Origin: Botryllus schlosseri
Lineage: Eukaryota
Assembly (NCBI GenBank): GCA_051294905.1
Contig: CM119371.1
Location: forward strand, 17,112,001-17,176,000
Length of the DNA stretch: 64,000 nucleotides
Direction: 5' to 3'
Shown here: one piece after another, positions 1-64,000 of the stretch
Layout of the letters: every line of letters starts with the position of its first letter
Position numbering within the stretch: position 1 is the stretch's first letter
Notes under the pieces: model-generated
Database searches by the model: none
The model's input: only the letters and a program-made list of their open reading frames with translations
Told to the model about the DNA's origin: nothing
Translations under genes and position numbers: made by a program

Positions 1-590
1 CATCCAATATTCCAGTTCAGTACGGATATAGCTACAGCACGTTTTACTGCCATAGTTCATAAGTACCTTTTCTTCAGGCACCTTGGCCCTATGGTCGCAA
101 CGAATGACTCATTTTGGGTTTTGGTGAATCCACCAATGCATCTTTCCATTTCAAAGATTCTTCTAAAACTCTAAATTTCCTTGATCGATTCATTCTAGGC
201 ATATTGATAGCTAGAAATGAAAACCAATCCAAAACAGTTATCAAAAAATAATACATACTACCCAATATTGTCAGTCAGCAGTCAATGAATAAAAAAAGAT
301 GAAATAGGACAACACACAACCCCCATCTGGACAAACAATAAATACTACCCAATATTGTCAGTTATCAGTCAACAAATCAAAAAAGAAATGAAAAAACAGC
401 CTCAACTCGCCTGCTTACTGAATCTGGGAAGCAGCCAAGTTTATGAAGGCAGACTGGCTAGAACTATACTAGAACACTCATTTCGAGCTCTACAGCATAG
501 ATTTCACCAGATGGCGCTATTTCCCCCAGCAAAGGCGAATGTTGGATTAGAATGAACACGACTGCAGCAAAAATTGGGCTGTAATTCTTT
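1..590 (-). pseudogene. Degenerate Mutator-like (MULE/Phantom-type) transposase fragment
   Basis: The minus strand of 1-175 reads MERCIGGFTKTQNESFVATIGPRCLKKRYL*TMAVKRAVAISVLNWNIG. This resembles the CLxGxTQNxNESxNxxIWxxxPK...AVxxAVxxFNxG segment I recall from Mutator-like transposases. At about 480-590, frameshifted pieces resemble the upstream NPxHxxCxxGxxSWC motif. Multiple stops. Confidence 0.5.
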
Positions 591-984
591 TTTTTTATAA
601 AATGGTCCCCAAAAGAAACTAGTTTTGGATAAGAAGGAGTTGGAATATCATAAAAATAATGACATATTTGGAAAGAGCGTGAAATTTCCGTTCTAGATCG
701 ATGAAGAAAAAAAAAACACAAAAAATTATTTCTAAAGAGAAGTGCCCCCTTAACACTAAACGAGCATGCACCTTGACAATCTCAAATTTTTTTCGTGCTT
801 CGTTACAAAAGCTTTCTCGAAATATCCAGCTTTTCGCTTGTGAAGAGGCCTGTTTAGTGACTCTGCTGTGAGCTTGACCCGTAATGACACAACTTCAACA
901 ACACTAATACGTGTAGTCGACGAATGATGCTCATTCAACCAATCAATTGAATTGATATCGTTGTCTGATGTAAAAATCTAGCAG

Positions 985-1532
985 GTGTACGCGATCAATC
1001 TTGACTTCATATGTTTATTGTATGATAAAAACAAAATCCGTGCGATTGGGGTGTTGGCTACTGCTGGATAACGTGTTAATGGGTAATATCGGAAGTAAGT
1101 ATAGAAACCCGTTTTACACTCTGCTTAATATCAACATCGCAATACTCACATGCCGAATACATTGTCCGGTCTGGCCTGGACAGCTAAGGCGTAAGCTTAT
1201 ATCCACTTGCAAGTCCTCGTCGAAATTTTTAGCAAAGCGTCGAAAGATATTGATTTTATGGGATTATTATATCATTTGATTGCCCCGGTTGATACGTCTG
1301 GCGACGTTTAAACGTTATTATGGACTTCAGCATTGTGGCATTGTGTGGCCCAAGTACTCGCTAGATATCGTGTACATTAATATAAGCTGCCACTTCACTG
1401 AAATGTAGGGATGTCATTAGCAATGTGACGTCACGTGACGTCATGAGGTTCACGTTCGCGTTCACACAGAACCTTTCAAAAAGGTTCGCGTTCACACGAA
1501 CCTGAACCTTTCAGAGGTTCACACCATCCCTA
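985..1532 (+). mobile_element. Partial copy (right part) of the TAGGGATGG-terminated hAT MITE family
   Basis: Collinear with about 53630-54202. Ends in CACCATCCCTA after GTTCACGTTCGCGTTCAC subterminal repeats. Left end not seen. Confidence 0.7.
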
Positions 1533-3312
1533 ATGTTTATAATGTGGCTGTGAGTGACTGATACATTTACAGTTGTATTCTTGCACATGGTGATCCCGGA
1601 AATTGATGAAAAATCTCGGGTAGGGTTGAGGAGTGTAGGATATGTGATCCAACGAAATGACTATCAGTCTTAGGCAGTTTTGAGGAGTTCTAAGGGAGTG
1701 TGGGACATGAAAATGATGTCCTGAACTGAAAATATGGGCGTTTACAAGCAAAAGCACTAATAGAATGCAATTTTCTACGCGATTTCGGTATATATTGATT
1801 GCTGTGCTACTGTACGTCTATAAATGGTAAACAGACATGGGTTGATTACTTCATGAATGTAATCGATTGCGATTACGATTACTTCTGAACCACGCGATTA
1901 CGATTACAGCAAAATCCTCAAGTAGTCACGATTACATTTATTTTGCTTATTAAATGTTATCTTAGGAAGACAGCAATGCGATGAAAAGGCCTCATGAGAG
2001 AAGGTCTTTCTTTTTAAATGAGATGTCATAGCGTCATTTCCTGTATATGACATATTATACCCTTGCATGATTGACAGAAATCTTCATTTCGGTGCCGGTC
2101 AATACCGCGCCGCGACACACCAAGACATGCTACCTTGGCCGAAACATTGTGCATTTTTCCGTTGTCCATAGCCGCGCTGGATGGTCGCGACGAATACACT
2201 GTAAATATTTTTGTGTCTTCAAAAGCATAAAAGATATCGCGTTTCATGTTCAAAAAGATATCACAATAAAATGTGCTTGATGCTGTGCATAATATGATTT
2301 ATGAATTATGTGCTATATATATTTAGTGCTTTATGATTTAGGCGCTATCTGGGCTGCGCTACGGCTTGATATGGATTACTAAATAATCTGGCGTACATGT
2401 CAGCAGCTGTGCTGTCCTCGAAATGATACTAGAATAGCCTGGCGTACTCAACGACTTACCATGTTCGAAACCAGCATTATATGAACATCTTATTATAAAC
2501 GAAACAAGTGATGCGCATGCTTTTAGGCAATCAGGTTCTCAAAAAATGCACTCAAGACATTGAACGAAATATATAAATCTTGCAAATATACCTGAATGTA
2601 CAGCATAGAGGCCAAGATCAAAGTACAAACTTGTAAACTAAAGGGGTAAGCAGCACTGAAATATTTGACAATACTTCCACTATATATGCCATGTCAAGTC
2701 GAGCCAGACGTAGAACTTCATCAAGCAAGAGGTGCAAAAAGTTATAGTACTTACTGATATTTAGATGTCATGGTAAAAGTGGGAACACGTATAACCAAAA
2801 GATAAGGGACACCGAACTATCAAGTTGCTGGGATACTTTTAATAATGGCTTGTACAAGTCAGCAGTAGTACTTCGATAAGTACGGGGTGGTGCAAAGTCG
2901 AAAGCAGTATTGACTGCCTTCACAGTTAGATGCCAAGCTAAAAGTAGGAACTTGCATAACGAAAAGATAAGCGACACTAAACTATTCAAAGGCATTACTG
3001 GAATATTTGCAACATCATATTACTTACTCATTATATGACAAGACAAGAGTAGAATTGCCAACTTCAAATACGAAAGGACCAACGACTGATTGTAAAACCT
3101 AATGCATGCTAACAAAGGTCTTCTGCTACAGCAGACTGTTCGAATTTGTGAAAAAAAAATTAGACAGTGGTGGATACATTCTGATTATTCGTATCGCCGA
3201 CTACGACATACTGCACGAACTCCACGAGCTGGAATTCTTTGGGCTAAGACAGGTCCCAATATAGATATATCGACTTTCAATTAAATAAAAGGGCAAAAGA
3301 ACATAAAGATAA

Positions 3313-3815
3313 TCAGTTCTGGGCCCTTGTTAAGCGCCTCCAGCGTGGGCGGTCGTGGGTGTCTTCGAGCGATAACCCGCGTTGCGCTAGCTCGGTCTCT
3401 ATTGTCGAGGGCCATGTGGTTCTATTCCAGCCACCTCTGCGCCATGGCTCCATCGAAATGTGGTTGATGATGGCGGTAACTGGTTGATCGTCTTGATGGC
3501 GCACTAGATGACCGATTAAGCGGAAGCGTCGTTCAGCAGCCAGCAAACGGCACGGGACCGTTTTTGTGAGTTTGCGCAGTGCATTGGTGGATGTGTGCTC
3601 CGGGTGGTGGATGCCGAGTGCGTAGCGGAGGAGTACATCGTAGTTCGCGTTGAGCGTCTTAGCCAGCTTTTCTGTCAGCGTGAGTGATTCTATTCCGTAA
3701 AGAAGAACCTGCTCGACAGTGGCACGGAAAATGCGGGTCTTGAGCTGAGGTGAGGCACTTGAGTGGAAGAGGCAATGTAGCCGTCTTGCCGCGCCCCAGG
3801 CCTTTGCTCGTTTGG
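3313..3815 (-). mobile_element. 5'-truncated RTE-like non-LTR retrotransposon fragment (region C-terminal to RT)
   Basis: KRAKAWGAARRLHCLF...LKTRIFRATVEQVLLYGIESLTLT...RRFRLIGHLVRH matches the post-RT region typical of RTE/RTEX LINEs. GC content is visibly higher than the flanks. It interrupts the last exon of the SAM-gene pseudogene. Confidence 0.8.
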
Positions 3816-4780
3816 CCATCAGCCAGAATCTATCCCTGTATCTTTCCATTTCCATGCTTTGAAACCACCAAATGTGGAGTTTCGGATGTTTTGCTGTTGA
3901 TGTGAATGTCATGGGCCTGAAATGTAGGTAAATTTTTTACTGTAACTGCTCCAGACCATTTCGAGGGCCACGGGTTTACCGTCCCTGGTCTGCACAATCA
4001 TCGGTGTTAACAGAAGGTGCTACAAAACTCATTGACATTACAACAATAATGCTCACAATAAAAACCTTCTCAACTTCATCATAGTTATGAAGCTTATTTT
4101 CGCATTATTTTCAAATCATACATTCGTTATAAACTGAAAGATATATTAATCTTATAAACAAGTACCTGTTGTACTGATAACGCAGATATTGCCGTCTTCT
4201 TTTTCGAGTTTATTCTCAGATCGGTAACTTGTGATTGTAATTGTTGCAGCTTCACTTCATCAGTATTGGACTGAAAACATTGAATAATTGAGGGGTTATT
4301 ATCAATCAAATTCAATTCAGAATGGAATTGTGAGTCCGCATTTACCTCAAATATCTTATCCAATATGAGCATCATTCTTTCGTAGTTTGTTCTGATCTCA
4401 TTAACCGTGGTTGGTGCGATCAAATTCCAGTTATCTTCCCTTACCTGTAAGAGAATGTATGTGTCTGAAAGAATGATTAAAATATGATCAGATCTATGAA
4501 TATATTCATACAACGGGGTTGTAATGACTCGAATCATGACTCGATTCGAGTCGGACTCGAGTCACGATTTTCTGATGACTAGACTTGACTCGAGTCAATA
4601 TGTGTATCGACTCGACTTGGACTTGAGTCGTTACGCATGACTCGAACCAAGTCATATGACTCGAGACTCAGACGGCCAAGAGCGACGTTTCCATGTAATC
4701 TCTAGAGTAGTAAAGTATAACCACCCTATTGGGAGTTCATCTATTGGTACTGGTACTTGAAAATGTAACCAGATAGATAC

Positions 4781-6697
4781 CAGTGTTGGGATCAAGTCAC
4801 TACCTTCGAGTCACGAATCATTGCACATTTTGACTCGAGTCAAGTCAAGTCAATCGATTTTCAAAGGTGACTCGAGTTAAGTCAAGGCACTTGATTTTTG
4901 GCGGTGCCTCGACTCAAGTCACATTTCAAGTCAAGTCGCCTTTTCGAAGTATGAGGCATGATTAAATCATAGCATTTTGCTAGCTGTCTGAAATACAGAT
5001 TGAGTGGTCATTGATTCTGAACCGATGAACGAATATCAAGTTAAATATGCACGCAAGAAGGCGCTGTATCGCTCGCATATACGCAAAACTGTTAAACCTT
5101 GCAAGTAATTGCATAGCCTAGTTACCAGCCAAAATAAAGAATAGAGAAACGAATTGCTAGCTGTCTGAAATACTGATTGCGTGATCATTAGGGTAAGTTT
5201 TTTGCACTGAAATCGCGAGAAAATTGATCTAAATTTTGACAAAAGTTGCAGTAAAAAGTTGCATTTATAATTTTGGATGAATTAATAGGGTATGAGATAC
5301 TTGAATGGTTCCGTTATACAACCTAGTTTCTGCCGAACTGTCAAGTTTATTACTTTGCCATTTAACGGGCATTTGGGCAAGCCAAAAATTCTGGTGAGAC
5401 CGGGAAAAATTACATTTTATCCAGGGACGCAGCAAGAAAATTGCGCAATGCGGGAATATTTTCCCCCAAAAAGCGAAAGAGCATAGCGATAACCCTCCGT
5501 CTAAAAGAAGTCAAATACCACACCCTAAATCCCTTAGGTCTGCAAACTTGACCCAAGGCGTTGCCACACTCTTAGCGACTTCAACAAAATCAATAGCCTG
5601 TATAAGGCGACTCGGTGAAAGTGAAATTTTCGGCGGTAAACTATCTCAAATTTAGGCAACATGAATTAATGAGGCGATCAATTTACATAATGTTGGACGC
5701 GGTCGTGCTTGGCAGGGGTAGCTAAACTTCTTGCTTGCAAGCCATTGTGTCATAGATAACATTGAGATGCAGATAAACCATTATATAGCACTTTGTTGTG
5801 TGAACCAAAGAGAATAGAACCATACTAGAAATTGTTTATAGCATTTGTAAAGCATTTTTAAAGCACTCCTTTCCATTTTTCTCATTATTTGATCAAAGCT
5901 GCAGTGAAAATTGGTATGAAAACGAGAGAAAAGTTGCAATATAAAATCCCCCCAAACATTATCTAGGAAGCTGTCGGAATCTATAAAAAAAACTTGCACT
6001 AGTGATCATTGATTCCGAACAGATGAACGAATATATAGAGTTGAATATACCGGCAAGAAGGCGCTGCATCGCTCACATAAACGTACAACTGTTGAACTAC
6101 GTAGATAATTGCATAGCCTCAGTTTATATAGTTAACAGCCAAAATAGAGAAACGAATTGATAAGATGCAATACATTACCCATTTACAAATTGATATCATA
6201 CAATTCGAGCCTGCGCCAACGGTTGAGGACGATATAAACTATATTCGAATTCAATTTCAATAAAACAAGAGGTTTGGTTAAGGTTAAGAACAGAGAACGG
6301 AAATAGACATTTGCTATTAAATTACTTTACTATACTAGCTTACGACAACGTAAGCTGTAAGCTTCGATCACTTCGTTTGCGATCAATTTATTTGTGAGAG
6401 AACAATGGAGGCTCAGTAGAACGCACGGTCATTGACCGATTGGTCGCTGTCACGGTTTACACCAGCGTTTCGTGAACAATCCGAACGTATGCAAGATACA
6501 GGGATTTTTATCGACACCGATTACTTGATGACTTGAAATTGACTCGTGAATTTTGCTCCGAGTCACAAGTCAATCCACATTTCTGATGCGCCGAGTCAAG
6601 TCAAGTCAAGTCATTTTAGCGAAGTGACTCGAGTCAAGTCAAGTCGCACGAAAAAGGTGACTCGAGTCAAGTCATGACTCGAGCCATCCCAACACTG
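4781..6697 (+). mobile_element. Non-autonomous hAT element, CAGTGTTGGGAT termini, GACTCGAGTC-rich subterminal arrays
   Basis: TIR CAGTGTTGGGAT...ATCCCAACACTG. Flanks atagatac/acacatac (6/8, eroded TSD). The interior is homologous to 62802-63801 but carries about 0.9 kb extra, including an internal duplication (about 4980-5170 vs 6000-6160). Confidence 0.8.
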
Positions 6698-8944
6698 ACA
6701 CATACAGTTAAGAAACAGCCTTGGCACATAATCTCTATAACAAAGCAATAAGAAGTTGTCATAATTGCATGCATACTCACTAGTTTGATGTCACCCACGG
6801 TAGGGAACGTTCTAAGAAATCTCTTTCTTCGTTAGCTGAGAACGCCGGAGTCCGTATTGATGCTTGAATAGAGACGCCTTTGTGCCAATTGCGGTCTACA
6901 TAAGCTGTACGAGTGTACGTGACTTGAGCGCTTGTTGAACTTTGAAGCTGAATACCGGCAAAGGCATCGGAGAAATGAGTTCGGGGTCTTTGGGACTGCA
7001 TGACGGCTGCAATATTGATGGAAATATAAGATAGAATCTTACTAGAATTATGCGGATAAACACCATAACATCCACATGGAGATCTACATTGGTTGCTCCG
7101 GCATCTCCCCGAGATGGGAGCTGCAGACGCAGACAGTTTAGCTCAATTCATAGCAAAATGTTACAAAATAATGATTACCGGCATTTGCGTGGCTGAAGGT
7201 CCTATATTCTTCCGAACTGATGGCTCTATGGCTAGGGGGGTATCTCACTGCGCGAGTGATTCTACATCAATACGGAGCGACTCATCCACAGGCAAGGTGG
7301 TGTCCGACTCTGCGAGTGACGCTGATTCACCGCACGAATTGTTTGGGTCTGCGACTGAGGATGATTCATGGCGTGTATTGTCTGGACTAGCTAGCTTCTC
7401 CCATGACTGTAACAACAAGATTTAGTTGCATGAACAGAGCTTTCATAGTTAATTAGCTCATACTTCTTGCAGTCTCAACAGACGCCAGACGGTACGTCAT
7501 TTGTTACGTCATTTGCCAAAGGTCTTTATCACGAAGCTTGGTGAAAATATCCGAATCTATGTCATTCTCCAATACATGAAATAATTTTGAACATAACATT
7601 AATTGACAGAGCTTGCATGTATAAATCTGACTTGACGTTTCAGCAAATGTTTTGTAAGCCGATCTGAACTCCCAACAAAGGGGCGCAACCAATAACAAGA
7701 CTGTCCGTTAGACATTTATCAAAAGTACACGCTAATAATAACCCAAGCTGCAAAATAACCATTCTAATAGATCACAATTGGCACCATGCACAGCATTCAA
7801 CCAACTCCACACAAGATGTACTGATCAGTGGCGGCTCGTCCTATAGGGCAACTGGGGCATTGCCCCACCTAAAATTCTGTTCAATAACAATTTAACCATT
7901 TATAGACGCACAGCGCTCAATATATATCGAGATCACAGCGAAACCCGCGTTCTTCTTGTGCTTTCGCTTGCAAATGCCCATACATAGCGAAGTCTCCGCG
8001 AAAATCGAATTCTCTTCTGTGTTTTCGCTTTGTGAATGCCTAGCCGGGGCTTGCCCCGGTAGCGCTCATAACAAGCTTTCACTATCTATTCTCTCAAAGC
8101 TGCGCACAATTAAGAAACGTTGCTTTACTCTCTCCTATTCGTAAAATGGCCGAGCAACCGGGGCAAATATGCTTGCTCGCCCCTAAGGTGTGATGTAACA
8201 ATCGTATCTATATCTGAACTCGGATACCGTGATATGCGTTGAGTCGACCGTTGCTGGTACAGGTCGATTTTGATGGTGTTTCACACCATGATAATTCTTG
8301 AAACTTGGTATGTCATGTCGTGATGGTGGTATTTAACACTGTCCTAAGTTTCAGGGTTTCTACTCAAAGTTTAGGGTAGTAATTCCGTTTCCAAAGTCGA
8401 GTGTGTGCTGATCGGTCATGTATCGCAAACATATTTCACGCAAAGCCGGTATTGGTCTCCATTGATTTTAACGATGCTCCTCAGCTAGATCCGTCATGAA
8501 CTTTTACATGGTATGTCTTGATTTTAGTATCGAACGCTGTGCCAAGTCTCAAGGTTGACACTCAATGATTATGGTAGCAATTTCGTTATTAAGTTCGAGT
8601 ATGGTAGAGATGTGCGCTGATCTGACACTTAGCCTACCTAACGCATTGCGGATTTCACGCAAAAGCCGGTGTATCTGTGTTCCATACTGAGATAGGTGAT
8701 GAGATGATGATATCATGAAACAGTTTACTAACATCCTCGGTTTGCATTCAAATATTTAGTTTTATTTTATATTCTCCAATGTCAATTTCACAGTGGAATG
8801 GTGGCCTTCGGGCCATTTGCTCACAATTACAACCCCTGTCAAGCGCGATAGCTGTTTCGTTTTCGATGGCGGCTAACAGCTGATCGCTTGATCAGCCGAT
8901 TCCTCAGTAAATATTACGCAAAATTCGGCGTTGATCTGCTCGTA

Positions 8945-9200
8945 TTAATTTTGACAGTGTACCATACCGAAAACGGTCATGAGGCTATACTTCTCGATGA
9001 TTTCATGTAACAGTGTACCAAGTTTTCGGCTTTCATCCACGTATTTATTCGGTAATATATTTTCCGAAGGCGATTTTGCAGCAGACATATAGACACTATA
9101 GACCGTAAGCCGTATGTGTCGTGTGACAGTCTCCAGCCTCAAGGCCAGAATCTCCCAAGCTGTACCGGGACCGAATTTCCGAGGCTGCTATCCGTAGTTC
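8945..9200 (-). pseudogene. Possible LINE apurinic-endonuclease domain remnant
   Basis: EILALRLETVTRHIRLTVYSVY...KLGTLLHEIIEKYSL resembles APE-domain strands from memory. Short and degenerate. Confidence 0.35.
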
Positions 9201-9365
9201 TTCAGAATGATGTTTTGGATTCAATATGACATTTCCTTGTCCAATCTATGAGATAACAATTGCGTATGTGTCCGAACTCGTTGACCTTTCCAGTTAGGCA
9301 TACGCAATCTCTCGATTTATAGTCATTTCCATTTCTGCAGATAAGTAGTCAGGTCAAGTGCGAAC

Positions 9366-9570
9366 ATGAATCGTGTTGAATCTTTGCTCCGTACGCCGTT
9401 TAGCCAGCTGCCTTTAGAGCAAAAATTAGAGGTAAAGCGACTAGGTCCGTATCAGCCTAGAAATTGCCCATTGATCCAATCGTACGCCGGAGGAAAGCGC
9501 ACTCGTGCCTTTTCTTCAGCGCATTTCGATAAAAATGAATGGCTTACTTATGGCGAGGATAAAAACGATA
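9366..9570 (+). pseudogene. N-terminal fragment of a hAT (ZMYM1-like) transposase
   Basis: MNRVESLLRTPFSQLPLEQKLEVKRLGPYQP...RTRAFSSAHFDKNEWLTYGEDKN matches the PFS..LEEKL.IK.LGP.QP...R.F...W...WL...KN start of ZMYM1-like hAT transposases. Similarity breaks off before the zinc-finger cysteines. Confidence 0.7.
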
Positions 9571-9647
9571 TGTGCTCGCATTTCAATTTAACACAATGCT
9601 TTGATTCCTGCTTGAATGATGGCAGGCAGACTCGTAATTAATCTTCC

Positions 9648-10020
9648 ATGGATAACAGCTGGCTTTTTATAATGTTTTACGTTTATGGGTGCCACCGCTT
9701 TGATTGCCTATCCCCTGGTCGTAACGCATCAGGATCGTGTACCAAACACTGTCGGACGAGGGCAAATCGATTTGACTCGCTTTCGGGACGAGAATCCATA
9801 TACAAATCGGGTCGGAGGCGCTGCAGCACTTTACAGAATTGCTGAGCATGGAACGATTAAAACACAACAAGGTGTCATGCGAATGCTCTTTGTAGGCAGT
9901 TGGTCTGTGTATTTTTGGTATAGTCTTACTCGGCGCTTGCGTAATCTCTACCACGAAATCATAACGCATGCTACTAAGGATAACCTGATGATTGATTCGT
10001 GGCATGGGAACGATTCTTAG
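9648..10020 (+). other. Unidentified intronless ORF of about 124 aa with one apparent frameshift and two hydrophobic segments
   Basis: MDNSWLFIMFYV joins MGATALIAYPLVVTHQDRVPNT...MRMLFVGSWSVYFWYSL... if one T is removed from the run at about 9682-9684. Visibly more GC-rich than the flanks. No family recognised. Confidence 0.3.
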
Positions 10021-11512
10021 TTCGCGTACATTTTTTAAATAATCATTTGAATAAAAAACAATGAATAAAACATTTGTTACCGCACTTCAAGTCACGTCAC
10101 CGGCAAACCTCTCGCGGCACCTACGTTAAAAATCATTGTTTACGGGAAATTCATGTGGCCATCATGAACGTTGAAAAACGCTACTGTGACGTCATATTGA
10201 TAACAAGTCGCTTGCGGCCCTTGCCCCACCACCCGATATTGTCACGAGCCGCCACTGGTACTGATTATAACTGCACAAGCTGTCTCGATTAGCTAGTTAA
10301 CAGGGCACATTGCTGAAGATGTATTACTTATATAATTACCTTCCAATTTCTGGATGTGCTGCCATGCAATACCGTTACTCGCCAAGAAAGCTTTAAAATC
10401 CGCATGCCGATTGCTGATTCCCTGTCATCGTGGTCACGTCACATCGCAAAAGAGCGAGAAACGGCCGAAAAAAGAGGAAGTTTAAGAACAGCACTAAAGG
10501 TCACTCCCGGTCGTGGCGCTTTAGCACGATATTGTGCTGCCACAAGCGGCAGATTTGGCGATTGCGCTTTATCTCATTTAGAGTGTAGTATTCTCAATCT
10601 CAGCACCACAATACAAATGCCATCCGGTGCACCCACTGACGCAAATGATGAATCCCGTGTTGAAATTACAATTTCTGGGTGCGGCTCACGAAAGTTTCTG
10701 GTTTAGTTTTCTTATCGTCTTCTACGTTACAGCGACTCCAATATATATTTACTATATAGCAGAAAGGAGGTCACGAATCAACAACATACAATACAGTCAT
10801 GGTTGTAAATTACGTGCCTAAATATTCGTCTTGGCGTGACTTGACAGCAAATACACAGCGATTCCATATCGCATCAAATCGTGTTTTCCAGTTCGTGTGC
10901 AAAAGCCGGGTCGTTAAAGAGGGGTCTGGGGAACTTCGCCCGCCTGAAGTTTTATTGATCGCCTTATGTGGGGCCAAAGATCATCCCTTTTGAAAAGAGG
11001 GGTGGCGAAATGCTATATTGGTACTGATTCTATCTGCAATCCACGCTAACATGGTGTGTAAGCGGATGGCTATAGTGGCAGATACAAATGTTGAGTATAA
11101 CATTGCGAAATAGAATTTGTTTCCCGTTTCAAGTAGGGTCGGATAAGAATATGATGAGGTAAACATTGGCGTCTGCCTATAATCCACTTAATACAGATAT
11201 TACGAGCTGCTGTCATACAAGTAACGGAGAATAACGGCTCGGTTATGATTTTTATCAGCAGCCGTTGGTTTCTAATTCTTCGATGTAGAAATTATCATGT
11301 TTCATTTGACGAGTAAAAAATTTCAAATCTTTGCCCGGTGTATACGTAAATAGGCCTACCGCTCGCCAATCAGCAATGGTCAAACTGCATTTACCTAAAA
11401 CCATAACAAAACATCAATGCATAGTAGGCGTACACACGTTACTATTAGAAACTAGGCCGAGTGGTGATTATTATCCTGTTGCGAGGTAGTGGCGTCTGCA
11501 GCGTGTTGATAA

Positions 11513-14500
11513 CAGACATGGGGTAATCGCGATTAGTAATCGTAATCGATTACGACGATTACAGCATTTTCAAGTAATCGTAATCGCAATCGATTACATT
11601 CGAAAAAAATCCAAAGTAATCGTAATCGACTGCTTCACATATCTGATCGATTTCTTTGTGAAAGAACGATTTCTTTTCATTTGTACAATGAATTTGACAT
11701 AACCGAACATTCCTGAACAAGGAAGAGATATTCTACCAGGTTATTGATACCGCAAACGGTTGATTTTCAAACGCCACTGCTCATTATTACGTCAGAAGTA
11801 TTAGCTTTGCTCGTCCTTGCGTTAGAAGTATATACACGTATAGTAAATATATATTCGATGTACATCGTTGTGTGATTGTTAGAACAAAGCCATGACGTAT
11901 ATCAGGTTATCGATACGATCCAGACGCCACTACCTCGTGGCAAGAAAATAATCAACACTCTGCCTAGTTTCTAATAGTAACTTATGTATTGATGATTGGT
12001 TACGCAGTTTGACCGTTGCTGCTTGGCGAACAGTAGGCCTATCTATGTAGTATACGTATGTGTTGTACGTACACCGGACAAAGATTTGAAATTTTGTGCT
12101 CATCAAATAAACATTACGATGGTTAAAATCAACAGCTGCTGATATATATCATAACCGAGCCGTTCTTAGCCGTTTCTCGTAACGGCAGTTTTCTGTCTCT
12201 GTAACAAGTGGAAGGTCGAATTTTAAGTTCACTTTTTTATTCTATTCTCATATGACTCTACTTGAAACGGGCGCCAATCAATATTTCACAATTCTTCACT
12301 CGACATTTATACCTGTCGCCATAGCCATCCGCTTATACACCATGTTAGCGTAGGTTGTAGGTACAACCAGCACCAAAACAGCAATTCGTCCCTCACTCCA
12401 AACGTTGGTATTGGTAGGGTTGTAACCAAGTCACAATGTTCCGAGTCACAAGTCAATATCACTTTTATAGTTTTAACTCGAGTCAGGTCGAGTCATTTTC
12501 AATTTACCCCCGAGTCAAGTCTGAGTCCAAGTCAGCTAGTAGAGGGTCGAGTCTGAGTCATAGTGTTTGACTCGAGTAAGAGTCCAAGTCGTTATGTTCA
12601 CAGATCAGTTTTCAGATTAATCCGGTTCAACCCACTTTTTTCAACTCTGATCGAGTGATATAGAATGGCTCGTATTAATAATATAGTAATTTCACTCAGT
12701 TTTCACAGTTTACGGCCCTACTTCCATGTACCAGGACTGATAGACGAAATACAAATAATGTGGTAACTTTGCTATTCTTCGAAGTTACATGGAATGTCTG
12801 TCTTGGCTGTTCTAGTCTCGAGTCATATGATTTGGTTCGAGTCATGCAAAATGACTCGAGTACAAGTCGAGTCAATACGAAAATTGACTCAAGTCGAGTC
12901 AATTTACGCAAAAAATGACTCGAGTCAAGTCTAGTCACCGAATAATCGCGACTCGAGTCATTACAACCCTGGGTATTGGGGCCCGATGGTGGTCAGTTTT
13001 CAAGTTGATGACTGAATTTCGTCATAATATTGGTAATTGCATTATATTGCAATTGATTCAGATTTACCGGTAGAGCCGGGGGAACGTAATTCATAATTAT
13101 AGCATCTGGTATGTTGTTATAATTACTTTATTGTATGTTTTTAATTCGTGACCTCCCGCATTTCATATAATCAAATGATACTGTAGTCGCCCAAACGCAG
13201 TAGACTAAACGAAAAACTTTCGTGAGACGCACACACAAATTGTCATGTCTTCATTCTTCTGTGAGTGCCCCGGCTAGCATTTGCATTGTTGGGGCTCAGA
13301 TTGGAGGGACCGGACTATTCGTCACGCCCACAGAGCGCGGCTACTGACAATGGACACATACCTAAAGTTTTGGCCATGGTCATTCTTTGGTAGCACACTT
13401 GGTGGAGTCGAATGTTCGCCGAAATTGCATGCGTCTTTTGGTGTGTCGTGGCGGGGTAATGACCGCCAGCGAAATGCATATTCCTATAAATTATGCATGC
13501 TTTTATTCTTGAGGGGGAGAGGTATGCATTTCAAAATCAAGCTATTTAGAGACATTAAATCCCGAAGCTCGAAGAAAATTTTCAATTAACTCTCTTGAAA
13601 ATACTCTATAATAATTTATGTTGCTGTACGAAATACTTTTGAATCCCCTTAGAGCTCGCTCCCGGTCCTATTGGGGAGTTTGGGGTGTGGCAGTTACGGA
13701 CCTGGCAAGAATGCAAATCGTTGGGTGCGACGAATAGTCCTGCATGGAGTTGGCCAATGGGTGCATTATGACGCAACAAGCAAATGACTATGATTGATAA
13801 AGAAAGTTGTTATCTCATTAGACCAGTGGTTCCCAACGTAGGCGATATCGCCCCCCAGGGGGCGATTTGTCGGTCCAGGGGCGAAAATAGCCAATGGGGC
13901 GATAGGGGGGCGAAAACGGACGAAGGGGGCGATAGGGGGCAATGGCGCGTTCAAATGGCAATATTAGCGTCCATGACTGTAACTGCCACAGCCAAACCCC
14001 CAATTGGGATGGGGGCTCACAAATTTTTCGTGAATTAACAATAATTACAGAGTATTAGTTTGGAAATTTAGGCAACTTTTTCGCGCTGTGCGCCATTTCG
14101 TGGTCGCATGTTTCTTGCTTATTGGATACCCTTCCTCCAAGAAATATTACGCATGAGTTATAGAAATGGGCATCTCTGCGTCAGTCATTGTCACACCATG
14201 ACGCACCAAGACATATGAAGTTTCAGGCCATGTAACATGCGACTCCGAGAAGTGTTCCAGAACGAGAAAACCTTGGCGGAAAAGGACTGCCTTTATGCTG
14301 ACCGACTTCGATATATATACGATATACATATATATTTAATTGTCCATAGGCGCCTAAATGACTGGCGCCAAATGTTCCTGTCTTGGCAATCAGAACCCCA
14401 CAAAAATGCCATCTCGCAGAGAAAAATTAATTGCCAGTGCAGGAATACCAATTTGAAATCGTGTGCGTCTTTTAGTTTAGTACGTATGGGCGATTTGAAT

Positions 14501-14769
14501 ACTTTTTGACATAGCAGACCGGCCTCGAAATTTCATTACGTAACGAAGTCATTATACCCACGGGTCCACCCGATAGTGTTCAATAATTATTAACGGGCCC
14601 TACATTTTCCAAGACACCTCACTGGCTCACTCAGCTTTACCGGCAAATATGAATACATGAGCAGAGAGAGGATAAATAATTGACAGTAATATATACGCAA
14701 TTCCTGATCATATTGACCGATTCAATCATGAATGATAAAAAATTTCCGAATGTAATCACCCCATGTCTG
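11513..14769 (+). mobile_element. 3.26-kb non-autonomous hAT element (CAGACATGGG termini, TAATCG/CGATTA subterminal repeats) with nested insertions
   Basis: CAGACATGGGG at 11513 and CCCCATGTCTG ending at 14769. Perfect 8-bp TSD GTTGATAA on both sides. Related ends at about 1832-1935 and 15880-16050. Confidence 0.85.
12415..12971 (+). mobile_element. Nested hAT MITE (AGGGTTGTAA termini, GACTCGAGTC repeats)
   Basis: TAGGGTTGTAA...TTACAACCCTG with perfect 8-bp TSD GGTATTGG. Partial relatives at about 4515-4670 and 42145-42350. Confidence 0.85.
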
Positions 14770-16347
14770 GTTGATAACATGATGCATACATAGCGGGTGT
14801 TCTTACAATCACTGTACTACATGTACATGTACAATCTATTTACTATGTGCGGATAATTCGTTACGCAATGAAGAACTAATATTTGTGACGCAATAATTAG
14901 CCAAGGCGTTTGACAACCCGTCATATCTGCTATCCAAAACCTGTTTAAATTGCCCTCATCATTGCTCACGCATGTTCATGTTCAGTTTATGTCATGGGTA
15001 TTGTACTGCTGTATGTTTGGCTCCACTAACCTATGTGATCATTAGTTCTCAAAAATAAAAATGAGCATCAAGACGAGCATATGATATCATATATAACTGA
15101 CGTGAGTGGATTCACACTTCAACTGCTGTGTACGTCTGTTATAGATGGTAATTATCTCAAGTTTCGAAAAATATCATATGGGTCTCACTGTAATACATTT
15201 AAAAAGATGAAACTAGCAAAAGATCTATGTAACTCAAGTTTCGCATGTTCAAATAAGGCAACCAACATAAGAAGTAGAAATTTTTACATAGAAAATGTGA
15301 CGCTAACTACGAATGCCATGTAGTGAGTTCGAATTAGTGCTGTGATGACGTCATTAACTTTCTATAGTGACGTCACAGTTGATTAACATGTATGGCTCTT
15401 AGTTCCGTAAAATGGAACATATTGGGTTAATATGCTTCTTGGGACGAAAAAGGTTCCTGATCCCTGCCTTAATGGCATTTTTATCGGTAACCAATATCCG
15501 ATAATAAAGAATCATCGTTACCAGAAACCATCATGCCTAACTGAATTCAAGTATCATTACTTGGTTGCATGGCACATAGCCTACGTAACCCAGCTACAGT
15601 TTGCGAAGATGTAAGCTCATAATCTCAATCTAGCAAAGGTGTTCCACATGTTAGTAAACCACTGTGGTAGCGACAGTTAAGCCAGAATAGGGAGAATATA
15701 TTTTGGCGATATAGGATTTATCTATGTTATATAATCTCCTGTCTTGCTGCCACTGTGATGCAGCGAGTGACGGGAAGTGCAAGTTCAAGTGATCGTGATC
15801 GTGATCCAAAATTTCTGATATTGCAGAAAACGAAGTGCCATCGCAGTCGTTATTTTGCCTTGTAATATTTACGCTGAAGATCAAAGGTAGTAAAATTATG
15901 TAATCGTAAATAATCATGATTACATGTGATAGTAATCCAATAATCCATTATAGCGATCTTTTGCTGTGGTCGCGATCATAATCATACTCACGCGATTAAA
16001 AACTATTCGTAATAGATATCGATTTGACGCAGGTATCACCCCATGTCTACCTGCTGACAGTACTGTTACCAAAACTCGGCCTCCAAATATTGTCACAGAA
16101 CTCTAATAAATGTGATTCATATACAGCGATAGAACAAAATATAATAAAAATCCTAATTTGACTTCACTGCACTAATAGCAACTCACATGAAAAAAAAAAA
16201 CAATCACCCTCAATTGCTAATTCGGGATTGTTTTCCGTGAAATATATAGCATTACGGATTGAGTTCTTTGTCAGGTAGTACGTCTCAGGCTAAATAGTCG
16301 ATACTGTATTGTGGGCATGGATCATTGAAAAAAATCTTTCTGCTCAG

Positions 16348-17754
16348 GAAAATATTTCGCCAGATTTATGGACAAAATCAGACGATTCTCGTGGAATAAT
16401 GTGCAGGGTAAAGTCCTACAATCGTATGAAGATTTATCCGAACCAGATTCTGAGTTTTATCCGCAACTGAAAACTGGATTCAAATTATACCACGGTGCAT
16501 ATTTGCCACAAGAAGGATTCAGTGCGCATTGCAACCCTAAAACTGGCAGCTTCATGGATTACAAAGCCTGTCTAGCATGCATCCAAGAAAAACACGTGGG
16601 CCCGTGCGCTATTATTGGACAACCGGGAAGTGGCAAGACCATCATGATGAAAAGATTAGCAAAGCAATTGATCATTGCAAATAACCTACAGAGTGACGAA
16701 CCCTCTAGATGGAAGAAACTTCGTCAAGTTTTCCGCAATGAAGCTAGACAATATGATGTCGTACTGCACATGAATATCCGAGATATTCCTAATCAGGATA
16801 ACGTTACTTTAGCTAATGTTATATTCAGTCCTCGCGTAACCAAGTTGTCAGCCCATGAGCTTGGATATGGCCTCAAGGCAATACTCGATGGAGAAGTAAA
16901 AATTATAATGTTTTTCGATGGATTGGATCAAGCTACATGGGACCCAATATGCGACACAAGAATAGAGTCGTGGGAAATTTCAAGCACACCTACGATATTC
17001 GGTAACATACTGGCAGGAAATCTTTTACCAAATGTTCCTATTATCATATCATCCAGGGAACACTCCGTAGCACGCTTGTCTAGAGAGATGCGTCCCGAGT
17101 TCATAGCTGCTTTAGTGGGATTTAGTGAAGATGAAGCAGAGAAAATGTATTGCGAATTGATGGGTCTAAATGCAAAAAAAGATTGGCATGAAATGAAGAT
17201 ATCCAATCCTGCAATGCACTATATGTGTCTGACACCATTGTTCCTGGTATTTTATATGATCACGAGAAAACGGTCCCCATCGCACCCCCCTAACTGCGCT
17301 TCCGGTGTGATGGTCACGATAATACAAATTTTCCTGGAATGCGAGAATACGAGAAACTTAGATGACAACGTCGACGTACATGAGGTCATCAGCAAGTTGA
17401 AAGCAATGGCATTCAATGGTACCATGAACCAAAAGGTAACATTCACTAAGGATGACCTATCTGAATACGACCTCGAATATAAAGTGATCAGTGACATTAT
17501 CATCAAAGTTCCGGGTCAGACGTTTCTCGGCCAGAAAATACTTGCTGGGATGTATGAATACTTCTTCTGTCATCAAACCCTTCAAGAAGTGTTAGCAGCA
17601 CTTTTCGTCGTGGGAATGAGACTTGATGAATTCAAGCAAATTGTGGATCACGAATTCCAAAAACCTTACTGGGCCATTGTTCGCAATTTCACCAGTGGTA
17701 TTCTGAAAAATGAGAGCGTGAAAGCTAACATTGGTTTTCAAATTCTAAAGCAAG
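16348..17754 (+). CDS. NLR-like gene, NACHT (P-loop NTPase) exon
   Basis: ORF 16368-17759 has Walker A GQPGSGKT, Walker B IIMFFDGLD, sensor IIISSRE, GFS motif LVGFSEDEA, PLF motif CLTPLFL and winged-helix FCHQTLQEVLAA. Acceptor ctgctcag at 16347 and phase-1 donor G|gttagt at 17755. Confidence 0.92.
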
Positions 17755-18202
17755 GTTAGTATTTTATTCGAGTCAAGATGTATGCTACGCAATTGAATTC
17801 ATGAAACCAATATTTGCAGTCATGAAAAGCATAGTCCAACGCTGATTACGCCAGGGCCGATCGATACAACCTAATGTAATTTACGTATGCAAATTCACTA
17901 AGCTCATTGTCCAATGTGCATTCAAACAAAAGTCGTACAGCTTACATTTAGCGCTGGGCACAAAGATTAAAGTATACTCAAGTCCGAATCGAGTTTTAAT
18001 TTTATTGATTAGAGCCGATTAGTGAGAGATGATTTTTTATAACACCCCATACGCTCCGTGTCACTAAAAGAGATAAACGAAAATGATAGTTTCGCTACCA
18101 TTGTTCACTATAAAAGCCTGTGAATCAGCGGTTCTCAACATTTTTGGACATGAGCCCCCCACATGCACTTATCGTCATGTAAAAAAAAAACATCATCTAA
18201 TA

Positions 18203-18872
18203 CAGAGGTGGGCAACCTTTTTGATAATCAAGACCGCATATCGATTACTTATGTAGCCTAAGGCCACATTCTAGGGCATAGCCGCAATGAACTATCTGAA
18301 CCTATATTAAACTGTCCATATACATTCCTTGTGAACTCCGGACTATTCTACGTTTCACAACTGCCTATTGCACGCATCGAAATCGCGAGTTGCAATGTTC
18401 TGAATCGTTGTGGGGCTTGCATATTGTCGAGCGGGGCGTGAAAATTTTGCAGAGCCATGAATGAATTCCGTAATTAATAGTAGAGGTATCACATATTACT
18501 CTAAAATATGTGTCATTTCTCAGCCCATGTGATCAGATTCACCGGTAGAGCTAACGAAGGGAGTAAATTCGAAAATTTAGGGCAAGTTATAAATGGTAAT
18601 GCATCATTGGGTGGGCCAATTGTTATTAGTCACTTTGTTGAATGCTGTTATTTCTTGACGAATCCCATTCCGGCTCAGATTGAGAAGGGCGCTACTGTAT
18701 TAAAGTCGAAAAATGAAGTCGTGTTGAATTTCGTGGAGCGTGAAGAAAATTTCAAGAATAATTAAAATCTCTCAAATTCGGGAGTGAATTCGTAATTTCA
18801 ATTTGCATGGCTATGGCCTCCAACAGATACTAATAGAATTAGGCGTCGACGGCCGCAGGTTGCCCACCCCTG
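18203..18872 (+). mobile_element. hAT MITE (CAG(A/G)GGTGGGCAACC termini) in NLR intron 1
   Basis: CAGAGGTGGGCAACC...GGTTGCCCACCCCTG with perfect 8-bp TSD ATCTAATA. Confidence 0.88.
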
Positions 18873-18889
18873 ATCTAATAGTATACATA

Positions 18890-19290
18890 AGGTATATCTT
18901 ACGTCAAGTTTGTCTCGAAATTTCAGTTGTTGAGTGTTTTATATTTCTGAAAAATTTCACCAAATTTGTTTGAAAATAGCAAAAATCATAGAACAGGACA
19001 TCAATTTATTTTAAGGTAGGCTGCACTGGGACTAATTCTAATGCTGGTAGTGACTACAGACAGAACGACGTCGTTCTGTCCTGCCATGCTAAATTTGATC
19101 AGCTTTGGAATTGGATTAAATTGTGTTGATATAGGGTAGCCTAATTGAGGGCGAAACCGGGCAACCTATATTGCATCTAAGTCTGTCTTAGGCAGTGCAG
19201 TTCGCCAGCTATTAAAAACAGCTACCAAACGCACCTAGCTTTAGGCGACTGCCAGAGCTATGAAGTAATGAATGATTTACTCGTGGGAAT
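18890..19290. repeat. Interspersed repeat with an inverted sister copy at about 44960-45330
   Basis: Reverse-complement similarity over about 300-400 bp, e.g. ctaatgctggtagtgactacaga and ttgcatctaagtctgtctta. Boundaries approximate. Confidence 0.7.
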
Positions 19291-19783
19291 TGCTCTAAAT
19301 CTTCGGACAATATCAAATAAATTGCTGAAATGAATTTGAAATCAGCGTATACTCTGTTCAGCGCGACTACTGGAGTTAGAGTTTTGCAAGGTTTCTTGAA
19401 TACGAAATAAGTTTAATCTTCACCAATCGTCTTTTTAGAATGGTTGTGAAACACATGTTAAGTCACAATTTATACAAACACTGTTCAATTTTTCGCCCCC
19501 CCCCCTGAGAGCCTCCCGCGCCCCTGCTGTAAACCCAGATTCATCACATCCTAGCATATGAAACATGTTGTACAATGCTATGCACGTCAGTGTAGATAAA
19601 AGAAATCTCTGAAATCGTAATCAACCCACAGTATACAAAGTGCAATGAAATAGGTATGGTCGAAACAATAACTCCGAATTTGCGCATTTGACCTGTAACA
19701 AACTCAAACAGACGTAATTGATTCGCGCTAACTGAAATATGAACCTCATTCCCTTTCCCTATATGTTTTCCATATTTGAACAG

Positions 19784-20091
19784 ATGATTTGCCACTTAAA
19801 GCGGAATATCTGATGAATAATTTGAAGTTTCAACTGGAACATGATATTACTCCAGCACAGAAACTGGACATTTATACATCTTTGCAAGAAGCATCGGCGT
19901 TCGAAATACTAGAAAGCTACGCACAAGAACTTGACTTCTCGAATTATCCACTGACCCCAGCTGTACTTAATATGTTGTGTTGGGTGATTGGAAATCTCGG
20001 GAGAGTGAAATCATTATCATTCAACAATTGTAACATTGATGACCATTTGCTGAGTGTTCTAGCCGCTGAGACGAAGAGACAGTCTATCAAG
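19784..20091 (+). CDS. NLR-like gene exon 2 (post-NACHT helical domain and first LRR-like turns)
   Basis: Phase-1 acceptor cag|AT matches the donor at 17755. Encodes DDLPLKAEYL...LDFSNYPLTPAVLNMLCWVIGNLGRVKSLSFNNCNIDDHLLSVLAAETKRQSIK. Phase-0 donor gtaaat. Confidence 0.88.
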
Positions 20092-20505
20092 GTAAATTGC
20101 TTATTTAGACGTCCGTAACTGTACGAAATTCATCCCCGATGTTCCATGTATAAATAATCATATTATATTACATCCTGATTTTTAAAATTCTTTCTTGAAT
20201 ATTACTCACCGGTATGCAGACTTTCAGAATAGCCGCAATTACTTATAAATTGAATATAGGCGTTCAATAGAATAGATACTATTTTCCTTTATAGAACAGA
20301 TGAGATAACCAAGCACTGAGTTATAGATATATCTATTGTTAAATCCATGGTACATGGATAAGCACTGAATCATATGTGCGGAAGGACTTTAGTATTTATG
20401 TAGACAGAATTGACTATTATCCAAAAAGATGGGAAGTCTTCCAATCTTCACAAAAAGTCATGTTCCAACCAACATGAGATATTATTATTATCTTTTTTTT
20501 CCAAG

Positions 20506-20825
20506 ATCGACAGATTTGATATGAGAAACAATACAAGCTGGTCAGACATTTGTTGTTGGAAGGAGATTTTCAAAAGTTTAGAAGTTACTACTTTGCTGAT
20601 TGATATACCTGTCAATGGACTAGTAAGGAAAAATATCATGACTTCGAGTGCTTAATACGCTACAGTGTACAACTATTTTTTTAGAAATGTGAAGACATGG
20701 TTTTGCAAATTTTAAAAGCCACGGAAGAGAATGTTTCTCGAATTGAAATTGGTAATCTGAAAAATATTCAACTGGACATTAGAGAAGTTGAAGAAATATC
20801 AACTCTTGATCTGAGTTCGACAAAG
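20506..20825 (+). CDS. NLR-like gene repeat module 0 (exons 20506-20622 and 20685-20825)
   Basis: IDRFDMRNNTSWSDICCWKEIFKSLEVTTLLIDIPVNGL | KCEDMVLQILKATEENVSRIEIGNLKNIQLDIREVEEISTLDLSSTK. Both exons are phase 0-0 with AG/GT ends and a 62-nt intron. Confidence 0.75.
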
Positions 20826-21306
20826 GTATGTACTGACTACATGTACATTGTACAATCTACAGAATAGAAGTAGGCAGTAACGAAGTACCTCTACTTTTTG
20901 AAGTACTCGAAGTAGATTTTGCCTACTCACACTACTTTTCAGACTATTTCTAATTCTACTCGACAGTTTTCAGTTTTGTAGACAAAAATAAGCGTAGAAT
21001 ACCGACTTACTTACTTGTGAACCACCACTCCTATTCTACTTGAGTAGGAATTCCGGCGTTACTTCTACTTTTACTTGTGTAGTGTCGGTTACTACGTTGA
21101 CCACCTCGGTGTATGCAAAGAACAGATATCCCAACAGCTTACAATATACGAAAGCCGGTTGAGAGTAATAAAAATTCGCACCCAACAGAATATCAGCGGG
21201 AAGGCATTTCGTTACAGTCTATAGCGGAAGGACCCTAATGATATCGTTATTGATCCCCACATCTTGTCCAACCAATGTGTTGACTAAACTCTTCATATTT
21301 CGTTAG

Positions 21307-21646
21307 ATTGAACTATTGAAGATAAGCTCTGATGAAGTATCATTCGACAAAGAACTTTGGCGAAAAATTTTCCAACGGATATCATTGGGCGTCGATCATT
21401 GTTCTGTCCAACTACCCAGAGTTGAAAAGGTGAAGTTAGTATGAATTTGGAATAATGCTTTTTAAACTAGGTATTTTCGTTGTACAGACGGACATATTTC
21501 ATCTCAAATCGTGGGTTGAGGTAGCTGAATCTGCGAACATCGATACCGTTAAAGCGGTATCTATGCATTCGGATCAACCTGTGTCATTTCGAATGAACGA
21601 AATCGAAGAAATTGAAAGATTAATCGGGTTGAATTTTTGTGGAACG
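21307..21646 (+). CDS. NLR-like gene repeat module 1 (exons 21307-21429 and 21488-21646)
   Basis: IELLKISSDEVSFDKELWRKIFQRISLGVDHCSVQLPRVEK | TDIFHLKSWVEVAESANIDTVKAVSM...LIGLNFCGT. Phase 0-0, 58-nt intron. Confidence 0.85.
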
Positions 21647-22531
21647 GTAACTTAGCAGTCACGATATCTTCTTACCTAAAGTGGAAGGTGGTATAGTAGG
21701 CTAGTGGAGTGAGGTAGTGTGCCTTTCGATGAGTTTTCCATGTCTATATTAGGGATGGTGTGAACGTGTGGTTCGCGTTTGCGTTTTGTTGTGAACCTCA
21801 TAAATTAAACTTCACGTTCACAAACGAACCTTGCAGTGTGAACCTTTTTCATATATTACAATTTTTCAGCTCATTATAACATCTTTGGTTGAAATTCTTT
21901 GCATTTTAAATTGGGAACACTCTGTGCATGGCGCTGGCAGCATAAAAATCACCACTAAACATTGCACTCACCTTGCAAATCTCCAATATATACATATATA
22001 TAGGGTGATGGCGCGCCTACGGCTAATTTAGCACATAGTAGAATGCCATAAACAGTAAGTTTTCTTTGGTAAATCCCACAATCACAGAGAGAACCTGAAT
22101 CTCGTGAAAATAATCCGTTTATACCATCAATATATAGAAAAATATTATTATATTTGCTGTACGATGCGATGACTCCGTTACTGTACTAAACATACTGCAG
22201 GGTTCTTATAGGTATAGTTCCTGGGAGTAGAAGTATAGCTAACCAAAGTACTATAGGTTTAGCTGGCTGACTACTTAACCTGGAATCCTGTATCCTGGTT
22301 AGGTCTTCTCAAGACGCAGATATACGCAAGATATACGAATATATTTCAGACGTTGTTACAAGTAGCAATATGAGTCTACTGATACGAGAGAATCAGTAGT
22401 TTTATACTAGAGGCAAATTATTCTAGAACAGGATGTCTCTCGATTACGAGATATACACATTTCATGGTTGGACGATAACAGGGATCTGTTACAATACATC
22501 TTCAACAATCAGCTATTTTGAATCTGTTCAG

Positions 22532-22865
22532 ATTTGGGAATTATGGATATACCTAAACAAAGAATCATTTGATGAAAACATCTGGAGGCAAGTGTTTCAA
22601 AGAATATGCTTCTCTGTAGAGCATTGCTATGTTAAAGTACCAGAAGTTAAAAAGGTGGCATGAATATATATCAGAGATAATAAAATACGCGATACATTAC
22701 ATTGCCCCATTCCAGGTAGCAGAAATAGAGGTGGAAACATATGTAGCTGCGGCAAATTCCGTGAATGTCGGAACAGTACATCAAGTTTATTTGGATTTCG
22801 ATGATGGAACTATCTTTGGAATTGGAGATTTTCTGAAATTGAATGAATTAGACTTCTCTGGAAAT
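22532..22865 (+). CDS. NLR-like gene repeat module 2 (exons 22532-22654 and 22716-22865)
   Basis: IWELWIYLNKESFDENIWRQVFQRICFSVEHCYVKVPEVKK | VAEIEVETYVAAANSVNVGTVHQVYL...LNELDFSGN. Phase 0-0, 61-nt intron. Confidence 0.85.
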
Positions 22866-23449
22866 GTAAATTATCATTTCATTATCATTATTAGGAGTAA
22901 GATTCTGCAATCCGAGCGTTGGTGCTTCTTTTTACAATTTTCAACGCACCCGAGGCGTTGTCATAAACAGGCTGCAAGCAGTAACCTTTACTGTTCTTTG
23001 AAACAAACATCCTTCGCTGCCACATAATTATACCATATTGGTCGTCGGAATTGTATTAGAATCGAACAATTTCAAATATTTCAGTGGCCTTTATTTTAGA
23101 TCCCAATCGAACCTCATTGTATGTAGTGAGACATAGTGTAATGGTGTACGTATCACAGCTGCAACACCAGTGGGTTGAGAGTTGTGAAATATGAGGAGGA
23201 TCCATCTGATGTAGAATGAGTAATTCAGTCGAAACACCGTTTATAACAAAGCAACGATAGTAATCATTACTTCAGATCTGTCAAATCTTATCTATTGCAT
23301 AATTATAAGGGATTCCATCTTAGGTTATTCCAATTTACAGCATTCACACATGTAAGCTCATATCATATATCAATCCATATATCGCTATATATAGTATATA
23401 TAGATACTTGATACAATATGTCATCAGTTATGATTTTGAATATCATTAG

Positions 23450-23777
23450 ATCAGCAAATTGTGGATAAGGCCGGATAAGGAATCGGTACGCAACAGTTTG
23501 TGGAAAGGGGCATTTAAACGGATGTGGTTTACGGTGGAATCTTGCTACGTGCGAGTACCACGGGCGGTAAAAGTGAAATTGATTCCACTAATATATGTGA
23601 AACATAACTTCTTTCGTGCTTCAGATGGAAGGAGTCGTCGATGTGGCAACATGGGTCTCTGTTGCAGAAAACGCTGGTCCTTACGTGGTAAAAGAGGTTA
23701 TCTTAGAGGCAGATGAGATGACTGCATTACGCATTCAAGATATTTTGAATTTGTTGGCATGGAATTTCTCTGGCAAG
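23450..23777 (+). CDS. NLR-like gene repeat module 3 (exons 23450-23572 and 23625-23777)
   Basis: ISKLWIRPDKESVRNSLWKGAFKRMWFTVESCYVRVPRAVK | MEGVVDVATWVSVAENAGPYVVKEVIL...LLAWNFSGK. Phase 0-0, 52-nt intron. Confidence 0.85.
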
Positions 23778-24069
23778 GTGATTATTGAAATTAGATTACT
23801 TCCAAACTAGGATTATATGAATTATATGACGTGTCAATAGCATGGTCGTCTGTTAGAAGTAGGGCAGGTAATATTGTAAACTTAACAATGAATTACTGTT
23901 TCCCTCTCTGTGGAGTTTCCACAGAGGATCATTGCGGAGCGATTCACACAATGGTACGAGGCGCTTCTTCGATATAAACCCTAGAGTGGAACAGTATTGC
24001 AAATGACAACAATAAATGTTTCCTATGAACACGTCAAAATGTATAAACGTCAAAATAATTTTTATTTTA

Positions 24070-24530
24070 GCGTTTCGGGTTAGACTTGATATATTAGGGT
24101 TCCATTGTGGTTATGGTTGTGGAGGACATAATTAGTGTTCGAGGTGGGGGATATCAGACTTAGAAGAGGGGGTATTTGGGCCGAAGGTGGGTTGCGGTTG
24201 AGAGGTTGGGATAAGGGTATCCCAAGATTAGAGTTCGGGGTGACCGACATTAGGGTTTAGTTAGAGTATCGCATCCAGCCCTCAAACTCTATTCTTACGA
24301 TACCCACAACCCTAATCCTGGGGTATCCCAACCCAAACTTGGCCCTAATCGGCCTTCAACCTCAATAATATCGCTAACATCGCTCCCAACGTCGCTAACT
24401 CCCAGCCCAACCCTAATGTTCCTCACTCCCAACCCCAATATCTGTCATCCTGAACCCTACTCTATGTTACCCCAAACCCTAATATCTCCAACCACAGCTC
24501 GAATGTGCCTATCCCCAACCCAAAACACAA
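24070..24530. repeat. Degenerate G-rich/C-rich foldback with TTAGGG-like words
   Basis: The first half is rich in TTAGGG/GGGTT words and the second half in AACCCT/CCCAA words, with the skew switching at about 24270. Confidence 0.6.
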
Positions 24531-25545
24531 TAAATATGGACGTTCATAAATTTTTGTGTGGTGTTCATGGAAAACATTTATTGGTATCATGGAGAATACT
24601 TATTTGACCAGGGGCGTATTGAAGAAGCGCCTGATTTGATTTGGAGTTACGCAATATGAGATTTCTTTCCCTCCCATCCCCATATCTCGACATTAGACAG
24701 GCAAACGCATTGTTCTCCATGGGTTTGGGTCTTGAGTGACGTTAGGAAATATCGATGTTCTAAATTACTGGCCGGAAACATCTCGTATACAGCCTCCGAA
24801 AATTTGCGAATGTCAAGATATCACGAACTGGCGTGGCAATTACATTTAATTTAGTCTTAGGGAAACCCACCAGCCGATTATTATCTGACGCCGACAGCAG
24901 CATTGGTTATGGGGCTTGTCTTTCTCAAAGTATTAGTCGAGACAGGTATAAATGAGAATCGCTACAGACCTATCGTTTAATGTACGTAATTTGTTGCAAA
25001 AAAATGATAGGTACTAACAGTTGGGTTACCATATTTTTGAAATCTGAAGAGTACACTTTTTCTAAATTTTCAGACTTGCAATACCAGAGAAGAATTCTGA
25101 AAAAAATAGTAAATTTTCGGCACTTTGTGGTCGGTTGACTAGAAAACGGTCAACTTTCTAGCCCAGCTCCGAAAATACAGTCTTTTCCCATTATCACTTG
25201 GTTGAGTAAACTAAAGGTCGACATTGCGACTTAGCTTCCTGAATAGCCGTCGGAGCGTTATGTCCGGGCTGATTGATTGTATCTCAGTCAAATTTTGCCC
25301 TATATATAACAAAAATTCACAACAAAAGAGGACAACATCTCAAAAAAGAGGATATCTGGGTGACCTCCGTGGACTCTTTCAGAAAAGTAAAAAAAGTGGA
25401 CAAATCCTCCTAAAAGATGCGAGAACATAAGTAGCCCCATAACCCACTTAGCCACGGTGCTTGCAGGAAATCGACATAAATTGATTTTGCAAAGGAATAG
25501 AGCTTGATTCATCCAGGCATTAATGATGTTTTTGATTTTATTTAG

Positions 25546-25882
25546 ATCAACAAATTATGGATAAGACCAGATAACGAATCAGGACATGGAAAGACGTGGA
25601 GGCAGGCTTTTGAACGGATGTCTTTTACCGTAAACTGCTGTTACGTACTGGTACCAAAAGCAGCAAAAGTGATACGACATAAAATTTGAGGTAATATCGC
25701 ATATGTGAGGCAATACTTCTTTTGCGTTGCAGATGGAAGGAATCGATGTGGATACGTGGATATCTGTTGCACAGTCTGCGGATTCTTACGCCGCAAACGA
25801 AGTTTTTTTAGAGTCGACTGAGTCGTGCTCACTTCGGATTGAAGATGTTCAAAGATTAACTGCATCGAATTTCTCGGGCAAG
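25546..25882 (+). CDS. NLR-like gene repeat module 4 (exons 25546-25668 and 25733-25882)
   Basis: INKLWIRPDNESGHGKTWRQAFERMSFTVNCCYVLVPKAAK | MEGIDVDTWISVAQSADSYAANEVFL...LTASNFSGK. Phase 0-0, 64-nt intron. Confidence 0.85.
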
Positions 25883-26626
25883 GTGAATAATACATACCCA
25901 AGAAGCATTCGTTTTATGCAGGATGTACATTGCACATTTATACAATAGCTCATCACTCTGGCTTCTGGTCATATATGTGAGAGGTGCAAAATTAATCCTA
26001 TCGGAAGTCAATATAAATTGCCTGAAGTTATGAAAATCAACATCAACAATTCCCACATACGGAGCTATACATCGCGCTCTATTCGGCGTAGAATACACTC
26101 GTTTTCATGTTCATATGAATTGACAGCGACTTGTCATAAGTGTCAGGCATTTTTGCCTGCAAGACAACTTGCCTAAGGATTTTTTCGAAATACGATCTGT
26201 GATAATTACTTATACTTTCTGATAAAAGAAATCTTGTTTCTAGGCCTTTGTAGTGCCTCTCATACGAATATAAAATCAGTAAAGATACCAAGATCAATTT
26301 CGGTGGATAACACTGACTTATACACTGATATATGGGCATATCGCAATCACCTCGTGGCTTAAGTCTTCATCGTAAAGGCTAAATATAGCTACAAAATAAC
26401 TCGTAGATTAACTGTATATTGAAGTTATGTACCTCCAAGAAGCTCTTTTAACTGAAAAGAATATCACAAATTTTAACCGGAAATTATTACAAAATAGAGT
26501 ATTTGGCTGAACAATTGAAATGCAAACCGTTTTAGCGAACATCCATGATTGTAAATTCTGTCACATATACTGCAGACAGAGAAACTAGATGGGTTGAGCA
26601 TATCCCCTGTTTCGTTAGTGTACGTA

Positions 26627-27238
26627 CATTAGGGCTCTTCAAAAATGACTTTTTTTCTCAAATCGCACTGGCTACTTGATAAAATTGTTAGGTTACCTAA
26701 TTCAAGCCTACACACCAAATTTAGTTCAATTCTAACCAGTAGCCGCATTGCTACAGGAGAAGAAAGTTTCTATATATTATATAAAAATAAATATCAAAAA
26801 ATTGGAAAATTTTCTGGTCACCTCCTGAAAGTGTTAGGTTGTCTATAGAAACGATGTTCACCAAATTTGGTTAAATTCCAACCAGTAGAAGCAGAGTTAT
26901 TGCCGTCGAAAAATTTCGATTATGAATAAAATAGTATTTACGGTAACCAATTCTTTAATTATTTATTATAGTGGTGCTCACCGTAAATACTATTTTATTC
27001 AAATCCAAATTTTTCAACCGCAATAACTCCGCTGTCATGGGGTGAACGGAAAATTTTCAAATTTTTCGGTATTTATTTGTAGCCTATATAATAAATCGAA
27101 ACATTTCTTCTGTAGCAATGCGGCTACTGGATGGAATTGAACCAAATTGGATGTGTAGGCTCGAATTAGGTAACCTAACAATTTTATCAAGTAGCCAGTG
27201 TGATTGGAGAAAAAAGTCATTTTTGAAGAGCCCTAACG
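26627..27238 (+). mobile_element. Long-TIR MITE with TA target duplication (Tc1/mariner-like)
   Basis: CATTAGGGCTCTTCAAAAAT...ATTTTTGAAGAGCCCTAACG, with about 250-bp imperfect inverted arms, flanked by TA. Confidence 0.8.
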
Positions 27239-27522
27239 TACATACATTAAAGATATGTTAATATACATACATTAATGAATGCACTGAAAAATGATGTCAA
27301 AACCATAACCACAACACGCCAAGATCCGGTGAGGGGTACCGACACTCCTCCTCGATTTAGCATTGAAATATCAACGGACCGGTAGTACGCATTACGCTCA
27401 GAGCACTAATAACTTGACAAGTATCACGCTGTTCACTGCCGCCTGACATTTCAGGCCACGGAAAACTGTAAGCATATACATTAAGTTCTATTATAGAAGC
27501 CTAACGCAAACAGCAGTTAGTC

Positions 27523-28545
27523 TAGGGTTGCCATACGTCCGGAATTTCCCGGACATGTCCGGAATTTCACTGTTCAAACTGGCGTCCGGGAGGAATTTCT
27601 AAAATATGCCAAATGTCCGGAATTTTGAAGACTTTTCGTAGGCTCATAATTTTTTCGTAAATCAGCATAAAAACAATATTTTTTGGAAATATTTATGCTG
27701 ATGCATGATATTTTTCTTCGCGCTGCGCGCGAATAACTATCAAATCTAGTGATTTTAATATGGAGACTACCACCCTCGCCAAATCTGCAATAAAATATCA
27801 ATAAAAACAACCTTCATTTACTGGAATAAGCCTAATTGCAATCGTAATTATAGGAGAACGGTATATTCCTAGACATCGTTAAAACCGTTTGAATGCTTTA
27901 TTCAAAGATAGTGGTTCCAAACGGGGGGTCGTCGGCCTTTATTCTGGGGTTTGCGAATATGTGGAATGTAATCAGCTTCCAAAATAGCCCGTGAGTAAGT
28001 CTGGGCAAAGGTGCTGACTTCTTTTAGTAATTAGCTCGTCAAATTTTGATCTCGGCCACGGAATATTTTCAAATTGGAGACGAAGTCGCGACCATAAAAG
28101 GTTTTTTCGAACTGTATCTTCGAACTCATCATCCTCCACCAGCGCTAACGCTAACTGTAATCTTGTGGGCGGAGAGCAGTAGCTGTATAGTAATATATGG
28201 AACGACCAATATTATTGACAGAATTCATTAAAATAATTTTACGACCAGATGCATATATAAACCGGATTCATATAGCAAGCACCCCCCCCCCCCCCAGAAG
28301 TTGCATCGATTACCCTATAGTGTGGGCTCAAAATCATTGTATATTTGGACGGGAGGAGGCTGTAAACATGTGCTTTCGGTCCCGGTTACACATCGCACAG
28401 CCACATACTCCTGAACCGGATCGTGACCAGCACCTCTGGTCTCTGAGCAAAGCTTTGCTAGTGTGACGTCATGACTCATTTTGAAATCCACTAGTAGGCG
28501 CTAAAGAGTGTCCAGAATTTGAGTTTCTGAAATATGGTAACCCTA
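27523..28545 (+). mobile_element. Non-autonomous hAT element (TAGGGTT(G/A)CCATA termini)
   Basis: TAGGGTTGCCATA...TATGGTAACCCTA, perfect 8-bp TSD AGTTAGTC, GTCCGGAATT subterminal repeats. The empty site is present in the inverted sister copy near 39640. Related remnants at about 25020-25420 and 47230-47595. Confidence 0.9.
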
Positions 28546-29310
28546 AGTTAGTCTGACTGAAATGTTACCCGAAACACCATTTGACTATCAATACACATCT
28601 AAGCAAGTATGTTGAGAATGTCATTAATAGCCCGAAATATCTCTTGCTGAACTTATCTTAACGAAGTACTTCACTCATATTGCCTTCCAACGCTACAATT
28701 CGCCGGTATAAACGGAATATAATTCAAACCAAGTGTGCAGCGGTAAACAACATCCGATGACTTATGACATCACAATCATTACACGCTCAAGTGCTCACGT
28801 ACTTTGCAGACGAATGTCACGGTGGAGCCGCGTGATAATCCAGCGCAATTTGATTGGTTAATAACGCTGACACCAATCTCTCTAGCCGAGAACAATCGAT
28901 GTTCTTAATTCGAGAGTGATCAGTTTTTGTACACCAAAGGTACCGCCTCGCTGTAGTGTCAAAACGGTTGCGTACACTTCTCTCCTGGACCTTCTTCGCT
29001 TGTTTCGGCATTGAATGTACACATTTTTGTTGACTGGGTGGAGAACAGAATAGGTATTCAGTGGTATGCAGCGTTGCGACCAAATATATTATTAATTGTA
29101 TTCTTCATGCAACGTATGCATTGTCCATGTACCTCATACATAACACGGTTTCGCATTGGTGTTCTCGCCTCTGTGATTAATGACATTGGCATGTTCCTAA
29201 TGGTACCTAGATTGAAACCGCAACATCACTTTCGGATGGCTAAAATGTGGCATATGAGTATTAAATCATCTGACGAGCCGGATGCGGCCGGCGTGTTGTA
29301 TGATTGACAC

Positions 29311-29826
29311 TAGGGCTGGGCAAAATCGAGTACCTGAGTGATTCGATTCTGAATCACGTATTTCGCTTCGAGTCGAGTCGAGTATTCGAGTATCGCTCAT
29401 TATGACGTCACAACAGAATGCACTGTGTCAACGTTCAAATATGTACCTTTTATGCCACCACAAGGAACATAATGCCTGTTTTCGGTCACATTAAAGATAA
29501 TTTTGTATTTTTTTCGACCATACAGACTTCATTCCATTTCTTGGCAATGTTGTAGGATGATGGTGACTTCGGAAATGTGTTATTTCCAGTAACGTTCGTA
29601 GCTTTGTACTATGTCTCGTATGTTGCGACACAGCCAATCAAGGTTTCAAGCCTTCCTGGGTGGAAAATAGTACCAAAACTATAATTATCGTTAGTAAATT
29701 AACTTTGAGTTGCGAGGAGCGTATAATTTCAATACTCGAAAAAATCATCTTTTACTACTCGACTCGAATCATTAAAATTAATACTCGATTCAGATTCGAG
29801 TACTCGAATCATTGTGCCCAGCCCTA
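29311..29826 (+). mobile_element. hAT MITE (TAGGGCTGGGCA termini, TCGAGTAC repeats)
   Basis: TAGGGCTGGGCA...TGCCCAGCCCTA with perfect 8-bp TSD ATTGACAC. Confidence 0.9.
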
Positions 29827-30731
29827 ATTGACACCCCTGCTCTAACTACTCCACTCGAATGATAACAATCAATTCTTATCTCGAATTTGAGTGCACGAAT
29901 CGTTATGCCTAGCCCTCACAGTTCCAGGTAAGAGTGACATTGTTAAACCCAGTTACTTCTTCGATTTACAAAATTATCGCGAACCCTCCTCAATTGGTGC
30001 ACATGGCGGACTGAATTTACGTTAGATTGGAATGTTTACGTGGGGATGGTGTTAACGTGATATTCACGTTCGTGTTCTGTGTGTGAGCCTCAGAAATGAT
30101 TTTGTGTGCGCAGAAACCGTGTCAGCACTGCGCATTTGCGTACGTGCGCAGCATAGAGGTAACATTGCATAATAACGTTGTATTGTTCGAGAAGGCCGTA
30201 GGGAGGTGGGTCATGAGAGGCTCAGAACCAATATTAGAGAAGGACCGGCAGGCAATAGCATTACATGAATGAGTAGCAAAGCAATGGCATCTCCAGTGAA
30301 AATGAAGTTACCGGATATTTGATATGGTTTATTGGCAAAAATGACTTCATGGTATGATCGCAGCCAAATAAAAATGTCACAAAAACGATAACTATTATAT
30401 TTAGAAAGAAAATTGTTTATAACACTTAAGCCATTCTCTTTCACAAAAAAATGCACCTGGTTCGGTACTGTGAATAAGGAAGAAGTAATAGTTGAGCAAA
30501 CTTCGATAAAAATTGCACGAATTGTAACTACGCCTTGCTCGGTGTGTCGTTTCGGCATTGTGAGAACGATCCACCACATGTCTAAAGCCAATCGACCCCA
30601 TCGATTCCGCTATGTTTCGTCATGTTTTATCAAATAGACAGAGAGTATTTATTTAAGCATATTCTGCACATTCAATAGGCCTATATGCATTGCATAGTAA
30701 TCTAACCGATATACTAATCTTTTATTTTCAG

Positions 30732-31062
30732 ATATCAAATCTATGGATGAAGGTTGATTTCGGATCATTTGACGCCGATTTATGGCGAAATACATTTCGA
30801 AGCTTGAAATTCCCCGTCTCTCATTGTATTGTTGCTCCACACAAAATAGAGGTCATTTGTAATTAAGATTTAGCAAGTGTAGCGCCATTAAATCGTCTGC
30901 TACTCATTTTAGAACGGACGAATAGATGTTAAAAAATGGATCGAAGCAGCACAAATTGCTGAATTGGGAGTTATTGACGAAGTAACGTTGTCTCCGATTA
31001 GTTGGCTCACACTCCGGATTCACGATATCCGATTGTTTAATGAAGGAAAATATTGCAGCAAG
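30732..31062 (+). CDS. NLR-like gene repeat module 5 (exons 30732-30851 and 30913-31062)
   Basis: ISNLWMKVDFGSFDADLWRNTFRSLKFPVSHCIVAPHKIE | NGRIDVKKWIEAAQIAELGVIDEVTL...LFNEGKYCSK. Phase 0-0, 61-nt intron. Confidence 0.82.
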
Positions 31063-34000
31063 GTACGTAGCGTTGAAGGGAGGATGCCTACAATCTCAAT
31101 TATTTTTTTTATTTTTTATTAGTTCTATAATGGCTAACTTTATCATGAAAGCAATCCAGAAAAATTGACAGAGACATTTAAGTCTCTACACCTGAATTGC
31201 TACTTATGGAAATGGTTCCTAAATTATTTCATCTCGTGGACACCTTTGGCGGATTTTTCAGCCAAAATATTCCATAGAAAGAATCACCCCGATGATTACC
31301 AAAGGACAATTTTCCCCGCTCAACAACCTGTTGACTGAAGAATAAGACAGCACATACAGACGATTTTTACAGAAAGGGCCGTAACAATATTTTATCGACC
31401 TCCAAAAAACAATGGGTAAGTCCCAATCAACACAACTTCGGGAGAGCTTCGTTCCGCCGCAGACTCCAATATTTCCATTGATACGTACAATTCACGGTTA
31501 CACAAACAGACGCGCACACACACACCCTTTCCGCAGCGAACCAAGTCACGTGTCACGGTATCCGTAGAGGTATCCAATAGTCATATTATGTAGCAGCGAA
31601 CACAATTATATCTGTCGGCTTACCACGCACCAATCGGTAATATAGCTGCTATGATAATCAGTATGCAACTATGTATTAATTTACTGGTCACGCATTTTTT
31701 TTAAGTCTATGTATGAATTTGGTCAATAATATTGGCACTTTCATGGCATATGTGGTGATCGCTATCGTCTTATTTCGGTTTTGTTATTATTGCCTGATTG
31801 GTTAATTATCTGAACGTTGTCTGCTGTAGGCCTAGGTATAAAACCATTGCGTTTCTTTTCATTGTTTGTCTTTGATAATAAACGCCTTGGATATAAAGAG
31901 GTGTATTCGATTCACAACAGCATGCACGCGATCATATTTCCAGCTGGAGCTGATCGAAATGATTAAATAGTGTCTTCGGAAATTTAGGACAGCCATGCAA
32001 CACAGGTAAAACTTTTACTGAAGTTTCGGGTGGCTCCACACTACTTTGTTACGGCATGTTGTTACTTCGTGACCTCTGGTGAAGATTGTGACTAAAGACT
32101 GCCGCAAAGATTCCAAATTCGTGTATCTTGACGGATTGATTATTTCCATCTTCATATCGCATTTGTTCCGCGGGGCTCAGATCTTAAGGACAGGACTATT
32201 CGTTGCCGTGCAGTCATATCGACATAGACGACTTCGGTAAACATTTGTCGGTCATTTTGGATTTAAGGTGATATCACCGTTGATCTTTCTACTTCGCAGA
32301 GTGGCTGGTTTGCGCGAAACGGTAAAGTGTCGTGATGTGTCCTAGCACAGACATACATGTGTCTAATGGTTCCGCAGTACCCTAAAGCGCAACGTTGGGT
32401 CGCCTCAAGCGATACTCTGAAAATACCGTTCTTTCATAATTGTGAAAACAGTTTGACTCAATTCTGTAAATAAAGCGTAGTTTTGCATTATTTTTTCATT
32501 TCTAGTTTTCTAGTGACACTAAATCGCGCGAAGCGCGCAAAGAAATATCTCAGGTTAATTGAATTTGCCCGAATAATTACAACAGAGTTATAGGCATGGC
32601 CCCTTTCGCCTTCTTGCGAATAAATATGCTATAGCACAGGAATGAGTTCGCCACTATCAGTTTTGGCAACATTTCGTCAAGTTAAGTATGTGTTTTTCTC
32701 GATCGGGTAGCTGTTCGCTAAAAATGAAACGAGTTCGATTGCGATCTTTTTTACTTGAATCGATGACGTTGGAATATTTTGTCACTATCTGCAAAATCTT
32801 GACTTGAAAATAACATGAATACCTTTACTAGAGGCCCCGTTGCGATAGATTCGGCATGACATTTGAACGCTTAACAGAAATTGGATGAGAGGCTTTTGCG
32901 GGTTGAACAAAGTTTGTCTCGCAAACTGCACTTTTAGTACACCTGAACTAGTTTAGGTAGAATTTGTAAGTGAAGAAGAGATTTCGAATTGTATTTGAGC
33001 ATACTTCCATAAAAAAACGCCTAAGTAACATAAGTTCAGAAATAGCAAGTTGACTGTACTTAACAGTTTTCACATGAAATATTTGGTAAATCGTTTACTA
33101 TTCAAAATCAAAATCTCCCGTAAAAATTACAAAATTTTCCCTAAGGGCCAAGGGGCTAATTCCATCCGGTTGGTAACCACTGCACAGTCACAAATATGGT
33201 TGCTACTGCTGCTTTCCAAACCTCTAAATTAGGGCATGAAAGTTCTAAAGGGAATAGCACTCCCCAGTCAACATAAGTGCGTACATTCAATGCCGAAACA
33301 GGCGAAGGAAGTGCAGGAGAGAAGTGAACGCAACCGTTTTGACACTACAGCGATGCGGCACCTTTGATGTACAAAAACTGATCGCTCTCGAATTAAGAAG
33401 ATCGATTGTTCTCCTTTCCATCGGCTGGGCAGAGAGATTGGTGTTAGCGTTATTAACCAATCTAATTGCGCTTGATTATCACGCGGCTTAACCGTGACGT
33501 TTCTTCTGCCTAGCTTTGCCAGGTTCGTCAGCACTTGAACGTGGAGGGGTGCCTTTATTTTGTGCTAGGAAACTTATGAAAATTATGGAAACTTATGAAA
33601 CTTATGAAACTTATGAAAACTTATGAAAACTTATGAAACGTATGAAACTTATGAGATGTAACCGCAAAAATTGAAGCCTATTCTGGGTACACGACCACGT
33701 TGCACTGTCAGCTGTCTACGCTTCGATTGTAAGTCAAGCACGCGTCTTCTTGAATGAAGTACGGTTTTTTGATGATACAAATTCCCAGCGATAAAACAGC
33801 GGACCGAATTACTTATACCAAATTCTTAATACAATCAAATACGACAATTAAATACACATCAAAGCCAAATATAACCCTAACTACAACAATATGGCCGTAA
33901 CTAATACACATCAAATATCACTCCTTTCAGCACAGCGCGCTGTTCCAAATGAATCAAGCACGTGTAGTTCTGAAATACAACAAACCATTCATGCGTCACA

Positions 34001-34340
34001 ATCAAGAAGCAGTGGTGTATGGCGAATTCATTACAGGGTGAAATTCTGCGCCAACAATCTCACCCCCAAAAATGGGAAATTTATGACAGTAAATTTATAC
34101 ACATTTTTCCACAGGCGTATCCGTAATTTGTGAATAACACTTCCAATTCAAACAAATGAGTATACATAGCAACGAACCAATTCGAAAATTGCATGAAGCC
34201 AGATACAACACTAAAAGCATTGTGATGCAATGAATAACAAAAACATGTTACATTGTAAACAAATCCAACTCAGTAAGTCGAGATCTAGGATTGGAAACTA
34301 CCATGACTCTGCAAATTTCGTTCAAGGTTACGATCGCTAT

Positions 34341-36158
34341 TCAACCATTATCTATTACAAGATATTTCAATTTGTATGATGTTGTTTGACCAGTAGCAAT
34401 TACATGCATTTTCACAGCGCAAAACTTCTGCCGCTTATGTTTTGTCAATTCATGTTTCAAAGACATTGACCATTCCAATTTCTCAAGACCTTCATCAGTT
34501 AGACGAGCTGATGTATTTACTTGTATTGTGAAGTTACGCAGTATGTCTGTTGAGAAGCCAAGTTTAGTATTTACCGAATCAATTATTCCCGAACACATTT
34601 CACAGGCATTGCCTGGCGAGCCAGGAGGTACCGTAAGAGCCATCAAAGAAGGCTGAACACGTTGGCGATAACACACTTTGATTACCGAATTATTGTTATC
34701 AATTATATTATTTTCCGAAGCCAACTCACTGGCTTCCGCATTGATCGATGGTAATAAGGGAAAAACAGTTTGAGATATCATTTCCGATTCACACATAATA
34801 TTAGGTTCACTTTTGCCCACCAAACAAGGGCTATCGAAATCAATCAGATCAGGCATTGTACAAGAATCACTTTGGCCCGATAAACAAGGGCTATCAAAAT
34901 CAATTAGATCAGGCGTAATATTAACAGGATATGTTGTTGGAACCGATTTAGGGATCAAATTTAACAGAACATTGTTTTGAGATTCTACAGACTGGTGCAG
35001 AATTTTATTTTGAGCATTTTCGTTGTTCCTACCAGAGGCCGCAGCCATAATAAGCTTAGAGTCACGAACTTTTCTCTTTGCACGAATTTCCTCAAGTTCA
35101 AATGAGATTTCAAAATGTTCTCTCTGATGAATCACATTCAGTTCATCAATTTCTCTTTGTTTGATTTGTCTCCAGATTTCCACCATGGACTTGCATTCAC
35201 GTTCAAGCTTTTCCTCTTCAATTCTTCCTTTCCGAGCAATTTCTTCTCTTTTTGTTTCTATCTTTTGTATTCTTTCTTCTTCATCACGCTGATGACGCAA
35301 CATCAGCTGTTGTTTCTCCAATGTGTGCCGTTGAGATGTTGTGACAGTTCTGGCTTCGAGAACTGCTTCTTTTCGAATTATTTTCACTCCTCCAGCTGAG
35401 GTAGACTTTGATGATATTGAGCCATAAGATTGACTAACATGACTTTTGGATTGTAAACTGGATCGACTGCCAACCCTCGAGATTGATCTGGTTGCTGTCC
35501 TATGAAAAGTGCCTTTGGTTTGCAATACACTTTCGACGCCCCCTTTCACATTACGCGACGCCATGCTGACAGACACACAACTCGAACTTGGATTTGTATT
35601 GTTTGGGTTGCTCGAGCTGCTTTTGTTAGGTCGTGCCGTAGCTTCCACCGAGGCCATGCTATCAAACACACAACTCGAACTTGGTTCTGTCTTGCTTTGG
35701 TTGTTCGAGCTGCTTTCATTTGATCGTGCTGTAGCTCCCACGGAGGCCGTGCTAACAGACACACAACTCGAACTTGACTTTGTATTGCATTGGTTGTTCG
35801 AGCTGCTTTCGTTTGGTCGTGCCGTAGCTTCCACCAAGGCCATGCTATCAGACACACAACTCGAACTTGGTTTTGTATTGCTTTGGTTGTTCGAGCTGCT
35901 TTCATTTGGTCGTGCTGTAGCTCCCACGGAGGCCATGCTAACAGACACACAACTCGAACTTGGCTTTGTATTGCATTGGTTGTTCGAGCTGCTTTCATTT
36001 GGGCGTGCTGCAGCTTCCGTCGCGACGTGATCGTAGGCTTTGGCGTGTATTGCTTGTTTGTTTGGACTTTCCACAAACCCAGATAACATCAGGGCGTCGA
36101 TCCCACGTTCATTTGGCATTTGTTGATTGGAGCTGGTTGTATTAACGAACGGTTCCAT
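34341..36158 (-). CDS. 605-aa single ORF of the LTR element (gag-like, low complexity)
   Basis: Uninterrupted ORF between the LTRs: five 31-aa repeats, a Ser-rich tract, a charged coiled coil (EEERIQKIETKREE...), and two PDLIDFDSPCL motifs. The Ser-rich plus coiled-coil layout recalls BEL/Pao gag N-termini; no CCHC knuckle seen. Confidence 0.7.
   Translation of the reverse strand: MEPFVNTTSSNQQMPNERGIDALMLSGFVESPNKQAIHAKAYDHVATEAAARPNESSSNNQCNTKPSSSCVSVSMASVGATARPNESSSNNQSNTKPSSSCVSDSMALVEATARPNESSSNNQCNTKSSSSCVSVSTASVGATARSNESSSNNQSKTEPSSSCVFDSMASVEATARPNKSSSSNPNNTNPSSSCVSVSMASRNVKGGVESVLQTKGTFHRTATRSISRVGSRSSLQSKSHVSQSYGSISSKSTSAGGVKIIRKEAVLEARTVTTSQRHTLEKQQLMLRHQRDEEERIQKIETKREEIARKGRIEEEKLERECKSMVEIWRQIKQREIDELNVIHQREHFEISFELEEIRAKRKVRDSKLIMAAASGRNNENAQNKILHQSVESQNNVLLNLIPKSVPTTYPVNITPDLIDFDSPCLSGQSDSCTMPDLIDFDSPCLVGKSEPNIMCESEMISQTVFPLLPSINAEASELASENNIIDNNNSVIKVCYRQRVQPSLMALTVPPGSPGNACEMCSGIIDSVNTKLGFSTDILRNFTIQVNTSARLTDEGLEKLEWSMSLKHELTKHKRQKFCAVKMHVIATGQTTSYKLKYLVIDNG
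35570..36025 (-). repeat. Coding tandem repeat, 5 x 93 bp with alternating A/B variants
   Basis: TCGAGCTGC recurs at 35612, 35705, 35798, 35891 and 35984. The unit is ATARPNESSSNNQ(C/S)NTKPSSSCVS(V/D)SMASV(G/E). Confidence 0.95.
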
Positions 36159-37803
36159 TGTGACATTTCTTTGTGACTTTTAGTGCGCCGTTTGCTTTGT
36201 GTGGCGATGTTGAAGTAACCATCAAAACTTGTAATGACCATCAAAAAACTTATGTAACCGCAAAAATTGAAGCCTATTCTGGGTACACGACCACGTTGCA
36301 CTGTCAGCTGTCTACGCTTCGATTGTAAGTCAAGCACGCGTCTTCTTGAATGAAGTACGGTTTTTTGATGATACAAATTCCCAGCGATAAAACAGCGGAC
36401 CGAATTACTTATACCAAATTCTTAATACAATCAAATACGACAATTAAATACACATCAAAGCCAAATATAACCCTAACTATAACAATATGGCCGTAACTAA
36501 TACACATCAAATATCACTCCTTTCAGCACAGCGCGCTGTTCCAAATGAATCAAGCACGTGTAGTTCTGAAATACAACAAACCATTCATGCGTCACAATCA
36601 AGAAGCAGTGGTGTATGGCGAATTCATTAAAGGGTGAAATTCTGCGCCAACATGAAGCTTATGAAACTTATGAAAACTTATGAGACTTATGGAAACTTAT
36701 GAGACTTACGAAAACTTATGTAACTTATGAGAACGTATGAAACTTATGGAAACTTATGAAGATAAGAGCTCTTGGATGAAGAGCCGTTCAGTATACAATT
36801 TAAGTATATCTGCCTATTGAAATGAACCCGATTATTTTCGGCTGAAACACGTCAGGGGTAATCGTCAGTAGCTAGTAGAGAATTAAAAAAAAACATTGTA
36901 AAGCAACAATCGCAATGATATATTGAATACAAGCCAGAAAATCAATCAATTTTAGTTGAAACCGTCCGCACCCGCTTCATCCTATATTATAAACCTGACT
37001 GGAAAGAAAAAATTTATTACCGTGAATTATACTGGACTCATTCGCCTTTTCTTTGCTTAAATTTATTTCGAATGCCCAGTGAAAATCGTGGGCGTTGTCA
37101 GTGTGAAGTTGGATAACTCGAATAATTTTCACGACCAGTTGTGGAAATTGATATAAATTCAGTTCATAACAATTAAGTCAGAGCTCTTTGTTATAAGCAC
37201 GAGAATGGCAAATGTCTGTACAACAACCTCGGTTCGTTCCGGACTAAACAGTTCAGTACTATTTTCCGGAAAACCAGAAGTAGATTAGATTCAAAATTGT
37301 AAAGCATTGAAAAATATCAGAAATAAATTAGAGATTACCAGCATTTCGCTCTAAGTAGACAATTATTTCGGAATCAGAGTATCTGGTATCCTCCTAAATT
37401 AACGATGCAATTTACATAAACATTGTTCGTAATTGTGGAAGAATTAAAGCTTCGTCCGGAGAGTAGCATTTCTATTTAATCTGTTGTGAAGAACAGTACA
37501 TCAAAACAATGAGACGTCTACCAGCGCATCTGAGATATTGTGCACATTGCGCAATCTTGAACTTTCCCCACGCGGCAATCGAATTGGGTCACGCGTTAGC
37601 AATTTAGCATATGAAGATGCGACACAGTCGCGTTTGCTGATTGACGCTGAATTGGTATCTTTCGAAATAATAGTCGACGTCAATGCCACTCAAGTATTTA
37701 GATAAACTTAAACTATGCTTTAAGACAGGGGTGTCAAACATACTTGCTTCCATAATATATACTCGTCGCAGAAATAACTATGAATCCGACTTCTGACACC
37801 AAT

Positions 37804-38061
37804 TGTTATGTTCTTGATCTTGTTCGAACAATAACTCAATACGACGAGGTTGCAATAAGAAATCAGTATATTGTACAGCAGAATAACTTTAAAGGCAGGC
37901 GACACGATCCAGAGTTCAGTTAAAATGAAAGACAACGAGACAACAGAACACAGGGTATAAATACAAGCACGACACACGAGGAAATAATGATTGGCGGTAA
38001 TTACTAGTCCTATAGAAACTAGGAGTTGAACAACACTGAACATAAATGTACGAACATAACA
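37804..38061 (-). mobile_element. Solo LTR of the Gypsy family seen at 51775-52028
   Basis: TGTTATGTTC...GAACATAACA (10-bp terminal inverted repeat), highly similar to 51775-52028. No clear TSD. Confidence 0.8.
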
Positions 38062-39897
38062 ATGATCATTCCACAACATTGTCACAAAGTGCAATTAACC
38101 CGTATGGTCGAAAAAATACCAAACTATCTTTAATGAGATGGATAACAGGCATTATATATTCTTCGTGGTGGTGTAAAGGGTACTCATTTGATCTTTGACG
38201 TACTACATTTTGTTACGACGTCATAATGAGTGATACTCGAATCCTCGACTCGACTCGAAACATTTTACGTGATTCAGAATCGAATCACTCAGATACTCGA
38301 TTTTGCCCACCCCTAGTCGTGATACACTCATATGTGACGTATGAATATGTTGTTACTTATCGTTCCCAATGATTATGATTTCAAAAATTATATGTAGAAT
38401 TGTAGATAGAATCACCGCACATCGACCAATCATCGTATTTTGATGACATTCTGGGTCCGTTTAGTTGCCCTGGTATTCGTGCGGCCCCGACCGTGCTCAG
38501 CAATTCTAAATTTGGCCCTGACACCGAAAAAGTTTGAGAACCACTGATCTAAATGATAATCCGTCATTCTCGATGTGAAGTTTATTTGTAAAAATATTAT
38601 TTCTGTCATGCCGACAACCAATATCCACGCGAACTCGGTTTACCAGACGTATCGCGTGCCGAGAAGGGTTAATCCAGTTTTGTACGATACGTTGATTGTT
38701 CGCAGACATACTGGCGCCTGTGAGACAATGCGGTTTTCAAAACCTCATTGCCTTCCTATTTAATTACCACCAAGAAATGAAGCGTCGTCGATGTTCAGGT
38801 TTATAAATTCGTATTGCAATCAGAACAGTCCCCAGCATTCTCTTATTAGGCGTGCTGGCACTTAGTTACCGCATGGTTTTAAGTATATTACAAGAAGGCA
38901 AAGCCTACTCGCGGTCACCGAATAGGTAAAATAGCTTCGTCAGAGATCACCTCCGTGTGTCTATCGAACATCGGTTATGTCAAATCTTCCGGTAGTTTAC
39001 AGTGTGCTGCTAGCCAAAAAAGGTCGATAATGCTAGGGTGCCGCTGACTATTTTCCATTTACAGAGGGTGCCGCGAGGTTGAAGATTTTGGCAACCACTG
39101 GTCTATGTAAATCTTGATTGCCATTATTGCAATCACGATTTAAAAATCCCTATTTGGTATCGAATACCGAGGCAATGGTCTCACAATAAACTTCGAATCT
39201 GAATTAATTTACCTCATGTTTTATAAGTTTCATAATTTCCCATAACATTCATAAGTTTCTATAAGTTTCATAAGTTTTCATAAGTTTCATAAATTTCATA
39301 AGTTTCCATAAGTTTCATAAGTTTTCATAAGTTTCATAAGTTTCATAAGTTTTCATAAGTTTCATAAGTTTTCATAAGTTTTCATAAGTTTCATAAGTTT
39401 TTATAAGTTTCATAACTTTCATAAGTTTCCATAATTTCATAAGTTTCCTAGCACAAAATAAAGGCACCCGCGAATTGTATTTCCGAGATTATAGCGTTGA
39501 AAGGCAGTATGAATGAAGTTCTTCGTTGAGATAGGTTGAGCAAGAGATATATCGGGCTATTAATGAATTGTTTTATACGGTATGCTTGCTTAGATGTGTA
39601 TTGATAGTCAAATGGTGTTTCGAATAGCAGTTCTGTCAGATTGACTGCTTGTTTGCGTTAGGCTTCTATAATAGAACTTGATATAAATGCTTACAGTTTT
39701 CCGTCGCCTGAAATGTCAGGCGGCAGTGAACAGCGTGATACTTGTCAAGTTATTAGTGCTCTGAACGTAATGCGTACTACCGGTCCGTTAATATTTTAAT
39801 GCTAAACTGCGGAAGAGTGTCGGTACCTCTCATCGGATCTTGGCGTGTTGCGGTTATGGCTTTGACATCATTTGTTGTGCATTCATTAATGTATGTA

Positions 39898-40521
39898 CAT
39901 TAGGGCTGTTCAAAAATAACCTTTTTTCCTGAATCTTGCTGGTTACTTGATTAAATCGTTAGGTTGCCTTAAAAAACGACGCACACCAAATTCGAATTCA
40001 TTCTAACCAATATTCGCGGATTTCGTAGAGTTTGAAAATTTTGAATTTGCCTAAAAATGCAAAAAAAATTTTTTCAAATTTTTCTGCCAACCCCGTGAAA
40101 TTGTTGCGCTGTCTTCAAAAACAATGCAAAACAAATTTCACTCAATTCGAAGCCGTAGAAGTGGAGTTATTTCAGTTTTTCTTTGATAATTCTGGGATTA
40201 TCCTTGATTGGTGGATCATCCCATAATTATCATCAAAAAACTTGAATAACTCCGCTTCTGCAGCTTGGAATTGAGTCAAATTTGTTTTCCATCGTTTTTG
40301 AAGACAGCGCAACAATTTCATAAGGTTGGAAGGAAAATTTGAAAAAAAACGTGTTTTGCATTTTTAGGCAAATTCAAAATGTTCAAACTTTACGAAATCC
40401 GCGAATATTGGTTGGAATGAATTCAAATTTGGTGTGCGTCGTTTTTTTAAGGCAACCTAACGATTTATTCAAGTAACCAGCGAGATTCAGGAAAAAAGGT
40501 TATTTTTGAACAGCCCTAATG
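39898..40521 (+). mobile_element. Long-TIR TA-flanked MITE related to 26627-27238
   Basis: CATTAGGGCTGTTCAAAAAT...ATTTTTGAACAGCCCTAATG flanked by TA. Confidence 0.8.
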
Positions 40522-42425
40522 TACATTAACGAAACATGGGATATGCTAAACCCGTCTATTTTGTCTGTCTGCAATATCTGTGACTGAATTTACATCATAT
40601 GTTCGTTACAACGGTTGGCATTTCAACTGTTCAGCCAAATACTATATCTTGTATGAATTTCTGATTAGAATTTGTGATACTCTTTTCAGTTAGGCTAATC
40701 TACGAGTTATTTTGTTGCTATATTTAGCCTTAAATTTATGATGAAAACTGAAGCCACGGAGTGATTGCGATATGCCCGAATATCAGGTATAACTCTGATG
40801 GGGAATTGAAAAGAATGCAGCGTTGGCGAAGGCAGCAGTTCATAACATATTGTCCTCTACGCATCTGATGTTCAACCTGCATCGACAATGGCCATGATCA
40901 GCCAATTATCACTGCTAAGGATATCTGACTGACAGTAGCCTACATCGCAAGAATATGAGGCCAGTGGAATTACCCAGATATCAGAGACTACGCTAAGCCT
41001 AAACTTGGGAAAAACCATTCACAATTGGCCTCTCAATGAAGTAGCGTGCCACACAGTGAGTAGGCTGCTGATGGTAGCTCCTCGTTGCTTGGTGCTATTC
41101 TTCCCGCCAAGGCACGGACTTATTTGATAAACCAGATTTTGTCGGTATTTCTATTCAAGAGCAGGAATAGTTGTATCAAACTTGTACCGGAAAGAAGATC
41201 TCTGTACCTCGACTGAAATCAATATGTCGTTTTATGCATTTATATGGCTGTCTGTCTGTATTTGACCGGTGTTTTGTACGTATATGCTCGTGGTGGATTT
41301 TATTATAACTAAAACTATAATGAAAACATATTGTCAAATTGTGCCGTCTTACAACATAAGGGTCAGTATGTATGCCAGAAAGCAACAATGATTCAGGTAG
41401 CGATATGGCTAATAGTGGTTGTAAGATGCAGTAGCGAGAGGGTAAATAGACGGCAACAACGGGTTAATGACTCTGCGGCAGAAGTGCGAAAATTGTTTCT
41501 TTTGAAGCATCATTTTGACATCGAATGCGTATTATACGCCTGGCGATCGCTTCCCATTTTGTTGACTGGGATCGTGAATAAATGAATGTATGCCCACCTA
41601 GTATATAGTTTATGTACAGTCGAATTCGCTTAATTCGGACAATTTGGTTTCAGCTACTTTTGACAGAATTTGGGCGGAGAAGCTACTTTGGTCCAAATTT
41701 GATGGAAAATCAATCGTACTTTTCAAGATAAATCGGTCGTACATAAAGGAAGTCGATGTGGTAGATATACCGTACGCAGTAAATGAATTGCTGCTGCTCT
41801 ATATTGCAGTTCTCGTTACCTATCGCATTACACGTACAAGAGGTATACCATCAGTTTCATTGTATTGTACAATATTTCGATATCCAAGCGATTCAACAGA
41901 TACCGCGTACTATGTAATAAACACATTCAGGGTTAAATATTACAGTATTTTCCCAAAATGGTAACAAGCAATGTAGGAAAAGCTTGAACGCTATTTTCAC
42001 TTGACAATTTTACACCTTGAAACAAATCGAATGAAAAGGAAAAAACCTTCAAGTGGTGTATTAAATTTTGTATGTAAAAGCTATCAACGCATAGCGAAGG
42101 CTAAATCCACAAAACACCATGCTTCGATGGGTCTGAATGTTCCAGGGTTGTAACCAAGTTATAAGGTTTTGAGTCACAAATCAATTCAACTTTTATAGTT
42201 TTGAGTCACACAGGTCGAGTAATTTTCAATTTAACACGGTGTCAAGTCCGTGTCAGTGAGTGGAGGGTCGAGTCCGAGTCATAGTGTTGTGATTCGAGTC
42301 CGAGTTCAAGTCATTGCGTTCACTGTTCAGTTTTGAGTTCAACCAGGATCAACCCACTTCTTACAGTGACGAGATAGCTCAGTGGTATAATACACAGCTG
42401 CATTTCCTATATGTTTGCCTTCCAG

Positions 42426-42778
42426 GTTGAAAGGATGGTATTCGAAGAATATCAGACTTTTTCGAGAGAGGATTGGATGGATTTAGGCATGAGCATTCGT
42501 AGCTCAAATGTTTCAAGGATATATTTCCATCGTCATTTCGAGCATGTACCGCACTGGGAAGCCTTCAGACAAGGTCATGGCGACTTGGAGGTGTGTACGT
42601 TTTTTTCAACATGGAATATATATTATGACAATAATATTTTGCAATGTCGGTTTCTTAGGTACGGAGACTCACTATTGAATATCATGGACCAACACCGTTG
42701 TCTGAAATGGAATTCTCGTTCAACCATCCAATAAATGAACCGAATATGCCGCAAGCTGTGAGAGCTCCAGATCAGTAG
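42426..42778 (+). CDS. NLR-like gene terminal exon pair (42426-42590 and 42659-42778, stop TAG)
   Basis: VERMVFEEYQTFSREDWMDLGMSIRSSNVSRIYFH...GHGDLE | VRRLTIEYHGPTPLSEMEFSFNHPINEPNMPQAVRAPDQ*. Phase 0, 68-nt intron, followed by AATAAA. Linkage to module 5 across the 11.4-kb intron is inferred from phase and repeat style. Confidence 0.72.
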
Positions 42779-42819
42779 ACCTATAAGTCTTATGTGATAG
42801 TAATATAATTTTAATTATA

Positions 42820-42830
42820 AATAAAATAAA
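42820..42830 (+). terminator. Tandem AATAAA polyadenylation signals
   Basis: AATAAA at 42820-42825 and 42825-42830, about 40 nt after the TAG at 42778. Confidence 0.55.
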
Positions 42831-43529
42831 AAAATCCGGACCTGTGAAGTGACTCATTATAGACGTTTTCATGGTTGCGTCGCAACAAAACTTCCCTCAA
42901 TGCATGAATATCGGCAAATTGAGGTCGTATTGTTCCGTCTGCACTCCGGTCACTGTCGACTTAACGGTCATTAATTTATGGCATGATGTTCAGACACTAC
43001 GCTCTGGAATCATTGCAGTATCCCCAAAACCGTTGCCATTTCTCGTCAGATATGATTTTAAGCGTTCCTCGCTCATCGAATGCTGTCACAATCGTAACAT
43101 TCCACTTACAGCTTATAACTAGGGCGTTTTTTTACTTAAAAAAGGAAAATGTTGACCTAAAAAATATGAAAGTTTGACTTTTTTTATCGAGGCAAACTGA
43201 ATTTTTGACAAAATTCTTACCTAGCGTATGCAAATTTGGTGTTTTCCTACATAATGTTGAAATTGTACCACCATCTTAATTTTTGGTTGGAACTGGCTGT
43301 CCTAAGGAAGTAGTTCGGCCTGAAAAAACGTTTTTGGCTTAGAAACGGGCTAATTCTCTATGAACAACTAACATTTTAACGAATTCTGGCCCTATGAAGA
43401 ATTCCAGTAGTTACAATACGTATTATGGTATAAATAAATAAAATTTGTTGTAGTACAACGAGAGATACTTTCCAACATTATTGGGTAGAAAGTGCATTCG
43501 AGAACCTTCAATTCAGTGGTTCTTAACCA

Positions 43530-44757
43530 CATGGCTTTGGAGCCGGAGCCCCGGAGCCGTGCATTTTCACCGGAGCTAGAGCCGGAGCCGGAGCTTTACA
43601 TAAAATTCAGCCGGAGCCGGAGCCGGAGCTGGAGCCCGTTATTTGAGGAGTAGCTCCGGCTCCGACCTATTTCATAAGATGCTATATATATGCAACAAAC
43701 ACGTCTGCTGATTTATCATAATTGAACAGCAGCCCTGAATTCTAATGCTGTGAACAGCAATGGGATAGAGTAAAGTGCGTTCTAATGCAACTATGATATT
43801 GTCGACAATTGACAAGTATTCATTACGACGTCAAAAGCCGGCACGGCGGCACCTATATGTCTTCGTTGCTACAACGGATGTTACTGACAGCTGACAGACT
43901 CGAGATTACTATAGATAACTAACGTATGGGTAGATTAGTTATCTATATAGACCAGGAATGGCTAACCTTTTCAGTTAAAGGGGCACATGCAATTGGCGAA
44001 CGAGTGCATGGTCCAATAGCCGCGCCATGCGGGTAAAATTAAGTTTATAAATAAACTAGGTCAATAATATTAATACTTGAGTATATTGCGGGTCTATTGT
44101 ATACCGCCCGCTACGCACAGTTTGCAAGGACACAACTATTCGGCGTCTGGCCACATCGATATCGAAGGTCTCTTATGATATGCGACAATCATTTTGGGCC
44201 TACATTTCACCGTCGACGATCTTCATGCCAGCGCAAACGCGAAAAGACTTTCTCCCGTAATTGCGAATACAGTTAGACTCAATCGGGTAAATTAGGCATT
44301 TTTCTCATTTTCCGGAGGGGGTAGGCTACCAAGCAAGAACTCGTGTGACAATTAAACACGCAAAGCGTGAAGAAAAATTTCGCTACTACTTTAGTTTATT
44401 GTAATGTACCACGATTTACTGAAAATGTGATTGGACTCTGGATCTGCCAATGCGTTTGAACTGATATTTTAGTCCTCAACATCCCAAATGTCGCACCCAG
44501 AATTGTAATTTTTGGTTGGCATTACAAGTTCACAATCTGAGCAATTTATTTTCGATAATATAATATGAAATTACCTCGCGGGCCACGCAAAACCCTCTTG
44601 CGGGCCACATCTGCCCCTCGGGTTGGCTACCCGTGATATAGACAGACCAATTCGATAATTTCAGAGCCGGAGCTGGAGCCGGAGCTAATGTATGATAGAA
44701 GACAGCTCCGGAGCCGGAGCTGGAGCAGTTTAAATTTACGACTGCTCCAAAGCCCTG
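43530..44757 (+). mobile_element. hAT MITE with GGAGCC subterminal arrays
   Basis: CA(T/G)GGCTTTGGAGC...GCTCCAAAGCCCTG. TSD cttaacca/cttaacct (7/8). Confidence 0.8.
43953..44635 (+). mobile_element. Nested hAT MITE related to 18203-18872
   Basis: CAGGAATGGCTAACC...GGTTGGCTACCCGTG with perfect 8-bp TSD ATATAGAC. Confidence 0.85.
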
Positions 44758-46493
44758 CTTAACCTGAGGGGCGCTAGAAATTGACAAAGTCTCTATAAAT
44801 TGTGACTAAACATGTTTCACAACCATTCTGAGAAGGTGATTGTCGAAGCTGAAACGGAGCGCCCAACGGACTATAGACTGATTTCATTTTCATTTGTGCG
44901 AATTCTTGATATTATTCGAATATTTAGAGCAATTTCCACGTGTAAGCCATTCATCACTTCATAGCTCTGACAGTAGCCTGAAGCTCGGTGCGCTGGCTAG
45001 CTGTTGCTAATTGCTGGCGAATTGCTCTGCTTAAGACAGACTTAGATGCAATATAGCTTGCCCTATTTCGCCCTCAATTAAGCTACCCTAAGTCAACACA
45101 ATCTAATTCAATTCCAAAACTGACCAAAGTTAGCATGACATGACAGAACGACGCCCTTTTCTCTGTAGTCACTACCAGCATTAAGATTAGTCTCAGTGCA
45201 ACCTACCTTGGACTAAATTGATGTCCTGTTCCACGTCTTTGTTATTTTCAAACAAGTTTGGAGGAAATTTGTCCGAAATGTAAAAGACTGAATAACTGGA
45301 ATCGGGATTCAAACTTGTCTTAAGATATACAATATGTACACTATCAGATGATGTGCTCTTTTTGACATGGCGATATGTGCAGTGGGGTTAGGGGGAGCAT
45401 TTTTACCATCGCCAGGGAGGGGGGCATGTTCAAAAACGTTGAGAACCGCTGCTTTAATCGTACAACTAACAGAGTTTTAAATATTGCAAGAGTAATGTAT
45501 CTGTTCCGTTTAAAGGTTTTCAAATTGACTATATATTAAAACTCGATCATCCGAATCTTTGTAGGACCGGCTTTATCCTATCCGCGTATTAGCGTTGCGT
45601 TTCGGGATGTATATAGTAAAAATTTTGTATTGCGCTAATTACATTTTTGCGCGACGCTTTCGTTTTCTGAATTCTCTCGTTGTTGTTTTTATATTATTCC
45701 ACGTCACTCTATTTATTTAATCTTTAAATTTCGAATTGCAATCTCCAAATTTACTGACGGCTGCTGCCAATGGGTGTCAGTTGAAATGCTTTGAGCAGGG
45801 GCGGCCAACCTGCGGCCTTATAGAAGGGAGTTTGTGCTACCGTTGTCACTTAATTCAAGGAGTATGCGTTGGCGGCCATCGCCATGCAAAATGAATTTAC
45901 GAATTGATTCCTGGATTTTTGAGAGATTTCAATTATTCTTGAAATTTTCTTCAATATTACTTCAATACTACTTCATTCTCCGTTTTCAATATAGTAACGC
46001 CCTTTACAAACAGCTCTATGTGAACAGCAGAGGGATATGACCCGGCTCATATATAAATATCAACTTGGAATCGTGTGCTCCTCACGAAAGCAATTTGTTT
46101 CTGATACAATTAGGCGATTACAATTTATTTCCAATATAGCGACAATCCTAACGGGATGTCAACAAAAAGCAGCATGCAACAAAATGATTAAAAACAACTG
46201 GCCCACCCAAAGGTCAATCATTATTTATAACTTGCCATAAATTTCCGAAAGCACCCCTTCCATCAACTCTACCGATTAATCTGATCACATACACCGCGAA
46301 GGAATAATTGTGTAATATAAATATGTGAAACTACTTGGGATGGTCTGAACGTGAGGTTCACGTTTGCGTTCTGTGTGTGAACCTCAGAAAGTTAGAGGTT
46401 CACATTCACAAACGAACCTTGCTAGGTTCTGCACTGTGAACCTTTTTCATATATATTACAATTTTCACTCCCTTTTATGTAATGGATTTTCAG

Positions 46494-46664
46494 ACAGTCT
46501 TATTGGATGTGAAGATTCGCCTGCTAATAGGAGAGGATTTTGCATCCTCCCTCGGACTCTTCATTGCTCAATCCGGTTTCAAAGATTTAGTTCTTATGGA
46601 TCTTAATTCGCTTTCTGCGGCTACTATTGCTGGTCTCGTTGAAGGGATCGGACGACAACATCAG
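46494..46664 (+). CDS. Orphan 171-nt phase 0-0 LRR-like exon (candidate alternative penultimate exon of the NLR gene)
   Basis: tttcag|TVLLDVKIRLLIGEDFASSLGLFIAQSGFKDLVLMDLNSLSAATIAGLVEGIGRQHQ|gtaatt. ED...LG..I..S...G.G echoes the 42426 exon, and RQHQ| echoes RQSIK| of exon 2. Confidence 0.6.
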
Positions 46665-49600
46665 GTAATTCTGACAACGTTTCCGTTATGCAACATCGCC
46701 ATTCTTCCTAGATGAGTCACATTGAAAAAGTTTTTAATTTACGCAGCATATGTTACAAGCCAAGTGAATGCCTTGACGCTAATAGAGAAATGACCTGTAG
46801 CACAAACGGATAATGCCCTTGTTTTAAACATGAATTGTCGGGGTTATGTGATGTGTGCATTAGACACTGGAAAATTTTATTCTTTAACCACGATCGAAAT
46901 CGATTACCTTCAAAGAATATCGAACGTGATCGTTATAGTAAATAATTGATTATTTTGCAATTCTAAGTTCTTTGTATAGTATTGTGATTTTCAACCTTTT
47001 TGAGCTCCATTCGCACTTTTTTTTGAAAAATAATTTCATTCGCACCAGTCAGCCGAAATTTAGTACACGAAAAAAAAATCAAGAAACTTATCACTTTTGT
47101 ATTCGAAGAGCTTCTTGGAGGAACAGAGCTGCATTATTGTGCATTCAGCGTATCGTATTATTGACTAATCAAGCACTAAAATCCCTGCAGTAGAATAATC
47201 ACAGATATCACACTCCCGTTGTTCTCAAGAAGTTCGTTGCATTTCCGGGGGTATCGTGCAGTGATTTCCTTGAAAACTCAAGAGGATTTTGCCTCCATTT
47301 TCGGGTTTTTGCAAAAGTCCTCCGAGGACGCCTAAATGTCCTCCTTTTTGAGATTTGTCCTCTTTTTTAGGACTTTTGGTCAAATTTATAGCAAATTCGA
47401 CTGAGATGCCCTAAATCAGCTCCGGTGGCTATTTCGGGAGCTGAGCGAAAGTTGACCGTTTTTTTGTTATTTTAGTCAACTGACTACGAAGTGGTAAAAA
47501 TGTACCACTTTTTCAGAATTTTTCACTGATATTCTGTGTTCGAAAATTTTGAAATAGTGTCGTCCTTTCCCGATTCCAAAATATGGTAACCCTAATGTTA
47601 GACCAGGGGCGGGCAACATACGGCCCGCGACGGCATTTCGTCTGGCCCTCGGACAGTTTCCCGTTTTATAGGATAATGTGGCCCGCGGCCCAAGTCTGCC
47701 GAAATTCTCCACTACTTGCTTAACGTCAATATGTATTAGTGACTGTATGTTATTATATACGTGTGTGCGCTGCGTGCGAAAGTGGAGCTTCCGCGCAAGT
47801 TCGTCGGAGCGAGACTCATTGCTCATTGCTCATCTGCTCAAGCTAAACCGGTAGAGTTCAGAGTATTACAAAGTTTGTAGTACAAAGGCGGTACGAACAC
47901 GAAGTAGGCAAACTTTTCCTATGGATCGGCAAACTTAGTGGAATCACCAATATGTTATATATAGGCCTATGCCTTTACGATCTAGACATGGCGTGAGATC
48001 ATCAGTCAGGAAAGCGTGTCTAAGCCTAAATTGTGGAGTTCGCATTACAAACAGGCCTTAGCACTGGTCTCTCTGGCCACTAATCCTTGGTTAGGTACAC
48101 GAGTAAACAACACTTCTTATAGATCTAATGTGATAATTGTTATAGTTGAAGAAACGCTAAATTATGCTGTTAACCAACATGAATGTGTGCCAAAATTCTA
48201 ATATTTTGCATTCAAATATGCCAAATGTCAACACTGGTATCAACTACTATTACCTACATTCATACAAGGCCCGTATACAATATCCATACACGGTGGATGT
48301 TTCCGAGCAAATGAGCAACTGATACCAATTCAACTCCTTCTTTTTTCCATGCAGTGATGTAATCCTCTCGTGCGGAATTATTATCTCAAACTTTGCATTA
48401 TACACGCATCGGGAACGTTCCTCACTTCTGAACTAGAAAAGCCTATAGTTACCAACAAGTTTTTAGAATTGCTTCCAAACGACAAAATTTACGGGCTCAC
48501 TGTACTTCTATCGTGTTTATTTGAATTTTTCCACGTCGGAAAATGTGGGAAACTTGAACAATTTTCATTCGCACTCATCCGGATTTTTCATTCGCACCAC
48601 GCTCGTCATTCGCATTGCAATGTTTTTCATTCGCACTAGTGCGAACCGTCACACGGGTTGAAAAGCACTGGTATAGTAGAAACGGTCGGATTCCTCTGTT
48701 CATTATTACATCACAAGCATTAGCTGTTCTCGTCATTGCGTTGTGGATAGGGTGATTGTTTTTGACATGCCAAAAGAAGTCAAAAATTTGTCCAAATTGT
48801 AGCGTTAGGCACAATGGTGCCAGTCAAAATCATTTTGAAATCTTTTGTCTTGATGTCGTACAAGGCGCACCGTCTCCAAACTCATTTTACATTTTATTCC
48901 TTTTACTCTCTACTAAATACTTTCGTAGAAGGTAAATTGTCAACTTACTGTGAATCAGAAATCGTTAAGTCAAATAACTAGAGTGATATGCTGTGATGAT
49001 CAACACGCCTCGAAACCTATACTTCCTAATTCACTTTGCGGAGGCGATGTGTTGGTAAAACGAGCGAAATCTCGACTATCAATCAGCCTATCAAAATAAT
49101 TAGAGCTTCCAGTAAACGATTGACTCTGAAACTGAAACAAATTCGCGGGTCTTATATAAAAAATTCAATGATGAACAACTGAGACTGACATCGTCAGTGA
49201 TAATCAACAGATTGTGTCAGCAGCAATATACACCACAATATACTTCAGTGCTGCCATTCAACAACTTGTATTTTTCAGCCTTCCTTTTCCATTCTGGGCA
49301 AGCCATTTGTTAAGGTCTGATATTTCGTACCATTTTCAATACCTCACAACTTTGTGTTTTTTTTTAATCGATTAAACTTAAATAAATTCTTGAATGACTC
49401 ACTGCAAGAAAATGTAGCAAAGTAGGCCCATCTCCAGCTGTCTAGTTGCACCGCGATAAATAACCAATTTTTTTACAAGATTGTGTTAAATTACTTCATC
49501 ATAAGTCAAAATTAGGCCAACAATATTATTTTCAAGATTTTAAGATTTCAGATCAAATTTTTCGTTTTCTAGGTCAAATAATAATCACCTGAGTAATGAG

Positions 49601-49670
49601 TTATTCACATATAGTCCGTATATATCGAGATTTCGATGGAGAACTACTATACCCTCTGCCTGGTCCTCAA

Positions 49671-50162
49671 TAGGGCCGGGCATAATGATTCGAGTACTCG
49701 AATCTAAATCGGGTATTAATTTTAATGATTCGATTCGAATCGAGTAGTAAAAGACGAATTTTTCGAGTACTAAAATTATACTCTTCTCGCCACTAAAAGT
49801 TAATTTACCAACGAGATTTGTAGTTTCGATACTAATTTCCACTGTTGAGGCATCTAAACCGTGATAGGCCGTACCGTAGCACACAATACATAATACAGAG
49901 CTACGAACGTTAGTGGAAGTAACACATGTCTGTAGTCATGGTCATTGCACAACATTGTCACCGAGTGCAATGAAATCGACCTTGTCCAAAAATACCCAAG
50001 TATCTTTATTGTATTTAATTTCATGTGGTGGCATAAAAGGTACACGTTTGTACTTTGACACACTACATTAGGTTATGACGTCATTACGAGTGATACTCGA
50101 CTCGAAGCCGAATACGCTATTCAGAATCGAATCACTCGGGTACTCGATTTTGTCCAGCCCTA
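49671..50162 (-). mobile_element. hAT MITE, same family as 29311-29826, opposite orientation
   Basis: TAGGGCCGGGCA...TGTCCAGCCCTA. TSD gtcctcaa/gtcctaaa (7/8). Confidence 0.85.
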
Positions 50163-50249
50163 GTCCTAAATTATTGATGTTTGATGGATGACTTGATATG
50201 TGCTAAACCTAATTTGAATATTTCTGCTGGTCGAGAAATATGTACATAA

Positions 50250-50528
50250 GTGGCGGGATAGCGCAGTGGTATAATCCGCTGCTGCAACACCAATGGGTGC
50301 GGGCTCGAGTCCGGCCGAGGTCGACTTCCGAATTCCGATACCTAAGTGTTGGAGGTTTACCTAGGCTCCTCCTCGCCACCTCGTCCGCGCCAGCGGTGAC
50401 TTACAAAAGCCTAAAGGTGGGCCGTGCTATAAGTCGGCAGTTACGGAAAATATGAAGAATGTCGGCCTGGTGTAAATGACCATAGCAGTCGACAAACACC
50501 ATGAATACCCCCCAAAACAAACAAACAA
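50250..50528 (+). mobile_element. tRNA-derived SINE (tRNA-Cys-like head)
   Basis: A box TAGCGCAGTGG, GCA-containing loop CTGCAAC, B box GGCTCGAGTCC, non-tRNA body, (CAAA)n tail, flanking duplication ATGTACAT at 50240 and 50529. Head fragments also at about 23140-23190 and 42371-42405. Confidence 0.85.
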
Positions 50529-50671
50529 ATGTACATGAGGATTGTTCAAAATTTGAAGAATTTCAAAATAACAATAACGCAAAGGGCAGAATATATTATA
50601 ATAGAAAATCATCCATTACATTCAGTCTGACTGTATCCCATTATCCTAACTAGTTTTTTCTATTGATACAG

Positions 50672-50857
50672 ATCGATCGCGTCGCTGTTGGTACCTTTCG
50701 CGTTGATGGGTTAGTGGAGTTTGCAGTAGACATTCAAGTGAAGAAAATCTACGTTAGAGCTGACTGTAGTGAAGAGGAGGAATTGAATTTGGACAGTTCT
50801 ACATCATTACACTTCTTGCCGACGAAGGAATGGGATATAAGATTTACGAAAAATTGA
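50672..50857 (+). CDS. Orphan phase-0 terminal exon (candidate alternative last exon of the NLR gene)
   Basis: Pyrimidine tract then acag|IDRVAVGTFRVDGLVEFAVDIQVKKIYVRADCSEEEELNLDSSTSLHFLPTKEWDIRFTKN*. IDR start as in the exon at 20506, and in phase with 46664. No AATAAA seen close by. Confidence 0.5.
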   Translation: MDRVAVGTFRVDGLVEFAVDIQVKKIYVRADCSEEEELNLDSSTSLHFLPTKEWDIRFTKN

Positions 50858-51774
50858 TTGAATCAATGTTATAAGAAGTATCATGATTTACAACGAAATA
50901 TGCAAAAACAATTTGACATATTTCGAATGATCGTAGAGCTAATTCTATTGATGGACCAACTTTTATGTATCGCGTATGGTGTACTTGTTTACGCTCATTG
51001 CTATGACTCTGCTTGCTGCATCTCATCGATTAGTTCGGAGGTCTCAAACAGACGGCCCGCGTCGGCATTTTGGATTTTCAAGTATAGACATTATTTACCC
51101 GCCAGATATCTTTTTTTAGATTTGAGAGCTTGTAATTCACTCCAAAACTGTCCCAAAACCAGAACTTTTCGTCAAACTTCAATATTGCACCACTTTCAAA
51201 CGCAGTGGCAGACCAGCTATTATGTCACATTACCTGTTCACGATGATAAAACATGACCTGTTGAAATGATTTGTGACTGAAAATTGTGATTTCTACACAT
51301 CCGTGTCCTTCCGTAGAAATACTTGTACTCGGGATGACTATGGAGTAGGGGAGACCGTTGACAATTGTAACACTTTTTGGATTTTCCAACATTACGTGTT
51401 GTTCTCATGGAAATTTCATTTCCAAAGTTTTATATAAGGAAGCCAGCAACTCGATAGTTTATATAGAAACTAAAATGGAACTCAATCAACACTCAATCGT
51501 GGAAATTTTGGGTCGCGAAAATCGCCGCTCAAATGTTACAATCGCCCCGTACCCAGGGGCAATTGTACCACCAATGCGAGGCAATTATAACAGTGTTATT
51601 TATAAGTGAAAACAAACAAAATGAACAACGAAAATGGGACCACAACTTGTATTATTGCATCAAACTAAAGAAATGAAAGTTAGAACGCTTCCAGGCTACG
51701 CCCCATAGCATTTTGGCATTTAAATACAATACCACCCTTCATGAGCTCAAAGTGTACAAGAACCACATTCATTC

Positions 51775-52440
51775 TGTTATGTTCTTGATCTTGTTTGAAC
51801 AATAACTCAATACGACGAGGTTGCAATAAGAAATCAGTATATTATACAACATAATAACTTCAGGCAGCGACACGATCCAGAGTGCAGTTAAACGAAAGAC
51901 AACGAGACAACAGAACACAGGGTATAAATACAAGCACGACACAGGAGGAAATAATGATTGGCGGTAATTACTAGTCCTATAGAAATTAGGAGTTGAACAA
52001 CACTGAACGTAAATGCACGAACATAACAGTCCTCCCCTGTAAGTTGAAGGGATGCCCACATTTACGTAGGTCTATAAAAATCCGGGGGTTTCCTATTCCT
52101 AAGAGGATAACGTCTACCCGACGTACGGGCAGGACTAGCTGCAGGACCTTGTGTCCTGTTCCTAACCAATGGTTGCTCAGCTTGTGACTGTTGAGGCTGA
52201 ACAACTTCCTGTGTGGCTGTATTATTGCCAGCTGAAATCAAGCGTGGTTGGAGTTGGTTCTTGTGCCTTCTCCAATACCCATGATCTGTTTTTATAATGT
52301 ACATAACATGCCCCAGTATTTCCGTCACCATGCCAGCAACCCACTTTGGTCCGCTTCGGTAACTGCGAGCGTAAACCGAGGAACCAATCTCGAAATGAGT
52401 GACTGATTGTCCAGGCGTAACCGGTTTTGATTTGTCGAAG
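51775..52440 (-). mobile_element. 3' end of a Gypsy LTR retrotransposon (integrase C-terminus, PPT, 3' LTR)
   Basis: FEIGSSVYARSYRSGPKWVAGMVTEILGHVMYIIKTDHGYWRRHKNQL...RRYPLRNRKPPDFY, then PPT AGGGGAGGAC and a 254-bp LTR (52028-51775). Confidence 0.9.
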
Positions 52441-52459
52441 GGCGAGCAGTTGTTTTCAA

Positions 52460-52860
52460 AAATTAGATTAGAATTAGAATAATTACTACAGTATTTTTTC
52501 CGAATTAGAGTAGAATCCGAATTATAGCTAGTTTTAATTTTAAAATTAGAGTCGAATTAGAATTACAGCTACAGTTGTTTTCTAAATTAGATTCGATTGA
52601 GAGCAAAGAAACATTTCATCATTAAGAGTATCACCAGAATTATAGTAGCACAGTTCTTTTTACAAATTATAGTGGAATTGGATTGATAGCTACACTGTTT
52701 TTCCAAATTAGAGTACAATTAGAATTATAGGTTCAGTTGTTTTCACAAATTAGATTCGAATGAGAGAGACGAAGCACTTCAAAACTTAGATTACAATAAG
52801 AAATTTAGCTACACAGTTTTTCACTAATTAGACAGATAGACCACAACAAGATTGTGTAGC
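52460..52860 (+). repeat. Degenerate minisatellite (AAATTAGA.TCGAATTAGAATTA.AGCTACA core, about 45-55 bp)
   Basis: About 7-8 diverged recurrences of aaattaga...gaattag...gctaca. Confidence 0.7.
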
Positions 52861-53341
52861 TGTCCAAGTCAGTAAACGATATCAAAATCATCACTTGGAT
52901 TTCTGAAATCTGCTCATAAAACAGAGAAGCTTGTTTGATTGAAACCCAAAATTTTTGTCTCCAATCAGGACATACTGTAAAAATGACAGTATCTGGAAAA
53001 CTTTTGGATATGCGAGGTCCCAAACATAATAACACGCGAGAAGATCAAGTACTATCTCAAATAGTTCCGCTTTAGTGTGAGAAAATCCCTCTATGCGGAT
53101 GCCATTCGCAACGATCCATGACTGCAGGTCACCATTTTCATGATGCGCTAGTACGAGATGTGGGGGACTCAGCTATGTGGATGTTAATTCGAGGGAATGG
53201 GCCTGGAATTAAACAAGATATGTTAATTAAAATTATATTTCCAATAATCCATGTGTGAAAGCACAAGATTTAGATTAGGTATAGAAATGCTTTTATGGGA
53301 CTTCTCCATAATGGATATGTAATAAAAATACAGCTGAAGGG

Positions 53342-54202
53342 TAGGGATGGTGTGAACGTGAGGTTCACGTTCGCGTTCTGGGTGTGAACCTCCGAAATTT
53401 AGAGGTTCACGTTCACAAACGAACCTTGGTAGGTTCTGCACTGTGAACCTTTTTCATATATTACAATTTTAACTTCATTATAACATCTTTGGTTGAAATT
53501 TATTGCATTTCAACTGCGGGCCACTCTATGCATGGCGTTGGCAACATTAAAAAATCAACACTATACGAGCATGCACCTTGGCAATCTGAGAAATTTTACT
53601 TGCTTTGTTACAAAAGTTGGCTCGAAATATACGGGATCAATCTTGATTTCATTATGTTTATTGTATCATAAAACCCAAATCCATTCGATTGCGGCGTTGG
53701 CTACTGCTGTATAACTTGTTAATGGGGTATTATCGGTAGCGAGTATAGAAACCCGTGTTTTACACTCCGCTCAATATCAACGTCGCAGGGGCCTGCGATA
53801 TTCGTATGCTCCGATGTAGCAGTACTCAGACGCCGAATACATTGTCCGGTCTGGTTTATACACCGTTAAGGCGTAAGCTTATATTCCGTTGCAAATCCGC
53901 GTCGGAATTGTTGGCAAAGCGACGGAAGATCTTTATTTTATTGGATAATTATATCATGTGATTGCCCCAGTTGATACATTTGACGACTTTTAAATCGTCA
54001 ATATGTACTTCAGCATTGTGGCATTATGCGGGGCGAGTCGTGGGTTGGTATCGTGACTATCACTTCACTGAAATGTAGGGTTGGAATTAGCAATATGACG
54101 TCATGTGACGTCATGAGGTTCACGTTCGCGTTCACACAGAACCTTTCAAAAAGGTTCGCGTTCACACGAACCTGAACCTTTCAGAGGTTCACACCATCCC
54201 TA
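53342..54202 (+). mobile_element. Full-length hAT MITE (TAGGGATGGTGTGAAC termini)
   Basis: TAGGGATGGTGTGAAC...GTTCACACCATCCCTA with perfect 8-bp TSD CTGAAGGG. Partial copies at about 985-1532, 21750-21990, 30045-30100 and 46350-46460. Confidence 0.9.
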
Positions 54203-54879
54203 CTGAAGGGTCAACATAGTTTAACAAGCTCAACTCATGGAAACAAGTGATCGCAAATTCTGTCGTCACGGTATGCTATCTAATCGTTGACATGTATGGG
54301 TTCTTCCACGTAATCAGATATCTTCTGTAAATGAGTACTTGAACATATGAAGTTCTGATTACTGTCGATGGTAAACCATAACTAGTAAATTTACTAAGAT
54401 TTAATGATCCATTCAGATTTGATCAGTATACTATCATACAGATACCTTTTGGAACGGCAAAAGTAGTATGTTCACATTCACTTATTCTATGCTCTATATC
54501 AGTGGTTCCCAACCGTTTTCCACCCACATACCACTTCGAGGTTTTATTAGGTGCTCGCCTACTACCTACATATTTACGCACGCCGTAGGCGGTCAAAATG
54601 TTTTCACTGTTTATGACATCATACTCACGTATTTGAGCTTTGTGAGGTGCGATAACTAGGGCGAGGTTTTTACCTAAAATCGGAGGATTTTGACCTAAAA
54701 AAACTTGATTTTGACCAATTTTTGACATCATGTACGCCAATTAGGCGTTTTCGCACATAATGTTATATTCATTCTTGGTAGGGAGTGGGACTGTCTGTCC
54801 TTGACCAAAAACTGACAAATTTTGACATGAAAAAACTTTATTTTAACGATATCTGGCCCAGTAGTTACACCACATATTA

Positions 54880-57800
54880 TGGTAGAGGTAATTAAAATTT
54901 GTTGTACATTCACGGGTAAAAAGTGTTTGTCTTTACTAAGTAGCTTGCGAAGAATGGAGAAATACCATTTAACAGCAGTAGTTGTTGGCTGGCAACACTG
55001 AAGCTGTGCGTACACTGCTGGTGACACAACATGTTGCTTCATACTGTCAATGTTGTCATGCATCACAATTCTTCATTATGCGCTTCTTGATAAAATAACC
55101 ATGCAATGTCAAGCAGTCTTGCTTCAGTTAGGATATTGCGGTACGTTGAGCATAACACCATGTCAATTGTCAACCTATTTGATTCGTGTAACAGTTTATG
55201 ATCCACGATGAGCAGACAATGGGCCGCCTACAATGGTAGGCCTATAAAGTGGGCTACAAGCTGGAAAACGCTCAATTGTATAAAGCAAAATCGCCCTAGT
55301 AATAACAAATATTAAAGTAGGCATTATCAGCACGGGTTGATGAGATGCATGGAATTTTTTTTTCACCACTCGTCAAATAAATTCAAAATCAAACCCATTA
55401 AGCTGATAACTTCCTTCGGTCGAAAAAACACTGAATGTACTCGCGTACCACCTGGAAGACCCTCGCGTGCCACTAGGGGTACGCGTACTACAGGTTGAGA
55501 ACCACTGGTCTATATCCATGGTAGCCAGCATCATGGACACAAAATTCAGGACTACCGTACCAAAAATTGCATCAGCAGCAGAAAAGATTTTTCTTATCTT
55601 CCTTATCAAAAATATGATGTAATTCAAAAATATTTAATAATCATTTATTGTTCGGAAGCCTTTTTTAAGTTCGAGTGTATTTATTGCACCGTCTCACGCA
55701 TAGTCAATCTAAACATAGGCATATTTTCAGCACCCAAAAACAATTATGCCACATTTTTGCGGCTAAATGTGAACTCAGCAGACCCCGAATTAGAACTAAC
55801 TCTACATGTGCCCATGTTAATCCACCAAATTTTCAGACAACTAGCGGTACTTTTGTGACGGTCTGTAAAGTTCGAACTTGTGCCAGATCCTGCCATGTAA
55901 AACGTTTGAGATGTTACGGAAAACGCCGAACAATGCTTGCTGAAAATCAGGACAAGAGTTAATATCAGTACAAATTAAGACGTTATGGTAAATATATGTT
56001 CATTGTTCACACAGTACCAGGTTAAGCAAGCCGCAAATCTTACAACCTACCTGATAAAGCCTAATCGCCCTCAAATCATGCTGTGCCCTGATTCTCTTTT
56101 CAGTTAACGCGTTTTGTAACTCCATCAGGAGCATAACCTCATCGGCCTTTTCTCCCTACAAATGAATACAATCATATTAGCCATGTAGAAGATTTGGTGA
56201 AGGACTTTCCAGGTATTGCATTTCGGTTAATATGATGGCAAGAGTTGTGCCGCAACAATATTTAATATATACAATATAAAATTGCAACAAAAATTAACGC
56301 GACTATCATAACTAATATGCATTCTAGTATAGTTCATTATTACAAACCTCTTCATCTGTCTCTACTCCAAATATTTTGTCAAGAGTAGTAAGCATCTCTT
56401 CTACACTCCTCGGAACGAGCATTTGAAACTCCGCTCTGATCTATTACAAAAGTAAAGCATTACTATAGAAGCGACTAGTAGTGAGCAGAGCATGCATACA
56501 CACTTCTATAGGTTATATAGAGGGATTTGATAAAAATACAACAAGATTTATTTCACTAGATGATGATAATAATAATAATGATACTCACCAGTTTAATGAA
56601 GGATAGTAATAATGTAAACCAAAAATACATTATTATTCTTAGATTATATATATATTAATTTTGCTTACACATCTGGGCACTTTTGTTTTGGTCATTATCA
56701 AGGCTAAAATAGCGAATGGATCTTCAACGAATAAATTATGAAAACTAACCAGTCTGATGTCCTTCAGCATAGGAAAGCTCTTCAATATTTCAGGAACACT
56801 TCCGAATTCAAGCAACTTGAATTGGTTGCGTCGATCTTGATGAGTGTACTTCATCAGACAAAGGAGATTTGACCAACTGGCATCAGGTCTTTTTAATTCA
56901 GCTTCCAACTTCACCTTTGCTTCTTCGGGGGTCAAAGAAGGATAAGCTTCTGAATTGCACACAAATTATCAACGATGAAAAAGGACTAATAACCATGTAA
57001 ACAACCTGATGTGCTTGAACACAATTTTGGTGAACTCAAGCATGAAGACTCGCCAGACGCTTTTGCCTTTTGTCGGAGATTCCTCAACTTTTGTGATAGT
57101 TTTTTAGAGAAGTAATACTGAAAATCATTTGATCACCAATTTACTTGTTGCAAAATATACCGAACTCTGTCAACTCACCGAAGGATGTTTTCCGTCAATA
57201 TCAACCTTAATGCACGGATATCTCTCGCACATAGCCCGAGAAAAATTAGAGTAGTCTGTTTTCTTTGTCATGTCCCCATTTCGAAGAACATGATATGCAG
57301 ATTCCTCAACAAGTCTATTTTCGAGAGTGAAAATAGAGTTTGATTGAAGAGCTGTTCGCACTTTATCACTAAATGATGGCAACGGCATCATTCTTCTGCG
57401 TCGGGTATATTCAAACGGTGTAATGCTTCTCTCGTCTGCATCAATCTGAATAGTCAACATACTGGATTTCAACAAATCCCGATTATTCCAAATGGAATAA
57501 CTTACACATGTCGAAGACATAGCAGAGACATCGCTCTGAGTAACTTTCTCCACAATCTTCTTCTGTAATGGGAGCTGCAAAATACAAATAGTTGAAGATT
57601 TGAAAATGCATGGTTTAATGACAAAAATTTTACATGTTCAACGGCAGAGCAATCTTGAAAAGGTGTTTCATTTTCGTTGCCATCTTCTAACTCCGTCATT
57701 TCGCAAGAAATTACAGTTTGTGATACATCCAAAGATATAGGGATGTCATTATCAGCATTGGTTTATTGAAGGGTTTTCCAAGTCTTGAGAACAAATAGAT

Positions 57801-60771
57801 AACTATATCATTACATGGAAATTGAGAAGGAATCTATATAAATACTTTTTGTAAATTCAACAGACGACGAGCAGTTCCAACTTTAAACAATTTCTGAAAG
57901 TCACCTTCGGTTAATGTCCCAAAAACACTTTCATCAATCTCATTTTCTGTTGAAAATAAAGGAAATGTATTTTAGCATCCCCGCAAACTTACAAAGGCCA
58001 ACTCTGTCCAATGTTTTTGGTCATAACATATTGCCGACCACGTATTTTATGGCTTATCTGTGGCCAAGGGTACTGAAAATCAGATATATTGCGGTATCCA
58101 ATATGGGATTCCTTCTGTACAGCAAAGGCATTCATTCTTGCACTGAAAAATAGCACTTCTAATTTGCAATATCGGCATATGATACATTCATTAACAAAAA
58201 ACAAATCAGTGATAAGGAAAAAACGTGGAAAGTCAAAGTCAGGTATATTATCGACAAACACATCTCCCAAACTGTAGCAGATATTACGATAACATGCACT
58301 TCTGGCCGATAAAATATGTTCACAATCGGAATTTGATATGTGGTTTTCAATCTCTGGTACGTCAGCTCTGGGAATTTCGGAGGTTTCATGAAGACTTATA
58401 ATCGGTTCCAAATAGTTATTCTTCTTTTCCCCTTTTTTGTCAATCATTTGAATACACATCCAACGTTGATGATAATAGCTCAAACTCAGGGCTAAATTTT
58501 TGAAATTATGCCATCTTTCTGATTTAAAAAAGCCATTCTTTGCTTCAAATCTCATTGCCCATTGCATCCGCAAGGGCCCAAACTGCCTCATCTGTTCTGG
58601 GAAGTGGATCAGATAGTGTAGTTTCGGAGTGAATGGCAAATCAGGGTACAGGCGTATGATTTCTACATTATGAACAGCAATCAGATATTTGAGATCAACG
58701 TAAGTTTCCTCAGACACTACAGTAGATACTGAGAGCTGAAGTATTTGAAGTAAACTTAGCAAATTCAACCAATGATCATTCATTTCAGACATATCTGGCC
58801 CAATAATGAAAGGCCGAGCTTGAAGCAATACAAGCATATTGGCAGCAGTTTGCGGAAAATTCGCAGTTGGTTGCAAGTGTTTTCTCTCTATCATTTGAGG
58901 TCGATCTTTACGGTCAGACTTACTATACTCAAAGTTCCGAAGCTGGCTGTTCAGTCGAGCAAGCGTCAATGTGCCATTTTCAATTTCATGTAGTAAAAAT
59001 GCCTTCAACTCCATTTTCACTATCCCCTCAAGCAATATGTGCATTGCATCATGGACCATACATTTGGTCACATCAAAATAAGGTATTTCTGATAAGAAAG
59101 TTCTCTCATTAACACCAAGTTCACGAGACATTGCGATTCGGTTTTGAGCACTCTCACATTGTTCAAGAGCCTGCAAACTATTTTCATGTTGGCCTTTGTT
59201 TCGAATTGGGCACTGCTCATGTGTATAATAAATCGAGAGATCTTGTTTAGCAACATTGCATGTGCGACATGGCTTAAAAGCTCCTCCAACACCTTCTTTG
59301 AAGCCAGCTAGTAGTTGAGCAGCCGGGGTGTCGCCAACACAAAACAGAAGGTAGCCATGTACTATTTTTGTTATACCTTTCACTGTGAGAGTAACACCTT
59401 TTGACATTTGCTGCATCGCGTCACAAAAATCCTTCAAAAGCGCATTACGACCAGAAAAGTCTTTCAAATCAATAGATTTTGCAATGCACAAGAGCTGGAT
59501 ACTACCAAGTTCACTACGGCATTCCGGCGGAATGTTCAGAAGGGACCAGTAAAAGGCAGACATTTTAATCTTTTTGCGATGAGCTCCGATAGGATTCACT
59601 ATTTCAAATTCATCATGATAAAGTGCAAACATGAGGCTATCAGCATTTTTAGTAATCCCTGCATGCGATTCGACATATTTTCCTTGTGTAACATCATTCA
59701 TTATGCCATTGGCACATAGCGTATGTGCCAATGGCTTGGTAATACTATTCAATAACGCTTCAAGCTGCTTCAGGAATGGAACAAAATAACCCAAGGCAGG
59801 TTTTTCAATCAACTTATACATTCCACAGGTAAATTCATTTGAGAACCGCATTCCTAAGACGATTTCTTCCGGATAGACTAGGCCAAAATGTTCTCGATAG
59901 AATTTGTTTCTTCCTGCTTTAGATTTCAATACTTCAGGTATCAATCCCTGTTCTCTCAATTGTTGGGATGTACAAGTGCCGCTATTGGTACTGATTGTTC
60001 TACCTACAAGAGGAAAACAATTAGCACTGTTATTTGACTGGATAATATCTTCGAGTCCGGCATCACTCAATTTATGTAATGTCTGAAGTCGCAGGAATAA
60101 AGCTGCTGTTGGTAAAATCGAAGATATTTCAGAACAAGGGCCATTGTTTGATTCCTCAGCATTTCTATTTTCACCATCGGAAGCAGGTAACATATCATAG
60201 TCAGGAGGAGTATATGCTTCACAGTGGAACAAGTCCGATGTCTTCACATTTTTATGTCTCCTTCGACAATGCCTACAGAGGTTCTCATATTTTGGAAAAA
60301 TTATGCCACAAATCCTGCATGATATGACCAGACTCGGATGTTGTGTATGGCGCCGCAATAAGTGTGAAGAGAGCGAATCAGCAGACCCAACAAAGGGGCA
60401 CAACCAACACTCTTTATTGGACATAAAATAGCGAAAATGTCATATAATTTGATAAATGAGTAGCCTGTAAAGCAAGATGCACATAACTTGGTCAAGAATT
60501 ATAGTTAGATCTCTAGGCATAAATCACAATTCCACCAACTTAGAGGATTAACTGATATTATGAAACTCAGTTTTGATACTACTGCAGGTTGGTGTAAAAG
60601 GCACTCTACTTATATTTCTCTCACTGCTTCTTGCTATTATAAGAACCCTCCTAACCACATAATCATAACATATCACATGTTGATATCCTTAAACGAATTA
60701 CCTTCAATTAAATCAATGTGTTCTCTCTTAATGCCGTTCGCAATCAAGAACCTCTCCATTCCTTCCGCCAT
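54880..60771 (-). CDS. SAM-domain accessory gene of the EnSpm/CACTA-type element (SAMD3-like), carrying lesions
   Basis: Phase-compatible exons: 60771-60702, 57946-57846, 57783-57634, 57574-57179, 57117-57006, 56949-56750, 56440-56348, 56155-56051, then less certain pieces at about 55227-55175 and 55000-54880. Exons 1+2 give MAEGMERFLIANGIKREHIDLIEENEIDESVFGTLTEGDFQKLFKVGTARRLLNLQK (SAM fold pattern). In-frame TAA at 57765-57763; the 3' end appears frameshifted. Confidence 0.78.
57989..60424 (-). CDS. EnSpm/CACTA-type (CMC superfamily) DDE transposase, 811 aa, intact ORF
   Basis: Two N-terminal C2H2 fingers (CWLC...HLLRRH; CRIC...HCRRRH), then YHDEFEIVNPIG, VGDTPAAQLLAGFKEG, CRTC, HDAMHILLEG and TPKLHYLIHFPEQMRQFGPLRMQWAMRFEAKNGFFK. 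These are motifs of animal EnSpm-like transposases. Terminal inverted repeats not found. Confidence 0.88.
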   Translation of the reverse strand: MSNKECWLCPFVGSADSLSSHLLRRHTQHPSLVISCRICGIIFPKYENLCRHCRRRHKNVKTSDLFHCEAYTPPDYDMLPASDGENRNAEESNNGPCSEISSILPTAALFLRLQTLHKLSDAGLEDIIQSNNSANCFPLVGRTISTNSGTCTSQQLREQGLIPEVLKSKAGRNKFYREHFGLVYPEEIVLGMRFSNEFTCGMYKLIEKPALGYFVPFLKQLEALLNSITKPLAHTLCANGIMNDVTQGKYVESHAGITKNADSLMFALYHDEFEIVNPIGAHRKKIKMSAFYWSLLNIPPECRSELGSIQLLCIAKSIDLKDFSGRNALLKDFCDAMQQMSKGVTLTVKGITKIVHGYLLFCVGDTPAAQLLAGFKEGVGGAFKPCRTCNVAKQDLSIYYTHEQCPIRNKGQHENSLQALEQCESAQNRIAMSRELGVNERTFLSEIPYFDVTKCMVHDAMHILLEGIVKMELKAFLLHEIENGTLTLARLNSQLRNFEYSKSDRKDRPQMIERKHLQPTANFPQTAANMLVLLQARPFIIGPDMSEMNDHWLNLLSLLQILQLSVSTVVSEETYVDLKYLIAVHNVEIIRLYPDLPFTPKLHYLIHFPEQMRQFGPLRMQWAMRFEAKNGFFKSERWHNFKNLALSLSYYHQRWMCIQMIDKKGEKKNNYLEPIISLHETSEIPRADVPEIENHISNSDCEHILSARSACYRNICYSLGDVFVDNIPDFDFPRFFLITDLFFVNECIICRYCKLEVLFFSARMNAFAVQKESHIGYRNISDFQYPWPQISHKIRGRQYVMTKNIGQSWPL

Positions 60772-60906
60772 TATGAAATCCGCGACAAGTTCAACTACAT
60801 CCGCAAAGCCACTGTACTGCGACTTACCGATCCATCTACTTATGCGGTGTATTGACCTTTGACCCTGACTGAGTTCCCGCCGTTACCGAGAGAGGTGAAG
60901 CGTAAA

Positions 60907-60927
60907 TGAGAGAGAGAGAGAGAGAGA
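60907..60927 (+). repeat. (GA)n microsatellite
   Basis: About 10 GA units just upstream of the putative first exon of the EnSpm-type transcript. Confidence 0.9.
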
Positions 60928-62801
60928 ATATATAGAGGTGTTTATTCAGTCAACAGTCAAAAGCAGAATGCACTGATAATAGCCATGCAGGTAACACTAA
61001 AAATTACTAACCAACGTATTTCAGAATTACATGGTAATGACAATGATTGATTGATTGATTAATTGCTATACTTCTGATTTGCTACGGCAAATAGTCAATA
61101 ATGAGGAAACGCAATATAATTGAAGCCATAGTCAAAGACAATCATGTGGTGGTAATGATTAATTTATTCTGTCAGTTTGGTAGGAAGATAAAATGATAAG
61201 AGAAACGTTCACGAAACCTGGTAAATGCAAGAAAGCCACACACTAAAATAATGGAGCGACAGTGATGATAAAGCAGTCCAATTAATGACTTCTGAGCAAT
61301 GTTCCCCCTTTGCTGCGCACGTGCACAATTGCGCAGAGTTACGCACACGTCACGGTTACGCACTGTTGTCTAATGGACCACGCAGTGAGTAGGTGAGCGC
61401 TTGCCGCAAACTCATCAAAAATTAGAGGGAACATTCCTTCTGAGCTATATGTAAACGGGGCTAAAAGCACGCATCACCCACACTAAAGTCGTTAATGCCG
61501 TTCAACATCTATTATGGAAATGCTGCATCACTTGAGTGGCTACATCTTACAGCTTATTTCTTCCCCTACAAATAACCCAGCGGGAGCAAACGGGCCCCAG
61601 GGTCATTGGCTTTACTGATGACGTCATGATCGGCACACGAATGTTGGCTGTATATACCCTGCCTTTGATGATCTGGTAATCCACCAGTGACATTATGATA
61701 AGTTTCAGAAAGCAGCGTTTCCAGCGTCGACCTCACAATCCCTTTCAACCTTACTGATCTCAAAACTCGTGCGGACCGGACTATTAAAATGTATGCGTAA
61801 ACTCTTTCATATTGACCAAAGCCGGTGACAGCTGATAAGATGCGAGCAGAAGCACATATTTCGAAACTTGTTCTGATGAAGTGTGGACTTGCACATATTA
61901 TGACACCACTGCGGTGAAAGATTTCGGTCGACTTTGTGTGTTTGTCCTATATTGCATCTGTGAATGCACAATTTTGTGTCTAAATTGACGCTTTCGACTT
62001 AGAGTGTATTATTCGTCGGAACAAATTATTCCAGAGCAGAAAATATTTACTCGAGTTTCCAAAATTTCATTATTTTCGAATTATTTCGGAGTGTCGCGTC
62101 GTATCTCAACGTAACTTCAGATATGTTAGGAGAGATAACTACCACATGCACACACAAAATATCAAGGCGATTTATCCACCCTACTAGCGGTGAGGTCGAT
62201 TGTTACATTGCCCCTAGTTACATTTGTCCCCGGTCTCCCCTATATATGATGAAAATGACTTGAGTTGAGTCGGTTCAAACGTTAAAATTAGAGAAGGATT
62301 TGTGACTTTGGACGCCGTGGGTTACTTAAGTCATGGACGCAACCAACTATCAAGCTTTCATGATGAATACTTTAAAGGAATATATTGTTGACGCCATTTT
62401 AAGATTCTGGCAATAGGGAGTGTTGTGAACCTTCCTTAATTCCCTGAAGTGAAAACCCGATAAGACCTTGGTGAGTCGTATGCTTGTCGTGTGAAGGAGA
62501 GATTAGATATACATACATGTTGCGATATTTGAGGCGTAATCTCTCATGGATACAATGTATATATGCGTGTAATGCAGTGGTTCCCAACCTGTGGTACGCT
62601 TACCACTAGTGGTACGCGAAGGTCTTCCAGGTGGTACGCGAGTAGATTCTGCTCTTTTCGACCGAAGGGAGTAGGCTAATTAGTTCAGGTGAGGTTGATT
62701 TTGAGATTTTTGAAGCCGTCGTCTCACGCCATCCCCAGCTGCTATTTTTCCCTTATACGTGGGAATGCGAGCAAGGAATTTCATCCCTGATGACTATCAA
62801 G

Positions 62802-63801
62802 CAGTGTTGGGATCAAGTCACTACCTTCGAGTCACGAGTCATTTCGAGTCATTGCACATTTTGACTCGAGTCAAGTCAAGTCAATCGATTTTCGAAGGTG
62901 ACTCGAGTCAAGTCAAGTCACTCGATTTTTGAAGGTGACTCGAGTCAAGTCGAGTCAAGTCAAGTCAAGTCACGAGTCAAGTGACTTGACTTGACTTGAC
63001 TCGACTTGACTCGAGTCAATTGCCTTTTCGAAGTATGAGGCATGATTACGTCATTGCATTTTGCTAGCTGTCTGATTAACATATTGATGTGGTCATTGAT
63101 TCTGAACCGATGAACGAATATAAAGTTGAATATACACGCAAGAATAGGCACTGTATCGCTCACATAGGCATATACGTAGACCTGTTCAACTACGTAAGTA
63201 ATTGCATATAGCCTCAGTTTATAGTTACCAGCCAAACTTGAAAAACGAATTGATAAGATGCAATACATTACTCATTTACATGTTGATATGATACCATTCG
63301 AGCCTACTCCAATGGTTGAGGAGTATATATAAACTATATTCGAATTCAATTTCAATAAAACAAGAGGTTTGGTTAAGGTATAAGAACAGAAAACAGAAAT
63401 GAATATTATGCTATTAAAATACCTCACAACTAGTTTACGACAACCTAAGCTGTGCGCTTCAATCACTACGTGTGTGCTCATTTTATTGATGTGAGACAAT
63501 GGTGGCTCAGTGAAACACACGATCATTGAGTGATTTGTCGCTCTCACGGGTTACACCAGCGTTTCGCGAACAATCCGAACATATGGAAGATATAGTGATT
63601 TTTATCGATACCGATTACTTGATGACTTGAAATTGACTCGTGAATTTTGCTCCGAGTCACGAGTCAATCCACATTTTTGTGCGCCGAGTCAAGTCAAGTC
63701 AAGTCATTTTTGCAAAGTGACTCGAGTCAAGTCAAGTCATACGAAAAAGGTGACTCGAGTCTGACTCGAGTCAAGTCATGACTCGAGTCATCCCAACACT
63801 G
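62802..63801 (+). mobile_element. 1000-bp non-autonomous hAT element, same family as 4781-6697
   Basis: CAGTGTTGGGAT...ATCCCAACACTG, perfect 8-bp TSD CTATCAAG, GACTCGAGTC/AAGTC subterminal arrays. Confidence 0.92.
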
Positions 63802-64000
63802 CTATCAAGTCGAAGAAACGAAACCGACTTGTTGCGCCCATACATCCATCGGAGAAAATTATTTGCCGGTAAAGAAATACCAATTTTTAATCATGTGCTT
63901 ACTTTATTCTAATAAATTTATGCGTTTCACGATCTTTTGACTATATAGCGGACAAGGGGTAACAAAATAACAACGTGTAACGAATAAATTGTACCAACGG

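What the first reader, a model, noticed from the sequence alone, without database searches (positions are those of the whole stretch)
20506..31062. NLR sensor region built from six tandem two-exon cassettes encoding an unusual 86-94 aa repeat
Seen: six exon pairs (A 117-123 nt, intron 52-64 nt, B 141-159 nt), every junction phase 0. Consensus A is IxxLxI..D.ESF...WR..F.R..F.V..C.V..P...K; consensus B is ...DV.TW..VA.......V.EV.L......RI.DI..L...NFSGK. This is not the canonical LxxLxLxxN LRR: the Asn ladder is absent and Trp/Cys are conserved instead, although alternating strand-helix patterning suggests a solenoid. Inference: this is a lineage-specific repeat domain replacing LRRs. Because every cassette is symmetric, any module can be skipped, duplicated or lost in frame, which would give a combinatorially variable innate-immune receptor. 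The ORF track shows only fragments of it.
Basis: partly seen in the sequence, partly recalled or inferred. Interest (0 to 1): 0.85.

Follow-up and report, generated by a model that had tools for sequence, protein, structure and literature searches.

The report
Divergent LRR-like exon cassettes in NLR
The six two-exon cassettes are real, intact and conserved in a relative. They are most likely a heavily diverged leucine-rich-repeat sensor arm of an invertebrate NACHT immune-receptor gene, not a new domain. No transcript evidence was found for the proposed mix-and-match splicing.

Summary
Observation confirmed. Twelve + strand exons form six A/B pairs (A 117-123 nt, inner intron 52-64 nt, B 141-159 nt). 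All have AG/GT sites and all are phase 0. They follow a NACHT exon (16368-17754) and a linker exon (19784-20091) in consistent phase.

Cassettes 2-6 are clearly homologous. Cassette 1 is a divergent member. Synonymous sites between cassettes are saturated, yet all 544 codons stay open (chance about 5e-14). A related contig (L001, NACHT 52% identical) has the same NACHT-linker-A/B layout, and its first cassette is closest to cassette 1. So the array is old, ordered and under constraint.

Interpretation partly supported. The repeat is lineage-restricted: a profile search of 1.84 billion proteins found one exon fragment, and Pfam and PDB gave nothing.

It reads best as three degenerate RI-class LRRs per cassette:
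- IxxLxIxx[N/D] opens every A exon, exactly 29 residues after a canonical LRR in the linker exon.
- The conserved Cys sits at the N/C ladder position.
- Helices predicted on single exons are spaced about 30 residues apart.

The fold is unproven because the spliced protein could not be folded here. No RNA reads fell on any of the ten exons of cassettes 1-5, so combinatorial splicing is untested. Symmetric LRR exons are already known from vertebrate NLRs.

The parts
16368..17754 (+). NACHT exon. It carries the Walker A GQPGSGKT, the NACHT domain, a winged helix and the start of the helical domain. The first ATG is at 16368. The donor G|GTTAGT leaves one base of a split codon (phase 1).
   Evidence: Pfam NACHT 2.3e-15 and NOD2_WH 5.8e-5. 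PDB hits to NLRP3, NOD2, NLRP7, NLRP6 and NLRP1. Four homologues lose similarity at the same ...ILKQG boundary. Donor sequence.
19784..20091 (+). Linker exon H (phase 1 in, phase 0 out). It holds the end of the helical domain plus two RI-class LRRs of 28 and 29 residues. The second (VKSLSFNNC...) starts 29 residues before A1.
   Evidence: Sequence and splice sites. Its best PDB matches are ribonuclease inhibitor and an RI-like LRR protein, but they are weak (E 0.05-1.9). The homologous exon in L001 scores E 1.7e-18.
20506..20622 (+). Cassette 1, exon A (117 nt). It opens IDRFDMRNN, a canonical LRR core with Asn.
20685..20825 (+). Cassette 1, exon B (141 nt), the most divergent B exon.
21307..21429 (+). 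Cassette 2, exon A (123 nt).
21488..21646 (+). Cassette 2, exon B (159 nt, with a 3-residue insertion).
22532..22654 (+). Cassette 3, exon A (123 nt).
22716..22865 (+). Cassette 3, exon B (150 nt).
23450..23572 (+). Cassette 4, exon A (123 nt).
23625..23777 (+). Cassette 4, exon B (153 nt).
25546..25668 (+). Cassette 5, exon A (123 nt).
25733..25882 (+). Cassette 5, exon B (150 nt).
30732..30851 (+). Cassette 6, exon A (120 nt), after a 4849-nt intron.
30913..31062 (+). Cassette 6, exon B (150 nt). It has a good donor, AAG|GTACGT. If that donor is unused, the frame runs 19 more codons to a stop at 31120-31122. The 3' end of the gene is unresolved.

Best explanation
The region is the C-terminal sensor/autoinhibitory arm of an intact invertebrate NACHT (NLR-type) gene.

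Each A+B cassette of about 91 residues most likely encodes a super-repeat of three degenerate RI-class leucine-rich repeats:
- Unit 1: IxxLxIxx[N/D], then a helix ending W...F.
- Unit 2: FxVxxC, then a loop about 10 residues longer than the RI class predicts (it contains V.VP), then a helix.
- Unit 3: VxxVxL, then a helix, ending NFSGK.

Ladder-to-ladder spacings are about 23, 39 and 30 residues. Two canonical LRRs in the linker exon plus 6 x 3 units would give an alpha/beta solenoid of about 20 turns.

By analogy with solved NLRs, this arm would hold the NACHT ATPase inactive and bind a ligand or partner on its concave face.

Shown: exon structure, phases, homology among cassettes, constraint, conservation of the layout in a relative, NACHT identity, and absence from protein databases. 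Inferred: the LRR fold, the register, the function, and that the gene is expressed at all.
For: (1) Gene continuity. The NACHT exon ends in phase 1, and G|AT completes a codon in the linker exon. The linker exon ends in phase 0, as do all cassette exons.

(2) The linker exon's last 57 residues align, weakly, to ribonuclease inhibitor repeats. Its core VKSLSFNNC lies exactly 29 residues before the A1 core IDRFDMRNN. The same 29-residue count holds in L001, by my count on the translation.

(3) The pattern [LIVMFW]xx[LIVMFW]x[LIVMFW]xx[NCD] occurs 13 times in the 646-residue spliced arm, against 4.2 +/- 2.0 in 2000 shuffles; none reached 13. It falls at fixed cassette positions: A:1 in 6 of 6, A:22-24, and B:21-22. 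L001 cassettes give 6 against 1.6 +/- 1.2.

(4) In the nine-cassette alignment the conserved columns are the inward-facing positions (I..L.h..d, F.V..C, h..h.L), while the x positions vary.

(5) AlphaFold2 on single exons put helices at A15-23, B7-16 and B37-45. That is about 33, 30 and 28 residues apart around the cassette. In units 1 and 3 the helix starts 13-15 residues after the strand, as in RI-class units. Confidence was low.

(6) Constraint. dS between cassettes is saturated, with dN/dS roughly 0.24-0.7 (0.24-0.36 in six of the seven C2-C6 pairs where dS could be estimated). All 544 codons and all 24 splice sites are intact.

(7) L001 keeps NACHT, the linker exon and three A/B cassettes, all phase 0. 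Its first cassette is most like cassette 1 and shares two of its alignment gaps.

(8) The RI-class consensus allows N or C at the ladder position. NLR LRR exons are frame-neutral with a fixed border inside the repeat (PMC6642158).
Against: - No Pfam LRR model, or any other Pfam model below E 0.03, hits any of the six A/B exons scanned; A1, A5, A6, B1 and B6 were not scanned, and the one weak match was PRC-barrel on B3 (E 0.033, below its cut-off). PDB profile searches gave no credible match.
- Profile-profile comparison of the three proposed units with each other and with the canonical LRRs is not significant (P 0.09-0.56), although the U1-U3, HL2-U2 and HL2-U3 comparisons aligned in the proposed register; the others aligned out of register or over only 2-6 columns.
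- Unit lengths of 23/39/30 are irregular, compared with 28/29 in the RI class.
- A second candidate core, L(D/N)FSG(N/K) at the end of exon B, lies only 9 residues before the A-exon core. The two cannot both be strands, so the register is ambiguous.
- The exon-B model shows a beta hairpin, not a single strand.
- The whole spliced cassette was never folded.
- No RNA read was seen on any exon.
Confidence: 0.6

Rival explanations
1. The cassette of about 91 residues is a distinct, non-LRR alpha/beta repeat. It would be either a string of small globular domains or a new solenoid type, and it took the place of most LRRs in one NLR clade. The LRR-like strings would then be generic strand patterns.
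For: - Pfam, PDB sequence and protein-atlas searches gave no credible match.
- Only one true hit was found in 1.84 billion representatives.
- Sub-unit profile comparisons are not significant.
- The exon-B fragment model has helix-strand-strand-helix.
- Unit lengths are irregular, and Trp is conserved in the helices.
Against: - The cassettes stand in register at 29 residues with a canonical LRR.
- N/D and C occupy ladder positions.
- Helices are spaced about 30 residues apart.
- The first cassette, in the window and in L001, has an outright canonical core with Asn.
- LRR models are known to miss single divergent units. Even the visibly canonical linker exon got no Pfam hit.
Confidence: 0.22
2. 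Whatever the fold, the cassettes are used combinatorially. Skipping whole cassettes or single exons would yield many receptor isoforms from one gene.
For: All 12 exons are phase 0-0, so any skip is frame-neutral. Skipping of LRR exons occurs in human NLRP3 (PMC6642158).
Against: - No joint and no read was seen on any exon in four RNA runs.
- The A|B border falls inside proposed unit 2, so skipping one exon would break a repeat.
- The cassettes are old, each is distinct, and they are position-specific between paralogues. That fits a fixed architecture.
- Symmetry is expected from tandem duplication alone.
Confidence: 0.1
3. The locus is a silent or recently dead NLR paralogue, and the cassettes no longer make protein.
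For: No reads fell on the exons in about 5.6 billion RNA letters sampled from four runs of the same species label. No RNA run was shown to hold the NACHT exon. No N-terminal effector exon was found. The 3' end is unresolved.
Against: Every exon is open and every splice site intact, although dS between cassettes is saturated. The 463-codon NACHT ORF is intact and keeps all columns that are invariant across its homologues. Only 6-13% of each run was read. NLR genes are often expressed at low level or only on induction (general knowledge).
Confidence: 0.12

Closest known systems
RI-class LRR arms of animal NLRs (NLRP3, NOD2, NLRC family) with exon-modular repeats (Hoss et al. 2019, PMC6642158)
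   Same: - The NACHT, helical domain and C-terminal repeat arm come in the same order.
- The core is of the LxxLxLxx(N/C) type, followed by a helix.
- The repeat exons are frame-neutral and the exon border falls at the same point of the repeat every time.
- The first two repeats in the linker exon are ordinary 28/29-residue RI-class units.
   Different: - The module is 91 residues on two exons (about three units of 23/39/30), not 57 residues on one 171-bp exon (28+29).
- The ladder residue is mostly Asp or Cys and is lost in unit 3.
- Trp is conserved in the helices.
- No LRR profile recognises it.
- Alternative splicing was not observed here.
LRR super-motifs, for example the three-unit STT motif of small leucine-rich proteoglycans (from memory: Matsushima and colleagues; not checked here)
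   Same: A higher-order repeat made of several unequal LRR units, duplicated as a block.
   Different: Those proteins are extracellular, have S/T-type units of 21-26 residues, and belong to an unrelated gene family with a different exon structure.
Invertebrate NACHT proteins whose C-terminal repeats are not LRRs (WD40, TPR or ankyrin in cnidarians and others; general knowledge, see PMC3879445 for context)
   Same: A NACHT core with a lineage-specific repeat arm.
   Different: Those arms are recognisable known repeat families. This one matches none and looks derived from LRRs.

Membership tests
Animal NLR (NACHT-LRR STAND ATPase) | NACHT NTPase domain with a Walker A P-loop | tested here: met
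   Pfam NACHT 2.3e-15 (57.3 bits, cut-off 26.7). GQPGSGKT is present. PDB hits to NLRP3 and NOD2.
Animal NLR (NACHT-LRR STAND ATPase) | Winged-helix/helical domains after the NACHT | tested here: met
   NOD2_WH 23.6 bits against a cut-off of 23.1. The NLRP3 alignment runs to residue 415.
Animal NLR (NACHT-LRR STAND ATPase) | C-terminal leucine-rich repeats | tested here: inconclusive
   The linker exon has two visibly RI-class units, but their PDB matches are weak (E 0.05-1.9). The cassettes show motif enrichment and register but no profile hit.
Animal NLR (NACHT-LRR STAND ATPase) | N-terminal effector domain (death-fold, PYD, CARD and the like) | tested here: not met
   Nothing recognisable lies upstream. 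The ORF starts 80 residues before the P-loop, and no RHIM-like core was found in 8000-16400. An undetected upstream exon is possible.
RI-class LRR | Core LxxLxLxx(N/C)xL recurring at a regular period | tested here: inconclusive
   The pattern is enriched (13 against 4.2 +/- 2.0) and sits at fixed cassette positions. The period is 23/39/30, not 28/29, and the ladder residue of unit 3 is not conserved.
RI-class LRR | Recognition by LRR sequence profiles | tested here: not met
   No Pfam LRR family at E up to 1 for the six A/B exons scanned, or for the linker exon. The test has little power on single units.
RI-class LRR | Strand-helix horseshoe solenoid fold | not testable with these tools
   The spliced protein has no reference and could not be submitted. 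Only single exons were folded (pLDDT 67 and 60). The fold search of the fragment gave nothing meaningful.
Exon-modular, alternatively spliced LRR genes | Frame-neutral repeat exons with the border at a fixed repeat position | tested here: met
   All 12 exons are phase 0-0. Every B|A border, and the H|A1 border, lies immediately before position 1 of the core. The same holds in L001.
Exon-modular, alternatively spliced LRR genes | Observed exon skipping in transcripts | tested here: inconclusive
   No reads and no joints were seen on the exons in four RNA runs, with 6-13% of each run read.

The most novel reading that the evidence does not exclude
The 91-residue cassette is a previously undescribed repeat fold. 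It would have displaced the LRR sensor in a lineage-specific NLR clade, and its frame-neutral two-exon modules would be spliced combinatorially to diversify a germline innate receptor.
Probability: 0.07. Interest if true: 0.8.

Novelty: new variant of a known kind. Interest (0 to 1): 0.4.

Why it matters
- If the LRR reading holds, this is an extreme example of how far an NLR sensor arm can drift and still keep its scaffold. The Asn ladder has largely been replaced by Asp and Cys, and a three-unit super-repeat sits on two exons.
- It also shows that domain catalogues undercount LRR-bearing NLRs in non-model animals. No profile saw these cassettes.
- It gives a concrete profile for recounting 'LRR-less' NACHT genes in this genome.
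- If the fold turns out not to be LRR, it would be a new sensor module for STAND ATPases.
- The splicing idea is testable with a single long-read cDNA experiment.

Tried and rejected
- Pfam scan of the NACHT exon, the linker ORF and six A/B exons: NACHT only; PRC-barrel at E 0.033 on B3 was treated as noise.
- Protein-atlas feature search with A4 and B4: scores of 0.75-0.82, at the level of shuffled sequences.
- PDB profile searches with the A and B exon alignments: only chance-level hits.
- Profile search of 1.84 billion representatives with the B exons. One true hit: P0005, a genomic ORF reading from a B exon into its intron. Three spurious repeat proteins also appeared; one is a bacterial LRR protein matched on profile positions 26-50.
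- Word-indexed searches with the B alignment and the linker exon: nothing. With the NACHT exon: four single-exon genomic ORFs.
- Contig look-ups. Three of four contigs gave no DNA. L001 was retrieved.
- Fold search of the 51-residue exon-B model: no match below E 1.8, so not meaningful.
- hhalign of the proposed sub-units: not significant. Even the two canonical LRRs against each other gave only P 0.018, so the test lacks power.
- Search for further cassettes downstream of B6 and on the minus strand: none. This includes the ORF at 42411-42734 that another note proposes as a C-terminal exon.
- Folding the spliced arm was left out. There is no reference for a spliced protein, read-through by reference is barred, and none of the inner introns in the window is a multiple of 3.
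- Organism identity was not established.
Full report
**What is there.**

The window is AT-rich eukaryotic DNA with no gaps. On the + strand a 463-codon ORF (16368-17759) is a NACHT exon. It matches Pfam NACHT at 2.3e-15 and NOD2_WH at 5.8e-5, and it carries the Walker A motif GQPGSGKT. Its best relatives with solved structures are NLRP3, NOD2, NLRP7, NLRP6 and NLRP1.

The exon ends at a good donor, G|GTTAGT at 17754|17755, which leaves one base of a split codon. The next exon starts after an AG at 19782-19783 with AT, which completes GAT. It runs to 20091, AAG|GTAAAT, and ends in phase 0.

This linker exon carries the end of the helical domain and two plainly RI-class leucine-rich repeats of 28 and 29 residues. 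Its only PDB matches are ribonuclease inhibitor and an RI-like LRR protein, and they are weak (E 0.05-1.9).

**The cassettes.**

- A exons are 117-123 nt, inner introns 52-64 nt, and B exons 141-159 nt.
- Every acceptor is a pyrimidine tract plus AG, every donor is GT, every length is divisible by three, and there are no stops.
- Profiles of the A and B exons find six copies each and nothing else on either strand of the 64 kb.
- Leave-one-out profiles recover cassettes 2-6 with E from 3e-6 to 3e-16.
- Cassette 1 is not recovered exon by exon. It aligns end to end with a whole-cassette profile of the others (E 5e-5 for that one comparison).

The accurate description is five clear copies plus a divergent first one with the same exon architecture.

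**Are these real coding exons?**

Identity between cassettes is 16-58% at the protein level. Synonymous differences are saturated (pS 0.56-0.82). dN/dS is roughly 0.24-0.36 for six of the seven C2-C6 pairs where dS could be estimated (0.58 for the seventh), and higher (0.41-0.70) for pairs involving cassette 1. These ratios are rough because dS is saturated.

Despite that age, all 544 codons are open and all 24 splice sites are intact. In the neighbouring introns only 10% of 123-nt frames and 6% of 150-nt frames are stop-free. Twelve open exons by chance would therefore occur at about 5e-14.

Independent support comes from a relative. One of four database ORFs homologous to the NACHT exon (43-54% identity) lies on a retrievable 5.8-kb genomic contig, L001. 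Downstream of its NACHT it has:
- the linker exon (E 1.7e-18);
- three A/B pairs, A' 117-126 nt and B' 141-144 nt, all phase 0 with AG/GT sites.

Its first cassette is closest to the window's cassette 1 (31% against 12% for its other two) and shares two of cassette 1's alignment gaps. The array therefore predates the split of these two genes, and the cassettes have positional identity. All four NACHT homologues lose similarity at the same exon end.

**What is the repeat?**

Sequence databases say nothing.
- Among the six A/B exons scanned against Pfam, the only match was PRC-barrel on B3 (E 0.033, below its cut-off), treated as noise.
- No credible PDB match for the exon profiles.
- Protein-atlas scores at the level of shuffled sequences.
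- In 1.84 billion representative proteins, one true hit: P0005, a genomic ORF that reads from a B exon into its intron.

No annotated protein anywhere carries this repeat, so it is lineage-restricted.

- Every A exon opens with IxxLxIxx[N/D]: N in cassettes 1 and 3 and in the first L001 cassette, D elsewhere.
- The conserved Cys sits in FxVxxC, which is the N/C ladder position of the published RI-class consensus LxxLxLxx(N/C)xL... (PMC6642158).
- Exon B contains VxxVxL.
- The strict pattern occurs 13 times in the 646-residue spliced arm, against 4.2 +/- 2.0 in shuffles (0 of 2000 reached 13). It always falls at the same cassette positions.
- The canonical core in the linker exon lies exactly 29 residues before the A1 core.
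- In the nine-cassette alignment the conserved columns are the scaffold positions and the x positions vary.
- AlphaFold2 could only be run on single exons, and confidence was low (pLDDT 60-67). It placed helices at A15-23, B7-16 and B37-45. That is one helix about every 30 residues. In units 1 and 3 the helix begins 13-15 residues after the proposed strand, as in RI-class repeats.

My reading is a super-repeat of three degenerate LRRs per cassette, with ladder spacings of 23, 39 and 30. Unit 2 carries a loop insertion of about 10 residues and is split by the inner intron.

**Weak points of that reading.**
- The fold was never tested on a whole cassette. There is no reference for a spliced protein, read-through by reference is barred, and both folding jobs went to single exons.
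- Sub-unit profile comparisons are not significant (P 0.09-0.56). The U1-U3, HL2-U2 and HL2-U3 comparisons align in the proposed register; the rest align out of register or over only a few columns. The control of two canonical LRRs against each other reached only P 0.018.
- The B-exon tail L(D/N)FSG(N/K) itself looks like an LRR core (P 0.01 against the first canonical unit). It lies 9 residues before the A-exon core, so one of the two is not a strand and the register is not settled.
- The exon-B fragment model shows a hairpin, which may be an artefact of folding a fragment.
- The fold search of that model was meaningless.

I put the LRR-derived solenoid at about 0.6 and a distinct non-LRR repeat at about 0.2.

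**Combinatorial use.**

All exons are symmetric, so skipping is frame-neutral. Symmetry follows from tandem duplication and is a known property of NLR LRR exons, some of which are alternatively spliced in humans (PMC6642158).

I laid four bulk RNA runs carrying the same species label on 20400-26000. DNA runs of that label hold 75-82% of the NACHT exon's sampled words. The result:
- no read on any of the ten exons covered;
- no splice joint;
- only partial reads of 90-95% identity on intronic repeats.

Only 6-13% of each run was read, so low or inducible expression is not excluded. By my rough estimate, expression in these samples is below a few tenths of a transcript per million.

Two points argue for a fixed architecture. 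The A|B border falls inside proposed unit 2, so only whole-cassette skips would keep a solenoid intact. The cassettes are also old and keep their positional identity between paralogues. Nothing here speaks to haplotype copy number.

**Gene ends.**
- No effector-domain exon was found upstream. The first ATG lies 80 residues before the P-loop.
- After B6 there is a good donor, but no further cassette-like exon lies downstream. Without splicing the frame stops at 31120-31122.
- The ORF at 42411-42734, proposed as a C-terminal exon in another first-reader note on this window, has a loosely similar hydrophobic pattern but no profile support.

**Verdict.**

It overreaches in two places. The repeat is most likely a strongly diverged LRR rather than a replacement for LRRs, and the combinatorial-receptor idea has no support so far.

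I class it as a new variant of a known kind, of moderate interest. The decisive steps are a structure model of the spliced arm and long-read cDNA.

Noticed in passing
window 23993-24600: A foldback (MITE-like) element of about 608 nt lies in the B4-A5 intron. Its 47-nt terminal inverted repeats are 77% complementary. RNA reads from all four runs show 'opposite strands' joints at 24036/24561, so copies of it are transcribed somewhere in the genome.
   Followed up: partly
window 20875-21100, 21750-22500, 24900-25450: Repeats in the introns between cassettes attract partial RNA reads of 90-95% identity with loose ends at fixed points. They look like dispersed repeats expressed from other loci, not transcription of this gene.
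   Followed up: no
window 34341-36158 (- strand): An intact 605-codon ORF on the opposite strand, 3.3 kb downstream of B6. It has five 93-nt tandem repeats (35556-36018) encoding a Ser/Asn-rich unit, followed by a charged, coiled-coil-like stretch. It has no obvious link to the NLR gene. It would sit inside an intron if the NLR gene continued to 42 kb.
   Followed up: no
window 42411-42734 (+): This ORF has a hydrophobic and FS.EDW pattern loosely like an A exon. The nine-cassette HMM does not detect it (E > 20). Its status as a 3' exon of the NLR gene is open.
   Followed up: partly
L001 1856-5473 (Logan SRR23343704 contig): A compact relative of the gene. The NACHT-to-linker intron is only a few bases to tens of bases long. 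The A-to-B introns are 228, 61 and 207 nt. The contig ends 294 nt after the third cassette, so the total number of cassettes is unknown.
   Followed up: partly
P0001, P0004, P0005 (Logan SRR25569784): Two of the three NACHT-exon homologues whose contigs were looked up, and the only B-exon hit, come from one sequencing sample whose contigs could not be fetched (P0003's contig was not looked up). That sample probably holds several paralogues of this family.
   Followed up: no
window 57989-60424 (- strand): An intact 811-codon ORF with an N-terminal C2H2-like zinc finger. It looks like a transposase and is the subject of another first-reader note.
   Followed up: no
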